A stretch of 64,000 nucleotides of DNA from an uncultured Oscillospiraceae bacterium (GTDB taxonomy: Bacteria > Bacillota > Clostridia > UBA1212 > UBA1255), in contig CABROF010000002.1 of the NCBI GenBank assembly GCA_902472555.1, forward strand, positions 28,404 through 92,403, written 5' to 3'. The notes under the pieces were generated by a model. That model was not told where the DNA came from and ran no database searches. It saw only the letters and a program-made list of their open reading frames with translations. Made by a program: the position numbers and the translations under genes. Every line of letters begins with the position of its first letter. Positions within the stretch are counted from its first letter, which is position 1. Shown one piece after another: positions 1 to 64,000 of this stretch.

Positions 1-308
1 TACTCGATCAGGTCCATCACCTGCTGATCCGGGATATAATCGTGGAGCCATCCGCCGAATTCCGTCGTAAAATTAAACTTGCCGTCGGAAAACGCCCCTG
101 CACCTCCGAATCCGTTCATGATGCAGCAATGCCTGCAGTTAATACAATTTTTTACTTGATTGGCCACAATGGGGCAGACACGCTTTTCCAGCGGGTTCCC
201 CTGCTCCAAAATTGCCACCTTCAGTTCTGGCCGCAGCACACTCAATTCATATGCCGCAAAAATCCCGGCAGTCCCGGCGCCGATTACAATGACATCATAA
301 TGCTTCAT
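1..308 (-). CDS. FAD-dependent oxidoreductase, N-terminal part; C-terminus runs off the window start
   Basis: Reverse-complement translation from the ATG at 308 gives MKHYDVIVIGAGTAGIFAAYEL..., a dinucleotide-binding GxGxxG fold. The listed + ORF 42..326 is the wrong strand. Confidence 0.6.
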   Translation of the reverse strand, partial: MKHYDVIVIGAGTAGIFAAYELSVLRPELKVAILEQGNPLEKRVCPIVANQVKNCINCRHCCIMNGFGGAGAFSDGKFNFTTEFGGWLHDYIPDQQVMDLIE

Positions 309-314
309 CTCAAA

Positions 315-1586
315 TCATTCCTTTAGGTAAAATGCGACCCGTTCCCGGAGATCGGGATATGCCTGTTTCATTTTTTCGGAGAACATGGCGTTTTGAATAT
401 CCCCCGTGGCCATCTTCTCATGCGCGATTAGTGCCATTGTCGCCTCATACAGATTTTTGAATTCCGGATTCCGCTGTGCTTCACAGATAAAAGACTGCCG
501 CGGAGAGTTGATATCTTCTCCGCTGATCTGAAACAGACCGTTTTCATCACAAAGACGGCGGACACGGCGCAGCTGTTCTATGGTATTTCTTGACGGCATA
601 TATGTAACCGCATTGAACTGAAGAGCCTTTAATACGGAGAAAAGCTCGTCTATATAGTCATCTTCAAATTTCTGCGCCTTTTTATCGCCGGTGACGGAAT
701 TTCCCACGTCTCCTAAATATGCATATGCAGAAATCGCGCCGATCTCCCGGGCAAGACCAATGACATCCCTTACATCGGGACACTCATCGGCAGCATCAAT
801 ATAGAACTTTTCAACCAAATTACTTTTCAGCGCGCCCAAAAGATCATATTCATATACTTCATTATTTTCATCCGACAGGTACCCTCTGATCTTCTCGCTG
901 ACCGAAATCTTCATATCGTCCAGCAGAAAAGCTACCACCTGAGGCCCCTTGCCCAAACGCTCTACAATTTTCTTAGAAAGTGCGTACAGCAGATGCCGCT
1001 CTGTAATACTGCCGCCTTCATGACACATTGAGAGCGGTACCACATCCCGGTCAAAATCCATAGAAATCCCATAGGCTTCCGTTAATTGATTGATGCGGGC
1101 GACCATGGCGCGATTTCTGGCATTTCTTTTTTCAGAGTACGGCTTAAAGAAGGCAATGACACGCTCAATATTCTGATGGGGAACCCCGTGCAGCGCCATA
1201 TATGCAATGCCGGTCTGATCCGGATTATTGATTCTCCTGTCCTTCAGAACGGTGCAGGACATGCGCGCGCGGCATTCCGTACCGATGGTAGTCATCATAT
1301 TTAAAATTTCACCGGCTTCAATAAACTCCCGGGCGCCGCTCAAAGAATCATGGTCCATAATCCCCGCGGTCTTCAAGCCTGCCTGGTAAGCCATCCAGAC
1401 TGCCTTTGTCGGTGAATAGGGAGAAAAGGAATATGTAGTATGAATATGGTTATTCACATCGTTTCCCTGTTTTGCCGGAGGAAGCAGCCCCGTATCAATC
1501 ATTTTTTTCAGCTGTCTCAGTGCTTCGAGGCGAACCGCCCTCTCTTCATGGTTCAATTCTGCGATATACGTCTGTACATCCTTCAT
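315..1586 (-). CDS. PHP domain-containing protein (histidinol-phosphatase/polymerase-type metal phosphoesterase)
   Basis: NNHIHTTYSFSPYS PHP motif. Start moved to the second ATG (MKDVQTY at 1586) because AGGAGG abuts the first ATG. Confidence 0.6.
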   Translation of the reverse strand: MKDVQTYIAELNHEERAVRLEALRQLKKMIDTGLLPPAKQGNDVNNHIHTTYSFSPYSPTKAVWMAYQAGLKTAGIMDHDSLSGAREFIEAGEILNMMTTIGTECRARMSCTVLKDRRINNPDQTGIAYMALHGVPHQNIERVIAFFKPYSEKRNARNRAMVARINQLTEAYGISMDFDRDVVPLSMCHEGGSITERHLLYALSKKIVERLGKGPQVVAFLLDDMKISVSEKIRGYLSDENNEVYEYDLLGALKSNLVEKFYIDAADECPDVRDVIGLAREIGAISAYAYLGDVGNSVTGDKKAQKFEDDYIDELFSVLKALQFNAVTYMPSRNTIEQLRRVRRLCDENGLFQISGEDINSPRQSFICEAQRNPEFKNLYEATMALIAHEKMATGDIQNAMFSEKMKQAYPDLRERVAFYLKE

Positions 1587-1624
1587 TTCAATCCTCATCC
1601 TCCTGATTATATTTATAATACGCT

Positions 1625-3805
1625 TTACAGCAGCGTCAGCTGTTGCACCGGTTTATCCGCATTTTTCATAAAGCTGCCTGCCACCGGAATCGTTTTGGTT
1701 CTGTATACGGCAGGGTCGGCAAAACCTGCCTCCGCTACCTTTTTCATATATTTCAGCTTACAGCCCTTTTTGCATTTCAATACCTGTACGCCCTGGGAGC
1801 TTTTCGTCGTTTTGGTGGGAATCTGATCCGTGGCTACCACCAGAATTCTGTCATTGGTGCTGCTGACGGCCAGTTCTGTCTCGCCGTTGATATACAAAAC
1901 ATCCACCAGCGGCGATATGTCGGAATAGGCGCTGACCAATTTCTTCCGGTTTGTTTTTGTCGCGTAAGACTGCAGCGGGATACGGGCAATCTTGCCGTTT
2001 TCAAAGGCAAACAGCAAATGGCCCGCATAATTGTCTGTTACTACAAAATACACGATCCGTTCCTCCGGATCCAAGCCAAGCAGATTCGGCAGATAATCGC
2101 CTAAACTGCTGGCCTTGCACTCATTGAGCTCATACAGCCGCATTTTATATACAACGGATTTGCTGGAGATAAATAAAATCTCGGACTTATTATGCCAGTC
2201 CGCCTCCTGCGCGATGCGGTCGCCGTCCTTGAGCTTCTGTTCCGGAGAGCTGCGCAGAGAGGTCAGGGGAATCTTTTTAAAATAGCATTCTTTTGTTAAA
2301 TAAACTTTGAGATTGTAGTCGTCGATCATCTCATCCTGGGTAACCACCACCACCTCATCCTCGTGGATAATATCCGTCTTCCGCGGCTGACCGTACTTCT
2401 TTTCCACCGCATGTAGCTGACTTTTGATCAGCTCCCGGATACGGGCTTCTTTCCCCAGCATATCCTGCAGATCCGCAATCTCCTCTTTCAGCTTTCCAAT
2501 TTCGCCGACCTTATTCAGAATATATTCTTTATTCAGATTGCGCAGTTTGATTTCCGCCACAAAATTTGCCTGAACTTCGTCAATGCCAAAGCCCCACATC
2601 AGGTTCGGGATCACCAGCTCATCCCGCTCCGTTTCCCGGATGATCCGGATGGCTTTGTCAATATCAAGCAGTATTTTCTCCAGACCCTGCAGTAAATGCA
2701 GCCGCTCCTGCTTGGCCCTGATATCATACGCCAGCTGCCGGCGGATACAGGAAATGCGGAAAGAAAGCCACTCCCGCATAAGCCCTCTGACGCCTAATAC
2801 GACAGGACGGCCTTTGATCAGCACATTGAAATTGCAGGCAAAGCCTTCCTGCAGCGGAGTAAACTGAAACAGTTTATTCATCAGTGCATCCGCATCAATA
2901 TTTTTTTTGACGTCAATGGTAATCTTAAGTCCCTTCAGATCCGTTTCGTCCCGGACATCTACGATATCCTTTACCTTCCCCGCCTTTACCAGCTTCACGA
3001 TATCATCCATAATTGCTTCCGACGTGGTGGTATACGGAATTTCATATACTTCAATACAGTTATTCTTTTTATCATACCGGTATTTAGAACGGATCCTGAC
3101 GCTGCCCCGCCCGTTTTCCATAATATTCGTCATCACCTGACGGGTATATATGACAATTCCGCCGGTGGAAAAGTCCGGTGCCTGAATATACTCCAGCAGA
3201 TTTACCTCAGGGTCGTCAATATAAGCACAGGCCGCGCGGCACACCTCACTCAGATTAAAGCTGCAGATATTGGTGGCCATCCCCACCGCTACGCCCTGGT
3301 TGGAATTCACCAGGATTGTAGGAAAAGTCACGGGAAAAAGTGTCGGCTCCTTCATTGTGCCGTCGTAATTGTCTACAAAATCCACAGTGTCCTTATCCAG
3401 ATCGCGGAACAGCTCCTCGCTGATCTTTTCAAGCTTTACCTCCGTATATCTCGGTGCGGCGGACTGCATATCCCGCGAATACTGCTTTCCGAAGCTTCCT
3501 TTAGAATCCACATACGGATGCAGCAGGGCCTGATTTCCCCGGGTCATACGCACCATCGTCTCGTATATCGCCTGATCACCGTGAGGATTTAATTTCATCG
3601 TTTCTCCCACGACATTGGCAGATTTCGTCCGCGGGCCTGTGAGCAGCCCTTTTTTGTACATCGTATACAGCAGCTTTCTGTGGGACGGCTTAAAGCCGTC
3701 AATTTCCGGAATGGCTCTGGAAATAATCACGCTCATTGCATACGGCATATAATTTTCTTCCAGCGTTTCCGTGATATTCTGCTCTCTGAACAGCTGCTTA
3801 TCCAT
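1625..3805 (-). CDS. parC: Type IIA DNA topoisomerase subunit A (ParC/GyrA family; short 726 aa form, ParC-like)
   Basis: Breakage-reunion domain motifs (AMSVIISRAIPEIDGFKPSHRKLLY, active-site region) and only partial C-terminal repeats. Sits immediately downstream of the B subunit. Confidence 0.8.
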   Translation of the reverse strand: MDKQLFREQNITETLEENYMPYAMSVIISRAIPEIDGFKPSHRKLLYTMYKKGLLTGPRTKSANVVGETMKLNPHGDQAIYETMVRMTRGNQALLHPYVDSKGSFGKQYSRDMQSAAPRYTEVKLEKISEELFRDLDKDTVDFVDNYDGTMKEPTLFPVTFPTILVNSNQGVAVGMATNICSFNLSEVCRAACAYIDDPEVNLLEYIQAPDFSTGGIVIYTRQVMTNIMENGRGSVRIRSKYRYDKKNNCIEVYEIPYTTTSEAIMDDIVKLVKAGKVKDIVDVRDETDLKGLKITIDVKKNIDADALMNKLFQFTPLQEGFACNFNVLIKGRPVVLGVRGLMREWLSFRISCIRRQLAYDIRAKQERLHLLQGLEKILLDIDKAIRIIRETERDELVIPNLMWGFGIDEVQANFVAEIKLRNLNKEYILNKVGEIGKLKEEIADLQDMLGKEARIRELIKSQLHAVEKKYGQPRKTDIIHEDEVVVVTQDEMIDDYNLKVYLTKECYFKKIPLTSLRSSPEQKLKDGDRIAQEADWHNKSEILFISSKSVVYKMRLYELNECKASSLGDYLPNLLGLDPEERIVYFVVTDNYAGHLLFAFENGKIARIPLQSYATKTNRKKLVSAYSDISPLVDVLYINGETELAVSSTNDRILVVATDQIPTKTTKSSQGVQVLKCKKGCKLKYMKKVAEAGFADPAVYRTKTIPVAGSFMKNADKPVQQLTLL

Positions 3806-3843
3806 AGTTCCTCCCTTTTATAATCAGCGACCACATCCTGCAG

Positions 3844-5811
3844 TCACATAATATCAAGCTCGTCCAAATATAAATGTCCTTTTTCCGCAATCTGTCTTTT
3901 TCGCTCATCCAATGCGTCGCCCAGCAGCATTTCAAAATAATAGGCAGTCCGCTCCGCCTCCTCGGGCATCACCTTGATCAGCCGTCTTGTTTCGGGGTTC
4001 ATCGTTGTTTCCCACATCATCTGCGGCTCATTCTCACCTAAACCTTTTGAACGCTGAATCGTATATTTACCGGTCAGCCCGGAAAGAACCTGGGCCTTTT
4101 CTTTTTCATCATAAGCAAAATACGTTTTATTCTTACAGGTAATTTCAAAAAGCGGGGTTTCGGCAATATAGACCTTCCCTTCCCGGATCAGCGTGGGAAT
4201 CAGCCTGTAAATCATGGCTAATATCAGCGTCCGGATCTGAAAGCCGTCCACATCCGCATCCGTACAGATAATAATCTTATTCCAGCGAAGCCCGTTGAGA
4301 TCAAACATGGTCAGGTCCTTTGTATGTTTGGATTTTACCTCCACGCCGCAGCCTAAAACCTTCAGCAGGTTTACGATGATTTCGCTCTCAAAGATTTTGT
4401 TGTAATCCGATTTCAGGCAATTTAATATCTTTCCGCGCACAGGCATAATGGCCTGAAAATCGCTGTCTCTTCCCAATTTAACCGATCCTAAAGCAGAATC
4501 ACCCTCCACAATATAGAGCTCTCTCCGATTCACATCCCGTGTACGGCAGTCTACAAACTTTTTGACCCGGTTGGAAATGTCGATGTTTCCGGAAAGCTTT
4601 TTTTTAATATTGATCCGCTGTTTTTCCGCAGATTCACGGCTGCGCTTATTTACAAGCACCTGCTCCATGATCCGGTCGGCTTCCAGCTTATTTTCTATAA
4701 AATAGACCTCCAGCTTTTCCTTAATAAACTCTGTCATGGCCTCTTGAATAAATTTATTATTAATAGCCTTTTTGGTCTGATTCTCATAGCTGGTCATGGT
4801 GGAAAAGGAGTTTGTCACCAGAATCAGGCTGTCCTGAACATCCACAAAGGTAATCTTTGCTTCCTCTTTATTATACTTTCCCTGGGCCTTGATATATTTG
4901 TCGATTTCACTCACAAATGCGCTCCGCACGGCCTTATCCGGAGAACCGCCGTTTTCAAGATAGCTGGAATTATGATAATATTCAATCAAATTCGTCTGAT
5001 TATTAAAGCAGAACGCAATTTGCATCTTGACCTTATACTCGGGCTTATCCGCCCGATCCCTTCCCTTTGTCGCAGTTTCATAATACTGGACGCCGGTAAT
5101 GCCCTTTTCTTCGTCGATCTCGCGGACATAATCGGTAATACCATTTTCATACAAAAACGTAAAGCGCTGATCGGAAGCCTCGTCATATAACTGAAACCGC
5201 AGTCCCGCATTGACGACAGCCTGCTTTTTCAAGACTGTTGTAAAAAACTCCAACGGGATATTGATATCCGTAAAAACCTCCAGGTCCGGTTTCCAGCGCT
5301 GCTGTGTGCCGGACTGCTTATATTGGCAGGGTTCCTTCTTCAATCCCCCGATATTATAGCCTTTTTCAAAATGAAGATCATACCGGTAGCCGTCCTTGAA
5401 CACGGTTACGTCCATATATTCCGAGCTGTACTGCGTAGCACAGCTGCCCAAACCGTTCAAGCCGAGGCTGTATTCATAATTTTCACCCGTGTTATTCTGA
5501 TATTTGCCGCCGGCATACAGCTCACAGTATACGAGCTCCCAGTTGAAGCGCTGTTCCTTTTCATTAAAATCTACGGGACAGCCCCGCCCGTAATCACGAA
5601 TCATGATAGACTGATCTTTATAGCGTGTAACCTCGATGACCTTACCGTAGCCTTCCCTGGCTTCGTCGATTGAATTGGCCAGTATCTCGATAAAGGTATG
5701 CTCACAGCCTTCTAATCCGTCCGAACCGAGAATGGCAGCAGGACGGAGCCTGACGCGGTCAGGCCCCTTCAATGCGGAAATACTCTCGTTATTATATCCT
5801 TTTGTTGCCAT
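3844..5811 (-). CDS. parE: Type IIA DNA topoisomerase subunit B (ParE/GyrB family)
   Basis: GHKL ATPase, TOPRIM and EGDSAGG motifs. Start set at MATKGYNN (ATG 5811) with a GGAAAG RBS. Confidence 0.8.
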   Translation of the reverse strand: MATKGYNNESISALKGPDRVRLRPAAILGSDGLEGCEHTFIEILANSIDEAREGYGKVIEVTRYKDQSIMIRDYGRGCPVDFNEKEQRFNWELVYCELYAGGKYQNNTGENYEYSLGLNGLGSCATQYSSEYMDVTVFKDGYRYDLHFEKGYNIGGLKKEPCQYKQSGTQQRWKPDLEVFTDINIPLEFFTTVLKKQAVVNAGLRFQLYDEASDQRFTFLYENGITDYVREIDEEKGITGVQYYETATKGRDRADKPEYKVKMQIAFCFNNQTNLIEYYHNSSYLENGGSPDKAVRSAFVSEIDKYIKAQGKYNKEEAKITFVDVQDSLILVTNSFSTMTSYENQTKKAINNKFIQEAMTEFIKEKLEVYFIENKLEADRIMEQVLVNKRSRESAEKQRINIKKKLSGNIDISNRVKKFVDCRTRDVNRRELYIVEGDSALGSVKLGRDSDFQAIMPVRGKILNCLKSDYNKIFESEIIVNLLKVLGCGVEVKSKHTKDLTMFDLNGLRWNKIIICTDADVDGFQIRTLILAMIYRLIPTLIREGKVYIAETPLFEITCKNKTYFAYDEKEKAQVLSGLTGKYTIQRSKGLGENEPQMMWETTMNPETRRLIKVMPEEAERTAYYFEMLLGDALDERKRQIAEKGHLYLDELDIM

Positions 5812-5876
5812 ATAATCTTTCCTTTTCTTACGTAAAATCACAGCCGCGCAAGGCCCTGCGCGGCTGCACAAGCCGT

Positions 5877-7844
5877 TTAATTCAGCATGTTTTGTCCGCC
5901 TGTAACAGGCACTGCCTGGCCCGTCTCATAGGCCTGCTCTACAATGTAGAAAATCGCTCTTGCTACATCGATAATTTCACAGCCTCTGTTCATAGGCACC
6001 TTAGATTCATAGAATTTGCGTACATCCTCGATGCAGGTGGCGCCGGGCACCTTGCCTGCCTTAAAATATTGAACAAACAGGCCTTTCTCCGGATCAGACC
6101 ATAATGGACCGCTCAGAAGATTTCCCGGACAGATGGCGTTCACCTTGATATTATAAGGCACCAGCTCCAGCGCAAAGCTCTGGGTCAGGCCGATTCCGCC
6201 GAATTTACTGCCGGCATACGCAAAATTCTTATTGCTGCCGGACAGTCCGGATTTGGAATTAATCTGGATAATATCCATCATATAATCCGGCGCAAAGCGA
6301 TTCTGAATTTTCATAATGCGGGAAGCATATTTCGCACACAGATAATATGCGGTATAGTTGATCTTTGTAACCAGATCGAACTTCTGAACCGTCATTTCCT
6401 CAAGCCCGCCGGCAATGGCAATTCCCGCATTATTTACAAAAATATCAAGTCCGCCGTAAACAAGCACCGTATTGTAAACCATTTCCTTTACAAATTCTTC
6501 GCTGCCCACGTCGGCTTTGCAGGCAAACGTCCGGTTCTTTCCGTAGATCGCGTTCATATTGTCGCTGTTCTGCTTCGCCAGATCATAATTCAGATCCGCG
6601 ATCACGACATTCGCCCCCTGCTTCAGCATTTCATCTGCAATTCCCTGTCCGAAGCCCTGTGCACTGCCTGTCACGATTGCAACCTTTTCATGAAGTCTTT
6701 TCGCGCTGCCGCCGCCTAAGCTGACTTTGGAACGATAGGATTCAACCTCCCAATTGCAGATAAAATCAATCATCTCATCCGTCATAAACAGCGGTCCGCC
6801 GAAGGCCTCGGAATACACGCCGATCTTGCAGGCATCCAAAAACACCTCAGCACAAATATCCGCATTCTTTTTATTGGTCCCCCAGGCAAAAATCCCCAAT
6901 CCCTGCACGGCAACGATTTTCGGTGCAAAGCCATGGGCAACGCGGTAATCCTGGATTCCTTGTTCCAGCAGCGTATACTGCTGCTCCAGGTCCTCCGCAT
7001 GCTCCACGTAGAGCGGCCACGGCTTGCAGTAAACGATATGATCCGGGGAATATGCGGAAGATACAGGGTAAAAATGCTCTTTGCTTTCCACATATCGCAT
7101 AATTTCCCGGTTTGTCTCAAAGGTAACCACCGATGTCCCGCCGTCGCGCAGCAGCATTCTGATGGCCGGAGCTAAAAATACGGCACGTTCTTTGTCGAAT
7201 GCCGCATCAGAAAAATCAGGCTGCCGTCTTACACGGCTGTTGACTGCATCAAAAATATACGCTGTCTTTTCATCGATTTCGGCCTCGCTGTTCCCCCCGA
7301 TAAAAATACCGTGATTCTGCAGTAAAATGATATCCGCGTTTCTTCCTGTAGCATTCTTATATGCATCCATTTCTTTTTTCAGCGTCGCTGCCAGCACATA
7401 CCCGGGCTCCACCAATCCGATCCAAATCACGCGGTCGCCGAATAACTTTTCGGCAGCCGCCCGGCCACAGGTAAAGCCATTGAGCAATGCGGGATGGGTG
7501 TGTACAATATATGTATATGGAATCAAATGATGCAGCAGCGTCTCAACACTGGGCCGTTTGGACAGTTCTGTCTTCTCCCGGGCATCCATCATATCCTCCA
7601 GCACCTGCGCTTCCCGCTGGGCAGGATCTGCCGAATACGCTTTTTCAAACATCGCGTTCAGCTTCCCGCGATTCATCTTCACGAATCCATCCTCTGTGAT
7701 GTTGGCCAGGGTAGTTCCGGATCCTTTAATATAAAGAAAATCCGAATCCTTATAAGAGGTATTCCCGCCGCCGGCCAGCACAAAGTCCGGGTTTGCGCCG
7801 TAACGGTTGGAAATTGTTACAATCTGAGATAAAGACATGACCAA
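5877..7844 (-). CDS. Bifunctional rhamnulose-1-phosphate aldolase / short-chain dehydrogenase (YuxG/RhaEW-like)
   Basis: N-terminal class II aldolase/adducin domain plus a C-terminal SDR (VTGSAQGFGQGIA Rossmann, YAGSK catalytic motif). 655 aa. Confidence 0.75.
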   Translation of the reverse strand: MVMSLSQIVTISNRYGANPDFVLAGGGNTSYKDSDFLYIKGSGTTLANITEDGFVKMNRGKLNAMFEKAYSADPAQREAQVLEDMMDAREKTELSKRPSVETLLHHLIPYTYIVHTHPALLNGFTCGRAAAEKLFGDRVIWIGLVEPGYVLAATLKKEMDAYKNATGRNADIILLQNHGIFIGGNSEAEIDEKTAYIFDAVNSRVRRQPDFSDAAFDKERAVFLAPAIRMLLRDGGTSVVTFETNREIMRYVESKEHFYPVSSAYSPDHIVYCKPWPLYVEHAEDLEQQYTLLEQGIQDYRVAHGFAPKIVAVQGLGIFAWGTNKKNADICAEVFLDACKIGVYSEAFGGPLFMTDEMIDFICNWEVESYRSKVSLGGGSAKRLHEKVAIVTGSAQGFGQGIADEMLKQGANVVIADLNYDLAKQNSDNMNAIYGKNRTFACKADVGSEEFVKEMVYNTVLVYGGLDIFVNNAGIAIAGGLEEMTVQKFDLVTKINYTAYYLCAKYASRIMKIQNRFAPDYMMDIIQINSKSGLSGSNKNFAYAGSKFGGIGLTQSFALELVPYNIKVNAICPGNLLSGPLWSDPEKGLFVQYFKAGKVPGATCIEDVRKFYESKVPMNRGCEIIDVARAIFYIVEQAYETGQAVPVTGGQNMLN

Positions 7845-7904
7845 TTAGCCTCCCTAATAAAGTAATTACAACCGTATCATTCTATCCCCAACGCAGTCTG
7901 CTTG

Positions 7905-9065
7905 TCAAGTCCTGCGCCGGGCGATTTCCATTAATCCAAGGGTCGTTATACCTGCAATAAAAGGATGTCCGGGGTCCTCTTTAGCCAATCCCCGCATATC
8001 CTCGATCAGCAGCGCACGATCGGCGCTTTTCGGCATATCGATAAAATCACAGACAATTATGCCGCCCAAATTGCGCAGCCGCAGCTGCCGCATAATCTCC
8101 CTGGCGGCTTCCCGGTTAACCGTAATCGCGGTTTCCTCCGGACTTCTGGCAGAAGTGTACCTGCCGGAATTCACGTCAATGACCGTCATGGCCTCCGTAT
8201 GCTCGATTACAATATGTGCGCCTGACTTCAGCCAAACCTTCCGCATAAATAATTTTTCGATTTTACTGTCCAATGACTTTACCGCAAACAAATCCGCAGC
8301 GCCTTTTGCCGGCAGACAGGAAATCAGAGAGGCCGCCGCAGGCATATGCTGTCTGAGCTTTGCCGCATATATGCTGTCGTCTGTTATGATTCCCGTATAG
8401 GTAGATAAGGGATAGGCCTTAATCATTTTACAGGCAAAATCGTCGGAATAAAGCAGGCACGGAGCGGCGCTGCGCTGAACCTCGGCAAAATGATTCCGGA
8501 TTTCCCGCCATATCACATATTGCGCCATGGCATCATTTATAATTTCTGCTGCAGGGGCATCTGCGCTGTCTGTACGCAGTACGATGCCGTAGCAGGCGGA
8601 AGATGTGCCCTCCTTTTCTGCGATACATCGTAAAATGTCGTCTCCGATCAGCTGAAGCCGTTCCCGCTGCGGCGGCAGCCCGATTTTTTTTGAGATTCCG
8701 ATGCCGCTCTGCCCGGGCAGCAAAACGCAGTATGTCCCGGCTAATTCCGGGTTAAGCTTCAGACGGACGCCCTTTTCGTCCCGCTCATCACTGACGGCTT
8801 GGACAATCACCATACTTCCGGGACGCAGGTCTGCATCGCTGATAAAACCGTTTTTACGCAAACCAATGTCTGCAAACGCAGCGCGGTACGCCTTGCAGTT
8901 TTCTGTAATCCGGGCAGCGTAAATATTTCCCGCCAGCCCCTTCTGTTTTTGAAAAATACGGTATTCCGCCAGTTCTCCGTTTTCTGTCATGGCCATGGCC
9001 GTATTTCCTTTACAGCGAATAATCCATTCTCTGTTTTTTTGATGTCCTGCCTCTGCTGTTATCAT
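7905..9065 (-). CDS. rng: Ribonuclease E/G family protein (short form)
   Basis: S1-like N-terminus, HTEAMTVIDVNSG and NLGGIIVCDFIDM catalytic-domain signatures. Confidence 0.7.
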   Translation of the reverse strand: MITAEAGHQKNREWIIRCKGNTAMAMTENGELAEYRIFQKQKGLAGNIYAARITENCKAYRAAFADIGLRKNGFISDADLRPGSMVIVQAVSDERDEKGVRLKLNPELAGTYCVLLPGQSGIGISKKIGLPPQRERLQLIGDDILRCIAEKEGTSSACYGIVLRTDSADAPAAEIINDAMAQYVIWREIRNHFAEVQRSAAPCLLYSDDFACKMIKAYPLSTYTGIITDDSIYAAKLRQHMPAAASLISCLPAKGAADLFAVKSLDSKIEKLFMRKVWLKSGAHIVIEHTEAMTVIDVNSGRYTSARSPEETAITVNREAAREIMRQLRLRNLGGIIVCDFIDMPKSADRALLIEDMRGLAKEDPGHPFIAGITTLGLMEIARRRT

Positions 9066-9067
9066 TT

Positions 9068-9871
9068 TTAGCCTTCCGAGTTCTCCCGGGATTTATGTAT
9101 GGATGCATCTGTACGTCCGAATACGGCGGCTACGGTACGCAGCGCCGTTACGCAATCATGCCAGAGGCTGAAATGCAGGAGACCGTCCAGATTATATTTC
9201 ATTTTTTTCGGCAGAATTTCAGTGATATAGGTCTGTTCAACATTTTGTGATTGTGATAAAAGCCGCGCCTCGTTCCGGAACAGAATGCTGGCCTCCGATG
9301 TGATCCCTGCAGGAAGCAGAAGCGTCGCTTTCATTTGATTCGTATAGCACGCCACGTATTTTACGACCTCCGGCCTGGCACCTACAAAGCTCATTTCCCC
9401 TTTCAGGATATTGATTAGCTGCGGCAGCTCGTCCAGCCGCGTTCTCCGCAGCATCGCGCCGATCCGCGTCACCCGGGCATCATTTTGTACCGTTACCTGC
9501 GTTCCCTTCTGTTCCGCATCCGCAACCATTGTCCGGAATTTGAAAATACGAAATAGCTTTCCATATCTGGTAACCCGGACCTGCCGAAAGAAGACAGTGC
9601 CTCTCGAAGAACATTTTACCAGAATCCCGATCAGCGCCATAATAGGAAATAGTAAAATGAACAGCAGAAGCGCAAAAAGAAAATCCAGCAGACGCTTTGC
9701 CAGCAAGGCTCCCCGTTTTCGGGCCAGCACCTCATAATATGGCCGCACTTCGTCACATTGCATATTCTCCGGAAGCCGCTCCCATTTTTTTAATATCACT
9801 GATTGATTCATCCTTCCTATGCGAATTCGATGGCCTGTCAGCTCATTTCCGCAGCTTTCCCGCGGTATCAT
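9068..9871 (-). CDS. Bacterial sugar transferase (undecaprenyl-phosphate sugar phosphotransferase, PglC/WbaP C-terminal type)
   Basis: TM helix followed by VFFRQVRVTRYGKLFRIFKFRTM ... DELPQL ... FVGARPE motifs. Confidence 0.75.
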   Translation of the reverse strand: MIPRESCGNELTGHRIRIGRMNQSVILKKWERLPENMQCDEVRPYYEVLARKRGALLAKRLLDFLFALLLFILLFPIMALIGILVKCSSRGTVFFRQVRVTRYGKLFRIFKFRTMVADAEQKGTQVTVQNDARVTRIGAMLRRTRLDELPQLINILKGEMSFVGARPEVVKYVACYTNQMKATLLLPAGITSEASILFRNEARLLSQSQNVEQTYITEILPKKMKYNLDGLLHFSLWHDCVTALRTVAAVFGRTDASIHKSRENSEG

Positions 9872-9873
9872 TA

Positions 9874-11082
9874 TTATGGTTTCACAGCAGCAAATGATAC
9901 CTGGAATTGATCGATCACATAGGACACATCATCATCTGTGAGCAAAGTATGCAGCGGCAGCGTAATTTCATTTTCATACTGCCGGTATGCATGGGGAAAG
10001 TCAGCAATCTCAAAGCCGGCGTTCCGATAGGCCGTCATCATGGGCAGCGGTTTGTAGTGCACGTTTGCCGAAACACCGTTTTGCGCAAGATCTGCAATAA
10101 TTTCATTTCGCTGTGCCTCCCCGATTCCCGGAACACGCACCAAATATAAATGACCGCTTGATGTAAAATCACCGCCGGAATGTACAAGCCGCAGTATGCC
10201 GAGCCGATCCATAGCAGCATCATAGCAGCGGATTATTTCATGCCGCCGTGCCAGAATTTTTGCATACCGTTCCAGCTGCTTCAGGCCCACTGCCGCCAAA
10301 ATATCCGTCATATTGCATTTATAGCCCAACGTCATAATATCGTATTCCCAGGCGCCCGGTTTTAATTTTGAAAATGCATCTTTCGTTTGTCCGTGAAGCG
10401 CATGCAGCATGTATTCCCTGTAAAGCGCATCCTGATCCAATCCGGGCCGTTCCCGCCATACCGCGGCGCCGCCCTCTGCCGTGGTTAAATTTTTGACCGC
10501 GTGAAAGCTGAAGCAGGTACAGTCCGCTGCCTGCCCGCTGCGCTGCCCTTTACGTACGGCGCCGAAGCTGTGCGCACCGTCAGCCAGCACAAAAATCCGT
10601 CCGAAAAGCGCCTGCAGATCATTTGCCGGTACGAATAAATGCTTTTTTGACTCTACTGCCTGATAAATCTTATCATAATCGCACATCTTTCCGCCCAAAT
10701 CCACCGGAATCACAGCTTTTGTCCGTTCCGTAATCAGCTCCGGCAGCTGCTCGTAATCCATTTCAAAGGAGTCCGGTGCCGTATCCGCAAGCACGATTTT
10801 CGCGCCCACATGCGCGATTACCGCGGCTGTAGCTGTATAAGTATACGCGGAAGTAATCACTTCATCTCCCGGCCCGATTCCTAAGACACGCAGTGTAATC
10901 TCCATTGCAGCTGTGGCCGAATTCAGGCACACCGCCCGGGGACAGCCCGTATATGCGGCAAGCTTTTCTTCCAGCAATTTTGTGCGCGGTCCAGTAGTGA
11001 TCCACCCCGACCGCAGCGCCTGTACGACTTCTTCAATTTCCGCGTCGCCGATATCCGGCGGCGAAAAAGGTATTTTTCTCAT
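9874..11082 (-). CDS. DegT/DnrJ/EryC1/StrS family PLP-dependent sugar aminotransferase
   Basis: N-terminal PFSPPDIGDAEIEEVVQALRSGWITTGP and a PLP-lysine region (HAVKN), typical of PglE/ArnB-like enzymes. Confidence 0.8.
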   Translation of the reverse strand: MRKIPFSPPDIGDAEIEEVVQALRSGWITTGPRTKLLEEKLAAYTGCPRAVCLNSATAAMEITLRVLGIGPGDEVITSAYTYTATAAVIAHVGAKIVLADTAPDSFEMDYEQLPELITERTKAVIPVDLGGKMCDYDKIYQAVESKKHLFVPANDLQALFGRIFVLADGAHSFGAVRKGQRSGQAADCTCFSFHAVKNLTTAEGGAAVWRERPGLDQDALYREYMLHALHGQTKDAFSKLKPGAWEYDIMTLGYKCNMTDILAAVGLKQLERYAKILARRHEIIRCYDAAMDRLGILRLVHSGGDFTSSGHLYLVRVPGIGEAQRNEIIADLAQNGVSANVHYKPLPMMTAYRNAGFEIADFPHAYRQYENEITLPLHTLLTDDDVSYVIDQFQVSFAAVKP

Positions 11083-11205
11083 ATGATTCTGTATCCCCTT
11101 TATGTTTGAGCTGCAGCATCAAACCTTTTGTATTATATCCTAAAATCAGGATTTGTAAATACGCGGAAGGCTGCCGCCGAATGACACCATAGCAGGCTGA
11201 ATACA

Positions 11206-11262
11206 GCAAAAGAAGAAATCGCCGGGGCGTCAAAAGCGGCGCCGGTAGATTTCTTCTTTTGC
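11206..11262. repeat. Large perfect inverted repeat (15-bp arms gcaaaagaagaaatc / gatttcttcttttgc, GC-rich 27-nt interior)
   Basis: Seen directly in the sequence. Lies about 100 nt downstream of the sigma/anti-sigma operon with no clean U-tract. Confidence 0.5.
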
Positions 11263-11363
11263 AATGCCTCAGGGCTATAATACTGTGCGCAAAGCCGGCG
11301 GCCCTTATGCGGCGTTTTATAACAGCCGTTTTTTATAAGGCGGCGCTGGCTTTAAAGGTACCG

Positions 11364-12353
11364 TTATTCAGCTGTAGCAGACGCCTGATCACTGTCCGTA
11401 TATACGATCTCATATCCGGTACAGGTTTCAATCACATAATTTACAAAGGCCTGCGCCTTTTCTTCGCCGATGTAAAACGCCTTCTTTGTATCAAGAATAT
11501 TGGTCTCAAGATAGCCGTCCTCCGTAATCCAAAAAGCAATGTTTTTATATCCGAGCAAAGGAATATCTACGCCGATATCCATTAATTTTACAGGGATATA
11601 CGTCTGCGGATTATGTGCGGTATTCACAAGGGAGGGATCAGATAAAAGCATTTCCCATACCGCAGCGTCTGCTAAGTCTGTAAACTCAACGGTGCTGAAA
11701 CGCTCCCCGTTCCAGGAATGCGTATACCAAGCAGAACCGAAGGAAACGGTTTCTCTTAAATTCAAAGCTTCCAGAAATTCACCCAGGGTCTTCGGCTGAT
11801 AGTACGAATTCACATAAACATAATAATCGTTTTCACCCTCAAATTGCAGCGCCACGGCGCATGCATCCGATATGCCGTTAATTGCATAAAGAGAAGCGGC
11901 AGCAGTATATTCCTTCTCTGTATACACATCCACGCCTTTTAATGTTGCCGTACCGAGGGCAGCGCCGATCATATCAGCAGATATTTCCGTAACGCGGCTG
12001 GAATACCGCTCATGCCGATATTCTGCTTCAAAGAACTGCTGGCAAATCGCCATTTCCTCCCAGCGGGGAACCGGAAATCCCACCTCGCCCTTATCGTCAC
12101 GCGGCATCTCCTTAATCATCCATCCATGATCTTCAACGCTTTTTCCGGGGGTTTTTGTAAAAAGACCACCCTGAACGGCAAAAATGGTACCGATGAGCAG
12201 CAGGCAAAAGCACGCTGCAGCAACGCTCCACTTGATCCAGTCCCGATGCTTGGGCGTTTTTGTCTTTGGCGCCGCTTCTTCCTTTGGCGCCGCTTCTGCA
12301 ATCAGCGCATCATCGATCTCATTCAAGATGTGCAGCATACGTTTATTTTTCAT
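11364..12353 (-). CDS. Putative anti-sigma factor (membrane-anchored, uncharacterized extracytoplasmic domain)
   Basis: Short cytoplasmic N-terminus, single TM (WSVAAACFCLLLIGTIFAV). Start overlaps the upstream sigma-factor stop (ATGA). Confidence 0.5.
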   Translation of the reverse strand: MKNKRMLHILNEIDDALIAEAAPKEEAAPKTKTPKHRDWIKWSVAAACFCLLLIGTIFAVQGGLFTKTPGKSVEDHGWMIKEMPRDDKGEVGFPVPRWEEMAICQQFFEAEYRHERYSSRVTEISADMIGAALGTATLKGVDVYTEKEYTAAASLYAINGISDACAVALQFEGENDYYVYVNSYYQPKTLGEFLEALNLRETVSFGSAWYTHSWNGERFSTVEFTDLADAAVWEMLLSDPSLVNTAHNPQTYIPVKLMDIGVDIPLLGYKNIAFWITEDGYLETNILDTKKAFYIGEEKAQAFVNYVIETCTGYEIVYTDSDQASATAE

Positions 12354-12919
12354 ATCTCAATCCCCTCTTTCTCTAAAAAAAGCTTCAAACGGCCGCGCAG
12401 TCTAAGCAATACCATTTTCACTTTACTTTCGCTTACGGAAAAATCCTGCGCAATTTCTTTAACCGAGCTCAGATACCAATACCTTCTTACAAATATTTTA
12501 CGGCTGTCTGCCGGCAGCGACCAAAGAAAACGATTGATGGCCTCTTTTAAGACAAGCTCCTCTGCCGCGGAAGCGATATGATCCGCTGCCGGAATACACG
12601 CCTCTAATTCGTCCAAAGCAAGCGCAACCGCAGCACAGCCTCTTTTCTTGGCATGATTTTTCTCATACCGATCCAATGCAAGATTGCGCGTAATTTTACC
12701 GAGAAACGAAGCCAGATGTTCCGGCCGGTGCGGCGGCATTGCCGCCCATGCCTTCAGATAAGTGTCATTGGTGCATTCTTCCGCATCTTCATCGCAGCAA
12801 AGAATATGATATGCAATGGAATGGCAGTATCGTCCGTATTTTTTCTGCGTTTCGGATATAGCAGCATCAGCGCGCGCCCAATATAAATCAACGATCTGCT
12901 TATCCTCCACTGTCAACAC
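12350..12919 (-). CDS. RNA polymerase sigma-70 family (ECF-type) sigma factor
   Basis: Region 2 (DTYLKAWAAM) and region 4 HTH (SVKEIAQDFSVSESKVKMVLLRLRGRL). Confidence 0.75.
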   Translation of the reverse strand: MLTVEDKQIVDLYWARADAAISETQKKYGRYCHSIAYHILCCDEDAEECTNDTYLKAWAAMPPHRPEHLASFLGKITRNLALDRYEKNHAKKRGCAAVALALDELEACIPAADHIASAAEELVLKEAINRFLWSLPADSRKIFVRRYWYLSSVKEIAQDFSVSESKVKMVLLRLRGRLKLFLEKEGIEI

Positions 12920-13057
12920 TTCCTTTCGTCTTATAAAGGCCTTTCGCCTTAATACACGGAAACCGCACTGCGTCCGTCACTGCTTTCAAAAAATTTTTTC
13001 AAGACGTTCATGATAGCAAGCAGATATGATAAAGGGTACCCGAAATCCCGTCAAATA

Positions 13058-13110
13058 ATAAAAACCGATACACTGTGCTTTTTAAAAGCACGGCAGGTAT
13101 CGGTTTCATT
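13058..13110 (-). terminator. Rho-independent terminator downstream of rhaB
   Basis: Hairpin aaaaccgatac...gtgcttttt/aaaagcac...gtatcggttt followed by a T-run on the minus strand. Confidence 0.55.
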
Positions 13111-13149
13111 GCAAATGCGGCAGGCAGGGTCAGAAAAGTATAACAGCTC

Positions 13150-14625
13150 CTACCTTTTCTGCAGCTTCAGCAGCACGCCGTAAGCATCCTCCCAGGCGGC
13201 CGTATCAGCAGGTATATATTCCTCCATGGGGAAGGAATTGCGCACCACCTCTCTGGCCTGGGCCAGACTGCCTACCTCTCCCAAGGAAATCAGCTGTGCG
13301 GACAGATTCCCGATGGCCGTTGCCTCAATCGGACCCGCATAAACAGGACGATGAATGGCATTGGCAGTAAACTGGCTCAAAATTCTGTTCTTGCAGCCGC
13401 CGCCCACAATATGAAGCGCCGGGATCCGGTAGCCGACAATGGCCTCAAGCCCTTCAATGGCCTGCCTGTATTTTAACGCCAAGCTTTCCATCACACAGCG
13501 CGTAATCTCGCCTTTGGTCTGCGGCACGGATTGGTTGGTTTCCCGGCAGTATTCCTGAATCTTCTGGGGCATATGGTTCGGCTCGAAGAATCGCAGATCA
13601 TCCACATCAATAATGCTGGCAAAGGGTTTTGCCGCCATTGCGCCGGCATCTAATTCATCAAAGGACACTGACTCGCCGAGCTTCTCCCAATGACGTTTGC
13701 ATTCCTGGTGGATCCACAAGCCCATGATATTTTTCAGCAGACGTACATTGTTATTAAAGCCGCCCTCGTTCGTATAATTCAATTCCCGCGTCGTGTCATT
13801 GATAATGGGCTGTTCCAGCTCCACACCCAGCAGCGACCAAGTACCACTGCTCAGATAAGCGCTCTTTTTATCTATAAACGGCACGGACACCACCGCGCTG
13901 CCCGTATCATGCTCCGCTACGGCGATAACCGGGATAGACGGTACGCCAAGCTCCTCGCACACTGTGCGCGACAGACCGCCGAGCTTTGTTCCGGCAGGAA
14001 TCACCTCCGGTAAAATATCCGTCGGAATCCGGCTGTTCAGCGCCTGCATCAGTTCCTTTGCCCAGCAGCCGCGGATAGGATCATACATCTGCGACGTGCT
14101 TGTAATCGTATATTCACAGTACTTCTCTCCGGTCAGAAAATAGTTGAACAGGTCCGGAATGAACAGTAGTGTATCCGCATTTTTGAGAAATACGCTGTCC
14201 TCCTCGGCCATTGCCAGCAGCTGATAAAGCGTATTAAATTTCTGAAAGGCGATACCCGTAGTATCAAAAATCTGCTTTGCAGAAAGACGGCTGCAGGCCA
14301 GCTCGATCATGCCGTCCGTCCTGTTATCGCGGTAATGGACCGGATTTCCCAGCAGTTCTCCCTTTTTGCTCAGCAGACCGAAATCCACCCCCCAGGTATC
14401 AATACCAATGGAAGCAATCTCCGTGTGTCCCGCATGATAAGTCCTTGTAATCCCCTTCTTCAGTTCATGGAACAGCCGCAGAAAATCCCAAGTAAAGGTT
14501 TGGTTCATAAAAACCGGATCACTCGAGAAGCGATGCGTTTCCGTCAGGGACAATACAGATCCGTCAAATGTACCTAAAATCGCTCTTCCGCTGCTGGCGC
14601 CATAGTCAAATGCTAATAATTTCAT
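13150..14625 (-). CDS. rhaB: Rhamnulokinase (FGGY carbohydrate kinase)
   Basis: MKLLAFDYGASSGRAILG start with an AAGGGAGG RBS. FGGY N- and C-domains; rhamnulokinase-like throughout. Confidence 0.8.
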   Translation of the reverse strand: MKLLAFDYGASSGRAILGTFDGSVLSLTETHRFSSDPVFMNQTFTWDFLRLFHELKKGITRTYHAGHTEIASIGIDTWGVDFGLLSKKGELLGNPVHYRDNRTDGMIELACSRLSAKQIFDTTGIAFQKFNTLYQLLAMAEEDSVFLKNADTLLFIPDLFNYFLTGEKYCEYTITSTSQMYDPIRGCWAKELMQALNSRIPTDILPEVIPAGTKLGGLSRTVCEELGVPSIPVIAVAEHDTGSAVVSVPFIDKKSAYLSSGTWSLLGVELEQPIINDTTRELNYTNEGGFNNNVRLLKNIMGLWIHQECKRHWEKLGESVSFDELDAGAMAAKPFASIIDVDDLRFFEPNHMPQKIQEYCRETNQSVPQTKGEITRCVMESLALKYRQAIEGLEAIVGYRIPALHIVGGGCKNRILSQFTANAIHRPVYAGPIEATAIGNLSAQLISLGEVGSLAQAREVVRNSFPMEEYIPADTAAWEDAYGVLLKLQKR

Positions 14626-14656
14626 AGCAACCTCCCTTTTCATGAGTCTGTTCCCA

Positions 14657-15919
14657 TCAGATCTGCTTTGCATGGTTCAGCAGATAGCGCTCCGCCTCCG
14701 CACTCCACAGCCCGTTATGCCGGCCGCAGATCTCGGCAAGCGCCGCAAACAGCGGATCGGTCTCCCCTGCCTTTTCAAAATCAGCAATCGCAGTCAAGGG
14801 CAGGTCGATGTTTGTGTAAATCAATTTCTTCCCGCCCGGAATCGAAGGCAGGTTCAGAACCGTGTCCACAACGCAGTTCAGGCCTCCGATATGCGTGATC
14901 ATAGAGGCCGTATTCAAAAGTCCTTTTCCCATCATGGACAAAGACTCAATCATGTCATCCGTATTTCCGCCGCTGGTACCCACCAAGTGCGTGGAAGCGT
15001 AATGAACATTATAAAAATTGAGTTCCGCCATAAATTGTGCCTTGGAGGGACCGGCAAAAAAGTTCAGGCAGCCATCCTTTCCCAGCAATCTGTCTCCCAT
15101 TTCCACAACCGGACGCACAGGCGCAAATACCATGACGTCGTCAAAGCCCCTGCCCCCCGTTAAATCCATGATATACTGCTCCGCATTTTCAACTGCCGCG
15201 GTGTTGACATATACAAGCTTCACGCCGTTTTTCGCTGCCTCTTCTACCGTATATATAGAAGCCGCCCGCTTCAGCCTTGCATCGTCGATATCCGTTACCA
15301 CCAGCAGACCCGGTTTTCTGTCACAGTGGATCGCATAATCAATGGCGCCGATTCCCATGGGACCCACACCCGCCAGGATTGCCATATTTCCGCCCTCGAC
15401 AATGCCCATCTGATGTACATAGCTTCCGGCAGTCGTATGATACATTGCATGGAATGTACCGACGATGCACGACATCGGCTCGGCAACGCTGCCATAGAAA
15501 AAGGAGTCATTATTGTACTCCAGCAGGCAGTTCATTTCCATAACCTCGTTCGGAATCACGACGTAAGTTGCGGAACCGCCGATATATTGGTAAGAATATC
15601 CCGGCGCATCCAGACTCCCTTTATAATTCAGCGCCGGCTGGATTGCAAATTTTTGGCCGACGCGGAACTGATTCTGCCATTTTGCCCCCACCTCTACGAT
15701 CTCACCGCAGAATTCATGGCCGATGATCACCGGCTTCTCCGCCACATTGTCCGGTACTCTTTTATGATCGCTGCCCTGCTTGGCGGCCTTATAAGACGAC
15801 ATGCACACGCTGTCAGAAATAATATGCGCCAGAATCTCGTCGTCCTTGATTCGGGGCAGTTCAAATTCCTCCAAACGCAAATCCTCTTTCCCATACAACC
15901 GAACTGCTTTTGTTTTCAT
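14657..15919 (-). CDS. Zinc-dependent alcohol/polyol dehydrogenase (MDR family), co-operonic with rhaB
   Basis: GHEFCGEIVEVG zinc motif and GVGPMGIGAI Rossmann. Start set at MKTKAVRLYG (ATG 15919) with AGGAGG. Confidence 0.75.
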   Translation of the reverse strand: MKTKAVRLYGKEDLRLEEFELPRIKDDEILAHIISDSVCMSSYKAAKQGSDHKRVPDNVAEKPVIIGHEFCGEIVEVGAKWQNQFRVGQKFAIQPALNYKGSLDAPGYSYQYIGGSATYVVIPNEVMEMNCLLEYNNDSFFYGSVAEPMSCIVGTFHAMYHTTAGSYVHQMGIVEGGNMAILAGVGPMGIGAIDYAIHCDRKPGLLVVTDIDDARLKRAASIYTVEEAAKNGVKLVYVNTAAVENAEQYIMDLTGGRGFDDVMVFAPVRPVVEMGDRLLGKDGCLNFFAGPSKAQFMAELNFYNVHYASTHLVGTSGGNTDDMIESLSMMGKGLLNTASMITHIGGLNCVVDTVLNLPSIPGGKKLIYTNIDLPLTAIADFEKAGETDPLFAALAEICGRHNGLWSAEAERYLLNHAKQI

Positions 15920-16148
15920 CTCAAGATCCTCCTGTACTATGTATCTCTGGTTAACAAAATAAACATAAAAAATGCCGTAACCGATTGTACCACACCCGGA
16001 CAAAAAATCCAATCCTAATATTTCAGCGCAGCCTGCCGCAAAAGCATTTTACAATCTCAGACTCAATCTCAACACCCCTTTCCAAAAAAAGCGCCGTTTT
16101 CTTTGGCTGCCCGTACCGTACATCTCTGCCGTAAAAACAGAGTGAGAC

Positions 16149-16177
16149 TTGTTATCCCTGCCATAATATAGTACAAT
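16149..16177 (+). promoter_or_regulatory. Sigma-70-like promoter for gpmI (TTGTTA-N17-TACAAT)
   Basis: Hexamers at 16149-16154 and 16172-16177, about 40 nt upstream of the gpmI ATG. Confidence 0.4.
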
Positions 16178-16216
16178 ATAAGTGTTTTGACTTATTTCAA
16201 TCAGGAGGTTTCAGAT

Positions 16217-17869
16217 ATGAAGCAATATAAAGGACCAATCGTGACCATCATCATGGACGGGGTCGGACTGAGCAAAAATGAAGAGGGAAATGCAGTCAGA
16301 CTGGCCCATACGCCTACCTTGAATAAATTGATGGCCGAATATCCCTGGGTGCCGCTGAAAGCCCACGGAACAGCCGTAGGGCTTCCTTCCGACGAGGATA
16401 TGGGCAACTCCGAGGTCGGTCATAATGCCATCGGTGCCGGTGCGGTATACAGTCAAGGTGCCAAGCTGGTAAACGAATCTATTGAAAGCGGCGCAATGTT
16501 CCGCGCATCGGGCTGGCGTGAAATCATCGAGAATGTGAAGCAAAATCATTCTACGCTGCATTTCCTCGGCTTATTCTCTGACGGTAACGTGCATTCCCAT
16601 ATCAACCATTTAAAAGCAATGATCAAGCAGGCAAAAGCAGAAGGCGTATCCTGTGTCAGAGTCCACATTCTGCTGGACGGCCGGGATGTGGGGGAAACCT
16701 CTGCGTTAGATTATGTACTGCCTTTTGAAACTTTTATCGATGCCCTCCGGGCCCCTGATTTTGATGTAAAAATTGCTTCCGGAGGCGGCAGAATGTCAAT
16801 TACCATGGACCGCTACGAGGCAGATTGGTCTATGGTCGCCCGTGGATGGGATACACATGTATGCGGTGAGGGCAGAATGTTTCTTTCCGCGGCAGAAGCC
16901 ATCGAAACATACCGCAAAGAATCGGGCTGTATTGATCAGGACCTGCCGGCATTCGTTATCGGCGAGCCGGTAAACGGCGTTATGCGGCCCGTGGGAAAAA
17001 TCAACGACGGAGACAGCGTCATCTTCTTTAACTTCAGAGGCGACCGTGCCCTTGAGATCAGCAGAGCCTTTGAGGATCCGTCTCTGCAGACCTTTCAGCG
17101 AACGTATTTTCCGAAGGTATGCTATGCCGGTATGCTCCAGTATGACGGAGATCTTCATATTCCCTCCCGTTTCTTAGTGAATCCGCCCTCTATCTCCAAT
17201 ACCATGGGAGAACTGCTGGCCAAAAACGGAATCGGACAGCTTGCCATTGCGGAAACACAGAAATTCGGCCATGTGACATATTTCTGGAACGGCAATAAAA
17301 GCGGAAAATTTGATGAATCCCTGGAAACCTACATCGAAGTGCCCTCTGACGTCATTCCGTTTGAGCAGCGCCCTTGGATGAAAGCCGCACAGGTCACAGA
17401 TCGTTTGATTGATGAGCTTAAATCACAAAACTACAAGTTTGCGCGGGTCAATTTTGCCAACGGCGACATGGTCGGCCATACGGGAAATCTGCTTGCTGCC
17501 GAAATTGCGGTAGAAACAGTTGATCTTTGTCTTTCCAGAATTCTTCCGGTCATCGACAGCCTCGGCGGTATGGCAATTATCACAGCGGATCATGGAAATG
17601 CAGATGAAATGTTTGAAATGAAAAAAGGAAAGATTTCCTATAATCCGGACGGTACGCCGAAAGCAAAGACCGCGCATACGCTGAATCCGGTCCCGTGTAT
17701 TTTTTATGATAATACCGAAAATAAAGACGCATACCGCGTGAAAGGCACAGAGGACCGCACCGTACCCCAGTACGGACTTGCCAATATTGCGGCGACGGTT
17801 GCAGAATTGTTCGGAATTTCTTATCCGGATACATGGTGCGGCAGTATGATTGAAAAAACGGGCATCTGA
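16217..17869 (+). CDS. gpmI: 2,3-bisphosphoglycerate-independent phosphoglycerate mutase
   Basis: MKQYKGPIVTIIMDGVGL N-terminus; AGGAGG RBS 8 nt upstream of ATG 16217. iPGM metalloenzyme motifs. Confidence 0.9.
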   Translation: MKQYKGPIVTIIMDGVGLSKNEEGNAVRLAHTPTLNKLMAEYPWVPLKAHGTAVGLPSDEDMGNSEVGHNAIGAGAVYSQGAKLVNESIESGAMFRASGWREIIENVKQNHSTLHFLGLFSDGNVHSHINHLKAMIKQAKAEGVSCVRVHILLDGRDVGETSALDYVLPFETFIDALRAPDFDVKIASGGGRMSITMDRYEADWSMVARGWDTHVCGEGRMFLSAAEAIETYRKESGCIDQDLPAFVIGEPVNGVMRPVGKINDGDSVIFFNFRGDRALEISRAFEDPSLQTFQRTYFPKVCYAGMLQYDGDLHIPSRFLVNPPSISNTMGELLAKNGIGQLAIAETQKFGHVTYFWNGNKSGKFDESLETYIEVPSDVIPFEQRPWMKAAQVTDRLIDELKSQNYKFARVNFANGDMVGHTGNLLAAEIAVETVDLCLSRILPVIDSLGGMAIITADHGNADEMFEMKKGKISYNPDGTPKAKTAHTLNPVPCIFYDNTENKDAYRVKGTEDRTVPQYGLANIAATVAELFGISYPDTWCGSMIEKTGI

Positions 17870-17905
17870 AAATAAAAATAAATACGAAAGAAAGGATCTA
17901 AACCC

Positions 17906-18406
17906 ATGGCAAGACGCTCGAAAAATGCATTCAATAACACCTCGCGCATAATATTTACGATTCTGTTTATCGCCGCAGGCGTGGTGTTCCATCGCGTTGC
18001 CCCTGCCGAATACCTGCCCATGCAGTTTATCGTCCTTTTGTGCGGTTTTTTGTGCGGCTCCGGATACGGCGCCGCCGCAGGCTTGGTGATGCCGTTTTTT
18101 ACACTTCTTTTTAACGGTGCGCCGACGCTCTGGCCGGATGCAGTCGTTACAGCGTTAGAATTGGGTGCATACGGGTTCCTTCCCGGACTGCTTCCGAAAA
18201 GATGGCATTCCACTATGCGTCTGCTGCTGACCATGCTGGCAGGCAGAGCTGTAATGGGCTTATCCTACTTGATTATTTATGTGCTCCAAGGCAGCGGCTA
18301 CAGCTGGTCCGCTTTCATGGATCATGCGCTGTGGTACGGCCTGATCGGCATAGTGCTGCAGCTTGCTGCAATTCCTTTGATTGCCGCCGCATCGGACAGG
18401 TCTTGA
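17906..18406 (+). CDS. ECF transporter S component (small 5-6 TM substrate-capture protein; ThiW/PF12822-like, substrate unknown)
   Basis: 166 aa, highly hydrophobic. Paralogous to the next gene, sharing the FLCGxxYG...FNG(A/M)P(T/S)L(W/Y)P...ALELG(A/T)YG...LPK(R/K)W pattern. Confidence 0.6.
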   Translation: MARRSKNAFNNTSRIIFTILFIAAGVVFHRVAPAEYLPMQFIVLLCGFLCGSGYGAAAGLVMPFFTLLFNGAPTLWPDAVVTALELGAYGFLPGLLPKRWHSTMRLLLTMLAGRAVMGLSYLIIYVLQGSGYSWSAFMDHALWYGLIGIVLQLAAIPLIAAASDRS

Positions 18407-18619
18407 CAGATATTTTACAGTTGTGCTATTCTATCACTCGTTCATATGGCCGAAGCCTGTGATGTAATCAATACCACGAAGGTATCCGATTTTCCGAAGA
18501 AATCATTTTGATTTCGGAGGTATGCGGCAGTTTCCGCGTATACTCCGCGCGGTCGGATTCCGGTCGTGGTATTTTTTTGCTGCACAAATTTTGAAGGATA
18601 TCAGGAAAGGATTCATTTT

Positions 18620-19141
18620 ATGAAAAAGAATACTACATATCGTATTGTAATGACAGGCCTTATGATGGCCATCGGCGTGGTACTCCCGACTATTTTTCAC
18701 TTTATACCGCAATTCGGTATTATTTTTCTTCCCATGCACATTCCCGTGCTGATCTGCGGTTTTCTCTGCGGCTGGCCCTACGGATTGGTCACAGGTCTGG
18801 CAGTGCCGTTTCTTGGCTGTTTTATCAACGGCATGCCTTCGTTATACCCTACAGCCCTCGTAATGGCACTGGAATTGGGAACCTACGGATTGATTGCCGG
18901 CATATTACCGAAAAAATGGAATGTCAACGTGCGGCTGATCATGGCTATGCTCGCCGGACGTTTAATTTATGGCGCTGCCAACGTTATTTTTGTGGGGCTG
19001 CTGGGAAGCGGGTATGGATGGAGCGCATTTCTTGCCGGCGCGTTTGTAAAAGCACTGCCCGGGATTGCTATCCAGTTGGTTCTGATACCGATTATCGTAG
19101 CAGCAGTGGAAAAGCATATACAGTCCCTTGGCAGGGCTTAA
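18620..19141 (+). CDS. ECF transporter S component, tandem paralog of 17906..18406
   Basis: Start set at MKKNTTYR (ATG 18620, GGAAAGGA RBS); same motif pattern as the upstream paralog. Confidence 0.6.
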   Translation: MKKNTTYRIVMTGLMMAIGVVLPTIFHFIPQFGIIFLPMHIPVLICGFLCGWPYGLVTGLAVPFLGCFINGMPSLYPTALVMALELGTYGLIAGILPKKWNVNVRLIMAMLAGRLIYGAANVIFVGLLGSGYGWSAFLAGAFVKALPGIAIQLVLIPIIVAAVEKHIQSLGRA

Positions 19142-19166
19142 TCACAAAATTCGAACGGAGTATGGA

Positions 19167-20243
19167 ATGTTTATGCGTACGATACTGCTCTCTCATTATA
19201 AAGATTATCCGGCATCAGAAGTTGTGGATCTTATAAAGCTGCTGTATCAAAGTGAATTTGCCGGTAGTCATATGATCTCTGATGAGACGGCCAGCCTCCG
19301 CCGGCTGCAGGCTGAGATCGAACAGCTCCGGCCTGCCGATTGGGCGGGGCAGCCATTGTTTCGGGAGATTGGAAACGGATTGTGCCGGTTGAACCTCGGA
19401 CCCGCGGCAGAGGCAGGGTTGTCCGCAGAAACGATAAACCATTTATTCATCCGAGCTTCCAATCAGAAACAGGGCAGCCGGCCGGCCTTTGAAGAAAAGC
19501 TCAGGCTGCTGCAGGCCTGCTGCACGGAAGGCCTGCTCCCCTATCCCGCTGCTTTTGTGCATGAGGAAATGAGGCGCCTCCGGGAACAGGGATATCCTCC
19601 GGTTCGTCATAGCAATGCTTATCGCGCTGCCTATCATCCTGCATATCGGATTATCCAGCAGGAATATCTTACCTTTTTTTCTGTATTCTGCAGAATTGAT
19701 CAGCTGTTAAACAGCACGAACGACTCACAACGGCCTGTGACAGTTGCCATCGATGGTATGAGCGGCTCCGGAAAAAGTTATCTTGCCGCACTGCTTACCG
19801 AAATTTATGACTGCAATCTGTTTCACATGGATGATTATTTTCTGCGGCCGGAGCAGCGTACCCCGCAGCGTCTTGCGGAAATCGGCGGAAATATCGATTA
19901 TGAACGCTTTTCATCCGAAATCAGCAGCAGGCTGAAAACCGGCCGGCCCTTTACTTACCGCAAATATGACTGCGGCAATCGGCTTCTTTCAAAGCCGATT
20001 GCCGTACAACCCAAACGGCTGAATATCATAGAAGGCGTATACAGCCTGCATCCGGCAGTGCATGCCTGCGCTGATCTGAAAATATTGATCAGAACTACAG
20101 AACATACACAGATTCAAAGGATTCGTAAAAGGAGCGGCACGCACCTGCTCAAGCGCTTTCAGCAGGCCTGGATTCCTGCTGAAACTGCATATTTTACGGC
20201 ATTTCACATTGAAGAATGCTGTGATATCCGAATAATCACTTGA
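19167..20243 (+). CDS. Two-domain protein: N-terminal domain of unknown function plus C-terminal uridine kinase/phosphoribulokinase-like P-loop NTP kinase
   Basis: Walker A VAIDGMSGSGKSYLA then a DD..F acceptor region, as in the Udk/PRK family. The N-terminal ~190 aa match nothing I recognise. Confidence 0.55.
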   Translation: MFMRTILLSHYKDYPASEVVDLIKLLYQSEFAGSHMISDETASLRRLQAEIEQLRPADWAGQPLFREIGNGLCRLNLGPAAEAGLSAETINHLFIRASNQKQGSRPAFEEKLRLLQACCTEGLLPYPAAFVHEEMRRLREQGYPPVRHSNAYRAAYHPAYRIIQQEYLTFFSVFCRIDQLLNSTNDSQRPVTVAIDGMSGSGKSYLAALLTEIYDCNLFHMDDYFLRPEQRTPQRLAEIGGNIDYERFSSEISSRLKTGRPFTYRKYDCGNRLLSKPIAVQPKRLNIIEGVYSLHPAVHACADLKILIRTTEHTQIQRIRKRSGTHLLKRFQQAWIPAETAYFTAFHIEECCDIRIIT

Positions 20244-20417
20244 TCGGCCTGCGGGGCATATCTTTCTATCGTTCCTTTTGTATATGCCGGTATGATCTGG
20301 CATATTGAACCCGGGGCGCACCTATCGTTTGTTTAAAGAACGCAATAAAATGAGTCTCGCACGAAAATCCGCACAACAGCGTCGTATCCAACTTCTGGCA
20401 GGACGAACGGGCTGGAT

Positions 20418-20696
20418 TTAAAAGAAATAGATCAGCAGCAGACAGATACACAGCTGTAAAAGTATTATGAAAGGAATTCCGATCATAAATTTTGCATGCT
20501 TTGTTTTATGACGGATCAGCAGCATGCATATCAGCATGGAAGCAGAACCGCCCAGCAGCGCGGTAAAAAGCAGTGTCCGCTCCCGAATGCGATGTTTGGG
20601 CCGTTTTCTTGCGGCCCATTTATCATAACACGTCAAGGCAGCTGCCAAAACAGAAATCAGCAGGGTATAAGCAGCGATCCAAAACAGCTCTTTCAT
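20418..20696 (-). CDS. DUF1294-family small membrane protein
   Basis: 92 aa, two TM helices, CYDKWAARK...RIRERTLL motif typical of DUF1294. Confidence 0.5.
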   Translation of the reverse strand: MKELFWIAAYTLLISVLAAALTCYDKWAARKRPKHRIRERTLLFTALLGGSASMLICMLLIRHKTKHAKFMIGIPFIILLQLCICLLLIYFF

Positions 20697-21565
20697 TTTT
20701 TAAACTTTCCTAAGCTTTCCATTAAAACAGGCAAATTGCCCTCAAAATTCAGTCCGTACCGAACATCGATTCCTGCCGTACGGGTAGAGCGAATGCATGC
20801 CGCCGTAAAATCAACTGCGATTCGCAGAGCCTCCTCCATTTCCAGGTTATTCAGCAGGCCTGCCAGCAATGTGCTCGCAAACACATCCCCCGATCCATGA
20901 TAGCAGCCGGCCACTGCGCTGGAAAACGCATAGGAAAACGTATCGGTTTCGCAATGATATGCCGCCGCGCCGAGATGCGCCTGATCATAATGGACCCCTG
21001 TCAGCACCACATACCGGTTTCCGAATTCAGCAAGCCGTTTCAGCAGATCCGTAATATATTGCTCCGAATACGGTCCCGGCCGATACGGCATTCCCAGCAT
21101 GAACACGGCTTCCGTAATGTTGGGCGTAATCACATCCGCGGATCTGCAGAAATCTGCCATTCCGGCTATATAATCCTGCTGAAAGCTCTGGTATAATCTT
21201 CCGTGATCTGCCATGACCGGATCCACAAAACGCAGACAGCGCTTATCAGAAAACAGATCAAAAACCTGACGGACGATTGTCAGCTGCTCAAAAGAACCAA
21301 GAAATCCGGTATAGATCGCATCAAAGCACAAATTCAGAGACTTCCAGTGCCGCGCAATCGGCAAAATATCCGCAGTCAAATCACGATAAGTATAATTTTG
21401 AAATCCTCCGGTATGCGTAGATAAAATTGCTGTAGGCAAAATACTTGTCTCAATGCCTGCAGCAGATAAAACAGGCAGGGCCACAGTCAAAGAACACCTT
21501 CCGACACACGAGATATCATGAATCGCAGCAATATGCGGTTGTCCGGCCAAATTTTCTCCCGCCAT
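20693..21565 (-). CDS. pdxK: Pyridoxal/pyridoxamine kinase (PdxK/ThiD ribokinase-superfamily vitamin kinase)
   Basis: HIAAIHDISCVGRCSL N-terminus and HGSGDVFAS ATP-site motif characteristic of PdxK/PdxY-type kinases. Confidence 0.7.
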   Translation of the reverse strand: MAGENLAGQPHIAAIHDISCVGRCSLTVALPVLSAAGIETSILPTAILSTHTGGFQNYTYRDLTADILPIARHWKSLNLCFDAIYTGFLGSFEQLTIVRQVFDLFSDKRCLRFVDPVMADHGRLYQSFQQDYIAGMADFCRSADVITPNITEAVFMLGMPYRPGPYSEQYITDLLKRLAEFGNRYVVLTGVHYDQAHLGAAAYHCETDTFSYAFSSAVAGCYHGSGDVFASTLLAGLLNNLEMEEALRIAVDFTAACIRSTRTAGIDVRYGLNFEGNLPVLMESLGKFKK

Positions 21566-21597
21566 CTGTCACCCTCGACTTTCCTTTTGATTAAGCA

Positions 21598-21641
21598 AAA
21601 TAAAAAGAAACACAAAGCACCGATTTCTCACTGCTTTGTGT
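21598..21641 (-). terminator. Rho-independent terminator following tRNA-Leu
   Basis: 9-bp stem acacaaagc/gctttgtgt followed on the minus strand by a T-rich run. Confidence 0.5.
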
Positions 21642-21667
21642 CCGCTTCAACAGTCGTATGCGATATT

Positions 21668-21753
21668 GGTGCTGGTGACCGGACTTGAACCGGTACGGAG
21701 TTTCCCCCGAAGGATTTTAAGTCCTTTGCGTCTGCCGATTTCGCCACACCAGC
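21668..21753 (-). tRNA. tRNA-Leu (anticodon UAA), 86 nt with encoded CCA
   Basis: Folded by hand: acceptor GCTGGTG/CACCAGC, discriminator A73, anticodon stem AAGGA/TCCTT with loop CTTAAAA, long variable arm, T-loop GGTTCAAGTCC. Confidence 0.85.
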
Positions 21754-21773
21754 GCTGCAAAACGACGAGTATT

Positions 21774-21802
21774 ATCATAGCAAATCAGCCGTCAGTTGTC
21801 AA
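21774..21802 (-). promoter_or_regulatory. Consensus sigma-70 promoter for tRNA-Leu (TTGACA-N17-TATGAT)
   Basis: -35 at 21797-21802 and -10 at 21774-21779 on the minus strand, about 20 nt upstream of the tRNA 5' end. Confidence 0.6.
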
Positions 21803-21806
21803 CACT

Positions 21807-23120
21807 TTAATAACCTAAGCTTCTTAAAAAAGCGGCGCGCCCCTCCGCATACGCTGTCAGGGAAATGATCCCTGCGCTGTCTGCCTCCTTTGAAATCCCG
21901 ATATTGACACAATAACTTGTATATGGGTAAAAAGCAGACAGATCCGTTTCCACAGCAGAACCGATCTGCGCATGCAGCGCTTCCACACGTCCCGGTATTT
22001 CTTCTAAGAAGGATGTCAGTTTTTTTATGTATGATTCATACGTTGTCCGATATTCCTCTACCGCAAGCAGATTGTTTACCAAAGGGCGATCCGAAATATC
22101 GCTGATATTAAAAATCGGAGTCAGCGGAGAAAGCGTCATGCTTGCCCCCTGGTCTTTTGCATTGCCGCCAAAGGCTCGGTTATAGTCCCAGGGGATCATG
22201 GAAAAGACTCCATTATTTCCGCATAGATAAAAGTTCTCCGCATTTTTGCCGAGATATCCATTATAACAGCCCAATGCTGTATTTACAGCGATATACTTCA
22301 GCGCGCTGTCAACATCCAGCACACGCTCAATGGCCCCCTTTTCACCCGGCGGCATATGATTCAGCACGCGGATCAATTCAGCTAAATCCGTTTTGGATTC
22401 ATCCGCACCGTTTTTCTGGTCCAGCAGCGGCAGCGACTGTTCATCTTTCAGTGCGGTCCCCTGATCGGCCTTATAAAGATTCCCGTTATTATTTCCGAAT
22501 ACACGCTTTAAAAAGCTGTCGTCAACAGCCTCCAGGCAAAGATACAGCCCCTTATATTCGCCGTTTACATGAAGCTTGACATAAGTGGCAAGCGGCGCAT
22601 AGCCGCCGATATACCGGAACGCTTCATATGTCAGATACTCGCGCATATAAGAAGGATCCTTTGCCAAATTGGTCAGTACCATCTCGTCCAGGCCTTCCCA
22701 CTTTTGCTTATCCACGTACTTATCGAATTTTACTTTAAAACTATAGCGTGCCGAAGCTTCTGGCCTTGCATCGGATAAATCGGTATTGCCCATTGTCCGG
22801 AAGCCGACATTTTCTATCTCGATCCCGTCAAATGTGATATCAGCAGAGTAAAACTGTTCATTTTCAGGCGCTGCCAGAATTTCATTCCAATAGGCTTCGC
22901 TCAGCGTCACGGAGACTTCCCGGATCTCCTGTCCGTTAAAAACATCTTGATATTTTTTATTCTGCTGAACATCCAAGCCATTCGGAAAGGTAGGAGACGG
23001 CGAACCGTGCCCGGGACCGTCGGACGTGCCCGGACCTGCTCCTCCGCTGCAAGCGCTGAGTCCGGCAACTGTCATACAAATCAAAAACACAGCCATAAAA
23101 CGATACCACTTATTTTTCAT
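21807..23120 (-). CDS. CotH kinase-family protein (atypical protein kinase fold), lipoprotein
   Basis: Lipobox LSAC after the signal peptide; CotH-like core (YLTYEAFRYIG, LYKAD, FYLCGNNGVFSMIPWDYNRAF). Confidence 0.65.
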   Translation of the reverse strand: MKNKWYRFMAVFLICMTVAGLSACSGGAGPGTSDGPGHGSPSPTFPNGLDVQQNKKYQDVFNGQEIREVSVTLSEAYWNEILAAPENEQFYSADITFDGIEIENVGFRTMGNTDLSDARPEASARYSFKVKFDKYVDKQKWEGLDEMVLTNLAKDPSYMREYLTYEAFRYIGGYAPLATYVKLHVNGEYKGLYLCLEAVDDSFLKRVFGNNNGNLYKADQGTALKDEQSLPLLDQKNGADESKTDLAELIRVLNHMPPGEKGAIERVLDVDSALKYIAVNTALGCYNGYLGKNAENFYLCGNNGVFSMIPWDYNRAFGGNAKDQGASMTLSPLTPIFNISDISDRPLVNNLLAVEEYRTTYESYIKKLTSFLEEIPGRVEALHAQIGSAVETDLSAFYPYTSYCVNIGISKEADSAGIISLTAYAEGRAAFLRSLGY

Positions 23121-23216
23121 TCATTCATTCCTCCAGCGATCATCGGTTCAAATACATCATGTGATTCCGATTATACCAATATGCGCGGCCCTGCGTCAAG
23201 CAGATAAATCACCGGA

Positions 23217-23921
23217 TCATTCTTCAAAATATTTTCCCGGGAAATATTTGATGGGACGTTCCTTTGTTACGGCATGTGGATAGGTCCGCCCCTTTAAATC
23301 AATGCTTGTTTTCTTCGTCCGCACCGAGGCCATGGGCTGCAGGGAGTCCATATAGCTCTTTAAAAGGCTGATTTCATCCAAAATTTCCAGACCGGATATG
23401 ACACGTCCAAAGGCCGCATATTTTCCGTCCAGATCCGCCGCTCCCTCATCATCGAGCACGATAAAAATTTCACCTACCGCGGAATTATAATCCTCTTCCA
23501 GATAGCGCGCCATACCGACTACACCGCGTTCGAATTTTACAGTCTCTCCCGTATATCCGTTTTCTGAGAATTCTCCATCAATCATCTTCTCCTGATTTTT
23601 TGTATGGGAAAGATCTCCGATCTGTACCACTGTGTTCGGAATTACTTTGGTAACATTGATGCCGTTATAAAAATACTCATATAATAAGTCAATAAAAAAA
23701 GAAACCGTATTCGGCGCCGCCTCCGGGTAAAGTTCAATCGTCACGGTGCCGCCGATGCCGGAATAAGCCTCCGGATCAAATTCAATCGTAACCACGGGAT
23801 TGCGATCCTCCATGTTCACACACCCGGAAAGCAAGCTGCCGGATGCGATTGCAAGCACGAGAAGCACTGCAATTTTTCTGGCGAATTTCCATAAGGTCAT
23901 AATAAAAGAGTCCCCTTTCAT
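23217..23921 (-). CDS. Cyclophilin-type peptidyl-prolyl cis-trans isomerase, lipoprotein
   Basis: Signal peptide with lipobox LSGC, then a cyclophilin core (FSENGYTG..FERGVVGMAR). Start may instead be the internal ATG at 23900. Confidence 0.7.
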   Translation of the reverse strand: MKGDSFIMTLWKFARKIAVLLVLAIASGSLLSGCVNMEDRNPVVTIEFDPEAYSGIGGTVTIELYPEAAPNTVSFFIDLLYEYFYNGINVTKVIPNTVVQIGDLSHTKNQEKMIDGEFSENGYTGETVKFERGVVGMARYLEEDYNSAVGEIFIVLDDEGAADLDGKYAAFGRVISGLEILDEISLLKSYMDSLQPMASVRTKKTSIDLKGRTYPHAVTKERPIKYFPGKYFEE

Positions 23922-23938
23922 CGGTATGCCGTATCCTT

Positions 23939-24925
23939 TTATCCTACGTCGCCCTCCGGCTTGCTCAGCACAATGCTGCCCTCCTCTGAAATCCGGAGCG
24001 CAACCTTGCTTTTTTCCCGCAGACCCGCGGCAGATAAATATTCCTCCGGAATAAAAAGTCTTCTTCTGCCGTCAATAAAACCGTATTCCACATGGGATCC
24101 CTGATCATGACCCGCATATGCATCCATCATTTCCGCCGTATCGTTTACATTGATATCTTCTCTGCGGATAAACTCCGTACCGATTCGGCCGTCGCTGATG
24201 GTTACGACACGGGATACCATATGCGACAGCTGCCGATCATGTGTAACAATGACCACCGTAATCCCCATCTCTGTATTCAGCATATGGAACAATCCCATAA
24301 TTTGTGCAGTCGTTTTCGTATCCACCGCTCCGGTAGGTTCGTCTGCCAAAAGGATCGACGGATTGTTTGCCAATGCAATTGCAATTGCTACGCGCTGCTG
24401 TTCACCGCCGGACAGCTCCTGCATTTTATTATGCTTCCGATGAGAAAGCCCCACGGTTTCCAGCAGCATATGCGCACGGTTCACGTCAAGCTTATTCGCC
24501 ATCTCCATTACCAGCTTGACATTATCGATCGCGTTCAAATACGGAATCATATTCCTTGCCGTGTTCTGCCATACAAATCCTACGGTTTCCCGCATATAAT
24601 GCAGCATCTGCATATCGTCCAGCTTCAGAAGGTTGATGCCATTTACATAAATTCTGCCGGCAGTAGGACGATCCAGACCGCCGATTACATTCATCAGAGT
24701 CGATTTACCGCTGCCGCTGTTTCCGATAATCGCCACCATTTCGCCTTTTTTCACAGTAAGATCCAGTCCCTGCAGCGCCATGACCTCGATATCTCCGATC
24801 TTATAAAGCCGGATCAAATTTTCGCAATAAATAATTACATCCTCAGGCACTCTGAATTCCGGCTCATAGTCGTCCTTGCCTTCTGTGAAAGAAGCCAAAT
24901 TAAACTTTTTTCTTTTTAGCCACAT
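23939..24925 (-). CDS. ABC transporter ATP-binding protein (MacB/LolD-like) with ~100 aa C-terminal extension
   Basis: Walker A GNSGSGKST, signature LSGGEQQRVAIA, Walker B LLADEP. The extra C-terminal domain is of unknown function. Confidence 0.8.
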   Translation of the reverse strand: MWLKRKKFNLASFTEGKDDYEPEFRVPEDVIIYCENLIRLYKIGDIEVMALQGLDLTVKKGEMVAIIGNSGSGKSTLMNVIGGLDRPTAGRIYVNGINLLKLDDMQMLHYMRETVGFVWQNTARNMIPYLNAIDNVKLVMEMANKLDVNRAHMLLETVGLSHRKHNKMQELSGGEQQRVAIAIALANNPSILLADEPTGAVDTKTTAQIMGLFHMLNTEMGITVVIVTHDRQLSHMVSRVVTISDGRIGTEFIRREDINVNDTAEMMDAYAGHDQGSHVEYGFIDGRRRLFIPEEYLSAAGLREKSKVALRISEEGSIVLSKPEGDVG

Positions 24926-25619
24926 CGATAATCACCCCGTCTTCCATGGTATAAATCGTATCCGCCACATCCATGATATTTACGTCATGTGTGGTCATAA
25001 TGATCGTAAGTCCCTTTTCATCCACCAATTCCCGAAACATGTCAACAACGCGGAAGGAGGTCTTGCTGTCAAGCTCGGAAGTCGGCTCATCCGCCAGCAG
25101 CAGCATAGGTTCATGCGCCAATGCCCGGCTGATGGCTACGCGGGCCTGTTCTCCCCCGGACATCTCTGCAGGCATATGATTCCGCCGTTCCTTAATTCCC
25201 ATGCGTTCCAGCCAAGCGACTGCCTGCGACCGCCTGTCCTTTACCTTTATGCCGGCAATGGACAATGCAAATTCCACATTTTCAACAGCTGTCATCTGTG
25301 CCATCAGCGCAGTATTCTGAAAGATAATCCCAACCTTCTGCCTCCTGAGCTCATCCCGCTGCTGATCGGAAAGAAGCGTTACATCCTGATCCATAAAATA
25401 AATATGTCCCGAGGTAGGCTGGTCAATCGTACACAGCATGTTCAGCAGCGTGGTTTTTCCGGAACCAGAACGGCCGCACAGGATATTAAAAGACCCTTTT
25501 TCGATCCGGATATCCACATTGCGCACCGCATGAATGACTTCGCTTTTTCGGTAAAAATCCCGGCATACCTTTTCTGCGGCCATTAAAATTTCGCCGGAAG
25601 CAGTATCGGACATTCTCAT
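24900..25619 (-). CDS. ABC transporter ATP-binding protein (second ATPase of the same system)
   Basis: GRSGSGKTT, LSGGEQARVAIS, LLADEPTSELD. Overlaps the downstream ATPase gene by 26 nt. Confidence 0.8.
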   Translation of the reverse strand: MRMSDTASGEILMAAEKVCRDFYRKSEVIHAVRNVDIRIEKGSFNILCGRSGSGKTTLLNMLCTIDQPTSGHIYFMDQDVTLLSDQQRDELRRQKVGIIFQNTALMAQMTAVENVEFALSIAGIKVKDRRSQAVAWLERMGIKERRNHMPAEMSGGEQARVAISRALAHEPMLLLADEPTSELDSKTSFRVVDMFRELVDEKGLTIIMTTHDVNIMDVADTIYTMEDGVIIDVAKKKKV

Positions 25620-28429
25620 TCCTCCCCTATCTTGACAGCCTCATTAATCTTCAATTTATTGATAAATCCGGTAAGAACGCCGATTCCTGCCGCAAGCATA
25701 AACAGCACGATTCCGAAAATGCGAAGACTGTCCGCGCTGCTGTACACAATTCTGAGCGGCAGCACGGAGGCCTGATAGGTCATCTCAATCAGGGGAATAA
25801 AAAGCCGTACTGTCAGCATTCCGATAATCACACCCACCAAAACCGCAACGCCTGAAGTGATCAAATGCTCCCAGATCATCATCAGCGTAATTTTCCGCTT
25901 TGTCATTCCCATGGCGCGCAGCACGCCAAACTGCAGTCTCCGTTTTCGCACACTCAAAATCCAATAGAGCAAAAAGCCCAGCAGACTGATTACCATGGTA
26001 GCGACAAAGCCCAAAGAAAACGAGCCGTTCAAGGCTGTTAAAAGAGAATCGCTTTTTTCCGTATTCATGATGACGGTTCGATCCGTAATGGATGCGATCT
26101 CATCATATAAGCCCGTGGCCTGCATCGCCTCCACAATCTGACGGCTGCTGACATCCGCACTTTTCCGGAACCAAAGGCTGTATGCAACGTCATTCTGGGC
26201 GTACTGCAGATAATCCATGTTCATTACGATCAATTCCCGATCATCATCCCATTTGTTGCCGGGATCATCATAGTAGGTCGGCCAATAATCAATAATCCCC
26301 ATTACATAACAGTCGATATAAGAATTTCCGGCCTCACTTTGGATAATATGATCCCCGTCCAGATTTACCTGAACGGTATCTCCTTCTTTCAGATGCTGAC
26401 GTGAAGCAAGATTTGAGGAAATCAAAACCGCAGTTGGAAATTCCTCCATCATGTTAATATAATAATACCAATGAGATTCTGTTAAGCCGCTTCTGAGCCA
26501 TGCGACCTGCGCAAATTCATAGGGATCAATTCCCATCACACGCGTATCTACCAAATCCCATACATAATTGTACTGGCTCTTGGCACAAACACCATCCACC
26601 GTGGCCACCCGCGCGAATGATTCCAGACCGTCTATCTCTAAATAACGATCCGTATTTACCTGCTTATAGGCGGACGGTCCGTCCGCATCGGCATCGTCAA
26701 ATACAGGCTGAAAAATCAGATCCGCACCGCTGATATACAATGCAGACTCCTCCGCATTATTATTAATGATCCGTGCAGAGCTGGAGCTGTATATGCCGAT
26801 TGCCATAGAAAGAATCAAAAATAATATTAAAAATCTGTTTTCGTTTCCGCCCCGTGAAACCTGAATAAAGGTTGCATATACCGTCGGCGGTAATTTTTTC
26901 TGTGTCAAACGGAAAATCAGCTTCAGCAGATAAGGATACAGCCGAAGAAAAACCAGTCCGCAGGAAATAATAAACAGCGTGGAAATAAAATACACGATGG
27001 GGTCGATCCCGCCTGAAGTATTGGTGATTCCCAGCCGTCCGTACAGGTAAAGCAGGTAAATGGATACCGCCAGCAGAATGATATCCAGGAACAACTTTTC
27101 CCACAGGGGCTTTTTCCGTTTTCTTGCCTTCTGCTGCTTATGCTGTACAATCGTACGTTTGGTAGCCAGATAAGCGGGAATTAATACGGTAAGCATAAAT
27201 AACAGTCCGCCGGCAATCGCATACAGATATGCATCAAAGGATAATCCCACGCTGAGCTTTGTCCGATTTACAAATTCCAAAAAACCATTGGCAGAGCCGA
27301 TTCCCTGGGCCAGCAAAAGACCTAAGGGCGGGCCGATCAGAAGCGAAATCAGTACGATGATTCCGCATTCTACAACATAACGGCCGAATATCTGAACCGG
27401 ACGCGCACCGCGGCTGCGCAGAGAAGAAATTTCATTTTTATCCTCTTCTATAATCATTTTAGAAACCATGAAGATGTAAAATGCCAAAATGACCAGAACC
27501 GGCGCGTTCAGCACCCACATCGTCACCTGCATCTCTGCGCTTTTCTGGGCATACGATACGATTGTAGAACGCAGTGGAAATGCAAACTGAAATTTGCCCG
27601 GACCGAAATTTTCTAAATAGGCATAGGTTTCATTATAAAATTCAATAAACGGGGACAAATCCTCTAATTTTAGGCCGTAAAAATTGACATGATGATACCA
27701 GGAGGCCGAAGTGACATAAGTTGCATTCTGGCTGGTCAGAATATAGTCTTCAAAAGCCTCCGGATCTGCAAAAAAAGATAACGCAAACTCTTTATCCGCT
27801 TCATACCAATACGGTTCGTTTTCAGAGAGGGGCGTGTAAACGCCTACCAATCGAACCGTAAAAACAGGTGAAATCTCATCCGGCAGAGAGGAAAGACGAA
27901 AAGAATATTCTCTGCCGAGCTGTGCGGATGCGGCGTTAAAGGTTGCTGCAGAAACCATCACCTCTATAACGCCGTCGGCTGCCGTTTCACTTGGAAAGGC
28001 TCCCTCTATCAGACGTACATGCTCTTTTAAACCGGACAGGGACTCCAGCTTATACAGTGTGCTGTGCCGCAGCGCCGGTGTATTTTCATTTTTCAGTTTT
28101 TCGACTGTAAAACGTTCATAATAGGCATTATAGACAAAGCCTCTGTCCAGCAATCCCTCATGGATCTTTTTTCGGCCCTTGGAGATATGATCCATCACAT
28201 TTCTGGAAGAATAATCGTTTGTAAAGCGAATCTGCGTAAAAAATTCACCGGGGTTCTTCTGGTTGTTCTCCTGATACGCATTCAGCTCTTTATCCAGCAT
28301 TTTACGCATGGCACCATCTGTATAAATCGGTATGCTGGTCAAAATCGTAGTGATTAAAAGGGACCCGATGATCAGGCAGGTAAACAGCCATAAATTATTT
28401 GTAATCTTATTCAGTACAGACTTAATCAT
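25616..28429 (-). CDS. ABC transporter permease, FtsX/MacB-like with two FtsX domains (937 aa)
   Basis: N-terminal TM, large extracytoplasmic domain, two 4-TM FtsX-like modules. Overlaps the ATPase start by 4 nt. Confidence 0.75.
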   Translation of the reverse strand: MIKSVLNKITNNLWLFTCLIIGSLLITTILTSIPIYTDGAMRKMLDKELNAYQENNQKNPGEFFTQIRFTNDYSSRNVMDHISKGRKKIHEGLLDRGFVYNAYYERFTVEKLKNENTPALRHSTLYKLESLSGLKEHVRLIEGAFPSETAADGVIEVMVSAATFNAASAQLGREYSFRLSSLPDEISPVFTVRLVGVYTPLSENEPYWYEADKEFALSFFADPEAFEDYILTSQNATYVTSASWYHHVNFYGLKLEDLSPFIEFYNETYAYLENFGPGKFQFAFPLRSTIVSYAQKSAEMQVTMWVLNAPVLVILAFYIFMVSKMIIEEDKNEISSLRSRGARPVQIFGRYVVECGIIVLISLLIGPPLGLLLAQGIGSANGFLEFVNRTKLSVGLSFDAYLYAIAGGLLFMLTVLIPAYLATKRTIVQHKQQKARKRKKPLWEKLFLDIILLAVSIYLLYLYGRLGITNTSGGIDPIVYFISTLFIISCGLVFLRLYPYLLKLIFRLTQKKLPPTVYATFIQVSRGGNENRFLILFLILSMAIGIYSSSSARIINNNAEESALYISGADLIFQPVFDDADADGPSAYKQVNTDRYLEIDGLESFARVATVDGVCAKSQYNYVWDLVDTRVMGIDPYEFAQVAWLRSGLTESHWYYYINMMEEFPTAVLISSNLASRQHLKEGDTVQVNLDGDHIIQSEAGNSYIDCYVMGIIDYWPTYYDDPGNKWDDDRELIVMNMDYLQYAQNDVAYSLWFRKSADVSSRQIVEAMQATGLYDEIASITDRTVIMNTEKSDSLLTALNGSFSLGFVATMVISLLGFLLYWILSVRKRRLQFGVLRAMGMTKRKITLMMIWEHLITSGVAVLVGVIIGMLTVRLFIPLIEMTYQASVLPLRIVYSSADSLRIFGIVLFMLAAGIGVLTGFINKLKINEAVKIGEE

Positions 28430-28442
28430 AGCAAGCCACCGC

Positions 28443-29549
28443 CTATCCCAGTATGATGATATCTCCTTCTGACAGCCCCTCCTTTACCTCAACCTTCAGC
28501 GCAGAGGCCAATCCGGTCTCGATATATACTTCCTTTTTCAGGTTATTGGAGTCCAGCATATAGACAAAGGTTCTGCCGTTATATTGATGGCACGCTGCCA
28601 CAGGAACCTGCAGGCAGTTCAAAGAGGAGGCTTCTACATATGTATACGACACCGCATCGCCCGCCTGAATGTCCCGCGGCGGATCAATCATCTGACAGTA
28701 ATACGTGGCATCTGATACGTAGCTGAGCCCGGTATCATTGATTACAGTGCTCGTACTTACAATCTTTCCCTGAAATTCCGTTTTCGTACCATCGCCGGCA
28801 GTTCTGGTCAAAGTGATCTGTGCCCCGACGCCGAACTGTGAAGGCACTGCCATGGTCGCATCATTTGCCGCCTCCGCATCTTTTGCAATCTCAACATACA
28901 GATATTTCTTATCCTGATTATCAATGGCTACCATGGTTTCTCCGGCTACCACGGTTTTATCGGGATCACTGCCTGCAGAATATGCGGTATTGAGATATAC
29001 CACAACACCGGATTCCTTTGCATACAGGACGGTATTCTCATAAGCAGCTTCCGCAATCTGATAATCCCGTTCCACACTCTGAAAATCCAGTTCATTCAGG
29101 CGATAATCCAATGCACTTCTTGTCCCGGCGTTATATTCTCTCGTATATTGCTCAAATTTGATCTGTTCTCTTTCATAAGCAATTTTGGCTCTGATGTACT
29201 GCTCCTCAAGCTCCGTATTATCCAGTTCCACAAGGATATCGCCCTTTCTGACCGTATCCCCGAGGGTTACATGAAACGCCTTTACCTTTGCTCCCGCGGT
29301 TTCAAAAGCATGCTTTGTATAATATACGGAAGCAACGCGCCCTACGCCGGTGGTTCCCATATACAGGTCGCCGCGTTCCACTTTATATTCGTTATAGGTA
29401 ATCGGCTTCGGTGTCTTTAAAATAGGCGCTGCCCCTTCGTCTTCAGAAGGCAGCAGCGCACAGCCTGCCGCAAGCGCGGCAGTCATGATGACAACAAGCA
29501 AAAGCGCCGAAAATCTCGTACCTTTCTTTCCGTTTTTCATTGGAATCAA
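28443..29549 (-). CDS. HlyD-family / efflux periplasmic adaptor subunit, lipoprotein
   Basis: Signal plus lipobox AAGC; coiled-coil and lipoyl-barrel architecture (biotinyl-lipoyl-like VVYLN...GDIIILG). Confidence 0.7.
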   Translation of the reverse strand: MIPMKNGKKGTRFSALLLVVIMTAALAAGCALLPSEDEGAAPILKTPKPITYNEYKVERGDLYMGTTGVGRVASVYYTKHAFETAGAKVKAFHVTLGDTVRKGDILVELDNTELEEQYIRAKIAYEREQIKFEQYTREYNAGTRSALDYRLNELDFQSVERDYQIAEAAYENTVLYAKESGVVVYLNTAYSAGSDPDKTVVAGETMVAIDNQDKKYLYVEIAKDAEAANDATMAVPSQFGVGAQITLTRTAGDGTKTEFQGKIVSTSTVINDTGLSYVSDATYYCQMIDPPRDIQAGDAVSYTYVEASSLNCLQVPVAACHQYNGRTFVYMLDSNNLKKEVYIETGLASALKVEVKEGLSEGDIIILG

Positions 29550-29555
29550 CCTCCC

Positions 29556-30170
29556 CTACCGATGTCTTGATCTGCGTGCCAAAATATCCGGATTTGCTAC
29601 AGAAAAGCCGAAAAAGCCCAACCACTCGCCTAATTGAAAATATTCTCCGTGGCTGTAAGCCGCCAATTCGGCCTTGGCAAGATCAATATTTCCGTTTTGG
29701 TCCATCAGCCGTTCCGCGACATGTACTTTTTTGATCTCACTGATAAACATATCGTGGGAGCCGAGTTCCACAACCTGACGAACCACACACTCAATATTCA
29801 CGGGACTTTCTCCGATCATGGGAATCGGTGCAAAGCTGCCTTCCGTCTTGCTGAGATTCAATTCCCGGAATTTATCCACATCCCGTCCGGACTTTACACC
29901 GCAATAGTCAGCAGCCTTTACCAATGCCCGAGAAACCAGATTTACCGCAAATATTCCGGATTCTTTGATAATCCCATACGAATGGCGCTCTTTTCTGACA
30001 GATACTGAAAGCATCGGCGGATCGGAATTGATGGTTCCCGCCCAGGCCAATGTAATAATATTTGCCTTCTCCATACTTCCGCAGGAAACCATGACAAGCG
30101 GCACCGGATTCAAAAAGGCCGACGGTTTGCTCATCTCAAATTTCGCAATGTTATGATTCAACGTAATCAC
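29556..30170 (-). CDS. Flavin reductase family protein (FMN-binding split barrel)
   Basis: PVPLVMVSCGS...NIITLAWAGTINSDPPMLSVSVR, typical of the flavin reductase-like domain. Confidence 0.7.
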   Translation of the reverse strand: MITLNHNIAKFEMSKPSAFLNPVPLVMVSCGSMEKANIITLAWAGTINSDPPMLSVSVRKERHSYGIIKESGIFAVNLVSRALVKAADYCGVKSGRDVDKFRELNLSKTEGSFAPIPMIGESPVNIECVVRQVVELGSHDMFISEIKKVHVAERLMDQNGNIDLAKAELAAYSHGEYFQLGEWLGFFGFSVANPDILARRSRHR

Positions 30171-30278
30171 CTCATAATGATATATTCATATTATAATATT
30201 TACGATATGCAAGATATATCGACTTAGGTTAAGAAAATATGAATGAATCATAAAATAGCATGAAAATATATCTGCACA

Positions 30279-30312
30279 TAAAAAAGCTGCCCGACTAAAA
30301 TCGGACAGCTTT
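30279..30312 (-). terminator. Rho-independent terminator at the end of the hydrogenase operon
   Basis: Hairpin gctgcccgact...tcggacagc followed on the minus strand by TTTTTTA. Confidence 0.55.
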
Positions 30313-30340
30313 CCTTTATCAAAATAACTTCATATCAAAA

Positions 30341-32110
30341 TCATTCAACCGGATAATTCTCTCTTGCCTGATAATGCGTATGCAGATCATGATGCGCCTG
30401 GTGACTCCCCGGCTTCCCATAATATTCTTCATACAGCTTCTGAATAAACGGATTGTCATGGGATTTCCGAACCGGAAGCGCACGGTCTTCCTCATAAGTT
30501 GCCTTTGCACGTTCCACACGCAGATCAATCCAGCTCCGGATCGCAGACGGCTGAATCACTTGTCCGCCGCCGTTTACGCAGCCGCCGGGGCAAGCCATAA
30601 TTTCAATGAAATCATAGTCTGCTTCTCCTGCGCGAATTTTATCCAGCAAGGCTCTGGCATTGCCGAGGCCGCTGGCCACCGCCAGACGGATCTCCTTTCC
30701 GGCAACATTGACAGTAGCCTCTTTGATTCCTTCAATACCACGGACAGCGGTATACTCAATTGCTTCCACGGGTGCGGATTCTCCGGTCAAAACATCTGCC
30801 ACGGTACGCAGCGCCGCTTCCATAACGCCTCCTGTTGTGCCGAAAATAACACCGGCACCGGAAGCATTTCCCATGGGATCATCAAAATCAGAGTCCTCAA
30901 GGCTCATAAAATCGATACCAGCCTCTTTGATCATCTGCGCCAGTTCCCGTGTCGTCAGCACTACGTCCACATCCGGATAGCCGGAAGCGCTCATTTCCGG
31001 ACGGTCTGCCTCAAACTTCTTCGCAGTGCAGGGCATCACGGATACCACATAAATATTTGCCGGATCAAGGTTCATCTTTTTCGCATAATACGTCTTCAGC
31101 ACTGCGCCGAACATTTCATGCGGCGATTTGCAGGAAGAAAGGTTCTCCAGAAAGTCCGGATAATTATGCTCGCAGAATTTGATCCATCCCGGGCTGCAGG
31201 ACGTGATCATCGGCAGACTGCCGCCATTGGCAATGCGGTTCAGCAGCTCGGTGCCTTCTTCCATAATCGTCAGATCAGCAGCAGTATCCGTGTCAAATAC
31301 CTTATCCACACCGAGACGCCGGATCGCCGTTACCATCTTTCCCGTAGGCCGGGATCCGATCGGCATACCAAAGGCTTCTCCGATGGAAAACCGCACTGCC
31401 GGTGCTGTCTGCACCACCACATGCTTTTCCGGATTTGAAATCGCTTCCCAAACCTGATCCACACTGCTCTTTTCCGTCAGCGCCCCCACAGGACATACTG
31501 CAATGCACTGGCCGCAGTTGACACAGGGCGTTTCTACCAGGGGTTTATTAAATGCGCAGCCTACCTTCGTGCGGAATCCCCGCTCCAAAGTTTCAATTAC
31601 CCCGACAGTCTGCACTTTTTTGCAAACGCTCACGCATCTGCGGCATAAAATGCATTTGTTCGGATTGCGTACAATTGACGGAGATAAATCATCGATGGGC
31701 TGCAGTGCGTGCTGCCCGGACAAATCCTTAAAGCGGATTTCCGTTACATTTAAGTCCTTGGCCAGCTTCTGCAGCTCACAGTTTTCAGAACGTACACAGG
31801 TAAGACAGTTTCTGTCATGGTTGGACAGAATCAGCTCCAACGTCACCTTGCGCGCTTTTCTAACCTTCTCGGAATTTGTAATAACCGCAAGGCCTTCGGA
31901 TACGGGGTACACACATGCAGCCTGCAGCGCTCTTGCACCTTTGATCTCCACGACGCACATCCGGCAGGCACCGATCTCATTAATATCTTTCAGAAAACAG
32001 AGTGTCGGTATTTTGATATTTGCCTTCCTGGCCGCTTCCAGAATCGTAATTCCCTCCGGAACCTCCAGGGCGACACCATCTATTGTAATATTGACCATCT
32101 TCATGACCAT
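30341..32110 (-). CDS. hydA: [FeFe]-hydrogenase catalytic subunit, NADH-dependent HydA type
   Basis: N-terminal 2Fe-2S (MVNITIDGV..CRMCVVE), two 4Fe-4S ferredoxin motifs and H-cluster motifs (TSCSPGW-like, MPCTAKKFE, IEIMACPGGCVNGGGQ). Confidence 0.9.
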   Translation of the reverse strand: MVMKMVNITIDGVALEVPEGITILEAARKANIKIPTLCFLKDINEIGACRMCVVEIKGARALQAACVYPVSEGLAVITNSEKVRKARKVTLELILSNHDRNCLTCVRSENCELQKLAKDLNVTEIRFKDLSGQHALQPIDDLSPSIVRNPNKCILCRRCVSVCKKVQTVGVIETLERGFRTKVGCAFNKPLVETPCVNCGQCIAVCPVGALTEKSSVDQVWEAISNPEKHVVVQTAPAVRFSIGEAFGMPIGSRPTGKMVTAIRRLGVDKVFDTDTAADLTIMEEGTELLNRIANGGSLPMITSCSPGWIKFCEHNYPDFLENLSSCKSPHEMFGAVLKTYYAKKMNLDPANIYVVSVMPCTAKKFEADRPEMSASGYPDVDVVLTTRELAQMIKEAGIDFMSLEDSDFDDPMGNASGAGVIFGTTGGVMEAALRTVADVLTGESAPVEAIEYTAVRGIEGIKEATVNVAGKEIRLAVASGLGNARALLDKIRAGEADYDFIEIMACPGGCVNGGGQVIQPSAIRSWIDLRVERAKATYEEDRALPVRKSHDNPFIQKLYEEYYGKPGSHQAHHDLHTHYQARENYPVE

Positions 32111-32117
32111 CTTCCTC

Positions 32118-33908
32118 CTATTCTTTCACAACCGCACCGAATTTACACTTATCCATGCAGGCGCCGCATTTGATGCATTTGCTTTGATCAATGACAAACG
32201 GTTTCTTCACCTCGCCGCTGATACAGCCAACCGGGCAATTCTTGGCACAAAGGCTGCAGCCTCTGCACTTATCCGGAAGTATTTTATACTGCATCAAAGC
32301 CTTGCATACGCCGGCAGGACATTTCCGGTCAACGACGTGGGCGATATATTCATCTTTAAAATACCGCAGCGTACTGAGGACCGGATTCGGCGCAGTCTGA
32401 CCGAGTCCGCAGAGTGCGGAATTCTTGATCGCAGCCGCCAAATCATACAAATCATCAATATCAGACAATTCGCCCTTTCCGCTTGTAATTTTGTTAAGAA
32501 TATCATACATGCGCTTGGTTCCGATTCGGCACGGAGGACATTTGCCGCAGGACTCTTCAACCGTAAATTCAAGGAAGAATTTTGCAATGTCAACCATACA
32601 GGTATCTTCATCCATAATAATCAATCCGCCGGAGCCCATCATGGAGCCGATCTCGATCAAGGTATCATATTCAATCGGCGTATCAATCAAATGCGCGGGA
32701 ATGCATCCGCCGGAGGGTCCGCCGGTTTGCGCTGCTTTGAATTTCTTTCCGTTCGGAATACCGCCGCCGATATCATATACGACTTCGCGCAATGTGGTCC
32801 CCATCGGAATTTCCACCAGCCCGGTATTTTTGATTTTTCCGCCGACTGCAAATACTTTCGTTCCTTTGCTGCGTTCGGACCCGATGGAAGCAAACCAATC
32901 TGCGCCGTTCAGAATAATCTGCGGAACATTGGCATAGGTTTCCACGTTATTTAAAATCGTCGGTTTTTGGAACAATCCTTTCACCGCAGGGAACGGCGGT
33001 CTCGGTCTCGGTTCTCCCCGATGGCCTTCGATACTGGTCATCAACGCAGTCTCCTCACCGCACACAAACGCGCCGGCGCCTAAACGGATTTCTACGTCAA
33101 AAGAAAAGTCCGTACCGAAAATATTCTTTCCGAGCAGCCCGTATTCTTTTGCCTGGGCAATTGCAATCTGCAGCCGATGCACGGCAATCGGATATTCCGC
33201 TCTTACATAAATATAACCTTGGTTGGATCCGATCGCATATCCTGCAATTGCCATTGCCTCCAGAACAACATGGGGGTCGCCCTCCAGAACGCTCCGGTCC
33301 ATAAATGCGCCGGGGTCCCCTTCATCCGCATTGCAGCAGACATATTTTTGATCAGAGACGCTTCTGCGGGCAAAATCCCATTTTCTTCCCGTTGGGAAGC
33401 CCGCACCGCCGCGGCCCCGCAATCCGGACTTCAGCATGACATCAATAACCTCTTCCGGCGTCATCTCCGTTATCACTTTTCCTAACGCCGCATATCCGTC
33501 ATACGCAATATATTCGTCAATATTTTCGGGATTGATTCTGCCGCAGTTGCGCAGCGCAATCCGCATTTGCTTTTTAAAGAAATCCGTATCCTCCGCATCT
33601 GCGTTGGCAGCCGCTTCATGCGCTCCTTCCAACAGACGTTTTACAATACGCCCCTTGAGTAAATGCTCATATACGATTTCCTTGACATCCTCTTTCGTTA
33701 CACGGCAGTACATGGAACCTTCCGGATAAACGACCACAATGGGGCCTTCGGCGCACAAGCCGAAGCATCCCGTCTTTACCATCTTGATCTCGTTTTCCAA
33801 GCCGGCTTCTGCTATGTACTTTTCAAACTCCTGAAACAAGATCTGGGAGCCTGATGAAGTACATCCCGTTCCGCCGCAAACCAGTACATGCGCTCTGTAT
33901 ATCTGCAT
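32118..33908 (-). CDS. hydB: NADH-binding hydrogenase subunit, NuoF-like (51 kDa, FMN/4Fe-4S)
   Basis: GRGGAGFPTGRKW FMN site, NuoF soluble-ligand-binding and 4Fe-4S motifs, C-terminal 2x[4Fe-4S] ferredoxin. Confidence 0.9.
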   Translation of the reverse strand: MQIYRAHVLVCGGTGCTSSGSQILFQEFEKYIAEAGLENEIKMVKTGCFGLCAEGPIVVVYPEGSMYCRVTKEDVKEIVYEHLLKGRIVKRLLEGAHEAAANADAEDTDFFKKQMRIALRNCGRINPENIDEYIAYDGYAALGKVITEMTPEEVIDVMLKSGLRGRGGAGFPTGRKWDFARRSVSDQKYVCCNADEGDPGAFMDRSVLEGDPHVVLEAMAIAGYAIGSNQGYIYVRAEYPIAVHRLQIAIAQAKEYGLLGKNIFGTDFSFDVEIRLGAGAFVCGEETALMTSIEGHRGEPRPRPPFPAVKGLFQKPTILNNVETYANVPQIILNGADWFASIGSERSKGTKVFAVGGKIKNTGLVEIPMGTTLREVVYDIGGGIPNGKKFKAAQTGGPSGGCIPAHLIDTPIEYDTLIEIGSMMGSGGLIIMDEDTCMVDIAKFFLEFTVEESCGKCPPCRIGTKRMYDILNKITSGKGELSDIDDLYDLAAAIKNSALCGLGQTAPNPVLSTLRYFKDEYIAHVVDRKCPAGVCKALMQYKILPDKCRGCSLCAKNCPVGCISGEVKKPFVIDQSKCIKCGACMDKCKFGAVVKE

Positions 33909-33925
33909 GGTATTTCCTCCTCTAA

Positions 33926-34294
33926 TCAGTCATTTACGGCGCCGATCGTATATTCTGTTACGACTCTGCCATTTACAATGTGATCTGTCACGACCTTGAC
34001 AGCTTTTTCTGCATTCATTTTCACATAGGTTACTTTGTTGCCTTCCTGATCGATCACTTCGACGATGGGCTCAAGTCTGCACATCCCGATGCAGCCGGTC
34101 ATGGAAACCGTTGCATTGCTGATATTCCGCTTGGCAAGCTCCTCAACAAACGTATTCATAACAGGACGCGCACCAGCGGCAATTCCGCAGGTCGCCATAC
34201 CAACTACGATCCGCAGGCCATCCTGTGAATTTCTCAGATTTATATCAGCTTTGGCCTTTTCCTTCAGGGCTTTCAGTTCTTCCAATGATTTCAT
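33926..34294 (-). CDS. Thioredoxin-like [2Fe-2S] ferredoxin (HndB-like)
   Basis: 122 aa; CGIAAGARP...CIGMC spacing typical of NuoE-like thioredoxin-fold Fdx. Confidence 0.7.
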   Translation of the reverse strand: MKSLEELKALKEKAKADINLRNSQDGLRIVVGMATCGIAAGARPVMNTFVEELAKRNISNATVSMTGCIGMCRLEPIVEVIDQEGNKVTYVKMNAEKAVKVVTDHIVNGRVVTEYTIGAVND

Positions 34295-34847
34295 TTAAAA
34301 CACCTCCGAAAATATTTGTTACCTCTTCATCGATACTTTCCTTTATCCATACCATAATATCGTATTCCGTAATCGGAACATCTCCAAGCTCTCTTTTTAC
34401 CTCACGCGTATCGAAAACAAACGACTTCTTACCGGCTGACAGGGTAAGCACAAAATCAATCTTCGGACTTCCCATAATCAGATACCGTACGCTGTCCCCC
34501 ACATCCCCTAAGGGCAGACGGTCAATATGACTGATACAAAACTGTCCTATAATCGTAGTGCCTTTTCCCGGCTCAGACCAAAGCTCAATCCCGCCGTCCG
34601 CTTGTTCGCAGGCCAGTTTAAAGAAAGGAATTCCCATGCCGACCTTTCTTGTCGTACGGCTGGTGGTAAAGGGATCCGCCACATTTGCCAAAAATTCCGC
34701 GCTCATCCCGCAGCCGTTGTCCGAAATGATGACACGGAGCAAATCGGCATCAGGCTCTGCTTCAATCGCAACCGAAACAAGCGCCGCACCGGCAGATACG
34801 GAGTTTTGTACCAGATCCATGATATGCAGCGAGATATCTCTTAACAT
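34245..34847 (-). CDS. HATPase_c histidine-kinase-like ATPase (anti-sigma-factor-type serine kinase fold) inside the hydrogenase operon
   Basis: N-box/G-box: HIMDLVQNSVSAGA...ISDNGCGMS...GMGIPF. Confidence 0.7.
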   Translation of the reverse strand: MLRDISLHIMDLVQNSVSAGAALVSVAIEAEPDADLLRVIISDNGCGMSAEFLANVADPFTTSRTTRKVGMGIPFFKLACEQADGGIELWSEPGKGTTIIGQFCISHIDRLPLGDVGDSVRYLIMGSPKIDFVLTLSAGKKSFVFDTREVKRELGDVPITEYDIMVWIKESIDEEVTNIFGGVLNEIIGRTESPEGKGQS

Positions 34848-34849
34848 GA

Positions 34850-35338
34850 TTATTCCTTATATTTGGCCAAGATCCCCGGTACCTCATCCGGAACCAGACG
34901 ACCGTAAACATCGTCATTAATCGTGAAAACCGGTGCTAACCCGCACGCGCCGATGCATCTGCACGCTTCCAAGGAAAATCTTCCGTCCTCCGTACTGTCT
35001 CCGACCTGCAGATTCAGCTCCTCCTTGAGTTTGTCCAATACAAGATCCGCGCCTTTTACATAACACGCGGTTCCAAGACATACGGAAATTTTATATGCAC
35101 CCTTCGGTTTCAGCGAAAATTGGGTATAAAACGTAACGACACCGTAAATTTCCGCTAAAGGGATCTTCATCTCTTCTGAAATCACTTTTTGAACAGGAAG
35201 CGGCAAATAACCGTATATTTCCTGAGCCTCATGCAGTACCTGAATCAGTGCGCCGGGCTTATCTTTGTTGCTGTTAATTACTTCTATCAGCTTGTCGTGC
35301 TTTTCGTCGGCACAACAGCCTCCACATCCGTTTTCCAT
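34850..35338 (-). CDS. hydC: NuoE-like [2Fe-2S] hydrogenase subunit
   Basis: CLGTACYVKG...CRCIGACGLAP 24-kDa subunit motif. Confidence 0.85.
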   Translation of the reverse strand: MENGCGGCCADEKHDKLIEVINSNKDKPGALIQVLHEAQEIYGYLPLPVQKVISEEMKIPLAEIYGVVTFYTQFSLKPKGAYKISVCLGTACYVKGADLVLDKLKEELNLQVGDSTEDGRFSLEACRCIGACGLAPVFTINDDVYGRLVPDEVPGILAKYKE

Positions 35339-35366
35339 CCTGAGATAACCTCCTATTCAATTTATA

Positions 35367-35381
35367 AAGGGATGTAACACA
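35367..35381 (-). promoter_or_regulatory. Small hairpin (ggatgt-aac-acatcc) in the 120-nt PHP/nuoE spacer; possible internal attenuator
   Basis: Perfect 6-bp stem with T-rich flank on the minus strand; separates the regulatory genes from hydCBA. Confidence 0.25.
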
Positions 35382-35458
35382 TCCTTTCAATTATATCATC
35401 GCCCCTATCGCAAATCAATCAACTTTTTAAATAATTTGCAATATTTCTTTAAATTTTG

Positions 35459-36229
35459 TTACGAAACGATTCTTCCTTTTTTCAGTGCCTCCACCACCCC
35501 CGCGGCGGAAAGTGTCTCCACTTCTATAAACGTAACGGCTTCCTGTATTTTATCGATATAATGCGCATCAGAAGCCCGAAGCAGCCGGTATTGCTCCAGC
35601 AACGGATATTGTAGCAAAAGCTGCTCCACAGTACAATCGCAAGATATTTCCACAAAAGGCAGCGCATAGCCGTAGGGCAGCGTACCGAAGCTGGTAAGCA
35701 CGCTGTAAGAATCTCGGTCTACATGGGCCGGATACGCAATGCCGTCCAGCCGGTCTGCAATAGAAAACACATCGTCAATCGAAATGCCGGTAGGAGACAG
35801 AAGCATATGGGAAAGAGCGCCTGTCGGCTCGTCATTTTCATTAAAAATCAGCTGATCACCAAAAATTTCCGGCCGATTCTCAGCCGGTACGTATGATTCA
35901 TCTACTATTTTTTGAAACGCCTCCAGCGCTTCGATCGTTTTAAACAAACAAACCACATGGATTTCCTCTACGGATTCCAGCTCCATTCCAGGGACGACGA
36001 CTACGCCCATTGCTTTTCCGATTGCAACAGCCGCACGTACATTTTGACTGCTGTTATGATCCGTAACTGCGATCGCATGCAAACCGTTGATGGCTGCCAT
36101 GCCTACGATATTGCCCGGCGTCATCATTTCATCACCGCACGGCGACAGCGCGGAATGCATATGCAGATCCACTGCAGCTCTGATCAATGTACTGTGTCCT
36201 CGTTCCATAAATACATCATTTATCCTCAA
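35459..36229 (-). CDS. PHP domain phosphoesterase
   Basis: VDLHMHSALSPCGD...AIAVTDHNS PHP motifs. Confidence 0.75.
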   Translation of the reverse strand: MRINDVFMERGHSTLIRAAVDLHMHSALSPCGDEMMTPGNIVGMAAINGLHAIAVTDHNSSQNVRAAVAIGKAMGVVVVPGMELESVEEIHVVCLFKTIEALEAFQKIVDESYVPAENRPEIFGDQLIFNENDEPTGALSHMLLSPTGISIDDVFSIADRLDGIAYPAHVDRDSYSVLTSFGTLPYGYALPFVEISCDCTVEQLLLQYPLLEQYRLLRASDAHYIDKIQEAVTFIEVETLSAAGVVEALKKGRIVS

Positions 36230-36548
36230 GCAGACGATTTACTTTAATAATCACTTCAGCAGCGGTCATTTCCGTGGACAGCAGCGTCACTTCTTTTTGA
36301 TCGGCCCGTTCAATCAGGCCGTCGTACACCTCGACATTTTCCGGAATTACGACGCAGCCGACATCCGCAAGAGAGGCAACCGCAATTACATTAATGTTAT
36401 TCATAACCGTTACCCAGAGGTCTCCCGGCGCGGCATGGGAAATCACCCAGCTCAGCAGGTCGCAGGTATAGACGCCGCTGATTTCTCTGTCCGGATCGCC
36501 GGACAGCAGCTTCATATCCAGCCTGTTTGCAATTTCAGATACTTTCAT
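36216..36548 (-). CDS. DRTGG domain-containing protein
   Basis: 110 aa with the AVASLADVGCVVI DRTGG-like core. Confidence 0.65.
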   Translation of the reverse strand: MKVSEIANRLDMKLLSGDPDREISGVYTCDLLSWVISHAAPGDLWVTVMNNINVIAVASLADVGCVVIPENVEVYDGLIERADQKEVTLLSTEMTAAEVIIKVNRLLEDK

Positions 36549-37873
36549 GTGTTTGAATCCTCCCTATCCATAACCGGGGGCATCATCCCCTCCAGCACAA
36601 TCATCTGCTGTGCCAGTTCTCTGACTTTTTCACGTAATATAAAAATACAATCCGTAGTGCTTGCATAGCCCCGCACCACGTCCTCCGCCAGCGCTCTGCA
36701 GCTCGGCGCGCCGCAGGCGCCGCAGTCAAGTGCCGGCAGCTGTTCATAAATTTCGTTCATATTCCGCAGCTTTTTCATCGCCTCGGTGATATCGCTGTCC
36801 AATGTCGTAACATCCCGGTGGGTCGGCACCACCTCCCATGCATTTTCCTGAAGCTCTGTATCCGATACCGGGTACAGCATCCGCGGCGTCATATTGATAT
36901 ACCGCCGATTTCTGGTTTTGGCCACATACAGATTCTCCACTGTAAGCGGGCCGCCCAGGCAGCCTCCTGTGCACGCAGAAGCCTCGATAAAATCAACATC
37001 CTCTATTTTATCGTTTTCCAGCTCATCAAAAATATGTACAACATTCTGGATCCCGTCGACGGAAAGCACCTTATCTGTCTTCAGCGCCAGCGCCTCCCCG
37101 CCCGTAGAAGCCCATCGAATCCCCTTATGACCAGCCTGAAGAAAATTCTCCACTTCCTTGTCCTTCATTTTGGACAGCAGCTTCAGCAGCTTAAAATAAA
37201 TGGTCTTAATGGAAAACACGCCATCCACATTAGACCTTTTCAATTCAATCGGCGCCCGGACGCTCGTCATCTTCGCGGCACAGGGCGATATAAAAAACAC
37301 GCCTACATCCTCCGGCGCAACATGATTGGCCTCGCAGAACTCTCTCCGGGCGTTCATAGCGGAAATCTCCATAGGAGACTTCACCGGTACTAAATGCGGA
37401 ATCAGGCTGGGAAACCGCACTTGGATAAGCCGCACCACCGCAGGACAGGCAGACGAAATCAAAGGCAGCTCTGTGTCCGGCTTTTCCATCAGGCGGTCCG
37501 TTGCTTCTGTTACGATTTCCGCGCCTCTCGCCACTTCGTACACATAATCGAAACCCAGCAGTTTTAGTGCATATACGATATGCTCTCTCGTATAATTTTG
37601 ATTGAACTGCATGTACAGCGTAGGCGCCGGCAATGCCACCGTATATTGATAATCGGCTAAAATATCCAGTGAATCCGTATGTGCGACCTTTGCACGATAC
37701 GGACAGATCCGCACGCATTCTCCGCAGTCAATGCAACGCTCATTCATAATCCGCGCTTTGCCTTTTCTGACTCTGATTGCATCCGTGGGACATCGTTTGA
37801 TACAATTTGTACAGCCTTTGCACAGGCGTTCGTCCAGTTCGACAGAATGGAAATAATCAGACATATGTATCAC
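36545..37873 (-). CDS. Sensory-type [FeFe]-hydrogenase-like protein (HydS/HfsB-like) with degenerate H-cluster motifs
   Basis: N-terminal 2x[4Fe-4S] ferredoxin. H-domain carries SSACPAV (TSCCP with the first Cys changed to Ala), FISPCAAKMTS and EASACTGGCLGGP, plus an extra C-terminal CGACGAPSC cluster. Confidence 0.7.
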   Translation of the reverse strand: MIHMSDYFHSVELDERLCKGCTNCIKRCPTDAIRVRKGKARIMNERCIDCGECVRICPYRAKVAHTDSLDILADYQYTVALPAPTLYMQFNQNYTREHIVYALKLLGFDYVYEVARGAEIVTEATDRLMEKPDTELPLISSACPAVVRLIQVRFPSLIPHLVPVKSPMEISAMNARREFCEANHVAPEDVGVFFISPCAAKMTSVRAPIELKRSNVDGVFSIKTIYFKLLKLLSKMKDKEVENFLQAGHKGIRWASTGGEALALKTDKVLSVDGIQNVVHIFDELENDKIEDVDFIEASACTGGCLGGPLTVENLYVAKTRNRRYINMTPRMLYPVSDTELQENAWEVVPTHRDVTTLDSDITEAMKKLRNMNEIYEQLPALDCGACGAPSCRALAEDVVRGYASTTDCIFILREKVRELAQQMIVLEGMMPPVMDREDSNT

Positions 37874-37875
37874 CT

Positions 37876-38319
37876 TTATTGTATGTTTACGATGAGTGTT
37901 ACTGCTGTACCCTTTCCTACCGTACTTTCAATTTTCAGTTCATCCGTATAACGCTTCATATTCGGCAGACCCATTCCTGCCCCGAAACCCAGCTCCCGGA
38001 CGGTTTCCGAGGCAGTAGACCACCCCTCCTGCATTGCCTGGTCAATATTCGGAATGCCTGGTCCGTTGTCAGAGATCACCACAATAATCTTTTCCGGACT
38101 GATTGCAACGTCCGCGGCTCCGCCGCCTGCATGTATCACCGCGTTGATCTCCGCCTCATACATGGCAATCGCAACCCGTTTCACCACATTGGGCGCTACG
38201 CCGAGCCGGTTCAGCGTCTTTTTGACGCCGCTGGAAGCCTCGCCCGCTGCTGAAAAGTCTTCGGCATCTATGTCATAATGCAGTTTTACAACCGCGTCTC
38301 CCGTTTCATTCAATTCCAT
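37876..38319 (-). CDS. HATPase_c serine-kinase-like ATPase (second copy)
   Basis: Start set at MELNETGD (ATG 38319); AEINAVIHAGGG...ISDNGPGIPN...GFGAGMGL motifs. Confidence 0.65.
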   Translation of the reverse strand: MELNETGDAVVKLHYDIDAEDFSAAGEASSGVKKTLNRLGVAPNVVKRVAIAMYEAEINAVIHAGGGAADVAISPEKIIVVISDNGPGIPNIDQAMQEGWSTASETVRELGFGAGMGLPNMKRYTDELKIESTVGKGTAVTLIVNIQ

Positions 38320-38663
38320 ACACCTCGCCCCACAATACCGGCACTGTACAACTTTCCGCAGGCAATAAACAGCGGGTGATTCGTGGTCAGTACAATAATT
38401 CCTTTTTCCTTTGCCAATTCGACGATCTGCTCTCCGGGAACCTTTCCCCGTACAAAACAAATCACCCGGATATCCATCATTTCCGCAGTTCTCACTACCT
38501 GCGCATTTACCAGACCTGTGCACAAAATGACACTCTCTTTTACGAATGCCATCACGTCACTCATCAGGTCTGCACCGCATCCGGAATAAACCTCCAGATC
38601 CAGATGATCCTCCCCGGTCAATACCTTCGCTTCAAGAATTTTAATGATTTCGCTTACTTTCAT
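38310..38663 (-). CDS. DRTGG domain-containing protein (second copy)
   Basis: 117 aa, paralogous to 36216..36548 (MKVSEI...LLSWV/LMSDV...). Confidence 0.65.
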   Translation of the reverse strand: MKVSEIIKILEAKVLTGEDHLDLEVYSGCGADLMSDVMAFVKESVILCTGLVNAQVVRTAEMMDIRVICFVRGKVPGEQIVELAKEKGIIVLTTNHPLFIACGKLYSAGIVGRGVWN

Positions 38664-38681
38664 GCATTACCCGCCCTTTCG

Positions 38682-41339
38682 TTATTTGCCTGCTTTTTTC
38701 AGCAGAGAAGCCAGTCTTTCCGCAACGCTTTGATGCATCATCGTGTATTTCGCTTGTTTTTCTTTTTCTTCGGATATCACCTTTTCCGGCGCCTTTGCCA
38801 GAAATCCCGCATTCCCGAGCTTCGCATGCACGCGGGCAAGCTCCTCCGCAAGCTTTGCCTGTTCTTTTTTCAGCCGTTCAATCTCTTTTTCAAAATCGAT
38901 CAGATCCTCCAGCGGAATATATACTTCCACCGTATCCACAACCGCTGATGCCGCATCCTCCGGGATCCCGTCCTTATTCGGCTGAATCGAAATACCCGAA
39001 GCATATGCCAGCCGCTGAAAATAAGGCTCCGCCTCTTTCAAGAACGCGCCGTACCGGCCGGTCACAAACAAGAGCTGCGCTTTTTTTGCCGGCGGCACAT
39101 TCATTTCCTGCCGGATATTCCGAATACTGCGGATAACGCCGATTACAAGCGACATCTTCCGTTCCTCCTCGGCATAGTTCATGGAGGCCTGATATTCCGG
39201 CCATTGGGATATCATAATGCTATCCGCATCATGGTACAAGCTCTGATAAATTTCTTCTGTTACAAACGGCATAAACGGATGCAGCAGCTTCATGCAGGTT
39301 ACCAATACCGCATTCAGTACATACTGCGCTTCAAGGCGCGTTCCGTTTTCGGGATCAAACAGGCGCGGCTTTACCAGTTCAATGTACCAATCGCAATATT
39401 GGTCCCATATAAAATCATACACCTTTGAAAGGGCAACGCCAAGTTCATATTTATCCAGATTTTCCGTAACCTCACGCACAAGCTGATTGACGGAAGAAAG
39501 GATCCACTTATCCGCGGCAGTAAACTTCTGCGGATCTACGGCGTCAAAATCCGGATTTTCATCAAAATTCATCAGCACAAAACGCGTTGCATTCCAGATC
39601 TTATTGGCAAAATTTCTGGCAGCTTCAACCTTTTCCTCCAAAAAGCGCTGATCATTTCCGGGTGCGTTTCCGGATATAAGCGCGAAACGCAGTGCGTCAG
39701 TTCCATATTTATCGATAATCTCCAGCGGATCAATGCCGTTTCCTAAGGATTTGGACATTTTTCGTCCCTGTGCATCGCGGATCAGGCCGTGAATCAGCAC
39801 ATGATGGAACGGCGCTTCTCCCATCTGCTCCAGGCCTGAAAAAATCATCCTGGCTACCCAGAAGAAAATAATATCGTATCCGGTTACAAGGACATCCGTG
39901 GGATAAAAATATTTCAGATCCGCAGTCTCTTTCGGCCATCCCAAGGTAGAAAACGGCCACAGCGCCGAGCTGAACCAAGTATCCAGCGTATCAGGATCCT
40001 GCTCAAATTCCCTGCAGCCGCAGGCCGGACAGCACGCCGGCATGGTTTTCGCAACCTCCGTATGGCCGCAGTTTTTGCAATAATAGGCAGGAATCCGATG
40101 TCCCCACCACAGCTGCCGCGAAATACACCAATCCTGAATATTCTCCATCCAATTATAATAGATCTTTGAAAAACGGTCCGGAACAAATTGAACCTTTCCG
40201 CTGCGCACCGCTTCAATAGCCGGCTCTGCCAGTGGCTTCATTTTCACATACCATTGCTTGGAGACCACCGGCTCCACTACGGTTCCGCAGCGCTGACAGG
40301 TTCCTACATTATGACGATGCGGCTCGGTTTTCACCAACAGGCCCAGTGCATCCAAATCCTGAATAATCTGCCGGCGCGCCTCATAACGGTCCATACCGCA
40401 GTATTTTCCGCCGTTTTCATTGATCCTGCCCCGATCGTCCATAATGCGGATCACAGGCAGACCGTGACGCTGCCCAACCTCAAAATCATTCGGGTCATGG
40501 GCAGGCGTAATTTTGACTGCTCCGGTACCAAATCCAAGCTCCACATACGAATCCGCAATCACCGGGATTTCTTTGTTTACCAAGGGCAGAATTAATTTTT
40601 TCCCAATTATATCTTTATATTTCTCATCCTCCGGATTGACTGCCACCGCGGTATCGCCCAGCAGGGTTTCCGGCCGCGTAGTCGCGATAATCAGCGCGCC
40701 GCTGCCGTCTGCAAACGGGTAGCGGATATGCCAAAAGCTTCCGTCCATTTCTTCATATTCCACTTCAATATCGGAAATCGAGGTATTGCACTTCGGACAC
40801 CAGTTCGTAATCCGCTCCCCCCGATAAATCAATCCTTTTTGATAGAGACGCAGAAAAACCTCCAGCACCGCTTCCGAAAGGCCCTCGTCCATTGTAAAGC
40901 GTTCCCGGCTCCAATCGCAGGAGCTTCCCATGCGTTTCAGCTGTTCAATGATTCTGCCGCTGTAATGCGCTTTCCACTCCCAAGCGCGCTCTAAAAAGGC
41001 TTCCCGTCCGATATCCTCTTTTTTCAGGCCTTCTTTGGCCAGCGCATCCACAATTTTGGCTTCGGTCGCAATACTCGCATGATCTGTACCCGGCAGCCAC
41101 AGCGCCGCATAGCCCTGCATACGTTTAAACCGGATTAAAATATCCTGAAGCGTATTGTCCATCGCATGTCCCATATGCAGCTGACCGGTGATATTCGGAG
41201 GCGGGATTACAATCGTATACGGCTTTTTATTCGGATCTGCACTGCAGCCGAAATACCCTTTCTCTTCCCAATTTTTATAAATTCTTCCTTCTGCCTGGGA
41301 AGGTTCATATACCTTTGCCATCTGTTCTGCCGCTTTCAT
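38682..41339 (-). CDS. valS: Valine--tRNA ligase
   Basis: HMGH ([16 protein letters not shown]) and KMSKS motifs, 885 aa with a C-terminal coiled coil. GGAGG RBS 12 nt upstream. Confidence 0.95.
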
Positions 41340-41394
41340 TGCCCAAAACCTCCAAAAATGTTTTCATTTGCCGCAAAGCATTATACAATTTGTT

Positions 41395-41424
41395 ATTGTA
41401 ACGCTACCTGCATTCCTTTGTCAA
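41395..41424 (-). promoter_or_regulatory. Sigma-70 promoter for valS (TTGACA-N18-TACAAT, TGTATAAT just downstream), embedded in the 3' end of the upstream ABC ATPase gene
   Basis: Hexamers read directly on the minus strand; the leader to the valS ATG is only ~55 nt. Confidence 0.5.
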
Positions 41425-42027
41425 CTGCTCTGCCTCCTCTGCATCGTGGCTGATTACCACCAGCAGCTTTCCGGCACATTCTTTCCGGATTCTGTCGATC
41501 ATACCGGATTTCAGCGTATCGTCAAGTCCTTTAAAAGGCTCATCAAACAGATAGATATCCCCGCCGAACAGCAAAGCCCTGGCAATTGCAGCGCGGCGTT
41601 TCATCCCCCCGCTGAGCATATGCGGATATTTGTCCGCTGCCTCCTCAAGCGAAACCATGGACAGCAGCCGCATAATCTCTTTTTCAGAAGGCCGGTCCAA
41701 TGCCGCCGCAACATTTTCATAAACCGTGAGCCAGGGCAGCAGTCTGTCCTCTTGGAATAAAACAGAGATTCTTTTTCCGTCAAAGCCGCTGCGTATTCCG
41801 CTGTCGGGCTTTAGCAGGCCCGCCAAGATCATCAGGAGCGTGGTTTTTCCAATCCCGGAACGGCCGGATATCACGCAGACCCCCGCCGCGGGCAGGGACA
41901 GCGTCACACGATCCAATACAGTCTGTCCCGCATAACACTTTGTGACTTCACGCAGTTCATATGCCGGCTGATAGGGTTCTTTTCCGCCGTATAAAAAACA
42001 AATTGCTTCCGCAGCCTCAGCGCGCAT
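41404..42027 (-). CDS. ABC transporter ATP-binding protein (SsuB/TauB/ThiZ-like, 207 aa)
   Basis: GRSGIGKTT, LSGGMKRRAAIA, LFDEPFKGLD. Confidence 0.8.
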   Translation of the reverse strand: MRAEAAEAICFLYGGKEPYQPAYELREVTKCYAGQTVLDRVTLSLPAAGVCVISGRSGIGKTTLLMILAGLLKPDSGIRSGFDGKRISVLFQEDRLLPWLTVYENVAAALDRPSEKEIMRLLSMVSLEEAADKYPHMLSGGMKRRAAIARALLFGGDIYLFDEPFKGLDDTLKSGMIDRIRKECAGKLLVVISHDAEEAEQLTKECR

Positions 42028-42067
42028 CGTAACTTCCAGCCTTTCTTAAATTCCCGCGTGAAAACTT

Positions 42068-42907
42068 TTATTTTTCCCGCTGCGCCTCTTCGTTCCGCCG
42101 GCGCCGAGAGCCGCCTGCCAGACCGATCATTTTCACCAAAACCTTTTCAATCACCATACTGATCAGAATTACCACCAGCGTCCATGCAAACATATCCGGC
42201 ATTTCAATGTATATTTTAGATGCATACAGCTCCTTGCCGATGGAAAATTCCGGTCTGCCGATTACCTCCGCTGCGACCCCCGCCTTCCAGGCCATTCCGA
42301 TACCCGCGGAAAGTGCCGCCTGAAAATACGGAAAAACAGACGGAATGTAAATCAGACGCATCATCTTTTTTTTGTTAAAATGATAAGCCTTTCCCATTTC
42401 CAGCAATTCCGGGTCCGTTTGGTTCAGGCCGGAGGTCAGATTGGTCCAAACCGTAGGCAGCACCATCAGAAAGCAGATAAAAACAGGTACGCGTCCCGTT
42501 GCGAACCACATTAACGCGAGGATAATAAAAGATGCCACAGGAGTTGCTTTTACCGTATTGATCATCGGATAAAAAAAGTCCCGCAGAAAGGGACTGATAT
42601 AGGTCAGAACCGCCAAAACAGTCCCGGCTGCGGAGGCCAGTATAAAGCCGGCCAGCACACGGCAGATGCTGTACAGGATCGACTTCCAGAAAAGCGGCTG
42701 CTGAATCAGGCTGCCCAAGCTTTTCAACACTGCCGCAGGAGGCGGAACCAGAACCTCAAGGTCAACGGCTTTCGCCGCGAGGAACCAGATCAACAGCCAT
42801 ACTGCAGCTGAAGCCGCCTTGCTCAGAATTGAAATAAGGCGGCTTTTATGCTGTCTGGCAGTATTGCGCTCCGGGCCGTAATCACCGGCCGTAGTAAAAA
42901 TTCTCAT
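42068..42907 (-). CDS. ABC transporter permease (SsuC/TauC/ThiX-like, BPD_transp_1)
   Basis: 6 TM with an EAA-like loop. Confidence 0.75.
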   Translation of the reverse strand: MRIFTTAGDYGPERNTARQHKSRLISILSKAASAAVWLLIWFLAAKAVDLEVLVPPPAAVLKSLGSLIQQPLFWKSILYSICRVLAGFILASAAGTVLAVLTYISPFLRDFFYPMINTVKATPVASFIILALMWFATGRVPVFICFLMVLPTVWTNLTSGLNQTDPELLEMGKAYHFNKKKMMRLIYIPSVFPYFQAALSAGIGMAWKAGVAAEVIGRPEFSIGKELYASKIYIEMPDMFAWTLVVILISMVIEKVLVKMIGLAGGSRRRRNEEAQREK

Positions 42908-43928
42908 CCGGTATGCGGCCTCCTATGGACCCTGCGTTATAATCATACAGCACGCCGAAAAAGCCGCCGATCTTATCCTTCATTTCCGTCCCGTCTATAT
43001 AAACGATATTACAGTTCGGGATTGCGCGCTTTGCCGCCTCCGCAGAAGCCATAATGCCGTATTGCGCGGTAAGTTCCGCTGTTTCGTCTAAATTGGCCGC
43101 CGCATATTCCGCAGATGCTTTGTACGCATCCAGAAACTGATTCACCGCCTCCGGATGCTGCTGCGCAAATTCTTTATTTACCACAATACATCCCATTGTC
43201 AGCACAGTCCCCGCTTTGTCCTGCCCCGCGCAAGCCTGTTCAAACGCTTCCGTCAAATTCAGCGCAATGCGGTATTCGCCGCTTTTTGACAAAAGCGTTG
43301 TCACAAAAGGTTCCGGCAGCATAACAACATCCGCCTGACCTGCCAGCGCCTGTGCCACCAATTCCGCATGTTCCGAGCCTTTCTCATAGCTGACATCAGC
43401 AGTGACGTGATTGGCTTTTAAAATATAATCCAATACATATTCCGGCGTCGCGCCCTGCCCTGTGGCATATATTGTCCTGCCGTCTAAATCCGAAACCGTC
43501 TGAATGGTTTCTCCCTTTTCCAAAATATACAGCACGCCGAGGGTATTGAGCGCCGCAAGCTGAATCTTTCCTGTTTTATTGTACAGCACCGCCGCGGCAT
43601 TTGTCGGCAGTGCCGCGATCTGCAAATCCCCTTTTATCAAATCCCCCGTAATTTCATCCGGCGTACCGACGAATTTAATTTCATAATTGCCCTTTGCTGT
43701 TTTCTTTTGAACCTGATCCCGCAGCTTAACCATTCCAATGCCGGTGGGGCCTTTCAGCGCGGCAATATTGATTTTTACCGAAGAATCTCCGCCTCCGCCG
43801 CTCTCTTCATTCTGATTCTTTTTCCCGCATCCGGCTGCTAAAGTCAAAAACAGCAAAAACGCAGTCAGTGCGCATAATATCTTTTTGTACGTACGCCGCA
43901 TAGCCATCACCATGCTTTTGCCCCGCAA
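42882..43928 (-). CDS. NMT1/THI5-like (SsuA/ThiY-type) substrate-binding lipoprotein
   Basis: Signal plus lipobox LAAGC and a periplasmic-binding fold of the NMT1/SsuA family. Confidence 0.7.
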   Translation of the reverse strand: MRGKSMVMAMRRTYKKILCALTAFLLFLTLAAGCGKKNQNEESGGGGDSSVKINIAALKGPTGIGMVKLRDQVQKKTAKGNYEIKFVGTPDEITGDLIKGDLQIAALPTNAAAVLYNKTGKIQLAALNTLGVLYILEKGETIQTVSDLDGRTIYATGQGATPEYVLDYILKANHVTADVSYEKGSEHAELVAQALAGQADVVMLPEPFVTTLLSKSGEYRIALNLTEAFEQACAGQDKAGTVLTMGCIVVNKEFAQQHPEAVNQFLDAYKASAEYAAANLDETAELTAQYGIMASAEAAKRAIPNCNIVYIDGTEMKDKIGGFFGVLYDYNAGSIGGRIPDENFYYGR

Positions 43929-44196
43929 AAGCTTTCCTTTCTTTTAAGATTTAATTGTCTGAACCGTTCCGGATCCGCCGTACAGACTTTACCGGCCGCC
44001 CGAATTCCGGCACAGACATTTTACGGACCTTTCATAACAAATCCGTAAAACCTATTATATCATAATTCTGCAAAAAATTGCTACCGGATCCTTTCGTAAA
44101 ACACGCGGCAGTCGCCTTTGCGCAAGCCCGCTATAATATACAAGCTTTCTTTTCCCGAACCTGCTTCTTTTTCCGAAAAATTTCTTCGTAAAAATA

Positions 44197-44229
44197 TAAA
44201 ATGCGGCTGCACATGCGGCCGCATTTTTC
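44197..44229. terminator. Bidirectional Rho-independent terminator (aaaatgcggc...gccgcattttt)
   Basis: Hairpin flanked by an A-run and a T-run, 65 nt downstream of the minus-strand gene ending at 44294. Confidence 0.55.
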
Positions 44230-44293
44230 AAATAAAGATCATAACTTCATTTCATTCATATTTCAGTCTCAGCTGCTGCGCACTCAGACGTTT

Positions 44294-44581
44294 CTATTCC
44301 GAAATGCGCTCCGCTGCCGTCTTGTTGTAAATAATCTTTTTGACACTTTCTTCCGACAAGCAATATTTTGCGGATATTTCACGCATATCACAACCGTCTG
44401 AAAAATCGCTGCGTATTGCTCTATTGCGGTCCGCCAGCTCCTGCCGCGTTCCGGTAAGCGCACCCCAAGGCACCCGGGGCTGACTGCCAGTAGGAATATA
44501 CAAAAGCGTGCCGCCCGCATATTTTTGAACCTCTGCCAAAAGATTAGGTGGAAGAAAGTCCTTTGCGTTTTTATAGGACAA
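44294..44581 (-). CDS. Small HTH regulator, CD3324/Mor-like family
   Basis: 95 aa; MSYKNAKDFLPPNLLAEVQKYAGG...LYIP...R..AIRSDF..G.....ISAKYCLSEESVKKII resembles CD3324-family proteins. Confidence 0.5.
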   Translation of the reverse strand: MSYKNAKDFLPPNLLAEVQKYAGGTLLYIPTGSQPRVPWGALTGTRQELADRNRAIRSDFSDGCDMREISAKYCLSEESVKKIIYNKTAAERISE

Positions 44582-44853
44582 AAATGAACCACCTCTTTAA
44601 TTTAGGATAAAACAGCCGGCCGGACATGAACGGCATATCTTTGTTATATGTCATCCACGTCCGGAACCGGCGTCCTGTTCATTTTAGGTCAGAACAAAGA
44701 CCACCCTTTTGTAATCAATTCAAATCAGCTCCTTTCAGATCATACTCACCTTACGGCGCAATTGCCGCATTTCACACGCGTGTTAGGAAAAGGCTGTAGC
44801 CAGATTATACAAAAGAAGGCGGCAGAAAGCAATGGAAAAAATAATTATATCCG

Positions 44854-46533
44854 TTATTTCTCCGGCGTCTGGACGGTCTGCTCCCGGATCGCCGCACGGC
44901 GGATTTTTCCGCTGACGGTTTTGGGCAGTTCTTCCACGAATTCAACGACCCGCGGATATTTATACGGCGCGGTAATGCGCTTCACATGATTCTGCAGTTC
45001 TTTCTTCAGTTCATCGGAGGCGGTATAGCCGCGTGTCAGTACAATGGTAGCCTTGACTACTTGTCCCCGGACAGGGTCCGGTGCAGCCGTAATCGCACAT
45101 TCCAAAACAGCAGGATGCGTCATTAAGGCGCTTTCCACTTCAAAGGGACCAATCCGGTACCCTGAGCATTTGATGACGTCGTCTTTTCTGCCGATAAACC
45201 AGATGTAACCGTCCTCATCGTACCAGGCATTGTCTCCTGTATGAAAATCTCCGCCCGCAAACAGCTTCTCATTTGCCGCGTCGTCATGATAATAACCGAT
45301 CGTCAGTCCGACAGGTCTGTTCTTCAGGGCGCCGCGGATTACCAGCTCCCCTTCCTCTCCGATTTCACATTCCTTTCCGTTCTGGTCCACGATATGGATA
45401 TCAAACAGCGGAGAGGCCTTCCCCGTAGATCCCGGCTTCGGATCGATCCACGCATAGTTTGCCAGCAGCACCGGCCCCTCGGATTGGCCAAAGCCCTCAT
45501 AAAGCTTATGCCCGGTGAGGTTCTCCCATTGCCGGAAAACTTCCGGATTCAGCGGCTCGCCTGCCATGCAGCAATGATGGATCGAAGAAAGATCGTATTT
45601 GGTAATATCCTCCTTAATCATGAAGCGGTACATGGTTGCCGGCGCGCAAAACGTCGTAATTTTGTATTTTTCGATTACCTGCAGTAGCCTGTGGGGATCA
45701 AACTTGTCCATATCATACCCTAACACGGCAGATCCCGCAATCCATTGACCGTATATTTTACCCCAGGAGAATTTAGCCCATCCGGAATCCGCAACGGTCA
45801 GATGCAGGCCGTTATCCTCTACCTGCTGCCAATATTTTGCCGTCAATATATGCCCCAGGGGATAAGACTGAACATGCTGTACCATTTTCGGCATACCGGT
45901 GGTTCCTGAGGTAAAATACATCAGCATCAGGTCATCGCACATCACACGATCCGGCCCGGACGGCCGCTGGAAAATTTCGCTCTGCGCCGCGTATGCCTCC
46001 GTATAATTAATCCAGCCCTCCCGGCCGCCGTCGATCAGCGCGCGGTATTGCAGCGACGGACACTGAGCCAGAGAATTTTCTACATGATTGATAATGTTTT
46101 CGTCATGTGCGCAGACAATCATTTTCACGCCGGCGGCATTGACCCGGTAAATCAGATCCTTCTCTGTCAGCTGAAAGGTCGCCGGGATTGCAACGGCTCC
46201 GATTTTATGCAGCGCCGTCACGGTCATCCAATATTCATAGCGGCGTTTCATAATCAGCATGACACGGTCCCCTTTCCGGATGCCGATAGATTTGAAATAA
46301 TTGCACATGCGGTTGCTGTAGGCTTTGATATCATTAAATGTAAAACGGCGTTCACTGCCGTGGTCGTCGCACCAGACCAAAGCCGTTTTTCCCGGCTCTG
46401 CCTCTGCCCAGCCGTCTACAACATCGAATCCGAAATTAAAGTCCTCCGGTACCCGAACCGTATAATTCTCTTTAAAATCCTCGTATGAATCGAACTCAAT
46501 CCGCGGTAAATATTTGCGTAGCATGTAACTCAT
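44854..46533 (-). CDS. AMP-binding acyl/aryl-CoA ligase (adenylate-forming enzyme)
   Basis: YTSGTTGMPK AMP-binding motif, TGD, and a C-terminal lysine region. Confidence 0.8.
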   Translation of the reverse strand: MSYMLRKYLPRIEFDSYEDFKENYTVRVPEDFNFGFDVVDGWAEAEPGKTALVWCDDHGSERRFTFNDIKAYSNRMCNYFKSIGIRKGDRVMLIMKRRYEYWMTVTALHKIGAVAIPATFQLTEKDLIYRVNAAGVKMIVCAHDENIINHVENSLAQCPSLQYRALIDGGREGWINYTEAYAAQSEIFQRPSGPDRVMCDDLMLMYFTSGTTGMPKMVQHVQSYPLGHILTAKYWQQVEDNGLHLTVADSGWAKFSWGKIYGQWIAGSAVLGYDMDKFDPHRLLQVIEKYKITTFCAPATMYRFMIKEDITKYDLSSIHHCCMAGEPLNPEVFRQWENLTGHKLYEGFGQSEGPVLLANYAWIDPKPGSTGKASPLFDIHIVDQNGKECEIGEEGELVIRGALKNRPVGLTIGYYHDDAANEKLFAGGDFHTGDNAWYDEDGYIWFIGRKDDVIKCSGYRIGPFEVESALMTHPAVLECAITAAPDPVRGQVVKATIVLTRGYTASDELKKELQNHVKRITAPYKYPRVVEFVEELPKTVSGKIRRAAIREQTVQTPEK

Positions 46534-46552
46534 TCGTAAATTCCTCCATATT

Positions 46553-47134
46553 TTACAGCAAAATAACAGTCAGGAAACGGGCCTCCCTGCCGCCCATGGC
46601 AGTCTGTGCATGAGGGACGTTCGGGTCAAAATAAAAGCAGTCGCCCTCATGGAGTATAAACTCCCGTTCGCCGAAGAGCACCCGGACCGTCCCTTCCAAC
46701 ACATAATTGAACTCCTGGCCCGGATGCTTTACCAATTCCGGCGGGGACAGCTCTGTCTCCGCACCCACGGTAACCACCATGGGTTCAATTTTCCTGCCCA
46801 CAAATTTATACGCAATGCTCTCAAAATCATAGCCCTTATAACGGTCCACCGCGATGCCCTCTCCTTTCCGGACAACGCTGCAGTTCACCAGCTTCGGAGA
46901 AACGCCTGTCAGAATCTCCGTTAGGTCGACGTGAAGCTTTGCTGCGATTTCATACAAAACACTGACCGGAAAATCCGCCTCCGCCCTTTCATACGCTAAA
47001 TACGTATCAAGCGGCAAATTCAGCTCCTTTGCCATTGTTTCCGGCGTGATATCGCATACTTCGCGCAGCTCTACGATTCTGGATGCAATCTCATGGATCT
47101 GCTGTCTCATGGTATCATTCATACCGTCTCTCAT
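46553..47134 (-). CDS. XRE-family HTH regulator with C-terminal cupin domain
   Basis: HTH_3 N-terminus (ITPETMAKELNLPLDTYLAYERA) and cupin (HPGQEFNYVLEGTVRVLFG...HEGDCFYF). Confidence 0.75.
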   Translation of the reverse strand: MRDGMNDTMRQQIHEIASRIVELREVCDITPETMAKELNLPLDTYLAYERAEADFPVSVLYEIAAKLHVDLTEILTGVSPKLVNCSVVRKGEGIAVDRYKGYDFESIAYKFVGRKIEPMVVTVGAETELSPPELVKHPGQEFNYVLEGTVRVLFGEREFILHEGDCFYFDPNVPHAQTAMGGREARFLTVILL

Positions 47135-47195
47135 TTTTCTGCTCCTTTCTTTTCGGTCCTTTTTTCAGGACCCGTGTAACGCACGCTTTTGCCGA

Positions 47196-48452
47196 TCAGA
47201 ATGTAAACAGCCCGCTGAAATCAAAGGTTGCAAAGTAATCCTTCGGCGTTTCCGCCCGCCGGATCATTTCCACGGTGCCGTCCTCTTTCAAAAGCAGCTC
47301 CGCGCTCCGAAGCTTGCCGTTATAATTATATCCCATGGAAAATCCGTGTGCCCCGGCATCCTGTATCGCCAGGATATCTCCCACGCTGATTTCCGGCAAA
47401 GGCCTGTCAATCGCAAATTTATCGTTGTTTTCACATAAGCCCCCGGTAACGTCGTAAATATGATCCGCAGGAGCGTTTTCCTTTCCCATTACTGTAATAT
47501 GATGATACGCGCCGTATATCGCGGGGCGCATCAGATTCGCGGCGCAGGCATCCAGCCCCACATAATGCTTGTACGTATCTTTTTTGTGCAGTACCTTAGA
47601 GAAGAGAATTCCGTGGGGTCCCGTTATGTATCGGCCAAGCTCCGTATAAATAGATAATCCGGCAATCGGAGAAGGCGCAATCACACGGTCATACGCCGCC
47701 TTAACGGTCTGTCCGATGTATTCCAGATCCGGCGCGGGGTCTTCCGGACGATACGGAATGCCGATTCCGCCAGACAGATTTACAAACCGGATATCCGCTC
47801 CGGTCTCTTGGTTCAGCCAGACCGCCGTTTCAAACAAAATCTCAGAGAGCTTGCCGTAATAATCCCGATCCAGCATGTTACTGGCCAAAAACGCATGCAG
47901 TCCGAAACGGCGGACACCCTTTTGCTGCAGCACTTTCACTCCGTCCAGAAGCTGCTGTTTCGTAAACCCGTACTTGGCCTCCCCCGGATTTCCCATAATC
48001 GTGTTGCCGATTTTAAAATCCCCGCCGGGATTGTAGCGCAGACACAGCGTTTCCGGCAGACCGCCGTTCTGCTCTAAAAATGCAATATGCGTATAATCAT
48101 CCAGATTAATGGTGGCATCCAGTTTTCTGGCATACCGGAAATCATCGGCAGGCGTAACATTCGAAGAAAACATAATTTCTGTTCCGCGGCATTTCAGGGC
48201 CTCCGCGATCATCAGCTCCGTGTAGGACGAGCAGTCCAGGCCGCAGCCCTCCTCCTGCATGATACGGATAAGAAACGGATTCGGGCATGCTTTTACGGCA
48301 AAGTACTCTTTATATCCCGGATTCCAGGAAAAGGCCGCAAAAAGTCGGCGAATACCGGCGCGGATGCCCTTTTCATCATATAAATAAAAAGGGGTGGCAT
48401 AATGGCTGCAGATCTCTTTGATTTGTTCATTTGTTACAAACGGTATTTTCAT
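47196..48452 (-). CDS. Diaminopimelate decarboxylase-family PLP enzyme (alanine racemase-fold group IV decarboxylase; substrate uncertain)
   Basis: Start set at MKIPFVTNEQ (ATG 48452, AAGAAGGGA RBS). FAVKACPNP PLP-lysine region, EPGRY-like and C-terminal beta domain. Confidence 0.7.
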   Translation of the reverse strand: MKIPFVTNEQIKEICSHYATPFYLYDEKGIRAGIRRLFAAFSWNPGYKEYFAVKACPNPFLIRIMQEEGCGLDCSSYTELMIAEALKCRGTEIMFSSNVTPADDFRYARKLDATINLDDYTHIAFLEQNGGLPETLCLRYNPGGDFKIGNTIMGNPGEAKYGFTKQQLLDGVKVLQQKGVRRFGLHAFLASNMLDRDYYGKLSEILFETAVWLNQETGADIRFVNLSGGIGIPYRPEDPAPDLEYIGQTVKAAYDRVIAPSPIAGLSIYTELGRYITGPHGILFSKVLHKKDTYKHYVGLDACAANLMRPAIYGAYHHITVMGKENAPADHIYDVTGGLCENNDKFAIDRPLPEISVGDILAIQDAGAHGFSMGYNYNGKLRSAELLLKEDGTVEMIRRAETPKDYFATFDFSGLFTF

Positions 48453-48471
48453 ATGATACAATCCCTTCTTT

Positions 48472-49107
48472 TTATTCTTCCACAAGAAACCGGTCGATGG
48501 CCACCCAAAGCTCTTGAATGCCTTCCCGTTTTTCGGCAGACACCGGGAGCACTGCAATTTCCTCCGGCAGCGCCAGTGCTTCCCGGATCAGGTTCAGCTG
48601 CGGCTTCACCTGAGATCTGTTTATTTTATCCGTTTTGGTCGCTACAATCAAGTAGGACAGACCTGAAGCACATATCCAGCGGTACATTTTCAGATCATCC
48701 GCAGAGGGTTTATGACGGATATCCAGCAGCAGCAGGACCAAATACAGCTGCGGACGTACATTCAGATAATTTTCAATGACTTTCCCCCACAGGTTTTTTT
48801 CGCTTTGCGGTACTGCGGCGAAGCCATATCCGGGCAGATCCACAAAATGCAGCTCATCGTCGAGGTTATAATAATTGATCTGCCGGGTCATCCCCTGCTT
48901 TGAACCGCTTCTGGCAAGGTTTTTCCGTCCCAAAAGCGCGTTGATCAGCGAAGATTTTCCGACATTAGACCGTCCCGCAAACGCCACCTCCAGAAGGTTG
49001 CAGTCCGGATATTGCTTCGGTGAAACAGCCGATATTACGAATTTCGGATTTTTAACAATCAAAATAGCCTCCTGTTCCGCCGTCTTATCCGAGCTTGGAA
49101 AATACAT
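48472..49107 (-). CDS. engB: Ribosome biogenesis GTPase YihA/YsxC
   Basis: EVAFAGRSNVGKSSLINAL G1, DLPGYG G3, TKTDK G4. Confidence 0.85.
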   Translation of the reverse strand: MYFPSSDKTAEQEAILIVKNPKFVISAVSPKQYPDCNLLEVAFAGRSNVGKSSLINALLGRKNLARSGSKQGMTRQINYYNLDDELHFVDLPGYGFAAVPQSEKNLWGKVIENYLNVRPQLYLVLLLLDIRHKPSADDLKMYRWICASGLSYLIVATKTDKINRSQVKPQLNLIREALALPEEIAVLPVSAEKREGIQELWVAIDRFLVEE

Positions 49108-49729
49108 CCGTGGCGCCGATCATCAAAATCATATCCTCCGAGGAAAGTACGTAATCGCCGTCCAGCGGTGCAGAAACACGCGTTTCATTTCTGGCGGCAA
49201 TGATATTGATTTTATATTTTTTATTGAGATTCAGTTCTTTCAGACTTTTATTTGCCCAGCCTGCGGGGCAGCGCATCTCTACAATGCCGAGGGCATCCCC
49301 AAAGCTCATGACATCCATAAAAGTCGGATGATTCAGCGCATGTGCGACCCGAATCGCCATGTCGTGCTCCGGCAGAATGATTTTGTCTGCCCCCACCTTC
49401 AGCAGCACCTTCGCATGCAGGTCCGACTGTGCCTTGGCCATCAAGTACTTTGCGCCCAGCTCTTTCAGCAGAACGGCTGTCAGGATACTGGTTTCCACAT
49501 CCGACGCAATGGAAAGCACCACCGCGTCAAAATCCTCCACATTCAATGCGCGCAGGGATTCCTCGTCCCTGCAGTCGGCCAGTACGGTCCCGGAAACATA
49601 ATCGTCAATCTCGGAAAAATGCTCTTCTTTCTCGTCCACGGCCAGCACTTCATTGCCAAGCTTTTTCAGCTCGACAGCCACACTTTTTCCAAACCGCCCC
49701 ATTCCGATTACCAAAAATGATTTTTTCAT
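49085..49729 (-). CDS. TrkA/KtrA-type potassium uptake regulatory protein (RCK N+C)
   Basis: Start set at MKKSFLVIGMGRFG (ATG 49729); Rossmann GxGxxG and TrkA-C. Confidence 0.75.
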   Translation of the reverse strand: MKKSFLVIGMGRFGKSVAVELKKLGNEVLAVDEKEEHFSEIDDYVSGTVLADCRDEESLRALNVEDFDAVVLSIASDVETSILTAVLLKELGAKYLMAKAQSDLHAKVLLKVGADKIILPEHDMAIRVAHALNHPTFMDVMSFGDALGIVEMRCPAGWANKSLKELNLNKKYKINIIAARNETRVSAPLDGDYVLSSEDMILMIGATDVFSKLG

Positions 49730-49788
49730 ATGCCTCACCATGTCTCTGCTGTACAAAGACTTCCTTTCTTTCAATCCCGAAATTTCTT

Positions 49789-50466
49789 TCAGTCTGCCGG
49801 AACCGCCGTTTTCTTTTCAGATTCCGCACTTATAACTTTTTTCAAAAAGCTTCTGCGGTGAATCCCGCACATCCCGTATACCGCAATCGCCTCATAATGC
49901 TGTTTTGTGCCGTAGCCCTTATGCTTTTCAAAGCCGTACTGCGGATACTGCGCTGCATACGCCGTCATCAGGCGATCCCGGGTAACCTTTGCGATAATAG
50001 AAGCCGCTCCAATGGATACGCTCAGTGCATCGCCGTGTGTAATCGGCAGCTGCGGAATTTCTATACCGGGAATCCGCACATGGTCCACCAGAAGCATCTC
50101 TGGCCCTTGTCCGCGCCGTTCATATGCCGCTGCTGCGGCCTGTGCCGCAGCCTGCCGCATGGCAGCGTACGTTGCCTGCAGAATGTTCATCTCATCGATC
50201 ATGACATGATCCGATATCCCAATGCCCACAGCGACAGCAGTATCTATAATTTCCTGATACAGCACCTCCCGTTTTTCCGGCTTTAATTTTTTGGAATCGT
50301 CTGCCCGCGGGAAGGGCCCTTCCGACGGAAACAAAACGCAGGCGGCAACTACCGGGCCGGCCAGCGGACCTCTCCCTGCTTCGTCAACGCCTCCGATCAG
50401 CTGAAAGCCTTGGGCCGCCAATTCCGTTTCATATCTGCAAAGCATGGTAAAATGTTCATCCGTCAT
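49789..50466 (-). CDS. rnhB: Ribonuclease HII
   Basis: GVDEAGRGPLAGPVVAA active-site motif. Confidence 0.9.
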   Translation of the reverse strand: MTDEHFTMLCRYETELAAQGFQLIGGVDEAGRGPLAGPVVAACVLFPSEGPFPRADDSKKLKPEKREVLYQEIIDTAVAVGIGISDHVMIDEMNILQATYAAMRQAAAQAAAAAYERRGQGPEMLLVDHVRIPGIEIPQLPITHGDALSVSIGAASIIAKVTRDRLMTAYAAQYPQYGFEKHKGYGTKQHYEAIAVYGMCGIHRRSFLKKVISAESEKKTAVPAD

Positions 50467-51427
50467 TTTCGCCCGCCGTCCTTTCCCCTTTGCCGCATCG
50501 GGAAACCGTTTCTGCGCGATCTAAAGAAATACGGCCCAGCTTTCCGGCACGAAAATCGTCAAGGACAATGCCTGCGGCGCGATAAAGATCCACGGCGCCG
50601 CCCTTCATGAAACAGCCGCGCTGCCTGCCGCACGCAGTCAGCAGCGCCGCCCCTGTCTCGGCCTTCCGCAGCAGAAACGTGCTGTCGTCCTCACACTCCT
50701 GCGCACCGCGTTCATATTCTGTACAGGCAATCCGGTAGCGCCCCGCCAGCGCCTCCGGATAATAATCCAGCAAAAATACCAGCAAAAAGCAGGCAATATC
50801 CGTTACATCCAGCACATCGTCTTTAATTGCGCCGGTGCATGCCAATTTATATGCGCAGCGCTGGTCTTCAAACTTCGGCCACAAAAGTCCCGGTGTATCC
50901 AGCAGATAAATATCATCCTTCATCCGCAGCCATTGCTTGTTCCTTGTAACACCCGGCTTATCCCCGGTTACAGCGGCAGCCTTTCCGGCGACCCGGTTGA
51001 TAAAAGAAGATTTTCCGACATTCGGAATGCCCACCGCCATTGTCCGGATCACCGGCGTCTTACGGCCTTTTTCTTCATATCGCTTTGTCTTCTCCGCCAT
51101 AACGGTTTTCAGCAGCGCCGTAACCTCTTTTACGCCGCTGCCCCTCTGACAGTCTGTAAAAAGAACCGGAATTCCCGAATTTTTATAATAGCCTTTCCAA
51201 TATCCGCTCACCGCGCTGTCGGCTAAATCCTTTTTATTTGCCACCATCACCCGCGGCTTCTGACTGAGGATCCTGTCTATTTCCGGATTTCTGCTGCTGT
51301 AGGGAATACGCGCATCCACCAGCTCCACCACTACATCTACAAGGCGCATATTCTCGGAAAGCACCCGCCGGGCTCTGGCCATATGGCCGGGAAACCATTG
51401 GATATTGGCGATCCGTTCCTCATCCAT
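50456..51427 (-). CDS. rbgA: Ribosome biogenesis GTPase A (YlqF/RbgA)
   Basis: Start set at [17 protein letters not shown] (ATG 51427, GGGAGG RBS). Circularly permuted GTPase motifs (NKKDL...GIPNVGKSS). Confidence 0.85.
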
Positions 51428-52049
51428 CCTGCACGCCTCCCTGATCCCGGCATGCCAGCCGCGCATTTTCACGGAACTGTTTCTTATGATTTTCAAAAAG
51501 ATTGTTTCCCTGCGTATCAATGGATACGATCAGCGGTCCGAATTCCCGCACCTGAAGAATCCAGAACGCCTCCGGCATACCGAAGTCCTCCCATTCCACC
51601 CCTGCAATCCGTTCCACCTGATCCGCCGCAACCACGGCACAGCCCCCGGGATATACACAGTGAATGGCTTTATATGTCGCGCAGGCGGCCGCCGTATCCG
51701 CGCCCATTCCGCCTTTGCCGATAATCACCTTTACGCCGGTTTCAGAGATAAATGCTTTTTCATACTGCTCCATCCGCATACTGGTGGTGGGCCCCACGGA
51801 AACCATCTGCCACGTCCCGTCCTCATTTTTTTTCACAATCGGGCCGGCATGCAGCACCGCTTTTCCTTTTAAAGCATATTGCGGCCGAATGCCCTTTACG
51901 GTCAGGCGCTTATGCCCGTCATCCCGGCAGGTTGCCGCACCGCCCGTAAGATAGATAATGTCGCCGATCCGCAGATCTGCAATATCGTCATCCGCAATCG
52001 GCGTCAAAAGGATTTTTTTCCCGTCCCGTTCCACGATCATATCCAGCAT
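51420..52049 (-). CDS. Class I (Fe-S) fumarate hydratase / tartrate dehydratase beta subunit
   Basis: Fumerase_C-like domain ([21 protein letters not shown]...HAGPIV). Confidence 0.75.
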
Positions 52050-52070
52050 CCTCTCTTTTTCCGTGGGATT

Positions 52071-53030
52071 TCACTCGCTTGCACATGTACAAGCTTTCTT
52101 TTGTTCCTGCTCCCGGCAGCGCAAATGAGACAGCAGCCGGCAGTGCAGCTCCTTGTCCACATGCACACAGGCTCTGCGGGTTGCCCAGCAGCCCACCGAA
52201 ACGCCAACGGCCAGCGTCGCAGGATGATGTGCTTCCCACTCCACATGCACATCCAGTACCGTGCGCCTTCCTGTCAACCCCTGGGGGCCGATGCGAAGGG
52301 CATCCAGCAGCCGGATCAATTCCATTTCAAAGGCAGCAGCGTCGCTGTTTTCATTCCGGCTTCCTACGGGACGCAGCAGCGCACGCTTAGACAGTACGGC
52401 AGCGCGATCCGCACAGGTACCGATCCCGACCCCAACCAGCAAAGGCGGACATGCATTAATGCCGCGGTCCAAAACCGTGTCTATCACATACTGTCTGATT
52501 CCTTCAAATCCCGCCGCGGGCATTAAAACCATAGATCGTCCCGGCATCAGCACCATGGCCTTTCCCGGAAGGGAGCAGCCGCCGCCTGCCATATAGAGTT
52601 CAATTGTCAGATCATCTGAATCGGAAATGCTTGTCCACTCTATGCATGGCGCGCCGGTTCCGATATTGGTACCGGTATTCTTTCCGGTAAAGGTTTCCAC
52701 CACATTGGGGCGGAGCGGCACTTCGATCGTGGCACGCCGCACCGCTTCATTCAGAATTCCGGGCAATTCCGCCAGCAGCGGGAACCGGGCGCCTGCCCGG
52801 ATATGAAACTGAAGAATTCCCGTATCCTGACAGACCGGTCTGCCCGATGAGGAAGCGCGCTCCATATTTTCCAACATACAATCGTAAATCGCCCCGGCAG
52901 GCTGGCTGTCTTCTTCCTTACGCATACGAATCAGACAATCGTAAATATCATCCGGCAGATGCTTGGACATCAATCCGATAATCTGCGTCATTTTATCTGT
53001 TAATAAACAAATACGGTCCTCTTGATCCAA
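52071..53030 (-). CDS. Class I (Fe-S) fumarate hydratase / tartrate dehydratase alpha subunit (apparent TTG start)
   Basis: N-terminal catalytic domain motifs (CQDTGI, Cys ligands). The first codon is TTG, preceded by a GGGAGG RBS. Confidence 0.7.
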   Translation of the reverse strand: MDQEDRICLLTDKMTQIIGLMSKHLPDDIYDCLIRMRKEEDSQPAGAIYDCMLENMERASSSGRPVCQDTGILQFHIRAGARFPLLAELPGILNEAVRRATIEVPLRPNVVETFTGKNTGTNIGTGAPCIEWTSISDSDDLTIELYMAGGGCSLPGKAMVLMPGRSMVLMPAAGFEGIRQYVIDTVLDRGINACPPLLVGVGIGTCADRAAVLSKRALLRPVGSRNENSDAAAFEMELIRLLDALRIGPQGLTGRRTVLDVHVEWEAHHPATLAVGVSVGCWATRRACVHVDKELHCRLLSHLRCREQEQKKACTCASE

Positions 53031-53096
53031 ACAGCAGCGCCTCCCGAAGCAATCTCAATGTAAAGAACTTCAAATTAGAATTTTACTATAGAATTT

Positions 53097-53128
53097 TTTA
53101 TTTGTAAAGCATGGCGCCATTGCACGGC
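53097..53128 (+). repeat. 32-bp perfect direct repeat, left copy (tttatttgtaaagcatggcgccattgcacggc)
   Basis: Identical 32-mer recurs at 56194..56225; contains the 10-bp palindrome ATGGCGCCAT. Confidence 0.9.
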
Positions 53129-53262
53129 CAAGGCTTACGCATGAATGTGTTTCGCAGCCAAAATTCATACATCAAATAAAAAAACTACAAATTCATAATT
53201 CGCGTTCATAATTCGCGCCAAATGTTTTTCGGGATTTGTACCGATTGCATACCGCTTCTTTT

Positions 53263-53502
53263 TCAGGCCATGGCGAACACTCTTTGGATCGTATCATGGG
53301 AGGGAATCCCATTGGGAAGTTCCAGATAATTCCTTAGAAACTTCTCGTGTTCTCTTCCGAACACCTCCATTTCCACCCAGTCATCTGCATCTGCGCGCGT
53401 TGCGAAAAAGACAAGCATAATAATATCTATCATCTTATGCAGTACCTTCTTCTCCTGCCAGATATCCGTCACTGTACTTACATACTCCAAAAGAGTTTTC
53501 AT
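53263..53502 (-). pseudogene. Truncated ISAs1-family transposase (N-terminal DDE_Tnp_1-associated fragment only, 79 aa)
   Basis: MKTLLEYVSTVTD...IIMLVFFATRADADDW..ME.FG matches the ISAs1/H-repeat transposase N-terminus. The ORF terminates early and no catalytic DDE domain follows. Confidence 0.6.
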
Positions 53503-53663
53503 AACAATCCATCCTTTTTCCTTTGATTATACCAAAAAGATGAAATGTTCATAATTTATTATTTCATGCGTTCGTCGTGGTCATGCAATCGGCATCATAT
53601 TCACATTTTGTGCATTATGAGGGACTCCTGCATGAAGAGCAACAGTCCCTCGAATCCATACCT

Positions 53664-54533
53664 TTACGCTTTTTTCTTACGCAAATATATTCCGCCAAAC
53701 ACAAGACCGACTGCCAGCAGAACAATGCAGAGCGAAATGCCGCCCCATAGCAAATACTTGTTTGTATTGTCCGACGCTGTAACAGCATTGTCGTTGCCAA
53801 TCGGAATTTTTGCATTTCGGTTAAAAGTATTTGCGTTAATATCGTATGGTGATAAATCCCAAACACCACCGATATTGATTCCTCCCGGGGGGGTATCAGC
53901 GTCCATTTTACCGTATACGGCTTTCATCAATTCGAAAAAATCCGCCGCAGGAAACAAATACTCTTTTCCGCCAGTCAAGTAATACTTATAATAAACATAA
54001 TCACCTTTATTCGTTTCATAGTACAGTGCCGTACCTTGGTGGTTGGATTCACCCCAAAGATAATAAACATTTTTGACCGTAATATCTGACGATATTTTAT
54101 CGAGACCTTTTTGATTTAAAAATGCAGATAGCGTCTCTGCGTCACAGATGTATTGTTCGTCATTCATCTTTACAGATTTCATATCATCTGTAATTGATTG
54201 AACTGATAAAACATTTTTGTTCGATACAATCGCATATAATGTCTGAAGGACATGCTTACTTTTCATGATCTCATCGATGCTGCCATATTCACTAAAAGCA
54301 TACACTATAGGTATGTTATATATTTTTACAACATTATTAGAGCCCTCAGTATCAAGAATATTTAATATTTCCTTGCTTACATACTTCGAACTGTATTCAT
54401 TCATTCCAGCAGAATTTTCCGTAATTTTGCTGATCAACTCTTCTTTTTTCATAGTTTCCTCCGCATGAATCGTTAGTGGCATGACTGCAATTATAGTCAA
54501 GAGCAAGCATAATATTACCATAATTCTTTTCAT
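53664..54533 (-). CDS. Secreted, C-terminally membrane-anchored protein of unknown function (paralog A)
   Basis: Signal peptide MKRIMVILCLLLTIIAVMPLTIHA; C-terminal TM plus KKKA tail. AT-rich, with AAAGGAG RBS. Confidence 0.6.
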   Translation of the reverse strand: MKRIMVILCLLLTIIAVMPLTIHAEETMKKEELISKITENSAGMNEYSSKYVSKEILNILDTEGSNNVVKIYNIPIVYAFSEYGSIDEIMKSKHVLQTLYAIVSNKNVLSVQSITDDMKSVKMNDEQYICDAETLSAFLNQKGLDKISSDITVKNVYYLWGESNHQGTALYYETNKGDYVYYKYYLTGGKEYLFPAADFFELMKAVYGKMDADTPPGGINIGGVWDLSPYDINANTFNRNAKIPIGNDNAVTASDNTNKYLLWGGISLCIVLLAVGLVFGGIYLRKKKA

Positions 54534-54705
54534 TATATAGACACTCCTTTACCAAAATAAATTTTTATATTTATCCTGTGTTTAATTAAAATTCAATTTC
54601 AAACAGGAGTAAGGGTATTACCGGAATAGCTTGTATTCACCACTACAAAACTTCCCATATACCGGTATCTGGTTGTTCACCATTCAAAGCATTCAGTCCA
54701 TACCT

Positions 54706-55524
54706 TTACGCTTTTTTCTTACGCAAATATATTCCGCCAAACACAAGACCGACTGCCAGCAGAACAATGCAGAGCGAAATGCCGCCCCATAGCAAATACT
54801 TGTTTGTATTGCCCGACGCTGTAACACTGTTATTGTCGTTGCCAGTCGGAATCTTTACATTCAAGTTAAAGGTGCTTGCGTTAATATCGTATTTTGATAA
54901 ATCCCAAACCCCGTTGATAGCTACCCCACCATATGAATCAGCATATTTTTTTCTTTCATCAGAGATTGCTTTTTGATACATGCAGAACTCTTCTATCGGA
55001 AACAGGTATTCCCCTTCACCGAGTTCATAGTAATTATAATAAACGTAGTCACCTTTGTTTGTTTCATAATAAATCGCCGTACCCATATGATTTGTTTCGC
55101 CTGAAAGGTAGTAAGTATTATAAATTACTATATCTGATGAGACCTTTTCTATTATTTTGTCATTTTGAAAAGCATTCAATGCCTTTTGATTGCTGCTATA
55201 TACTTCAAATTCGTGACATTCACCATCATAAATTGCCTTATATTCGAATAAGCCGTTTGAAGATTTCACAGCATAATAAATCTGTAATGCTTCATTGCCT
55301 GCCAATACCTCACTGATGTTGCTATATTCGGTAAAAGCAAAGCGTAATGGAATATTATAAATTCTTATAACCTCCTCATCTTCTTGCAAGGCAAGCTGTT
55401 TTTTTATTTCCTCACTGATCGTTGTTGAATCTTCTTTTTTCATATTGTCCTCCGCATAAATTGTAAGTGTCATACACGAGATAACAAGTAAGGTTACTGC
55501 TAATAATATAATTACTTTTTTCAT
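54706..55524 (-). CDS. Secreted, C-terminally membrane-anchored protein of unknown function (paralog B)
   Basis: MKKVIILLAVTLLVISCMTLTIYA signal; shares the core YYETNKGDYVYY and an identical C-terminal anchor with paralog A. TATAAT plus AAAGGAG upstream. Confidence 0.6.
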   Translation of the reverse strand: MKKVIILLAVTLLVISCMTLTIYAEDNMKKEDSTTISEEIKKQLALQEDEEVIRIYNIPLRFAFTEYSNISEVLAGNEALQIYYAVKSSNGLFEYKAIYDGECHEFEVYSSNQKALNAFQNDKIIEKVSSDIVIYNTYYLSGETNHMGTAIYYETNKGDYVYYNYYELGEGEYLFPIEEFCMYQKAISDERKKYADSYGGVAINGVWDLSKYDINASTFNLNVKIPTGNDNNSVTASGNTNKYLLWGGISLCIVLLAVGLVFGGIYLRKKKA

Positions 55525-55788
55525 AATAAACACTCCTTTATTAAATTATATCACGAAAATTCCCGCGGTATATATTATATTGTATGTCTAATTCCCGATT
55601 TGCGGAGTATTCTCCATTTTTCCATGCTTTAACAAGATTTGTAATGTTAAACGTATTATCTGAAACGGTAATAGATGTATAGATCGGTTGAGATTTTCCA
55701 TTGTTTACATTTTAGAAATCAGAATCCATAGCCTTGTTGTGAACAGTGTAAAATTCGCCGCAACAGGCAAGTGAAATAAACCATTGTA

Positions 55789-55830
55789 AAAAGCGCAAAA
55801 ACCGACTTACACAGCGGCTTTTGCGCTTTT
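55789..55830. terminator. Bidirectional terminator-like hairpin (aaaagcgcaaaa...ttttgcgctttttt)
   Basis: 9-bp stem flanked by an A-run and a T-run, in the AT-rich gene-less part of the islet. Confidence 0.45.
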
Positions 55831-56193
55831 TTAAAGGATTAATAAATGATACCTTTCACATGGTATGAAAAGCAAATTACTCAATTGCGGATCGCCGCTG
55901 TAATATGATATACTGTCAATTATAACCATATTTTTGGGCCCCTTGTAACACTGATTGGAATAAAACTCCATTTTTATTATATAAATATCATAAATAAATC
56001 GAACTGTCAACAGTTCATACAAAAACAAATAAATACTTACTCTACAAGACCCGTCTTTTGTATTTAGCACCATATTCTTTAAGAAAATAAAGAAGTCCAT
56101 AATCCTTTGAACACCCTGAAAACGGGCGTTTTTTATTTTAAAGAAAACACTTGTAAAAAATGATTTTTCGCAGTATGGATACAAAAGTCAGGG

Positions 56194-56225
56194 TTTATTT
56201 GTAAAGCATGGCGCCATTGCACGGC
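56194..56225 (+). repeat. 32-bp perfect direct repeat, right copy
   Basis: Identical to 53097..53128. Confidence 0.9.
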
Positions 56226-56427
56226 AGAACAGCAGTGGCAAAAGGGAAACGATAAAATTTTCCCAAAGCTTCTCTGCTGTTTTCAGACCGCACGGAGCCG
56301 CCATCCGCCGTTTCCATATAAAAACAGCATATAAAATCACATAAATACAGAGCCAAACGTAACATCCGTACATAGACAAATAAAAGACCCGGATGGTATA
56401 ATGGCCCAAAAAGAGGTGGAGCCTGAC

Positions 56428-56742
56428 ATGCAGAAGAATACATTTCAGATGATCTATGAAATTGTCCGGGAAATTCCCCGGGGAAAGGTTGCTACCTATG
56501 GCCAGATCGCAGGCATGACGGGTAATCCACGCCTATCGAGAGCCGTGGGATATGCGCTGCATGTAAATCCCGAACCCGGTATCATTCCCTGCCATCGTGT
56601 CGTCAAAAAAGGCGGGGTCCTCTCCGAAGCATTTGCTTTCGGCGGAATCAATCGGCAGAGGGCGCTTTTAGAGGCAGAGGGCGTCGTATTCACGCCGGAA
56701 GGAACCGTCGATATGACGCAATGCATGTGGTACGGATGGTAA
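56428..56742 (+). CDS. MGMT-family protein (methylated-DNA-protein-cysteine methyltransferase DNA-binding domain only, Atl/Ogt C-domain-like)
   Basis: IPRGKVATYGQIA...PCHRVV active-site motif. 104 aa, so no N-terminal domain. GAGGTGGAG RBS. Confidence 0.75.
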   Translation: MQKNTFQMIYEIVREIPRGKVATYGQIAGMTGNPRLSRAVGYALHVNPEPGIIPCHRVVKKGGVLSEAFAFGGINRQRALLEAEGVVFTPEGTVDMTQCMWYGW

Positions 56743-56762
56743 CGGAGGGAAAGGGCAGGTAC

Positions 56763-57530
56763 ATGTTCAATTATAAAATCACCCTACAGTATGATGGGAC
56801 CGGAATCCAGGGCTGGCAGAAGCAGACCCGCACGCAGAATACAATTCAGGGAAAATTAGAAGCGATCCTTACGAAAATGACGGGCGTACAGACAGAGGTG
56901 CACGGCGCGGGACGAACGGACGCCGGGGTTCACGCTTATGGACAAACAGCAAATTTTAAACTGCGGGAAGCCATCCCGGAGCAGAAGATTCTTTCCTATC
57001 TCAATCGTTACCTTCCTCGGCAAATTGCGGTTACCGAAATCTGTCAGGTGCCGGAAAGCTTCCACAGCAGACTCAGCGCCAAGTCAAAAGTCTATCTGTA
57101 CCGCATTTGGAACGGTCCGTACAGTCCTGTATTTGAGCGAAATTTTTTGTATCACATTCCCGAGCCGCTGGCAGTATCCCCCACCCGGACCGCCGCGGCA
57201 TTTTTTATGGGCGAACATGATTTTCGTTCCTTTTCCGCAGACCGCCGCAGCAAAAAGTCCACGATCCGAACCTTGTTTCATACTGAGATTCAGACACTTT
57301 CTGCGCCTCTTGGTACAGAGGTGCGGATCATTCTGCACGGCAGCGGTTTTCTATACCATATGGCCCGGATTATTACAGGTACATTAATTGAAGCGGGCTT
57401 CGGCCTGCGGGCGGCGGAGGAGATTCCGGCGCTGTTTGCCTGCAGGGACCGCAGCAAGGCCGGATTTACGGCGCCGCCCCAGGGTCTTATCCTGCAGGAA
57501 GTACGTTATGAAAATGAAAGTATCCTGTAA
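56763..57530 (+). CDS. truA: tRNA pseudouridine(38-40) synthase
   Basis: GWQKQ...HGAGRTDAGVHA catalytic Asp motif. Start set at MFNYKI with a GGAGGG RBS. Confidence 0.85.
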   Translation: MFNYKITLQYDGTGIQGWQKQTRTQNTIQGKLEAILTKMTGVQTEVHGAGRTDAGVHAYGQTANFKLREAIPEQKILSYLNRYLPRQIAVTEICQVPESFHSRLSAKSKVYLYRIWNGPYSPVFERNFLYHIPEPLAVSPTRTAAAFFMGEHDFRSFSADRRSKKSTIRTLFHTEIQTLSAPLGTEVRIILHGSGFLYHMARIITGTLIEAGFGLRAAEEIPALFACRDRSKAGFTAPPQGLILQEVRYENESIL

Positions 57531-57556
57531 AAATAAAATTTTCACAGAGAAAAAGG

Positions 57557-59668
57557 ATGAAGATTCATATGAACAATGAAGTGCAATTTATGCGCGCACA
57601 GCCGGTATGGGCAGAAAACAGAGCCCATGAAATGAATATGACGATTCTGTTTCGTTCGCAATTAAAGACCGCATGTCCGTCTGGTACAGTTCTCAGGCTC
57701 ACAGGTTCCTCCTGCTACACAGTCTATATCAACGGCTGTTTATTCGCCATGGGACCGGCGCGCTGTGCGCACGGCTTCTACCGCGTGGATGAACAATGTC
57801 TGGATGCGGTTCTCCGCGGAAACGATGTAGTTGACATCCGGGTCTCCGGCTATAATATCAACAGCTATGAATGGCTGGATATGCCGGCATTTCTGTGCGC
57901 AGAAATCTGCTGCGGGAATCAAGTACTGGCTGCAACCGGACACGGAGGCTTTTCCGCATACGAATATACGGAGCGTATACAAAAGGCTCAGAAATATTCA
58001 TTTCAGCGCACCTTTGCGGAAATATATGATTTCAGCCGCAGAACGGATTTTGGAAAGCCGCTTTCCCTGACACTGCAAACGGAAGGGATAAAAGCCTTTC
58101 TGCCTCGCGGCATCCGTTATCCGGATTTTGAGCAGCTCCCGTATAAAGACATTCTCCGCCGCGGTCATTACAGTCTTTCTGAGAAGACACAGTATTATGC
58201 GGACCGGGCGATTACCGGCATTGGGCCGAAGCAGAAAGGGTATCCCTTTGAACAGCTGGAAATCTGTTCTTTGCATGAAGCGCAGAAAATGGATTTCGAC
58301 ACGTCTGCGGAACCGGCCGGCACCTATACGCTATATGATATGGGCTGTGAATATACGGGGCTGATCGGCTGCGAGGTCACATGCACGGAACGTGTGCGGG
58401 TTATGATTCTGTTTGATGAAATTCTGACTGACGGTGACGTTCATTTTCTGCGTATGGGCTGTTCCAATGTGCTGCTCTATGATCTGCCTGCCGGACATCA
58501 TTTTCTGCTTTCTTTTGAGCCTTACGTGCTTCGCTATCTGAAAATCGCGGTTTCGGGGCCGGCGGAAAGTACGGTTGTCTCACAGGTCCATATGCGCCGT
58601 GTCGGCTATATGCTGCCGGATGTTTCACTGAACAGTCCGGATCAAAACCTGCAGCGCATTTTCAGTGCGGCGCTGGAAACCTTCCGGCAGAATACATACG
58701 ATATTTATATGGATTGTCCCTCCCGGGAGCGGGCCGGCTGGCTGTGTGACAGCTTTTTTACCGGCCGAGTGGAATATGTCCTCACCGGTAAAAGTGAGGT
58801 GGAACACAATTTTCTGCAGAATTTTCTGCTGCCGGACAGCTTTCGCTTTCTTCCGCAGGGCATGCTGCCCATGTGCTACCCCTCCGACCATTATGACGGA
58901 ATCTTCATTCCCAATTGGGCCATGTGGTTCGTTCTGGAGCTTCAGGAATATCTGCAGCGCTCCGGAGACAGGGCGCTGATAGATGCAGCAAAAAATAAGG
59001 TTTACGCCCTTCTTGCGTATTTTCAAAAATTTGAAAATGAGTTCGGTCTTCTGGAAAATCTGGAATCCTGGGTGTTTCTCGAATGGTCTCGGGCAAATGA
59101 GTTTATCTGTAACGTAAATTTTCCTACAAATATGCTGTATGCACGAATGAAGCAGGTAATTTCCGCGCTTTACGACGATCCGGCGCTGTCCCGGCAGGCG
59201 GCGCAGCTGAAAAGTACAATCCAAGAGATGTCCTATTCTGCGGAAGAAGACTTTTTCTGTGACAATGCCTGCCGTACAGACGGGGGCCTCGTGCGTTCCG
59301 GGCACCATTCGGAATGCTGTCAATATTATGCCTTTCATACAAAGGTTGCCCTTCCGGAGCAGTATCCTACCTTATGGAAGCGTTTAATTGAGGATTTCGG
59401 TCCGGATAGAAAAGCCACGGGCAAATGGCCGGCAGTTTATCCTGCAAATGCGTTTATCGGAAATTATCTGCGGCTGGATCTGCTCTCGGAAGCAGGTCTT
59501 GATGAAAAAGTCTTGGAAAATATCATCGGCTACTTTCTCTATATGGCAGATACCACCGGTACCCTATGGGAAAACGACGGCGCCTATGCAAGCTGCAACC
59601 ACGGCTTTGCTTCCCACGTCCTGTACTGGTTCGACCGAATGGGACTGCTGAAAAAAGGGAGCCTATGA
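57557..59668 (+). CDS. GH78-family alpha-L-rhamnosidase-like glycoside hydrolase
   Basis: MDCPSRERAGWLCD matches the GH78 D.P.R(D)ER.GW.GD motif; (alpha/alpha)6 catalytic domain features. Confidence 0.65.
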   Translation: MKIHMNNEVQFMRAQPVWAENRAHEMNMTILFRSQLKTACPSGTVLRLTGSSCYTVYINGCLFAMGPARCAHGFYRVDEQCLDAVLRGNDVVDIRVSGYNINSYEWLDMPAFLCAEICCGNQVLAATGHGGFSAYEYTERIQKAQKYSFQRTFAEIYDFSRRTDFGKPLSLTLQTEGIKAFLPRGIRYPDFEQLPYKDILRRGHYSLSEKTQYYADRAITGIGPKQKGYPFEQLEICSLHEAQKMDFDTSAEPAGTYTLYDMGCEYTGLIGCEVTCTERVRVMILFDEILTDGDVHFLRMGCSNVLLYDLPAGHHFLLSFEPYVLRYLKIAVSGPAESTVVSQVHMRRVGYMLPDVSLNSPDQNLQRIFSAALETFRQNTYDIYMDCPSRERAGWLCDSFFTGRVEYVLTGKSEVEHNFLQNFLLPDSFRFLPQGMLPMCYPSDHYDGIFIPNWAMWFVLELQEYLQRSGDRALIDAAKNKVYALLAYFQKFENEFGLLENLESWVFLEWSRANEFICNVNFPTNMLYARMKQVISALYDDPALSRQAAQLKSTIQEMSYSAEEDFFCDNACRTDGGLVRSGHHSECCQYYAFHTKVALPEQYPTLWKRLIEDFGPDRKATGKWPAVYPANAFIGNYLRLDLLSEAGLDEKVLENIIGYFLYMADTTGTLWENDGAYASCNHGFASHVLYWFDRMGLLKKGSL

Positions 59669-59709
59669 AATATCTTTCATGCCGTCTGTACGGCTGATAC
59701 GCAATTTTA

Positions 59710-59740
59710 TGAAAGCGGTGAGATCAATCCACCGCTTTCA
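59710..59740. terminator. Hairpin (11-bp stem tgaaagcggtg/caccgctttca) between convergent genes; weak terminator
   Basis: Perfect stem overlapping the 3' end of the permease gene; no strong U-tract. Confidence 0.3.
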
Positions 59741-62261
59741 TAGATTCCACCATACGGATCCGTTTTAATTTTATCAGCATCAGCAGATCCACTGCCGCAG
59801 AAAAGGTCAGCGTCAATACTGCGGCAAAGACAAAGCTCCACGGTGAAATCGTTCTTCCGAACATCAGATCAACGCTTTCCGCAGTGATAATTACATAGCG
59901 ATGCAGCACAGTCCCCAGAAGCAGGCCCGTGAGCGTTCCGAGTATCGTCAGCATCACAATCTCACGGAAAATATACCGCGCCACCTCTCCGTGGTGGTAG
60001 CCCAATACCCGCAGTGTAGCAAGCTCCTTTGTCCTTTCATTAATATTCACATTTGTCAGATTATACAGCACGATAGCGGCTAGCGCTCCGGCAGCGAGGA
60101 TCAAAACCAGTACAATAAAGGTCATGCTGGACAGCAAATCCTCATAGGTCTTCCGCATCTGTGTATTGAATTCCACAGCAGACACGGCTCCTGTTTTTGT
60201 AAGAGCCCGTACGGCAGCATCTTGTTCCGCTTGGTCCGTAATGCCGGATTTGACAAAAACCGTATTATACGAAACAGAACCAAACGCTTTTAAATATACG
60301 CTTTCGTGGATGTATACACAGCATCCGACATAATTCTCCGTAATTCCGGTGACAACCAGCCGTACCTTTTGATTCGCGGCATTTTCAAGGGTTACGCTTT
60401 CTCCGATTCCCACGTCAAGTGTTTCCGCCATTTTTTCAGTCAGAATTACAGAATCGCTGTTAAGCGCAATATCCGTGTCCTCTTTCCGGTCATGCAGCCG
60501 GATAAACTGCGTAAAGTCCGCCGCGTCCCGGGGCACATAGAGGGCCGCATCAACGTGCTTTCCGGCCGCAGTCACACCGACGCTTTCAAAGCAGGCCACC
60601 GTGTATGGCTTATCCTTTAAAAATGCAAGAAGCTCCGTATCTTCCGCAAGCGGATCCCGTCCGTTCTCTGCTTCTATGCCGGCAGGGTAATCAATCTTCA
60701 TATCATACAGCAGAATCTCCTGAAACTGCCGATTCGCAATCACTTCTGTAGAATCTCTGAGTCCAAATCCGGTCAAAAGCAGAGCCGTACAGCCCGCCAC
60801 TCCGATGACAGTCATAAACAGGTGTCTTTTATTGCGAATGATATTGCGTGCAGAGGCTTTATAGGAGAAAGACAGATGCTTCCAGATAAACGGAATCCGT
60901 TCCAATAAAATACGCTGCCCTGCCTTTGGGACCCGCGGCAGCATAAGATATGCCGGCTTTTCACGGAGAGACCTGCCGCAGGACAGCAGCGTCGCGCCTA
61001 TGGTACAAACGATTTCCAGCGTACAGGAAATCAGTGCAAAAATCCAGTCCAGCTGCGTGACCAGCGGCGGCAGCATATACAGCGTTTCATACGCATTATA
61101 AAAGACAGCCGGCATCAGCTGGAAGCCTGTTGCCAGACCGAATAGGCATCCGATAGCAGTCGCCAGACCGGAGTATGCTACATATTTATAAGTAATCGCA
61201 CCCTTGCTGTAGCCTATGGCTTTTAAGGTTCCGATCTCAGTTCGGTCCTCCTCTACCATTCTGGTCATGGTGGTCAGCGTCACTAAAGCCGCTACCAAAA
61301 AGAAGAAGATCGGAAACAGCTTTGCCACATCGGCTACCTTTTGCACATTAATTCGATAACTTGCATAGCTGACATTGGAAGTGCGGTCCAAGACATACCA
61401 TTTGGAGCCCGGAGAAGCTTCCGCATTCTGCCCGCCGGCTGCCGGATTTCCGCCGGTTGTCTCTGCGGACGCCTGACTGCCATGCGCAGTCTGCGTTTCT
61501 GCGATTTTCTCTATCGCGGATACGGCTTCGGCAATATACGATTCATATGTATCCGTAAACGCGGTCATCTGTGCCGCGCCCTTTACCATAACATACAAAT
61601 CCGTATACACCGGCAATGCGTAACAGCTGCTGTCTGCATAAACAATCATGCCGACACGGCCGTTTCCGATGGCACTCGTTTCTTTCTCCGATGAAAAATA
61701 AAATGGATTTCCGACGATGCCCACCACAGTATATTCCGTAATGCGGTACGTCCCGCCGATAGAAGCAGCATCCGCATTTTCCTCTGATATATATAGCTTA
61801 GCGCCCACCGAAATATCTGATAAATATCCCATTGGCCGCTGGATAACGCATTCCGCGGCCTGCTCCGGCATACGGCCCTCCAAAAGCGTCAGGCGGTTGA
61901 CAAACTCTGGCTCGTCATTTTGGGTCAGCGGCACCCCGAAGATCCTGGCGACCTGAACCTCACCGCCGTCTACGGACATCAGAGTATCCGTTACATATGC
62001 GGGCATCACCTGATCGATTTTATCCAGATCGGAGACAGCCGCAATATCGGCCTCTGTAAATCCCGCGGCAGATTTCATAAAAATGTCGCACATCCGATTC
62101 TCATCATAATAGCGGTCTACAGAAACCTTCATATCCGGCGTTGCAGACAGCACACCTACCAAAAAGCCAACGCCCAGCGCAACAATTGCGATAATTGCGA
62201 TGAACCGGCCGAAACTCTTTTTAATATCGCGCAGAACGCTTCTGTGATACATTTTACCCAT
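59724..62261 (-). CDS. ABC transporter permease, FtsX-like (845 aa, two FtsX modules)
   Basis: N-terminal TM, large extracellular domain, C-terminal 4-TM FtsX-like modules. Confidence 0.75.
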   Translation of the reverse strand: MGKMYHRSVLRDIKKSFGRFIAIIAIVALGVGFLVGVLSATPDMKVSVDRYYDENRMCDIFMKSAAGFTEADIAAVSDLDKIDQVMPAYVTDTLMSVDGGEVQVARIFGVPLTQNDEPEFVNRLTLLEGRMPEQAAECVIQRPMGYLSDISVGAKLYISEENADAASIGGTYRITEYTVVGIVGNPFYFSSEKETSAIGNGRVGMIVYADSSCYALPVYTDLYVMVKGAAQMTAFTDTYESYIAEAVSAIEKIAETQTAHGSQASAETTGGNPAAGGQNAEASPGSKWYVLDRTSNVSYASYRINVQKVADVAKLFPIFFFLVAALVTLTTMTRMVEEDRTEIGTLKAIGYSKGAITYKYVAYSGLATAIGCLFGLATGFQLMPAVFYNAYETLYMLPPLVTQLDWIFALISCTLEIVCTIGATLLSCGRSLREKPAYLMLPRVPKAGQRILLERIPFIWKHLSFSYKASARNIIRNKRHLFMTVIGVAGCTALLLTGFGLRDSTEVIANRQFQEILLYDMKIDYPAGIEAENGRDPLAEDTELLAFLKDKPYTVACFESVGVTAAGKHVDAALYVPRDAADFTQFIRLHDRKEDTDIALNSDSVILTEKMAETLDVGIGESVTLENAANQKVRLVVTGITENYVGCCVYIHESVYLKAFGSVSYNTVFVKSGITDQAEQDAAVRALTKTGAVSAVEFNTQMRKTYEDLLSSMTFIVLVLILAAGALAAIVLYNLTNVNINERTKELATLRVLGYHHGEVARYIFREIVMLTILGTLTGLLLGTVLHRYVIITAESVDLMFGRTISPWSFVFAAVLTLTFSAAVDLLMLIKLKRIRMVESMKAVD

Positions 62262-62267
62262 ACAGCC

Positions 62268-62978
62268 TCACCATTCGATCTCTTCCACGGGAGCCGCATG
62301 TTCATTCCGCAGCATATCGTACACGGTCCCGTTTTTGATGCGGATGATTCTGTCCGCCATTGCTGTAATCGCTTGATTATGCGTAATAACAATTACAGTT
62401 TTCCCCATATTTCTGCAGCAATCCTGCAGCAGCTTGAGAATCTTCTTACCGGTATGATAATCCAGGGCACCGGTGGGTTCGTCGCAGAGCAGGATTTTCG
62501 GATTTTTTGCAAGCGCCCTGGCAATCGAAACGCGCTGCTGCTCCCCGCCCGATAGCTGCGCGGGAAAGTTGTGCATGCGCTCTGTCAGTCCCACGGCCTT
62601 TAATGCCTCCGCGGTATCCAAAGGATCCTTACAGATTTCCGAAGCCAGCTCCACATTTTCAAAGGCCGTCAGATTCTGCACCAGATTATAAAATTGAAAC
62701 ACAAAGCCTACATCATATCGACGGTAATTTGTCAGCTGTCTGTCGTTCATGCCGCTGATCTCCGCGCCATCCAAAAAAATCTTGCCGCTGTCACATGCAT
62801 CCATGCCCCCCAGCATATTCAGCACCGTTGTCTTTCCTGCTCCGCTGGGGCCTACAATCACGCAGAATTCACCTTTTTCAATAGAAAAACTTACATGATC
62901 CGAAGCCGCGATGGTCTGATCCCCGGTCCGGTAATATTTACAAACATCTTCAAAAACAACAAAAGCCTGTTCAGACAT
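62268..62978 (-). CDS. ABC transporter ATP-binding protein (MacB-like)
   Basis: GPSGAGKTT, LSGGEQQRVSIA, LLCDEPTGALD. Confidence 0.85.
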   Translation of the reverse strand: MSEQAFVVFEDVCKYYRTGDQTIAASDHVSFSIEKGEFCVIVGPSGAGKTTVLNMLGGMDACDSGKIFLDGAEISGMNDRQLTNYRRYDVGFVFQFYNLVQNLTAFENVELASEICKDPLDTAEALKAVGLTERMHNFPAQLSGGEQQRVSIARALAKNPKILLCDEPTGALDYHTGKKILKLLQDCCRNMGKTVIVITHNQAITAMADRIIRIKNGTVYDMLRNEHAAPVEEIEW

Positions 62979-63084
62979 TTTCCTACCTCCAACACAATCG
63001 TCATCTTACTTATTGATATTTTCCCTTTATTTTCATACGGCTCCGCCGCACGTTCTGCAGCAGAAGCCTGCGGCATTTTTCAGA

Positions 63085-63531
63085 TTACCGTTCCAACTTC
63101 CCATGCGCCTCCATGTGATCAGCTGATAAATTGATCAGCCGAATAAGCTCCAGAACGTTCCGCTCCCCCAAACCGTCTACTAAAATATGAAAATAGCGCT
63201 CTACAAACCGGACCTTTCCCGCAGCATAGCCGGCGCCCTGCTCAGTAAGCCGCACCCGCATTTTTCTGCGATCCTGTTCCTCAGTTTCCATGGCAATATA
63301 TCCCTTTGTGCGGAGCGCGGCAAGTACGGAGGTAATGCGCTGCCGGCTGACGTACAACGCTCCGCTGATATCAGACGGATAAATTTCCCGATCTCTATTT
63401 GCCGAAAGATACAGCAGTACACGCATTTCTCCCTGGCAAAACTCCATAAACGGTGCAATGACCTCCATGTCGTACATTCTCTGCAGCGAATGGATCAGGG
63501 AATCCTTCAGCGCCTCAGCATCCATAAGCAT
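63085..63531 (-). CDS. MarR-family transcriptional regulator
   Basis: Winged-helix region (ISGALYVSRQRITSVLAALRTKGYI..ETEEQDRRK). Confidence 0.8.
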   Translation of the reverse strand: MLMDAEALKDSLIHSLQRMYDMEVIAPFMEFCQGEMRVLLYLSANRDREIYPSDISGALYVSRQRITSVLAALRTKGYIAMETEEQDRRKMRVRLTEQGAGYAAGKVRFVERYFHILVDGLGERNVLELIRLINLSADHMEAHGKLER

Positions 63532-63551
63532 CCTTCCTTTCCTTTTAAAAT

Positions 63552-63596
63552 AAACGCAGGTGTATAATCAACAGCATTGATTATACACCTGCGTTT
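63552..63596. terminator. Perfect 20-bp-stem hairpin (aaacgcaggtgtataatcaa-cagca-ttgattatacacctgcgttt), bidirectional terminator candidate
   Basis: A/T-runs on both sides; lies between MarR (start 63531) and ald (stop 63712). Confidence 0.5.
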
Positions 63597-63711
63597 AGAA
63601 TTATGCAAAAAATATTAAAATGCCGGATACCCGTTCCGAAAGGGGAAACGCGCACAGCGCAGGCTCCGGCATATCCCATTCGTGGGATTTTTTTCGCTTT
63701 GCGCGGATCTT

Positions 63712-64000
63712 TTATACGCGCTCGGCAATGGCCTGCCGGGCCGGGGTGCAGGGCATTCCATGGGCCTCTGCCACACCGCTGCAGGTCAGGCTTCCTTTAT
63801 ATATGTTCAGGCCCCGCAGCAATCCCGGATCTGCAGCAAGCGCAGCCTCGGCCCCCTTGTCCGCAATCGACAGCGCATAACCGGAAATCGCATTATTCAG
63901 TGCAACGGTTGCAGTATTGGACACTGCCCCCGGCATATTCCCCACACAATAGTGAAGCACATTGTCCACCAGATAAACCGGGTCGTCATGATAGGTAACA
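63712..64000 (-). CDS. ald: Alanine dehydrogenase, C-terminal part (N-terminus beyond the window end)
   Basis: NVLHYCVGNMPGAV...ALNNAISGYALSIADKG matches the Ald C-terminal NAD domain. The reading frame stays open to position 64000. Confidence 0.7.
   Translation of the reverse strand, partial: VTYHDDPVYLVDNVLHYCVGNMPGAVSNTATVALNNAISGYALSIADKGAEAALAADPGLLRGLNIYKGSLTCSGVAEAHGMPCTPARQAIAERV

Follow-up and report, generated by a model that had tools for sequence, protein, structure and literature searches.

A putative Group D sensory [FeFe]-hydrogenase cassette beside an electron-bifurcating hydrogenase operon in an uncultured clostridial genome

Results and Discussion

Two transcription units best explain the hydrogenase locus described here, one running from 38663 to 35459 and the other from 35338 to 30341. 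The first is best read as a translationally coupled five-gene cassette encoding DRTGG-1, a SpoIIAB-like ATPase/serine kinase (HATPase-1), the hydrogenase homologue HydS, DRTGG-2 and a PHP enzyme, and the second as an operon for HydC-HydD-HydB-HydA, an electron-bifurcating hydrogenase of the A. woodii type, in which another GHKL ATPase (HATPase-2) is encoded between hydC and hydD. We consider it probable, at roughly 0.6, that the two units form one functional system in which HydS senses H2 and the ATPase/DRTGG/PHP relay tunes HydABC. Our analysis established to which family each protein belongs, which active-site residues are substituted in HydS and that the gene order is conserved. Every feature listed in the original prediction was found where it had been placed, on the minus strand. 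Coordinates refer to the window, i.e. the whole 64-kb stretch of DNA analysed.

valS: abuts the cassette, stop codon 18 nt before the DRTGG-1 start (junction sequence)
38310..38663, minus strand: DRTGG-1, first gene of the cassette, 117 aa, single domain (Pfam PF07085, E 7e-6)
37876..38319, minus strand: HATPase-1, 145-147 aa GHKL ATPase of the SpoIIAB/RsbW type (Pfam HATPase_c and HATPase_c_2)
36545..37873, minus strand: HydS, 442 aa [FeFe]-hydrogenase homologue, Group D (M2e), putative sensory
36216..36548, minus strand: DRTGG-2, 110 aa paralogue of DRTGG-1 (PF07085, E 8.5e-7, and a weak Hpr_kinase_N match)
35459..36229, minus strand: PHP-family metal-dependent phosphoesterase, 242-256 aa (Pfam PHP and PHP_C)
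35390..35441, minus strand: promoter-like site for hydC with upstream Rex-like box
35370..35384, minus strand: small hairpin GGATGT-gtt-ACATCC, GGATGTgttACATCC
34850..35338, minus strand: HydC, NuoE-type thioredoxin-like [2Fe-2S] subunit (PF01257, E 8e-51; NuoE and HoxE models match)
34245..34847, minus strand: HATPase-2, 200 aa stand-alone GHKL ATPase (Pfam HATPase_c and HATPase_c_3)
33926..34294, minus strand: HydD-like small subunit, thioredoxin-like fold (PF01257 at 19.5 bits, below cut-off)
32118..33908, minus strand: HydB, NuoF-type FMN/NAD subunit, N-terminal [2Fe-2S], C-terminal 2x[4Fe-4S] (profile matches)
30341..32110, minus strand: HydA, catalytic group A6 [FeFe]-hydrogenase (NF040763, 922.7 bits, cut-off 765)
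30279..30316, minus strand: intrinsic terminator 3' of hydA, 16-bp stem followed by a U-run

HydS is assigned to the Group D hydrogenases

The HydS reading frame is intact and starts with GTG at 37873; an alternative ATG at 37864, the version chosen by gene callers, gives 439 aa. Pfam domains comprise a Fer4 dicluster (residues 11-61), Fe_hyd_lg_C (77-309, E 8e-40) and PF04060 'FeS' (379-411), and the search for a PAS domain returned none at E<=0.01. Two [4Fe-4S] motifs at the N-terminus are followed by L1 SSACPAV (140-146), L2 FISPCAAK (194-201), L3 EASACTGGCLGGP (297-309, containing EASACTGGC) and a C-terminal cluster composed of CGACGAPSC (384-392) and C409. Because a phmmer search against PDB sequences aligned 'LPLISSACPAVVRL' of HydS to 'LPMFTSCCPAWVKF' of HDCR HydA2, we place an Ala at the position of the proton-relay Cys, with the cluster-ligand Cys retained; A142 takes the position of Cys299 (CpI numbering) and S196 that of Met353. 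The predicted Cys to Ala exchange in L1, the retention of L2 and L3 and the additional C-terminal cluster were thus borne out by the motifs and the alignment, the cluster with the full spacing Cx2Cx4Cx16C. Neither an intact TSCCP motif concealed by a frameshift nor a placement in group A was found: the reading frame is colinear with 26 homologues with no frameshift required, S140, A142, C143 and P144 are invariant, and HydS scores 105-142 bits against the NCBIfam group A and B hydrogenase models, with cut-offs of 406-900. Identity to HydA of the same window is 22%. The AF2 model (pLDDT 85) has the hydrogenase fold, with TMq of 0.60-0.66 to DdHydAB, CbA5H and CpI.

The one Group D (M2e) enzyme characterised so far is TamHydS of Thermoanaerobacter mathranii (Land et al. 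2020, PMC8163306; Cabotaje et al. 2023, PMC10407848; Schumann et al. 2026, PMC13104023), which has low activity and a higher H2 affinity. [quoted passage not shown] HydS matched the TamHydS coding sequence with E 1e-93 and 44-56% identity across readable stretches, and the two share the order of 2x[4Fe-4S], H-domain and Cx2Cx4Cx16C, the lack of a PAS domain, L1 ISSACPAVVRL and L2 FFISPCAAK. Furthermore, E260, E297, D273 and T257 of HydS match E252, E289, D265 and S249 of the Group-D-only proton path of TamHydS, while the Met497 position is Ser in HydS and Leu in TamHydS (L 17, S 6, C 2 and A 1 among 26 family sequences). Unlike the TamHydS host, the source here is a MAG of an uncultured, mesophilic-looking member of the Clostridia, and the published TamHydS description mentions an AraC-family neighbour but not DRTGG and PHP genes. 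The sequence comparisons make HydS an orthologue of TamHydS and agree with the original call of a sensory rather than catalytic group C/D enzyme, narrowing it to Group D (M2e); 'sensory' is supported here as family membership, not as demonstrated function. The sensory classification of Group D enzymes dates from 2012 and was based on this synteny (Carere et al. 2012, PMC3561251); none of them is known to sense H2 in vivo, and the term is still a hypothesis throughout the Group D literature. In the Group C (M2f) HydS proteins of Thermotoga maritima (TmHydS) and Ruminococcus albus, Ala likewise stands in for Cys299, the C-terminus holds a four-Cys cluster and activity is low, and their genes are linked both to Ser/Thr kinase or phosphatase genes and to bifurcating hydrogenases, but these proteins carry a C-terminal PAS domain, in contrast to HydS here.

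We regard it as very improbable that the cassette uses the H-cluster or the accessory Fe-S clusters to sense a different signal, e.g. CO, O2 or the redox state of the cell, in place of H2. DRTGG domains do occur in metabolite-regulated enzymes. The reactions of TamHydS with CO and O2 are unusual (PMC8163306), and its C-terminal cluster is unresponsive to H2. On the other hand, all four H-cluster Cys ligands and the proton path are strictly conserved in the HydS alignment, which argues that H2/H+ chemistry is under selection, and most loci place the cassette in genomic linkage with an enzyme of H2 metabolism.

Partner proteins of HydS and their conservation

Throughout the cassette, successive genes overlap at their start and stop codons or are separated by 2 nt. 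The last 4-10 nt of DRTGG-1 also belong to HATPase-1, which stops 2 nt before the HydS GTG, and HydS and DRTGG-2 share an ATGA stop/start overlap. A longer HATPase-1 frame reaching back to 38523 was rejected as an artefact. The PHP start codon lies somewhere in 36187-36229. The best PDB sequence matches of HATPase-1 were anti-sigma F factor (1til, 1l0o) and RsbW, and its homologues are named 'anti-sigma regulatory factor' by NCBI and JGI; it matched the SpoIIAB model TIGR01925 with E 5e-16, but at 58.8 bits against a cut-off of 135, and it stays far under the SpoIIAB and RsbW equivalog cut-offs. Pfam identified the two DRTGG proteins and the single PHP protein predicted beside HydS. DRTGG-1 matched the DRTGG region of CBS pyrophosphatase 3l2b among PDB sequences, and a D-x-[LM]-S-x-V motif is common to both DRTGG proteins, as is a conserved Thr. 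Across orthologues, conservation extends to the metal-ligand motifs of PHP (HxH, TDHN, E, H and SDAH in 50 PHP orthologues) and to the ATP-binding boxes of the two ATPases (N, G1 and G2 boxes in 64 HATPase-1 orthologues), and from these motifs the ATPases and PHP appear competent. No discussion of DRTGG and PHP partners of HydS was found in the searchable literature.

The order on the minus strand, DRTGG-1, HATPase-1, HydS, DRTGG-2, PHP, HydC, HATPase-2, HydD, HydB, HydA, recurs in dozens of fetched loci and was verified in C. thermosuccinogenes. Among related loci, HATPase-1 adjoins HydS in 72 of 75, HydS has an upstream DRTGG gene in 65 of 73, DRTGG-2 lies downstream in 68 of 76 and PHP follows DRTGG-2 in 52 of 69. 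In the closest relative (L002), HATPase-1 (82% identity) and DRTGG-1 (86%) are better conserved than HydS (75%). No natural fusions among cassette proteins, which would prove physical partnership, were found. The adjacency of HydS and HATPase-1 and the overlapping or 2-nt-spaced start and stop codons along the cassette argue for a functional complex and weigh against a reading that we regard as quite unlikely, i.e. that HydS is a genuine slow catalytic or redox module (e.g. for high-affinity H2 uptake or electron buffering) acting alone, its neighbours not being its signalling pathway. TamHydS does catalyse H2 evolution and oxidation near the thermodynamic potential, HydS conserves the residues of the dedicated alternative proton pathway of TamHydS, and the two N-terminal [4Fe-4S] clusters of HydS are the normal electron-transfer relay; however, the specific activity of TamHydS is only about 0.1 umol H2 per mg per min, as against group A turnover of 10^4-10^5 per second, and the cassette contains no conserved electron-acceptor partner gene.

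The hydC promoter region and the hydCDBA operon

A promoter-like site for hydC, TTGATT-17-TATAAT with extended TG, lies at 35390-35418 and is preceded by a degenerate Rex-like box, TTGCAAATTATTTAAAAA (35424-35441), with 3 mismatches to the consensus. Rex-like boxes with <=2 mismatches were found upstream of hydC in 19/41 relatives, as compared with 6/78 upstream of DRTGG-1, and in Caldicellulosiruptor the bifurcating hydrogenase is under Rex control (PMC8579813). The small hairpin had been proposed to separate the two halves of the locus, a role that did not hold: it is not a terminator, starts 6 nt past the -10 element and was not called by the terminator scan. An element of the 5'-UTR or an operator is the likelier interpretation.

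Profile matches confirmed that HydC, HydB and HydA follow the sensor cassette. The best PDB sequence match of HydA is A. woodii HydA1 (7q4v, E 5.5e-230), of the A. woodii/T. kivui HydABC(D) enzymes (Katsyv et al. 2023, PMC10021017), and both have the L1 motif TSCSPGW, in which Ser replaces one [4Fe-4S]H Cys ligand. The HydABC enzyme is presumed to be under control rather than the sensor. The 79-nt stretch 30262-30340 with the hydA terminator folds with an MFE of -27.4 kcal/mol (z = -5.7; 0/200 shuffles as stable). The gene labelled 'fdx' instead encodes HydD, which has three Cys only (C36, C68, C72) and shares 50 nt with the 3' end of HATPase-2; in A. woodii, HydD is 'predicted to contain no cofactor' (PMC6288185). 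The kinase, DRTGG and PHP genes had all been placed upstream of hydC, which is correct for the cassette genes but not for HATPase-2, located within the hydrogenase operon between hydC and the small HydD gene. Similarly, of the two proposed serine-kinase-type ATPases, HATPase-1 is of the SpoIIAB type, whereas HATPase-2 is not. HATPase-2 lacks a phosphoacceptor (DHp) domain, carries a C-terminal alpha/beta and long-helix extension, and in Foldseek its AF2 model (pLDDT 87, pTM 0.83) is covered best by the two-domain GHL ATPases PMS2/MutL, GRP94 and TopoVI-B (166-221 columns, TMq 0.26-0.55), with about 110 columns for histidine-kinase catalytic domains.

These features bear on an alternative that we consider rather unlikely, in which the accessory proteins are an ATP-driven assembly, quality-control or activity-switch system acting post-translationally on HydABC, with HydS reporting functional H-cluster or H2. 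The proposal applies chiefly to the operon-internal GHKL ATPase together with HydD, DRTGG and PHP. Besides the full-length alignment to GHL ATPases, it draws on the gene neighbourhood: HydC precedes HATPase-2 in 33 related loci, PHP, not HydC, precedes it directly in 7, which ties it to the sensor cassette, the cofactor-less HydD follows in 35/41, and no DNA-binding output protein is encoded nearby. Nevertheless, the TM-scores of HATPase-2 are moderate, its best sequence matches are histidine-kinase catalytic domains and some cassettes lack an adjacent HydABC. Moreover, among four purified bifurcating hydrogenases the extra HydD is present only in the A. woodii enzyme (review, PMC6288185), and an ATPase within a purified hydrogenase complex was not found in the literature searched.

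Proposed mode of regulation and distribution

In the preferred reading of the two units as one H2-responsive system, H2 would be bound by HydS at the H-cluster, and HydS would turn over slowly and dwell in reduced states because its canonical proton relay is disabled by the Cys to Ala exchange. The resulting conformational change could be read by the tightly linked SpoIIAB-like ATPase, which would phosphorylate both small DRTGG proteins or switch binding between them, and the PHP enzyme would undo the DRTGG modification. The output might tune HydABC expression or activity, possibly via the operon-embedded GHKL ATPase and HydD pair, with Rex-type redox control of the hydC promoter acting in parallel. 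To our knowledge DRTGG is not an established kinase substrate, and we know of no PHP protein acting as a protein phosphatase of partner-switching systems. The cassette resembles SpoIIAB-SpoIIAA-SpoIIE and RsbW-RsbV-RsbU in layout only: a small dimeric-type GHKL serine-kinase homologue stands with small single-domain proteins and a phosphatase-class enzyme, but DRTGG and PHP replace STAS and PP2C and there is no adjacent sigma factor. As the original prediction had noted for sigma factors and response regulators, none of these, nor a STAS protein, is encoded within about 8 kb of the cassette; the nearest sigma factor in the window is of the ECF type (12350-12919). The search for partner-switching targets gave no STAS match among the ORFs >=80 aa chosen for scanning across the window, and no phosphoacceptor was identified. 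The regulatory [NiFe]-hydrogenase HoxBC (group 2b) with HoxJ follows the same logic, a poor-catalyst H2 sensor with a kinase-type ATP-binding protein controlling hydrogenase genes, although its metal site and families are unrelated and HoxJ is a PAS-containing histidine kinase with the response regulator HoxA.

Cthe_0335, TTE0887, Athe_1292, Csac_1857, Cphy_3798 and Teth39_1463 were described as 'monomeric sensory D M2e' hydrogenases, each five locus tags from the first-listed A1 TR(M3) bifurcating hydrogenase tag (PMC3561251). This offset fits the order HydS, DRTGG-2, PHP, HydC, ATPase, HydD, and the locus thus matches the published tag spacing of C. thermocellum, Thermoanaerobacter and Caldicellulosiruptor; Cthe_0339, between Cthe_0338 and Cthe_0340, is annotated as a histidine kinase. 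Compared with Cthe_0335-type clusters there is no architectural difference, and here valS abuts the cassette with the 18-nt gap. HydAB lies <=10 kb from the HydS cassette, co-directional or divergent, in 20/33 loci; the other 13/33, in which ileS or valS is the neighbour, have no HydABC within that distance, so the cassette may have targets besides HydABC or may not act on HydABC at all. Minimal HATPase-1 and HydS pairs occur in loci L040, L054, L056, L059, L061, L062 and L078. The HydS family comprises at least 7996 proteins at E<=1e-10, uniform in length and domains among the 120 matches listed, and the locus is a new, ordinary member of a gene cluster that has already been described and is very widespread.

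Organization of the hydrogenase locus

The hydrogenase-like open reading frame HydS (442 aa) had been read in the original prediction as a sensory rather than a catalytic [FeFe]-hydrogenase. The finding is real and the reading right: an alanine in the L1 motif, further Group D features and a match to TamHydS, the characterised Group D (M2e) putative sensory [FeFe]-hydrogenase of Thermoanaerobacter mathranii, mark HydS as a putative hydrogenase of the sensory type. HydS lies within a five-gene sensor cassette followed by a hydCDBA operon, the minus strand being the coding strand for all genes of interest, and every domain originally named at the locus was borne out by Pfam and NCBIfam. The same locus recurs, gene for gene, in one NCBI MAG and several public metagenome assemblies.

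Genes and elements of the hydrogenase locus, in order of transcription (window coordinates).
41339-38682, minus strand, valS, the upstream neighbour of the cassette
38663-38310, minus strand, DRTGG-1, the first cassette gene
38319-37876, minus strand, HATPase-1, a SpoIIAB-like ATPase
37873-36545, minus strand, HydS-like protein
36548-36216, minus strand, DRTGG-2
36229-35459, minus strand, PHP, followed by a 120-nt spacer
35338-34850, minus strand, HydC
34847-34245, minus strand, HATPase-2, a second GHKL ATPase
34294-33926, minus strand, HydD (originally "fdx"), a 122-aa thioredoxin-like protein
33908-32118, minus strand, HydB
32110-30341, minus strand, HydA
about 30316-30279, minus strand, strong hairpin with a U-run, after HydA

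Directly after the hydA terminator a flavin-reductase-domain protein is encoded (29556-30170, minus strand). It occupies the equivalent place in the closest relative (L002/L005), follows HATPase-2 in the related locus L007, and is possibly a conserved companion of the hydrogenase operon. Elsewhere in the window, a weak second PHP-domain protein (315-1598, minus strand, 427 aa; E 1.2e-5, just under the Pfam cut-off) adjoins gyrA/gyrB-like genes. A low-GC stretch at about 53600-56200 (GC 0.34 vs about 0.49 elsewhere), which may have been acquired horizontally, carries three ORFs without a Pfam match (53664-54533, 54706-55533 and 55831-56184).

Active site and class of HydS

HydS covers the whole length of the PF02906 profile (E 8e-40), with the three H-cluster motifs present. 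Its 17 cysteines comprise eight in two N-terminal CxxCxxCxxxC motifs of a 2x[4Fe-4S] domain (positions 18, 21, 24, 28 and 47, 50, 53, 57), four H-cluster ligands (C143, C198, C301, C305), four in a C-terminal Cx2Cx4Cx16C arrangement (C384, C387, C392, C409) within a PF04060 match (E 1.4e-12), and C180, which lies outside the cluster motifs. The ligand and C-terminal cysteines are invariant in an alignment of 26 homologues of 56-75% identity. L1 reads SSACPAV (S140-S-A142-C143-P), and phmmer alignment with solved hydrogenases placed A142 opposite the first cysteine of TSCCP (the proton relay, Cys299 of CpI) and C143 opposite the cluster ligand. Because the reading frame is intact and the alanine is found in 26/26 sequences, a frameshift or pseudogene as the cause of the odd L1 was ruled out. 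The position of Met353 in L2 (I-S196-P-C198) is a serine, with Ser in 19 and Thr in 7 of the 26 sequences, and that of Met497 in L3 (E297-A-S299-A-C301-x3-C305) is likewise a serine, position 299 being variable among the homologues. Alanine at 142 together with Ser/Thr at 196 is the pattern described for the M2e subclass by Land et al. 2020 (PMC8163306), from whom the criterion of a hydroxyl residue, Ser or Thr, in place of Met353 is taken. The Cys299 counterpart in TamHydS is A137, and Group D enzymes mostly carry Ala there. Furthermore, the alternative proton pathway proposed to be exclusive to Group D, namely TamHydS E252, E289, D265 and S249, matches HydS E260, E297, D273 and T257, the numbering being shifted by +8 throughout; the first three are invariant in the 26 homologues and T257 occupies the Ser/Thr position.

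Direct comparison by tblastn with the TamHydS coding sequence gave E 1e-93 and 44-56% identity, values that refer to local alignments of intact stretches, since the sequence was taken from the supplement of PMC13104023 and contains OCR frameshifts. The alignment spans the whole protein, and the L1, L2, L3 and C-terminal motifs are common to both, whereas the HydA encoded in the window shares 22% identity with HydS. A catalytic group A enzyme was rejected on the grounds that L1 is SSACPAV and not TSCCPxW with Cys299, and that HydS scored far under the cut-offs of the NCBIfam group A and B models (105-142 bits vs 406-900; TIGR02512 122.7 vs 405.95, NF040763 104.7 vs 765). Assignment to Group C (M2f, the TmHydS type) would call for a PAS domain after the C-terminal four-cysteine cluster. 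The PAS search proposed earlier gave no PAS family in HydS among Pfam matches at E<=0.01, which places the protein in Group D and not C; its C-terminus extends 33 residues beyond the last cysteine. The AF2 model (pLDDT 85, pTM 0.82) adopts the fold of [FeFe]-hydrogenases (TMq 0.60-0.66 against DdHydAB, CbA5H and CpI), and no group C or D structure was among its best PDB matches. HydS also has the gene neighbourhood of a Group D enzyme, with a kinase-like ATPase and a bifurcating group A hydrogenase of the trimeric kind beside it. Judged by its sequence, HydS is thus classified as a Group D (M2e) enzyme and an orthologue of TamHydS, which shows a higher H2 affinity, a slow turnover and a C-terminal cluster not reduced by H2, and for which a change of secondary structure induced by H2 has been put forward as the signal (PMC8163306, PMC10407848, PMC13104023). 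Stabilised reduced states of the H-cluster would likewise be expected of an enzyme of the TamHydS type.

The family and its gene arrangement are known from publications of 2010-2012 onwards, and one member has been studied biochemically since 2020. For C. thermocellum (Cthe_0335 and Cthe_0340-0342), Caldanaerobacter, Caldicellulosiruptor, C. phytofermentans and Thermoanaerobacter, Carere et al. 2012 (PMC3561251) listed "monomeric sensory D M2e" enzymes whose locus tag is five away from the tag with which an A1 TR(M3) bifurcating hydrogenase begins, and noted a histidine/serine kinase in between. Cthe_0339, between hydC and the following gene, is annotated as a histidine kinase. At E<=1e-10 the HydS family comprises at least 7996 proteins in a search limited to 8000 candidates, and the 120 homologues listed are uniform in length and domain set. 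The HydS of the window and its arrangement are an ordinary member of a known family and gene order, and nothing new is added on the sensor itself. In the literature searched, no hydrogenase paper takes up the DRTGG or PHP components, and none links them or partner switching to hydrogenases of this kind.

The bifurcating hydrogenase

HydA passed the NF040763 model (NADH-dependent group A6) with 922.7 bits vs a cut-off of 765, and its best PDB sequence match is A. woodii HydA1. HydB is NuoF-like (Complex1_51K, NADH_4Fe-4S, an N-terminal 2Fe-2S domain and 2x Fer4) and HydC is NuoE-like (PF01257, E 8e-51), HydABC being predicted as an electron-bifurcating enzyme of group A6/A3 and of the A. woodii type. 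The L1 motif of HydA (residues 303-307) reads TSCSPGW, with serine where CpI has Cys300, a ligand of [4Fe-4S]H. The corresponding Ser301 of A. woodii HydA1 has been treated as a curiosity that leaves the FTIR signature unaffected (Katsyv et al. 2023, PMC10021017). Since TSCSPGW is carried by 32/33 HydA-type matches of >=50% identity in the related loci, a serine ligand seems to be general in this HydA clade. The gene originally called "fdx" corresponds to HydD instead; its only cysteines are C36, C68 and C72, one fewer than a thioredoxin-like [2Fe-2S] site has, and the A. woodii HydD is predicted to be cofactor-less (PMC6288185). The start of hydD overlaps the end of the HATPase-2 gene by 50 nt, and an overlap of 32 nt is kept in the closest relative, L002.

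Conservation of the sensor cassette

Out of 87 related loci fetched, the first 84 were scored by tblastn with the window proteins as queries; two duplicates were excluded, 80 of the loci came from a metagenome scan with the alignment query, and only loci with sufficient flanking DNA entered each denominator. The loci are not phylogenetically independent and several gut contigs are near-duplicates, hence the fractions are descriptive only. HATPase-1 lies immediately 5' of HydS in 72/75 loci, a DRTGG gene precedes HATPase-1 in 65/73, DRTGG-2 immediately follows HydS in 68/76, and PHP lies 3' of DRTGG-2 in 52/69. Two-gene pairs of HATPase-1 and HydS with neither DRTGG nor PHP were found in seven loci (L040, L054, L056, L059, L061, L062 and L078) and thereby single out the SpoIIAB-like ATPase as the sensor's core partner. 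Identity to the closest relative is higher for DRTGG-1 (86%) and HATPase-1 (82%) than for HydS (75%), PHP (63%) and DRTGG-2 (59%).

HydA and HydB lie within 10 kb of the cassette in 20/33 loci, downstream on the same strand in 18 and divergently in two, with further divergent cases in shorter loci. Stand-alone cassettes amid housekeeping genes (e.g. ileS or valS) that lack a hydrogenase operon in the surrounding 10 kb are common in gut-derived contigs. In such detached loci of gut lineages, the gene immediately 3' of the cassette is valS (L047) or ileS (L024), and a tRNA-synthetase neighbour is thus recurrent. HydD comes after HATPase-2 in 35/41 cases, and HATPase-2 is preceded by HydC in 33 and by PHP in seven (e.g. 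loci L066, L081 and L071), therefore it tracks the boundary between cassette and HydD, not HydC. The minimal pairs, the stand-alone cassettes and the association of HATPase-2 with HydD go beyond what we found in the literature.

In some relatives (L071, L072, L074, L011, L051 and L067) two or three HydABC-type operons surround a single HydS cassette, and one sensor may serve several hydrogenases. At a distance, L071 and L075 carry another HydS-like gene as well, with 26-29% identity.

Regulatory signals

Scanning of 29500-39500 on the coding strand placed the best sigma-70-like site (TTGATT-17-TATAAT with an extended TG) in the spacer between PHP and hydC. The small hairpin that had been thought to separate the two halves of the locus begins 6 nt past the -10 element of this site. 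It was ruled out as a terminator by that position, by the lack of a qualifying T-run in the terminator scan and by the fold of the whole spacer, which is only marginally better than that of shuffled sequences (z = -2.25). We take it for an operator or an element of the 5'-UTR. Rex control is uncertain in this window, because the best Rex-like box (35424-35441), which abuts the -35 element, has three mismatches. Among the relatives, boxes with <=2 mismatches were found 5' of hydC in 19/41, with perfect ones in C. thermosuccinogenes, as against 6/78 regions 5' of DRTGG-1 and 0/41 control regions; those 5' of hydC fit the known Rex control of bifurcating hydrogenases (PMC8579813). The valS stop and the DRTGG-1 start are 18 nt apart (38664-38681) and no promoter-like site was found within this gap, thus transcription may continue from valS into the cassette. 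An Rfam search of the window for known RNA elements and riboswitches returned one tRNA only.

Accessory proteins and possible signalling

The best matches of HATPase-1 are SpoIIAB and RsbW (PDB E 7.6e-8; NCBIfam E 5e-16, but with 58.8 bits far under the equivalog cut-off of 135). Its ATP-binding N, G1 and G2 boxes are conserved and its homologues are publicly annotated as "anti-sigma regulatory factor"; the 120 best of 8000 homologues contained no Rosetta-stone fusion with DRTGG or HydS. HATPase-2 is a GHKL protein with the catalytic domain only, and its AF2 model (pLDDT 87) ends in a two-strand and helix unit followed by a 30-residue helix. In Foldseek the full-length model aligned with PMS2/MutL, GRP94 and TopoVI-B over 166-221 columns (TMq 0.26-0.55), whereas histidine-kinase catalytic domains covered only about 110 columns. 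This fuller coverage leaves the label "serine-kinase type", originally given to both ATPases, unjustified for HATPase-2. PHP retains its metal-ligand motifs, and DRTGG-1 and DRTGG-2 are paralogues with a common D-x-[LM]-S-x-V motif, whose serine is S35 in DRTGG-1 and S33 in DRTGG-2, and a common Thr.

The layout of the cassette resembles a partner-switching module of the SpoIIAB/RsbW kind, but the defining components are absent. No STAS, PP2C or response regulator match was obtained among the chosen ORFs of >=80 aa in the 64-kb window, and the only sigma factor among them is of the ECF type (12350-12919, minus strand; Sigma70_r2 and r4_2), about 22 kb from the cassette. The earlier observation that no sigma factor or response regulator is encoded nearby thus stands, and a nearby partner-switch target was not found among these ORFs. 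With the STAS antagonist, the PP2C phosphatase and a cognate sigma factor missing from the locus, the cassette should not be filed as such a module. The ECF sigma factor gene is followed by a 329-aa ORF without a Pfam match (region 11364-12919, minus strand), which may encode its anti-sigma factor.

What the sequences show are the family identities, the active-site substitutions and the synteny; the route of the signal is inferred. HydS would be coupled to the SpoIIAB-like ATPase through an H2-dependent conformational change, the DRTGG proteins would be modified or exchange partners in an ATP-dependent manner, and PHP would reverse this modification or exchange. The output would be HydABC expression or activity, possibly through HATPase-2 and HydD. 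We give a probability of roughly one in four to the cassette being an undescribed, non-canonical partner-switching or phospho-relay system, in which DRTGG proteins would replace STAS antagonists, PHP would replace PP2C, a Group D hydrogenase would provide the H2 input and HATPase-2/HydD, embedded in hydCDBA, would act as the output by switching the bifurcating enzyme post-translationally.

In guts, digesters and biofuel strains, the amount of H2 that fermenters yield is set by electron-bifurcating hydrogenases, and how H2 is sensed and these enzymes are tuned is an acknowledged open question; of Group D, Land et al. 2020 (PMC8163306) ask "how signal transduction is achieved". The signalling chemistry is the more interesting part of the finding, and the comparative work provides concrete candidates by which the missing pathway can be tested: a five-gene cassette in which the sensor is less conserved than the ATPase and the first DRTGG protein, minimal ATPase/HydS pairs, cassettes detached from hydrogenase operons and a second GHKL ATPase that accompanies HydD.

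Follow-up and report, generated by a model that had tools for sequence, protein, structure and literature searches.

Cis-mobilizable elements (CIMEs), a class defined for streptococcal elements, are att-flanked elements whose integration and transfer genes have been lost (PMC5704250). A second point of reference is the ISAs1 family of insertion sequences (H-repeat type), exemplified by relatives in Enterocloster (L041), in a gut contig (L044), and in Anaerocolumna cellulosilytica (AP023367, L051); the intact relatives L044 and L051 bear perfect terminal inverted repeats (CACGACAAACGCATGAA) and are flanked by 10-bp target duplications. A third is provided by the orphan immunity or partner islets found by polymorphic toxin loci (orphan rhs). 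The locus described here, an islet in the genome of an uncultured, Clostridia-like species of the human gut, shares some features with each of these systems and departs from all of them in others. It lies within a 64-kb window, by which we mean the whole stretch of DNA that was analysed, and all positions refer to that window.

Anatomy of the islet and its borders

The islet measures 3,065 bp, to which one additional copy of a 32-bp target sequence is added, and lies where the promoters of the fumarase operon and of the MGMT-truA genes diverge. The left flank encodes the alpha and beta subunits of fumarate hydratase. The alpha subunit gene (52071–53030, minus strand; Pfam Fumerase, E 1.2e-75) is a core gene found in synteny in all contigs, and the insertion point is found upstream, about 100 bp from its start. 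On the right, an MGMT/Ogt-type DNA-binding-domain protein with a PCHR motif (56401–56742, plus strand; Pfam DNA_binding_1, E 1.8e-29; NCBIfam ogt, E 5.5e-20) is followed by truA. GC content is 0.50–0.59 in the flanks and 0.28–0.44 in the islet, the only strongly AT-rich segment of the 64 kb (30–42% GC versus about 50%). Just three 1-kb bins of the entire window fall below 0.41, and all three lie at 53–56 kb.

Both borders are formed by the 32-mer TTTATTTGTAAAGCATGGCGCCATTGCACGGC, which occurs as two exact copies (0 mismatches) on the plus strand: an attL-like junction at 53097–53128, the same in every occupied contig, and an attR-like junction at 56194–56225 with AGAAC... directly 3′ of it. 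The pair constitutes the sole perfect long non-coding direct repeat of the window, which contains no third copy at up to 3 mismatches; 100 shuffles of the sequence produced no copy. Identity between the copies ends at exactly 32 bp: the left copy is preceded by T and followed by C, whereas the right copy is preceded by G and followed by A. A 10-bp palindrome (ATGGCGCCAT) lies inside the 32-mer, and a promoter-like site, TTTACA-N17-TAAAAT (minus strand, 53108..53080), points at the fumarase gene with its −35 hexamer within the left copy. A search with the 24-nt core of the 32-mer returned one match in the metagenome contigs, which is this same locus, and none in the genome or viral contigs; the genome collection includes neither this species nor near relatives (best fumarase match 51%), so that negative searches of it carry little weight. 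An Xer/dif-type (IMEX) site was considered and dropped: the likeness to Bacillus dif, judged by eye, is confined to AT-rich positions (roughly 5/11 for one arm and 7/11 for the other), the duplicated block falls short of a full site, and the GC skew has no terminus here. The perfect repeat with its palindrome, the sharp drop in GC content between the two copies, and the position between fumarate hydratase and MGMT/truA had all been described in an earlier note on this DNA, and the exact matches, the three lowest bins, and the Pfam assignments bear that description out.

Between the repeats, the islet consists of three parts: a left-end ISAs1-family element, two tandem paralogous genes, and a 668-bp non-coding stretch of promoter and terminator sequence. 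The ISAs1-family element (53129–53579, minus strand; roughly 450 bp) is non-autonomous. In blastn comparisons with three independent relatives, homology covers the 5′ part up to relative position about 325 and resumes in the 3′ end at about 1130, with the junction near 53266–53268; this jump corresponds to an internal deletion of about 805 bp. A 79-aa open reading frame (ORF; 53263–53502, minus strand) encodes the N-terminal DDE_Tnp_1_assoc domain of the transposase (Pfam PF13808, E 1.6e-21; NCBIfam transpos_ISAs1, E 3e-14, below the model cut-off) and stops just past the deletion; the catalytic DDE domain, which the relatives carry downstream as DDE_Tnp_1 (PF01609), is absent. The earlier reading of this segment as a 79-aa ISAs1 fragment was right about the ORF and the family, but the segment is more than an N-terminal fragment: it is a miniature insertion sequence (IS) with both termini and an internal deletion. 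One terminus, IRR (53129–53145, CAAGGCTTACGCATGAA), abuts the left 32-mer and agrees with the other, IRL (53563–53579), at 13/17 positions. Compared with the CACGACAAACGCATGAA termini of L044 and L051, IRL scores 16/17 and IRR 11/17, with only 4/8 matches in the outermost 8 nt of IRR. The 10-mers flanking the element (ATTGCACGGC and GTCATGCAAT) form no direct duplication and agree at 8/10 positions as inverted repeats. A 27-nt inverted repeat (53119–53145 and 53563–53589) was rejected as a pair of extended IS ends, since the ends of the relatives lie 10 nt further in and the outer 10 nt are flank. Because of the internal deletion and the missing 10-bp target duplication, the element does not represent a simple insertion; a rearrangement ended at the IS terminus. 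Moreover, since the left limit of repeat identity coincides with the expected, degenerate ISAs1 terminus, it may be the IS, and not the core of a recombinase site, that sets the figure of 32 bp.

Paralog A (53664–54533, minus strand) is a 289-aa protein of an uncharacterised family. Its predicted architecture begins with a signal peptide and an ectodomain of about 190 aa of the alpha/beta type; a linker then leads to a C-terminal transmembrane anchor, which carries a basic tail. Paralog B (54706–55524, minus strand), a 272-aa member of the same family whose length is also that given by the gene caller on other contigs, is 52% identical to A (E 2e-96). Each protein has a signal-like segment at its N-terminus and, at its C-terminus, a hydrophobic anchor whose last residues are KKKA. 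AAAGGAG ribosome-binding sites and TATAAT boxes, the latter as parts of putative TGnTATAAT promoters, can be read upstream of both genes. A 130-nt block comprising the anchor-coding 3′ end and the stop codon of paralog A (53655–53784, minus strand) is 99% identical to 54697–54826 in paralog B; set against a protein identity of only about 52% elsewhere, this suggests recent gene conversion between the two. Function searches with the paralogs gave no Pfam or PADLOC family, only sub-threshold NCBIfam matches (E of at least 0.01), and no structural neighbour in the PDB.

The family to which both belong comprises uncharacterised extracellular proteins, in about 500 clusters at 50% identity, whose anchor is a transmembrane helix, a dockerin, or an LRR domain. 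A member is encoded immediately downstream of a secreted lectin/cysteine-protease gene in three independent contexts, all of them mobile-element-rich loci, the partner being a secreted protein with RicinB-lectin/CBM96 and papain-like (C39/C70-type) protease parts. One such gene pair occupies 5106–7964 and 8001–8798 of L052. An ortholog of paralog B occurs in an unrelated contig (L022; 72% amino acid and 80% DNA identity), and loci of the family in other taxa carry a serine recombinase and a tyrosine integrase (L052) or a T4SS coupling protein with Toprim relaxosome-type genes (L054). No sequence resembling the 32-mer, at up to 8 mismatches, was found in the loci that carry cargo homologs.

The third part (55526–56193; about 31% GC) contains the promoter region of paralog B, a predicted bidirectional terminator hairpin at about 55788–55832 (−23.2 kcal/mol, z −4.4), and the right end of the islet, and it is 99.4–100% conserved across all occupied contigs. 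A hidden integrase remnant in these 668 bp was rejected, as the six-frame Pfam scan came back empty; no other family matched in six frames, and neither this stretch nor the islet as a whole matches an Rfam family. A 117-aa ORF of this stretch was judged spurious (weak PADLOC match, E 9e-4, AT-biased). The two tandem paralogs with signal peptide, C-terminal anchor, −10 and AAAGGAG signals, and likewise a gene-less stretch with a terminator of its own, had been recognised before, and both observations stand, with no coding remnant detectable in the latter.

Apart from the IS-derived DDE_Tnp_1_assoc ORF, no ORF of the islet matches a recombinase or transfer-protein family, and family profiles run on the ORFs together with gene tables covering ±10 kb revealed no integrase or recombinase, neither in the islet itself nor in the roughly 10 kb to either side. 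The islet ends share no inverted repeats with each other and lack recombinase-type features, and no arm-type repeats of convincing significance were seen near the right end. An identity as phage, plasmid, prophage, or phage satellite was rejected: the phage and plasmid collections contain no DNA match to the islet, its proteins have no match on plasmids, and the viral contigs yielded neither exact-pattern nor family matches nor relatives.

Empty and occupied alleles within one species

The earlier note had considered that related genomes might hold an empty site with a single 32-mer. Exactly this arrangement is found in three human-gut metagenome contigs (L011, L014, and L020), where the gap between fumarase and MGMT measures 278 bp and contains one copy of the 32-mer; neither of the two outcomes that the note had named as speaking against its reading was observed. 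The empty contigs belong to the same species, as their flanks are 99.2–99.3% identical, within an overall flank identity across contigs of 99.2–99.9%; the occupied contigs, which derive from runs such as ERZ27247033, ERZ28564864, and SRR13083111, have identical junctions throughout. The islet is a gain/loss polymorphism within one species, of which both alleles have been recovered. An assembly artefact was rejected as the source of the empty sites: three samples and two assemblers yielded them, and a 32-bp repeat is shorter than the MEGAHIT k of 141. Assembly collapse is also excluded by linked variants that the empty allele has to itself, namely an extra ACGGC, 56262C>T, and others.

The extra ACGGC is situated 3′ of the 32-mer in the empty allele (CACGGCACGGCAGAAC versus CACGGCAGAAC), whereas the right copy of the occupied allele runs straight into AGAAC...; a single clean recombination event therefore does not convert one allele into the other. 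The empty contigs represent one distinct lineage: across 4 kb of right flank they share 28 differences, compared with 3–11 among the occupied strains. Frameshifts in L012 and L057 were not accepted as signs of decay, since the same assembly splits and fuses core genes and they are probably indel errors.

How the islet may have arisen

Horizontal acquisition of the islet is well supported, and the islet is now probably an immobile remnant. With a confidence that falls slightly short of even, it is taken to be what is left of a site-specifically integrated element, CIME-like and trimmed by an insertion sequence. According to this model, site-specific recombination would have joined a larger integrative element to a chromosomal attB containing the 32-mer, leaving the common core as a direct repeat, attL and attR. 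Recombination and transfer genes would then have been lost, at least partly through the IS-associated rearrangement that now defines the left border, and the end product would be a CIME in the sense of the ICE/IME literature. Since the core is duplicated, the −35 box of the fumarase promoter and its upstream palindrome stay on the left and the native MGMT upstream region stays on the right. The circular junction of such an element would read ...GTCAGGG + 32-mer + CAAGGCTTACG... or, as an attP-type junction, ...GTATGGATACAAAAGTCAGGG + 32-mer + CAAGGCTTACGCATG..., and one additional 5-bp slippage event would have to be assumed for the extra ACGGC of the empty allele. The proposal in the earlier note, a horizontally acquired cassette at an att-like site, has thus fared differently in its two halves. 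Acquisition is borne out by the empty sites, the composition, the IS remnant, and the context of the cargo; the att mechanism is putative, and against it stand the lack of an integrase within about 10 kb, the lack of a second element on the same core, the extra ACGGC, and a left border that is the expected IS end. The collections scanned contain no intact element, integrase, or second insertion using the 32-mer core, a negative result weakened by the absence of the species from the genome collection.

A rival reading is an insertion that was not site-specific and that duplicated 32 bp of target, the 32-mer having no recognition role. In its favour, the searches turned up neither an integrase nor another insertion at this site, the duplicated sequence forms one clean block, the islet contains no further native intergenic fragments that would indicate a longer original duplication, and recombinase-type features are seen at neither end. 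Possible routes are the capture of foreign linear DNA at a staggered double-strand break with filled overhangs or the action in trans of an unrecognised transposition-type enzyme with long staggered cuts. However, the IS family present on site makes 10-bp duplications and the islet ends have no inverted repeats in common, so that we regard this explanation as unlikely. To our knowledge, no prokaryotic transposition system makes duplications as long as 32 bp. Separately, an insertion enzyme of an undescribed kind may have truly duplicated 32 bp of target. It is quite unlikely, in turn, that the islet is ancestral to the species and that the empty contigs are secondary deletions via the 32-bp repeats, with the polarity reversed, a scenario with which an older integration would be compatible. 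Perfect 32-bp repeats are able to support rare deletion, and because the empty contigs form a single lineage, one loss is as parsimonious as one gain. Yet recombination between the repeats predicts GAATTTT + 32-mer + AGAACAGCAG, in which the 32-mer is followed by AGAAC, and the empty allele reads 32-mer + ACGGC + AGAAC; composition, IS remnant, and cargo family also point to a foreign origin at some time, and the genome collection, from which the species and its near relatives are missing, supplies no outgroup.

Some IS families mobilise adjacent genes through surrogate ends, and the expected IS terminus is located exactly at the left junction, as would befit delivery of the cargo by the ISAs1-family element, acting as a composite or one-ended transposition unit that reaches from an outer end at 53129 to a surrogate end at 56193. 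Such delivery is already disfavoured and appears very improbable: intact relatives make 10-bp rather than 32-bp duplications, the IS flanks show no direct duplication, the transposase lacks its catalytic domain, and the right border GGATACAAAAGTCAGGG, on a reading of the sequence, is unlike the IS inverted repeat (2/17 at the junction). IS-type ends at both borders combined with a family-typical duplication, the hallmark of a composite transposon, are not seen. The palindrome and the −35-like hexamer could further suggest that the 32-mer is a regulatory or dispersed repeat lying by chance beside an AT-rich region and unrelated to the islet borders. This reading, which the earlier note had raised against itself, is effectively refuted: the 64 kb contain two copies, no other was found in any scanned collection, and in the empty site exactly one copy marks the point of the junction.

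For the CIME-like remnant favoured here, the architecture is an ordinary outcome of mobile-element decay and its practical value modest. The locus documents a gain/loss polymorphism in an uncultured gut species, illustrates that IS debris is able to fix the apparent length of an att-like repeat, and draws attention to an uncharacterised extracellular family whose conserved pairing with a lectin/cysteine-protease gene is the part most worth following up.

Comparison with described systems

Like the orphan immunity or partner islets by polymorphic toxin loci, the islet consists of tandem diverged paralogs without a large partner gene, is strain-variable, and contains IS debris, and one paralog homolog adjoins an RHS/YD-shell protein (L024). 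The paralogs might be partner-less "orphan" copies of a large family of cell-surface proteins that in its native setting would serve as inhibitor or immunity partner of the secreted lectin and protease on conjugative/integrative elements of gut Clostridia, which would make the locus an acquired defence islet kept as protection against the proteases of neighbours. This is a decidedly improbable reading. In contrast to orphan immunity proteins, the family has at most a putative neutralising activity, its members are extracellular and membrane- or dockerin-anchored, and their partner is a lectin with a papain-like protease and not, as in polymorphic toxin loci, a demonstrated toxin.

The 453-bp islet element and its ISAs1-family relatives L041, L044, and L051 have in common a terminal inverted repeat (ACGCATGAA core) and the DDE_Tnp_1_assoc domain, with DNA identities of 78–82% to the 5′ end (82–92% over the short terminal matches) and 73–84% to the 3′ end. 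Unlike intact ISAs1 elements, the islet element is missing about 805 bp, among them the entire DDE domain; one of its inverted repeats is degenerate in the outer 8 nt, and no 10-bp target duplication flanks it. It cannot account for the 32-bp repeat.

Several differences also separate the islet from the CIMEs of streptococci (PMC5704250). Its core has no known cognate integrase or intact parent element, and it sits in an intergenic promoter region, not at the 3′ end of a gene or tRNA. One border is an IS terminus, where any att site has lost its left arm; cis mobilisation would be putative. Despite these differences, the islet resembles a CIME in its small size, in a flanking direct repeat of which empty strains have a single copy, in lacking integrase, excisionase, and transfer genes while harbouring decay and IS debris, and in carrying cargo of a kind found elsewhere on integrative and conjugative elements.

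A duplicated 32-bp sequence and its single-copy counterpart

The 32-mer TTTATTTGTAAAGCATGGCGCCATTGCACGGC is present in exactly two copies in the window (53097-53128 and 56194-56225) and constitutes the sole perfect long non-coding direct repeat of the 64 kb; no third copy was detected in the window even at three mismatches, and none in shuffled sequence. GC content is 0.28-0.44 between the copies versus 0.50-0.59 outside, and in 1-kb bins no part of the window other than this 3,065-bp islet is strongly AT-rich. The islet harbors a 79-aa ORF that contains the ISAs1-type transposase domain DDE_Tnp_1_assoc (and matches the NCBIfam ISAs1 transposase model, though below its cut-off), two tandem paralogs that are 52% identical and each feature a signal-like N-terminus and a C-terminal anchor (paralog A, 53664-54533, minus strand, 289 aa; paralog B, 54706-55524, minus strand, 272 aa), a gene-less stretch (55526-56193) and a strong bidirectional terminator hairpin (-23.2 kcal/mol, z -4.4). 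The left flank holds the genes for fumarate hydratase alpha and beta on the minus strand, the right flank an MGMT-type gene and truA on the plus strand. The repeat, the low GC, every listed component and the flanks described in the earlier note are thus confirmed. Apart from the IS-derived DDE_Tnp_1_assoc ORF, no islet ORF matches a known protein family, the gene-less part is devoid of protein-family matches in six frames, and the islet contains no Rfam family. No integrase, excisionase, relaxase or replication gene resides in the islet, no recombinase occurs among the called genes within ~10 kb on either side, and no similarity to phage records, plasmid records or viral contigs was found. Other native intergenic fragments do not survive inside the islet.

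Exact searches with a 24-nt core of the repeat gave nothing in IMG/VR or in 185,579 species-representative genomes, the latter negative being weakened by the absence of the species itself from a collection whose nearest fumarase is only 51% identical. In JGI metagenome records, the single match is the same right junction, and loci bearing cargo homologs contain no 32-mer-like sequence. The 32-mer is therefore not a dispersed repeat; a common dispersed repeat unrelated to the islet boundaries is what the earlier note had regarded as fatal to its proposal. A promoter-like site, TTTACA-N17-TAAAAT (53108..53080, minus strand), faces the fumarase operon with its -35 box within the left 32-mer and the palindrome ATGGCGCCAT just upstream; the rest of the window shows no enrichment of this palindrome. 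As a side effect of the duplication, the fumarase -35 box and palindrome are thus retained on the left, and on the right the second copy keeps the native sequence upstream of the MGMT gene intact. A coincidental regulatory repeat was considered and refuted. The sequence AAACNNTTGTAAA occurs twice in the gene-less stretch (55778-55790 and 56145-56157), with TTGTAAA again inside the 32-mer; it is weakly above chance (5 matches in the window at up to one mismatch versus 1.25 expected), and the pair could represent arm-type sites or AT-rich noise.

An exact-protein look-up of the MGMT gene led to conspecific contigs in human-gut metagenomes, and the fumarase-MGMT synteny of these contigs was compared. 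In three of them (L011, L014, L020) the gap between fumarase and MGMT gene is 278 bp, with one 32-mer copy in intergenic DNA, so that the predicted single-copy empty site exists. L002/L013, L003, L004/L019, L012 and several shorter contigs carry the islet, and their junctions match those of the window exactly. Relative to the window, these occupied contigs are at least 99.75% identical over a 4-kb stretch of right flank (L004/L019 reach 99.6%, their mismatches being an N-run) and 99.7-100% identical over the islet; left-flank blastn identity is lowered to ~99.2-99.4% by a 24-bp insertion that only the window carries. For the empty contigs, identity is 99.2-99.3%, and they have SNPs of their own in common, evenly spread along the flank. 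The islet is polymorphic, present in one and absent from the other of two close lineages of one species. Assembly collapse as the origin of the empty contigs is excluded by three samples, two assemblers and allele-specific variants. At the junction, the empty allele reads 32-mer, ACGGC, AGAAC (CACGGCACGGCAGAAC), while in the occupied allele the right 32-mer is followed directly by AGAAC; an extra 5-bp slippage in tandem ACGGC has to be assumed under either polarity.

Several side observations concern the window and the contigs of the species. The insertion unique to the window lies in the fumarase alpha gene (52547-52575), is in frame and accompanied by two substitutions, and adds 8 residues (…MVLMPGRSMVLMP…); none of the other contigs of the species has these changes, whether the islet site is occupied or empty. 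A 95-aa ORF (44294-44581, minus strand) with a weak match to Mor, the phage Mu-type transcription activator, in precomputed tables is kept in all contigs. One further contig, L015 (positions 1-126; ERZ27252982 k141_103060), corresponds to window ~55526 and shares the gene-less 668 bp at 99.4%, then switches exactly at the paralog B start codon to unique GC-richer sequence that continues for the rest of the contig; the explanation is either an islet variant bearing other cargo or chimerism at the contig end. In L012/L057 (GCA_964261755.1) the islet genes are frameshifted (the transposase piece is 57 aa long, and paralog B falls into parts of 157 and 116 aa), probably by assembly indel errors rather than decay, since flanking core genes there are also split or fused. 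Close relatives of the source species are lacking among 185,579 GTDB species representatives, where the best fumarase match is 51%, and its core proteins fall in clusters of only about 10 members; it is a rare uncultured human-gut lineage.

The ISAs1-family element at the left border

Database relatives of the 79-aa ORF (165) are all short, with no full-length transposase among them, and their loci contain full-length elements of the ISAs1 family, decayed or nearly intact. At the DNA level, comparison with three such copies, independent of one another, revealed that window 53581..53268 matches the 5′ end and first ~325 bp of these elements, after which the match jumps ~805 bp to their last ~120 bp at window 53268..53137; the DDE domain has therefore been wholly deleted. 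The two best-preserved relatives, L051 (Anaerocolumna cellulosilytica AP023367, 2921-4167, in a prophage-like region with D5_N primase and small terminase) and L044 (2922-4153), both possess perfect 17-nt inverted repeats, CACGACAAACGCATGAA, flanked by 10-bp direct target duplications (GGGTAAAGGG and TGTTGCTACT, respectively). Transfer of these termini places the window element at 53129-53579, with a well-preserved IRL (53563-53579) and an IRR (53129-53145) that is conserved over ACGCATGAA and degenerate in its outermost 8 nt (4/8). The ISAs1 transposase remnant of the earlier note is accordingly real but more than a fragment: it is a mini-IS with both ends, forming the left border of the islet.

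The expected IS end, placed to within a few bases, immediately adjoins the left 32-mer. The flanking 10-mers, ATTGCACGGC and GTCATGCAAT, do not form a direct duplication; the IS is therefore not a simple insertion, and some rearrangement ended at its terminus, by deletion either next to the IS or between two copies. As a consequence, the limit of identity between left and right 32-mer may be set by the IS rather than by the extent of a recombinase core. Compared with the ISAs1 family, the element retains N-terminal domain and inverted repeats but lacks DDE domain and target duplication; it is a non-autonomous derivative.

The cargo paralogs

Neither paralog matches Pfam or PADLOC, and NCBIfam yields only sub-threshold matches (E ≥ 0.01, far under curated cut-offs). 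Relatives number 25 by word-index search and 502 clusters (50% identity) by profile search. AlphaFold, given the family alignment, produced a model of reasonable confidence (pLDDT 79.6), which has no real structural neighbour in the PDB (Foldseek E ≥ 0.07). Longer members, among them the profile-search matches P0178, P0179, P0226, P0255 and P0301, carry a type I dockerin or BspA-type leucine-rich repeats where others have the transmembrane anchor. This suggests display on the cell surface or of the cellulosome type, and the domain is therefore an extracellular module exposed at the surface. In three independent contexts, a family gene lies immediately downstream of a gene for a 630-1156-aa CBM96/RicinB-lectin/papain-like protease (Peptidase_C39_2/C70): L024 (8072-10816), beside an RHS/YD-shell protein; L052 (5106-8798), with a serine recombinase and a tyrosine integrase; and L054 (5221-8644), with a T4SS coupling protein, Toprim-type genes and IS66. 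That this uncharacterised surface-protein family is paired in a conserved way with a secreted lectin/papain-like protease, in loci rich in mobile-element genes, is the most interesting by-product of the analysis, along with the possibility that the islet's copies are protective. The large partner gene is absent beside the two paralogs of the window and beside an ortholog of paralog B in L022 (72% identical). That the islet's paralogs are partner-less protective copies is speculative and improbable.

The last 130 nt of the paralogs (53655-53784 versus 54697-54826) are 99% identical, the remainder ~52% at the protein level; the sequences suggest recent gene conversion confined to the anchor-coding 3′ end. 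In L062 (ERZ27237185 k119_220758, 1771-2990), a single 272-aa paralog lies between gene-less stretch and IS remnant, which could reflect recombination across the 130-nt block or assembly collapse at k=119.

Origin of the islet

Direct duplication of a single-copy empty-site sequence around foreign DNA is the signature of site-specific attP x attB integration. The islet ends are not inverted repeats of each other, and the 32-bp repeat exceeds any known insertion-sequence target duplication. A non-site-specific insertion with long fill-in duplication would likewise place copies of the target on both sides; it is considered unlikely. The reverse polarity, in which the islet would be ancestral and the empty alleles would have arisen by deletion, is rated as quite unlikely; it would not conflict with an older integration. 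Delivery of the cargo by the IS at the border is very improbable, as target duplications of its relatives measure 10 bp and the right islet end lacks an inverted repeat.

The most economical history, favored tentatively and at somewhat less than even confidence, comprises three steps that would leave a CIME-type remnant of site-specific integration. A larger integrative element, which the company of the cargo family elsewhere suggests may have been ICE- or IME-like, would have inserted at the 32-mer site; an ISAs1-family element would then have landed in it; and IS-associated deletion with further decay would have stripped recombination and transfer modules, leaving attL, an IS stump, two cargo genes, a non-coding arm and attR. 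This history is only inferred because cognate integrase and sister element were not found, the IS replaced the left arm of any att site, and the extra ACGGC of the empty allele needs a separate event. Of the horizontally acquired cassette at an att-like site proposed earlier, acquisition and single-copy empty site are hence supported, while the att mechanism falls short of demonstration.

The CIME as defined in PMC5704250 fits the layout of the islet, which shares with it both the repeat/empty-site arrangement and the lack of mobility genes. The islet is an ordinary kind of feature, and the simplest label for it is that of a decayed, CIME-like integrated element with att flanks and IS debris.

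Follow-up and report, generated by a model that had tools for sequence, protein, structure and literature searches.

Two divergent tandem paralogs with identical 3′ ends on a strain-variable islet of an uncultured Oscillospiraceae bacterium

An AT-rich islet and its two paralogous genes

The window (the whole stretch of DNA analysed, 64,000 nt) contains a 3.1-kb AT-rich islet with a GC content of 35.7%, versus 49.1% for the remaining window. The islet is flanked by a fumarase gene and an MGMT-like gene, and carries two paralogous genes (A and B), a transposase stub, and about 630 nt of noncoding DNA. The features of the locus are the following.

53097..53128, no strand: left 32-nt direct repeat TTTATTTGTAAAGCATGGCGCCATTGCACGGC, perfect, bounding the islet
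53129..56193, no strand: AT-rich islet
53263..53502, minus strand: ISAs1-type transposase stub, N-terminal 79 aa only (Pfam PF13808 DDE_Tnp_1_assoc, E = 1.6e-21)
53655..53784, minus strand: 3′ homology block, A copy (115 nt identical to B, 53655–53769; mismatch at 53770; 14 nt identical)
53664..54533, minus strand: gene A, 289 aa, from the open reading frame list (ribosome-binding site AAGGAG 10 nt upstream; family HMM E = 3.5e-107)
53787..53874, minus strand: older homology zone, A copy (WDLSPYDINA..TFN..KIP.GNDN module), 83% identical to 54832–54919
54439..54482, minus strand: 5′ homology block of A (end of the signal peptide and start of the mature protein), 86% identical to 55430–55473 in B
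54697..54826, minus strand: 3′ homology block, B copy, differing at 54797 and 54800 in L021/L043
54706..55524, minus strand: gene B, 272 aa, paralog of A (ATG at 55524, ribosome-binding site AAGGAG 8 nt upstream)
54832..54919, minus strand: older homology zone, B copy, a repeat family shared with the zone of A
56194..56225, no strand: right 32-nt direct repeat, perfect, bounding the islet

The islet is polymorphic within the species, some strains having it and others lacking it. The site is empty, with a single copy of the 32-mer, in L019, L023, and L028, and filled in L020, L021, L022, and L044; the two 32-nt repeats bound the islet as a target duplication, the arrangement expected of an att-flanked islet moved by an integrase. 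The transposase stub is not an intact ISAs1 element, as no frame continues it into the DDE_Tnp_1 catalytic domain, and no open reading frame for a tyrosine or serine recombinase lies within 53129–56193. ORF117 (55831–56184) was treated as noncoding, since it has no homolog and is not called in the annotations of other assemblies. Rfam finds nothing on the islet, a promoter scan of it does no better than on shuffled sequences, and outside the family genes it has no nucleotide similarity to other loci.

The A and B proteins have the same architecture and 55% amino acid identity overall. In A, a Sec signal peptide (MKRIMVILCLLLTIIAVMPLTIHA/EE) is followed by an ectodomain of about 200 aa, the WDLSPYD module, a short linker, a C-terminal transmembrane (TM) helix, and a KKKA tail. 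By this topology, both are very probably type-I membrane-anchored surface proteins. A protein identical to A is found on 12 contigs, and B is frameshifted in L001/L020 (an additional AA near 55212). The LPXTG motif is absent before the TM helix of A and B, where the sequence is ...VTASDNTNKYLLWGG, and the match to an NCBIfam LPXTG subfamily is insignificant (E = 0.024–0.26, below cutoff) and falls on the signal peptide. A GlyGly-CTERM or LPXTG sorting signal was rejected on these grounds and because the WGG at the start of the TM helix is limited to A, B, and the relatives P0003 and P0011. Dockerin_1 has no Pfam match in A or B, dockerins being present only in longer relatives. In general, scans of A, B, and ORF117 against Pfam, NCBIfam, and PHROGs give only insignificant matches (ETRAMP, PFE-CTERM, and similar) on the TM helix or the signal peptide.

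Structure prediction, which had been proposed for the ectodomain, yielded a confident AlphaFold2 model (pLDDT 85, pTM 0.85) but no match to a known fold. Foldseek searches of the PDB with the full-length and ectodomain models gave at best E = 0.09 and a TM-score of at most 0.33, and the search against BFVD gave no match (best E = 0.076). Judging from the model, the ectodomain may represent a fold without a solved relative.

Extent and variation of the shared 3′ block

The 3′ ends of the two genes lie in a direct repeat of 130 nt with 99% identity and one mismatch (53655–53784 versus 54697–54826 in a repeat search of the window), the two copies being in direct orientation and 1,042 nt apart. 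Base-by-base alignment gives 115 consecutive identical nucleotides (53655–53769 and 54697–54811), a run that takes in the final 34 codons (NTNKYLLWGGISLCIVLLAVGLVFGGIYLRKKKA), the TAA stop, and the 9 nt after it. The run is followed by the single mismatch (in gene orientation, A at 53770 versus G at 54812, Asp/Gly) and by 14 identical nucleotides. The original prediction had described tandem genes with identical 3′ ends of about 115 nt and patchy motifs shared by the ectodomains; both are present, and its coordinates were right within 1 nt. When the alignment columns were shuffled 20,000 times, the longest identical run averaged 15 and never exceeded 49, versus 115 here, and the analytic estimate for such a run by chance is about 1e-21. 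A chance origin of this identity is excluded. A weak terminator-like hairpin pattern lies within the block, and an exact 50-mer of the block has no match in the JGI metagenomes.

The 3′ boundary of the tract is sharp, 9 nt after the stop. These 9 nt are coding in P0003, a relative from another genome (KKKASR followed by a stop), which indicates that the block ends where the ancestral open reading frame ended. Upstream of the block, the next 88 nt are 83% identical between A and B, with a dS of 0.76 versus 1.2 or saturation further upstream, and the WDLSPYD module of A has B as its nearest relative in the family. Elsewhere identity is 44–76% in 45-nt windows; taken together, the regions outside the block have 56–60% nucleotide identity and saturated synonymous sites. 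Besides the 5′ homology block, the region of the ribosome-binding site is similar between the genes (54537–54562 in A is 81% identical to 55526–55551 in B). The homology of A and B begins about 25 nt upstream of the ATG and ends 9 nt past the stop, with unrelated intergenic DNA on either side.

In at least four further assemblies, built from different samples (L001/L020, L021/L043, L022/L045, and L044), the pair is arranged in this way without a break, block included. Those spanning the pair include assemblies made with k = 141, a k-mer that exceeds the 130-nt repeat. Five short-read contigs (L042, L046, L047, L048, and L050) stop inside the B copy of the block, which is the expected behaviour of a true repeat. 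The tract itself varies among strains. In L021/L043 the two differences in the B copy (54797 and 54800) change KY to RF and shorten the identical tract to 100 nt. B alleles are KY or RF, RF/F being common to P0003, and A alleles are D or G at 53770, G being the state found in B. Depending on the strain, identical tracts are 100, 115, or at least 130 nt long. The allele patterns of B (KY/RF) and A (D/G) imply transfer in both directions, although single-site boundary differences such as that at 53770 could be recurrent point mutations. With only two paralogs present, the donor for the bulk of the tract is not assignable.

The relation of the two genes to P0003 changes along their length. The ectodomain of B is 83–86% identical to that of P0003 at the nucleotide level and the one of A is 56–60% identical to both, which places the split between A and B before the split between B and P0003. 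For the signal peptide, A is 81% identical to P0003 and B 58–61%; with the 5′ UTR included (54439–54574), A is 84.7% identical to P0003, versus 58% for the signal peptide of B. In the 3′ block A equals B, and each is 86–87% identical to P0003 (13–14% diverged). Among 87 family members, the TM modules of A, B, and P0003 have 78–95% identity among themselves and at most 40% to any other member, and the ectodomain of A is equally distant (43–45%) from B, P0003, and several others. The modules are therefore phylogenetically incongruent: the ectodomain groups B with P0003, whereas the C-terminal module groups A, B, and P0003 to the exclusion of all 84 other members. In the family as a whole, conservation is highest in the ectodomain core (YYLxGE...GxAIYYxTNxGDYVYY...EYLFP) and lowest in the anchor, i.e., the TM module.

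Synonymous differences are absent from the 115-nt tract, versus a dS of 1.2 or saturation in the ectodomain (pS 0.6–0.98), and codons 250–289, which include the boundary mismatches, have a dS of 0.03. In every ectodomain segment where it is computable, dN/dS is 0.25–0.35, a weak test since dS is saturated. Considered by domain, these values favour conversion of the tract but not the diversifying selection that had been proposed for the exposed part of the protein, the core of which is also the best conserved portion of the family.

Probable gene conversion and its alternatives

With high probability, A and B are old paralogs under repeated gene conversion, belonging to a surface-protein family and located on a strain-variable islet. 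They would have diverged anciently as tandem paralogs, and their 3′ ends would have been kept identical by repeated, short, nonreciprocal homologous recombination between the two direct copies, a process that is itself textbook knowledge. Older exchanges took place as well, to judge from the flanking 88 nt and the block of the 5′ UTR and signal peptide, where identity is lower. The outcome would be mosaic genes, with ends that are shared modules and a central ectodomain that forms a distinct "cassette." The conserved ends would then be the homology used by recombination, rather than sequences that selection keeps alike. Concerted evolution of the C-terminal anchor by gene conversion was part of the original prediction, and the lack of synonymous differences in the tract, the incongruence of the modules, and the polymorphism of the boundaries all support it.

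The same footprint is expected from a Campbell-type acquisition, in which a small DNA molecule, circular or linear, brings in one of the genes and a single crossover in the conserved 3′ block of the resident gene integrates it. Such a crossover automatically duplicates the block in direct orientation. The islet looks mobile and has an IS stub, family modules are shuffled between genomes (e.g., the P0003 mosaic), and the homology that stops close to the gene ends amid unrelated intergenic DNA fits such an acquisition; yet old paralogs whose dS is saturated are just as likely to lack intergenic similarity. Furthermore, the incoming block must already have been about 100% identical to the one of the resident, the graded 83% zone beside the block is left unexplained, and the differences between strains in tract length, which concern both genes, still call for later conversion. 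We consider this acquisition quite unlikely.

The other explanations are much less probable. The tandem arrangement and the identical 3′ end are what one would expect of a recent duplication after which diversifying selection drove the ectodomains apart very quickly and the anchor did not change. The original prediction had considered a recent duplication, but the ectodomain of B is much nearer to P0003 than to A, that of A is no nearer to B than to many other members, and the synonymous sites of the ectodomain are saturated with a dN/dS of about 0.3, which makes this history very improbable. Purifying selection without recombination, acting on the anchor or on an overlapping nucleic-acid signal, could be invoked because the block encodes the TM helix and contains the hairpin pattern. 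However, it should not leave a 115-nt tract without synonymous differences and with 9 identical noncoding nucleotides; the same block is diverged in P0003, the TM module is the least conserved one across the family, and no Rfam family matches the block. Its probability is practically negligible. The same holds for a collapsed or chimeric repeat, an artefact that the original prediction had named as the possible undoing of its claim. The contigs that break within the block would fit it, but both genes are spanned by the other assemblies, which come from different samples and assemblers (k = 141 included), and the alleles at the tract boundaries differ in a gene-specific way.

An unannotated protein family and its peptidase neighbours

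The family of A and B is unannotated; its 512 cluster representatives come from gut and rumen Clostridia. When all 87 aligned members were scanned with Pfam, no family recurred, and a PDB sequence search with the 87-member profile gives only noise from the TM segment. Homologs in prophages or conjugative elements had been suggested as well: tblastn against 50,697 phage and 72,556 plasmid records gives no match, nor do scans of IMG/VR and PHROGs, and a single relative (P0022) adjoins conjugation genes. The anchor is interchangeable among relatives, which can have a type I dockerin, or an N-terminal signal-anchor, instead of the C-terminal TM helix. In many long relatives the ectodomain is fused to type I dockerins, and in one to BspA-type LRR repeats.

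In 10 independent relatives, the gene lies 7–40 nt downstream of, or overlaps, a gene coding for a secreted protein with RicinB/CBM96 domains and a C39_2/C70-like peptidase domain. The peptidase domain has invariant Q..WCW, GHA, and D residues; all the partners share this conserved catalytic domain, unlike classical polymorphic toxins, and have no anchor of their own among the domains detected. The peptidase neighbour is absent for about half of the relatives examined, among them A, B, P0003, and about seven other groups. No description of the lectin–peptidase architecture paired with a gene of this family was found in the literature.

The surface or immunity-like role guessed in the original prediction is reasonable as far as sequence can tell. 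The position of many relatives directly downstream of the lectin–peptidase gene makes an inhibitor or immunity role plausible, and we tentatively suggest that the ectodomain could bind the secreted RicinB/CBM96-lectin plus papain-like peptidases as their cognate partner, most likely acting as an inhibitor or an immunity-type protector. A and B would then be "orphan" copies, on an islet without the peptidase. Searches for known inhibitor and immunity families found no similarity in sequence or fold. The ectodomain might instead be a general surface-binding or adaptor module, such as an adhesin or a dock that holds the lectin–peptidase or other ligands at the cell surface or cellulosome. The fusions to dockerins and to LRR repeats, the many relatives without a peptidase neighbour, and the peptidases without a detected anchor are in favour of such a module, the fusions being compatible with it and with an inhibitor in equal measure. 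The module is nevertheless somewhat unlikely, as a protective function accounts more easily for orphan copies on small mobile islets, and the tight, often overlapping coupling behind a cysteine peptidase resembles protease–inhibitor and toxin–immunity operons. A role of the family protein as a substrate, with cleavage ahead of WDLSPYD at an AvrRpt2-like FGxW or double-glycine site, was rejected, since family members do not conserve the G at two residues from the W on its N-terminal side.

A more speculative and rather doubtful extension of the protective role, drawn from gene neighbourhoods, is that the family might represent a novel class of immunity or inhibitor proteins that are exported, displayed by TM helices or dockerins, and directed against secreted, lectin-targeted papain-fold peptidases, possibly bacteriolysins, from Clostridia of the gut and rumen. 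The islet would be a Gram-positive "orphan immunity" cassette, and the gene ends would be handles for swapping ectodomain specificities between strains.

The mechanism at this locus is ordinary and the family is a modest lead. The locus provides a clean, population-resolved example of conversion, with tracts of different lengths, bidirectional transfer, and both empty and filled islet sites. The more useful lead is the family, given that it has no Pfam model, no match to a solved structure, and a repeated coupling to a secreted lectin–cysteine peptidase that looks catalytically intact. If the pair were one of antagonism and immunity, or of protease and inhibitor, it would be a new interbacterial or surface-protection system in Oscillospiraceae and Ruminococcus, where such systems are poorly known, and this would also account for the orphan copies riding on small strain-variable islets.

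Several known systems share part of these characteristics. The tandem T7SS immunity paralogs esaG of S. aureus and tipC of Streptococcus recombine via 5′ and 3′ homology blocks (Garrett et al. 2022, Microb Genom, PMC9484751). Like A and B, they are nonidentical tandem paralogs of Firmicutes with similar gene ends and a variable centre, and TipC is also a membrane-bound, outward-facing protein. The differences are that these genes form arrays of 5–15, versus two copies here, and that the block here is the C-terminal TM anchor. Homology to EsaG (DUF600) or TipC was found neither in Pfam and NCBIfam nor in the PDB with the 87-member profile, and Foldseek against the EsaD–EsaG complex (8guo_B) gives E = 0.4 and a TM-score of 0.17–0.33. 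There is no T7SS/LXG toxin locus nearby, the genes of the islet being only A, B, and the transposase stub.

Gut bacteria have systems of acquired interbacterial defence, such as the AID systems of Bacteroidales. The islets of orphan immunity and acquired defence genes are likewise small, strain variable, horizontally acquired, and subject to fast recombination, and relatives of their genes likewise adjoin a secreted antagonistic enzyme elsewhere. In contrast to them, the present islet has no recombinase and belongs to Gram-positive-type Clostridia, without a T6SS, and the lectin–peptidase is only a putative toxin. Operons of a cysteine protease and an adjacent specific inhibitor are represented by staphopain–staphostatin, SpeB–Spi, and the C10 protease–Bfi of Bacteroides; staphostatins and Spi are proteins of the cytoplasm whose folds are known (lipocalin-like and propeptide-like). 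The family resembles these in having a papain-fold protease gene directly followed by a small partner gene, and differs from them in that the partner is exported and membrane anchored, with an AlphaFold2 model in which Foldseek finds no such fold.

Gene conversion of surface proteins is found in opa/pil of Neisseria and vls of Borrelia, where many silent cassettes serve antigenic variation of the variable part. A and B have in common with them short nonreciprocal transfers between paralogs and mosaic genes with shared end modules, but here the invariant anchor is what is transferred, and between two genes that both look expressed. A and B, anchored by a TM helix and having no dockerin, differ also from the dockerin-borne accessory modules of the Ruminococcus cellulosome, which the long relatives resemble in that their ectodomain, the same as here, is followed by a type I dockerin and not by the TM anchor.

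The shared 3′ end of two tandem paralogs

The two paralogs lie side by side, each ending in a C-terminal transmembrane (TM) anchor:

53664-54533, minus strand: gene A (289 aa)
54706-55524, minus strand: gene B (272 aa), adjoining A

A repeat search finds a direct repeat of 130 nt with 99% identity (53655-53784 versus 54697-54826), in which base-by-base alignment gives an unbroken identity of 115 nt (53655-53769 and 54697-54811). This run contains the final 34 codons (NTNKYLLWGGISLCIVLLAVGLVFGGIYLRKKKA), the TAA stop, and the 9 nt after it; beyond it there is a single mismatch (Asp in A, Gly in B), and then 14 more matching nucleotides. The 88-nt zone upstream of the 130-nt block is 83% identical between the genes, and other parts show 44-76% identity per 45-nt window. 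Among 20,000 column shufflings, the longest identical run was 49 nt (mean 15), against the 115 observed, for which the analytic probability estimate is ~1e-21. The 130-nt repeat and the exact run show that the original prediction had described and placed the block correctly. In P0003, a relative from a separate genome and another context (locus L002), the protein ends in KKKASR* and the 9 nt past the A/B stop are coding; hence, the end of the block is the end of the ancestral reading frame.

An assembly artefact is ruled out, as A and B recur with the same layout on single contigs from other samples: L001/L020 (GCA_964261755.1), L021/L043 (ERZ27247033, k=141), L022/L045 (ERZ28623472), and L044 (ERZ28564864). 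Five short-read contigs (L042, L046, L047, L048, and L050) start within B's copy of the block, and contig breaks at such places are the expected effect of a true repeat on the assembly graph.

Origin of the block

The divergence between A and B differs sharply among modules (Nei-Gojobori by segment): dS is 1.2 to saturated in the signal peptide and ectodomain (dN/dS 0.25-0.35), 0.76 in the WDLSPYD module, and 0.03 in the final 40 codons. With P0003 as third sequence, the modules give conflicting relationships. In the ectodomain, B is 83-86% identical to P0003 at the nucleotide level and A is 56-60% identical to either; in the signal peptide and 5′ UTR, A is 81-85% identical to P0003 and B 58-61%; in the 3′ block, A and B are the same, each being 86-87% identical to P0003. 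In an alignment of 87 members of the annotation-less family to which these proteins belong, the ectodomain of A stands at roughly the same distance (43-45%) from B, P0003, and several further members, and the TM modules of A, B, and P0003 are 78-95% identical to one another and at most 40% identical to any other member. Together, these module comparisons show that the split between A and B is old, that conservation across the family does not extend to the anchor, and that the C-terminal module has been homogenised.

Recent duplication, one of two origins originally proposed, is therefore contradicted by the affinities of B's ectodomain, and selection on the anchor as cause of the block is ruled out by the low identity of the TM module outside A, B, and P0003. 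With both set aside, homologous recombination between the paralogs is what remains, and the other proposed origin, gene conversion, a known kind of mechanism, holds, given the near absence of synonymous divergence in the last 40 codons and the conflicting modules. The suggestion of DIVERSIFYING selection on the ectodomain is not supported: dN/dS is ~0.3, a weak test because dS is saturated, and conservation across the family is highest in the ectodomain core (YYLxGE...GxAIYYxTNxGDYVYY...EYLFP).

Strain alleles vary precisely at the tract boundary. NTNRF replaces NTNKY in B of L021/L043 and in the family proteins P0176 and P0179, by two substitutions 3 nt apart, the F being common to P0003. Such a B retains 100 identical nt with A, which implies that B in the window took KY from A. 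At 53770, one allele of A (P0173/L042) carries the Gly codon typical of B, extending identity to at least 130 nt; by itself this change could be a point mutation. The pattern is consistent with repeated short conversions with varied end-points and in both directions. The founding event may have been a Campbell-type single crossover that inserted one gene via the block, but the alleles would still need later conversion. The closest phenomenon described is in Firmicutes, where tandem immunity paralogs (esaG, tipC) recombine via conserved 5′ and 3′ blocks; TipC, too, is bound to the membrane and faces outward (PMC9484751). A and B behave in the same manner, but they are unrelated in sequence and fold, lack a T7SS context, and number only two.

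The islet carrying A and B

The 3.1-kb stretch around A and B has 35.7% GC, versus 49.1% in the remaining window:

53097-53128 and 56194-56225: perfect 32-nt direct repeat, bounding the islet (53129-56193)
53080-53108, minus strand: promoter-like site of the fumarase operon
53263-53502, minus strand: ISAs1-type transposase stub (PF13808), N-terminal 79 aa
55776-55843: inverted repeat AAAAAGCGCAAAAACCG / CGGCTTTTGCGCTTTTTT, a strong hairpin between A- and T-runs
55831-56184, minus strand: 117-aa ORF with a TTG start, within the islet

The site is filled in L020, L021, L022, and L044, and empty in L019, L023, and L028, contigs of the same species from other samples with flanks ~99% identical. 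In these the fumarase gene is directly beside the MGMT-like gene, with one copy of the 32-mer and one extra CACGG unit. Apart from A and B, the islet comprises nothing but ~630 nt of non-coding DNA, which includes the hairpin, and the transposase stub, behind which the DDE domain is absent. It encodes no recombinase, and its 32-nt repeat exceeds the length of a normal IS target duplication. Gut-bacterial orphan-immunity islets (PMC12247911) are a functional analogy only. The ORF at 55831-56184 has no homolog in any library searched, is uncalled in the annotations of other assemblies, and is probably non-coding.

The top promoter-like site 5′ of the fumarase operon (10/12 matches) has its -35-like element, TTTACA, within the 32-nt repeat; hence, insertion duplicated this element at the right end, directed into the islet. 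The hairpin, 250 nt upstream of B and between it and the islet's right end, looks like a bidirectional intrinsic terminator. In L001/L020, a further 80 nt are deleted within the transposase stub (window 53474-53553), and B is frameshifted by +AA in an A-run (window ~55212) into ORFs of 116 and 157 aa; this is a pseudogene or else a sequencing error in the homopolymer.

Anchors and peptidase neighbours in the family

In 10 independent relatives (L004, L006, L009, L015, L016, L018, P0013, P0014, P0018, and P0022), the family gene lies 7-40 nt downstream of, or overlaps, the gene of a large secreted protein. This upstream product combines CBM96 and/or RicinB lectin domains with a papain-like peptidase domain at the C-terminus (Peptidase_C39_2/C70), which looks catalytically competent because Q..WCW, GHA, and D are invariant. 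One pair adjoins conjugation genes and another is near an RHS-repeat giant protein. The peptidase neighbour is missing in ~8 other groups, A/B and P0003 included. The conserved pairing of peptidase and family gene also occurs at L029-L033, L035/36, and L040/41, and genes for ECF sigma and DUF4367 anti-sigma factors frequently lie close by (L010, L016, L032, L034, and L040).

Many longer relatives have a type I dockerin, the attachment domain of cellulosomes or amylosomes, after the ectodomain instead of the TM anchor (P0026, P0027, P0058, P0062, P0067, P0079, P0094, P0105, and L010:7401-10001). In one relative (P0150), the ectodomain precedes BspA-type leucine-rich repeats. A subgroup with an A-like ectodomain at 42% identity (P0004-P0008, L005, L011, and L034) stops just past PDTPPGG, without WDLSPYD module or C-terminal TM, and is anchored by an N-terminal signal-anchor; the L011 copy is broken into two ORFs. 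These variants show the ectodomain to be a self-contained, surface-displayed module with exchangeable anchors. Judging from gene neighbourhood, it might tentatively be taken to bind the lectin-peptidase as its cognate partner, with inhibition or immunity-type protection as its likeliest role, and A and B would then be orphan copies; the main rival reading, a surface adaptor or adhesin, is nearly as probable. Staphopain and staphostatin form a protease-inhibitor operon, and such operons are a functional analogy only. The uncharacterised family of A and B, with its peptidase partner, is a moderate lead.

P0003 is flanked by two paralogous lipoproteins without Pfam domains (L002:43-774 and L002:2624-3352; 243 and 242 aa, 60% identical) that have near-identical N- and C-termini. 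An IS3-like stub and Fic, HsdM, and transglutaminase-core genes lie beside them, and the pair may be a second case, in a variable region, of paralogs with conserved ends.
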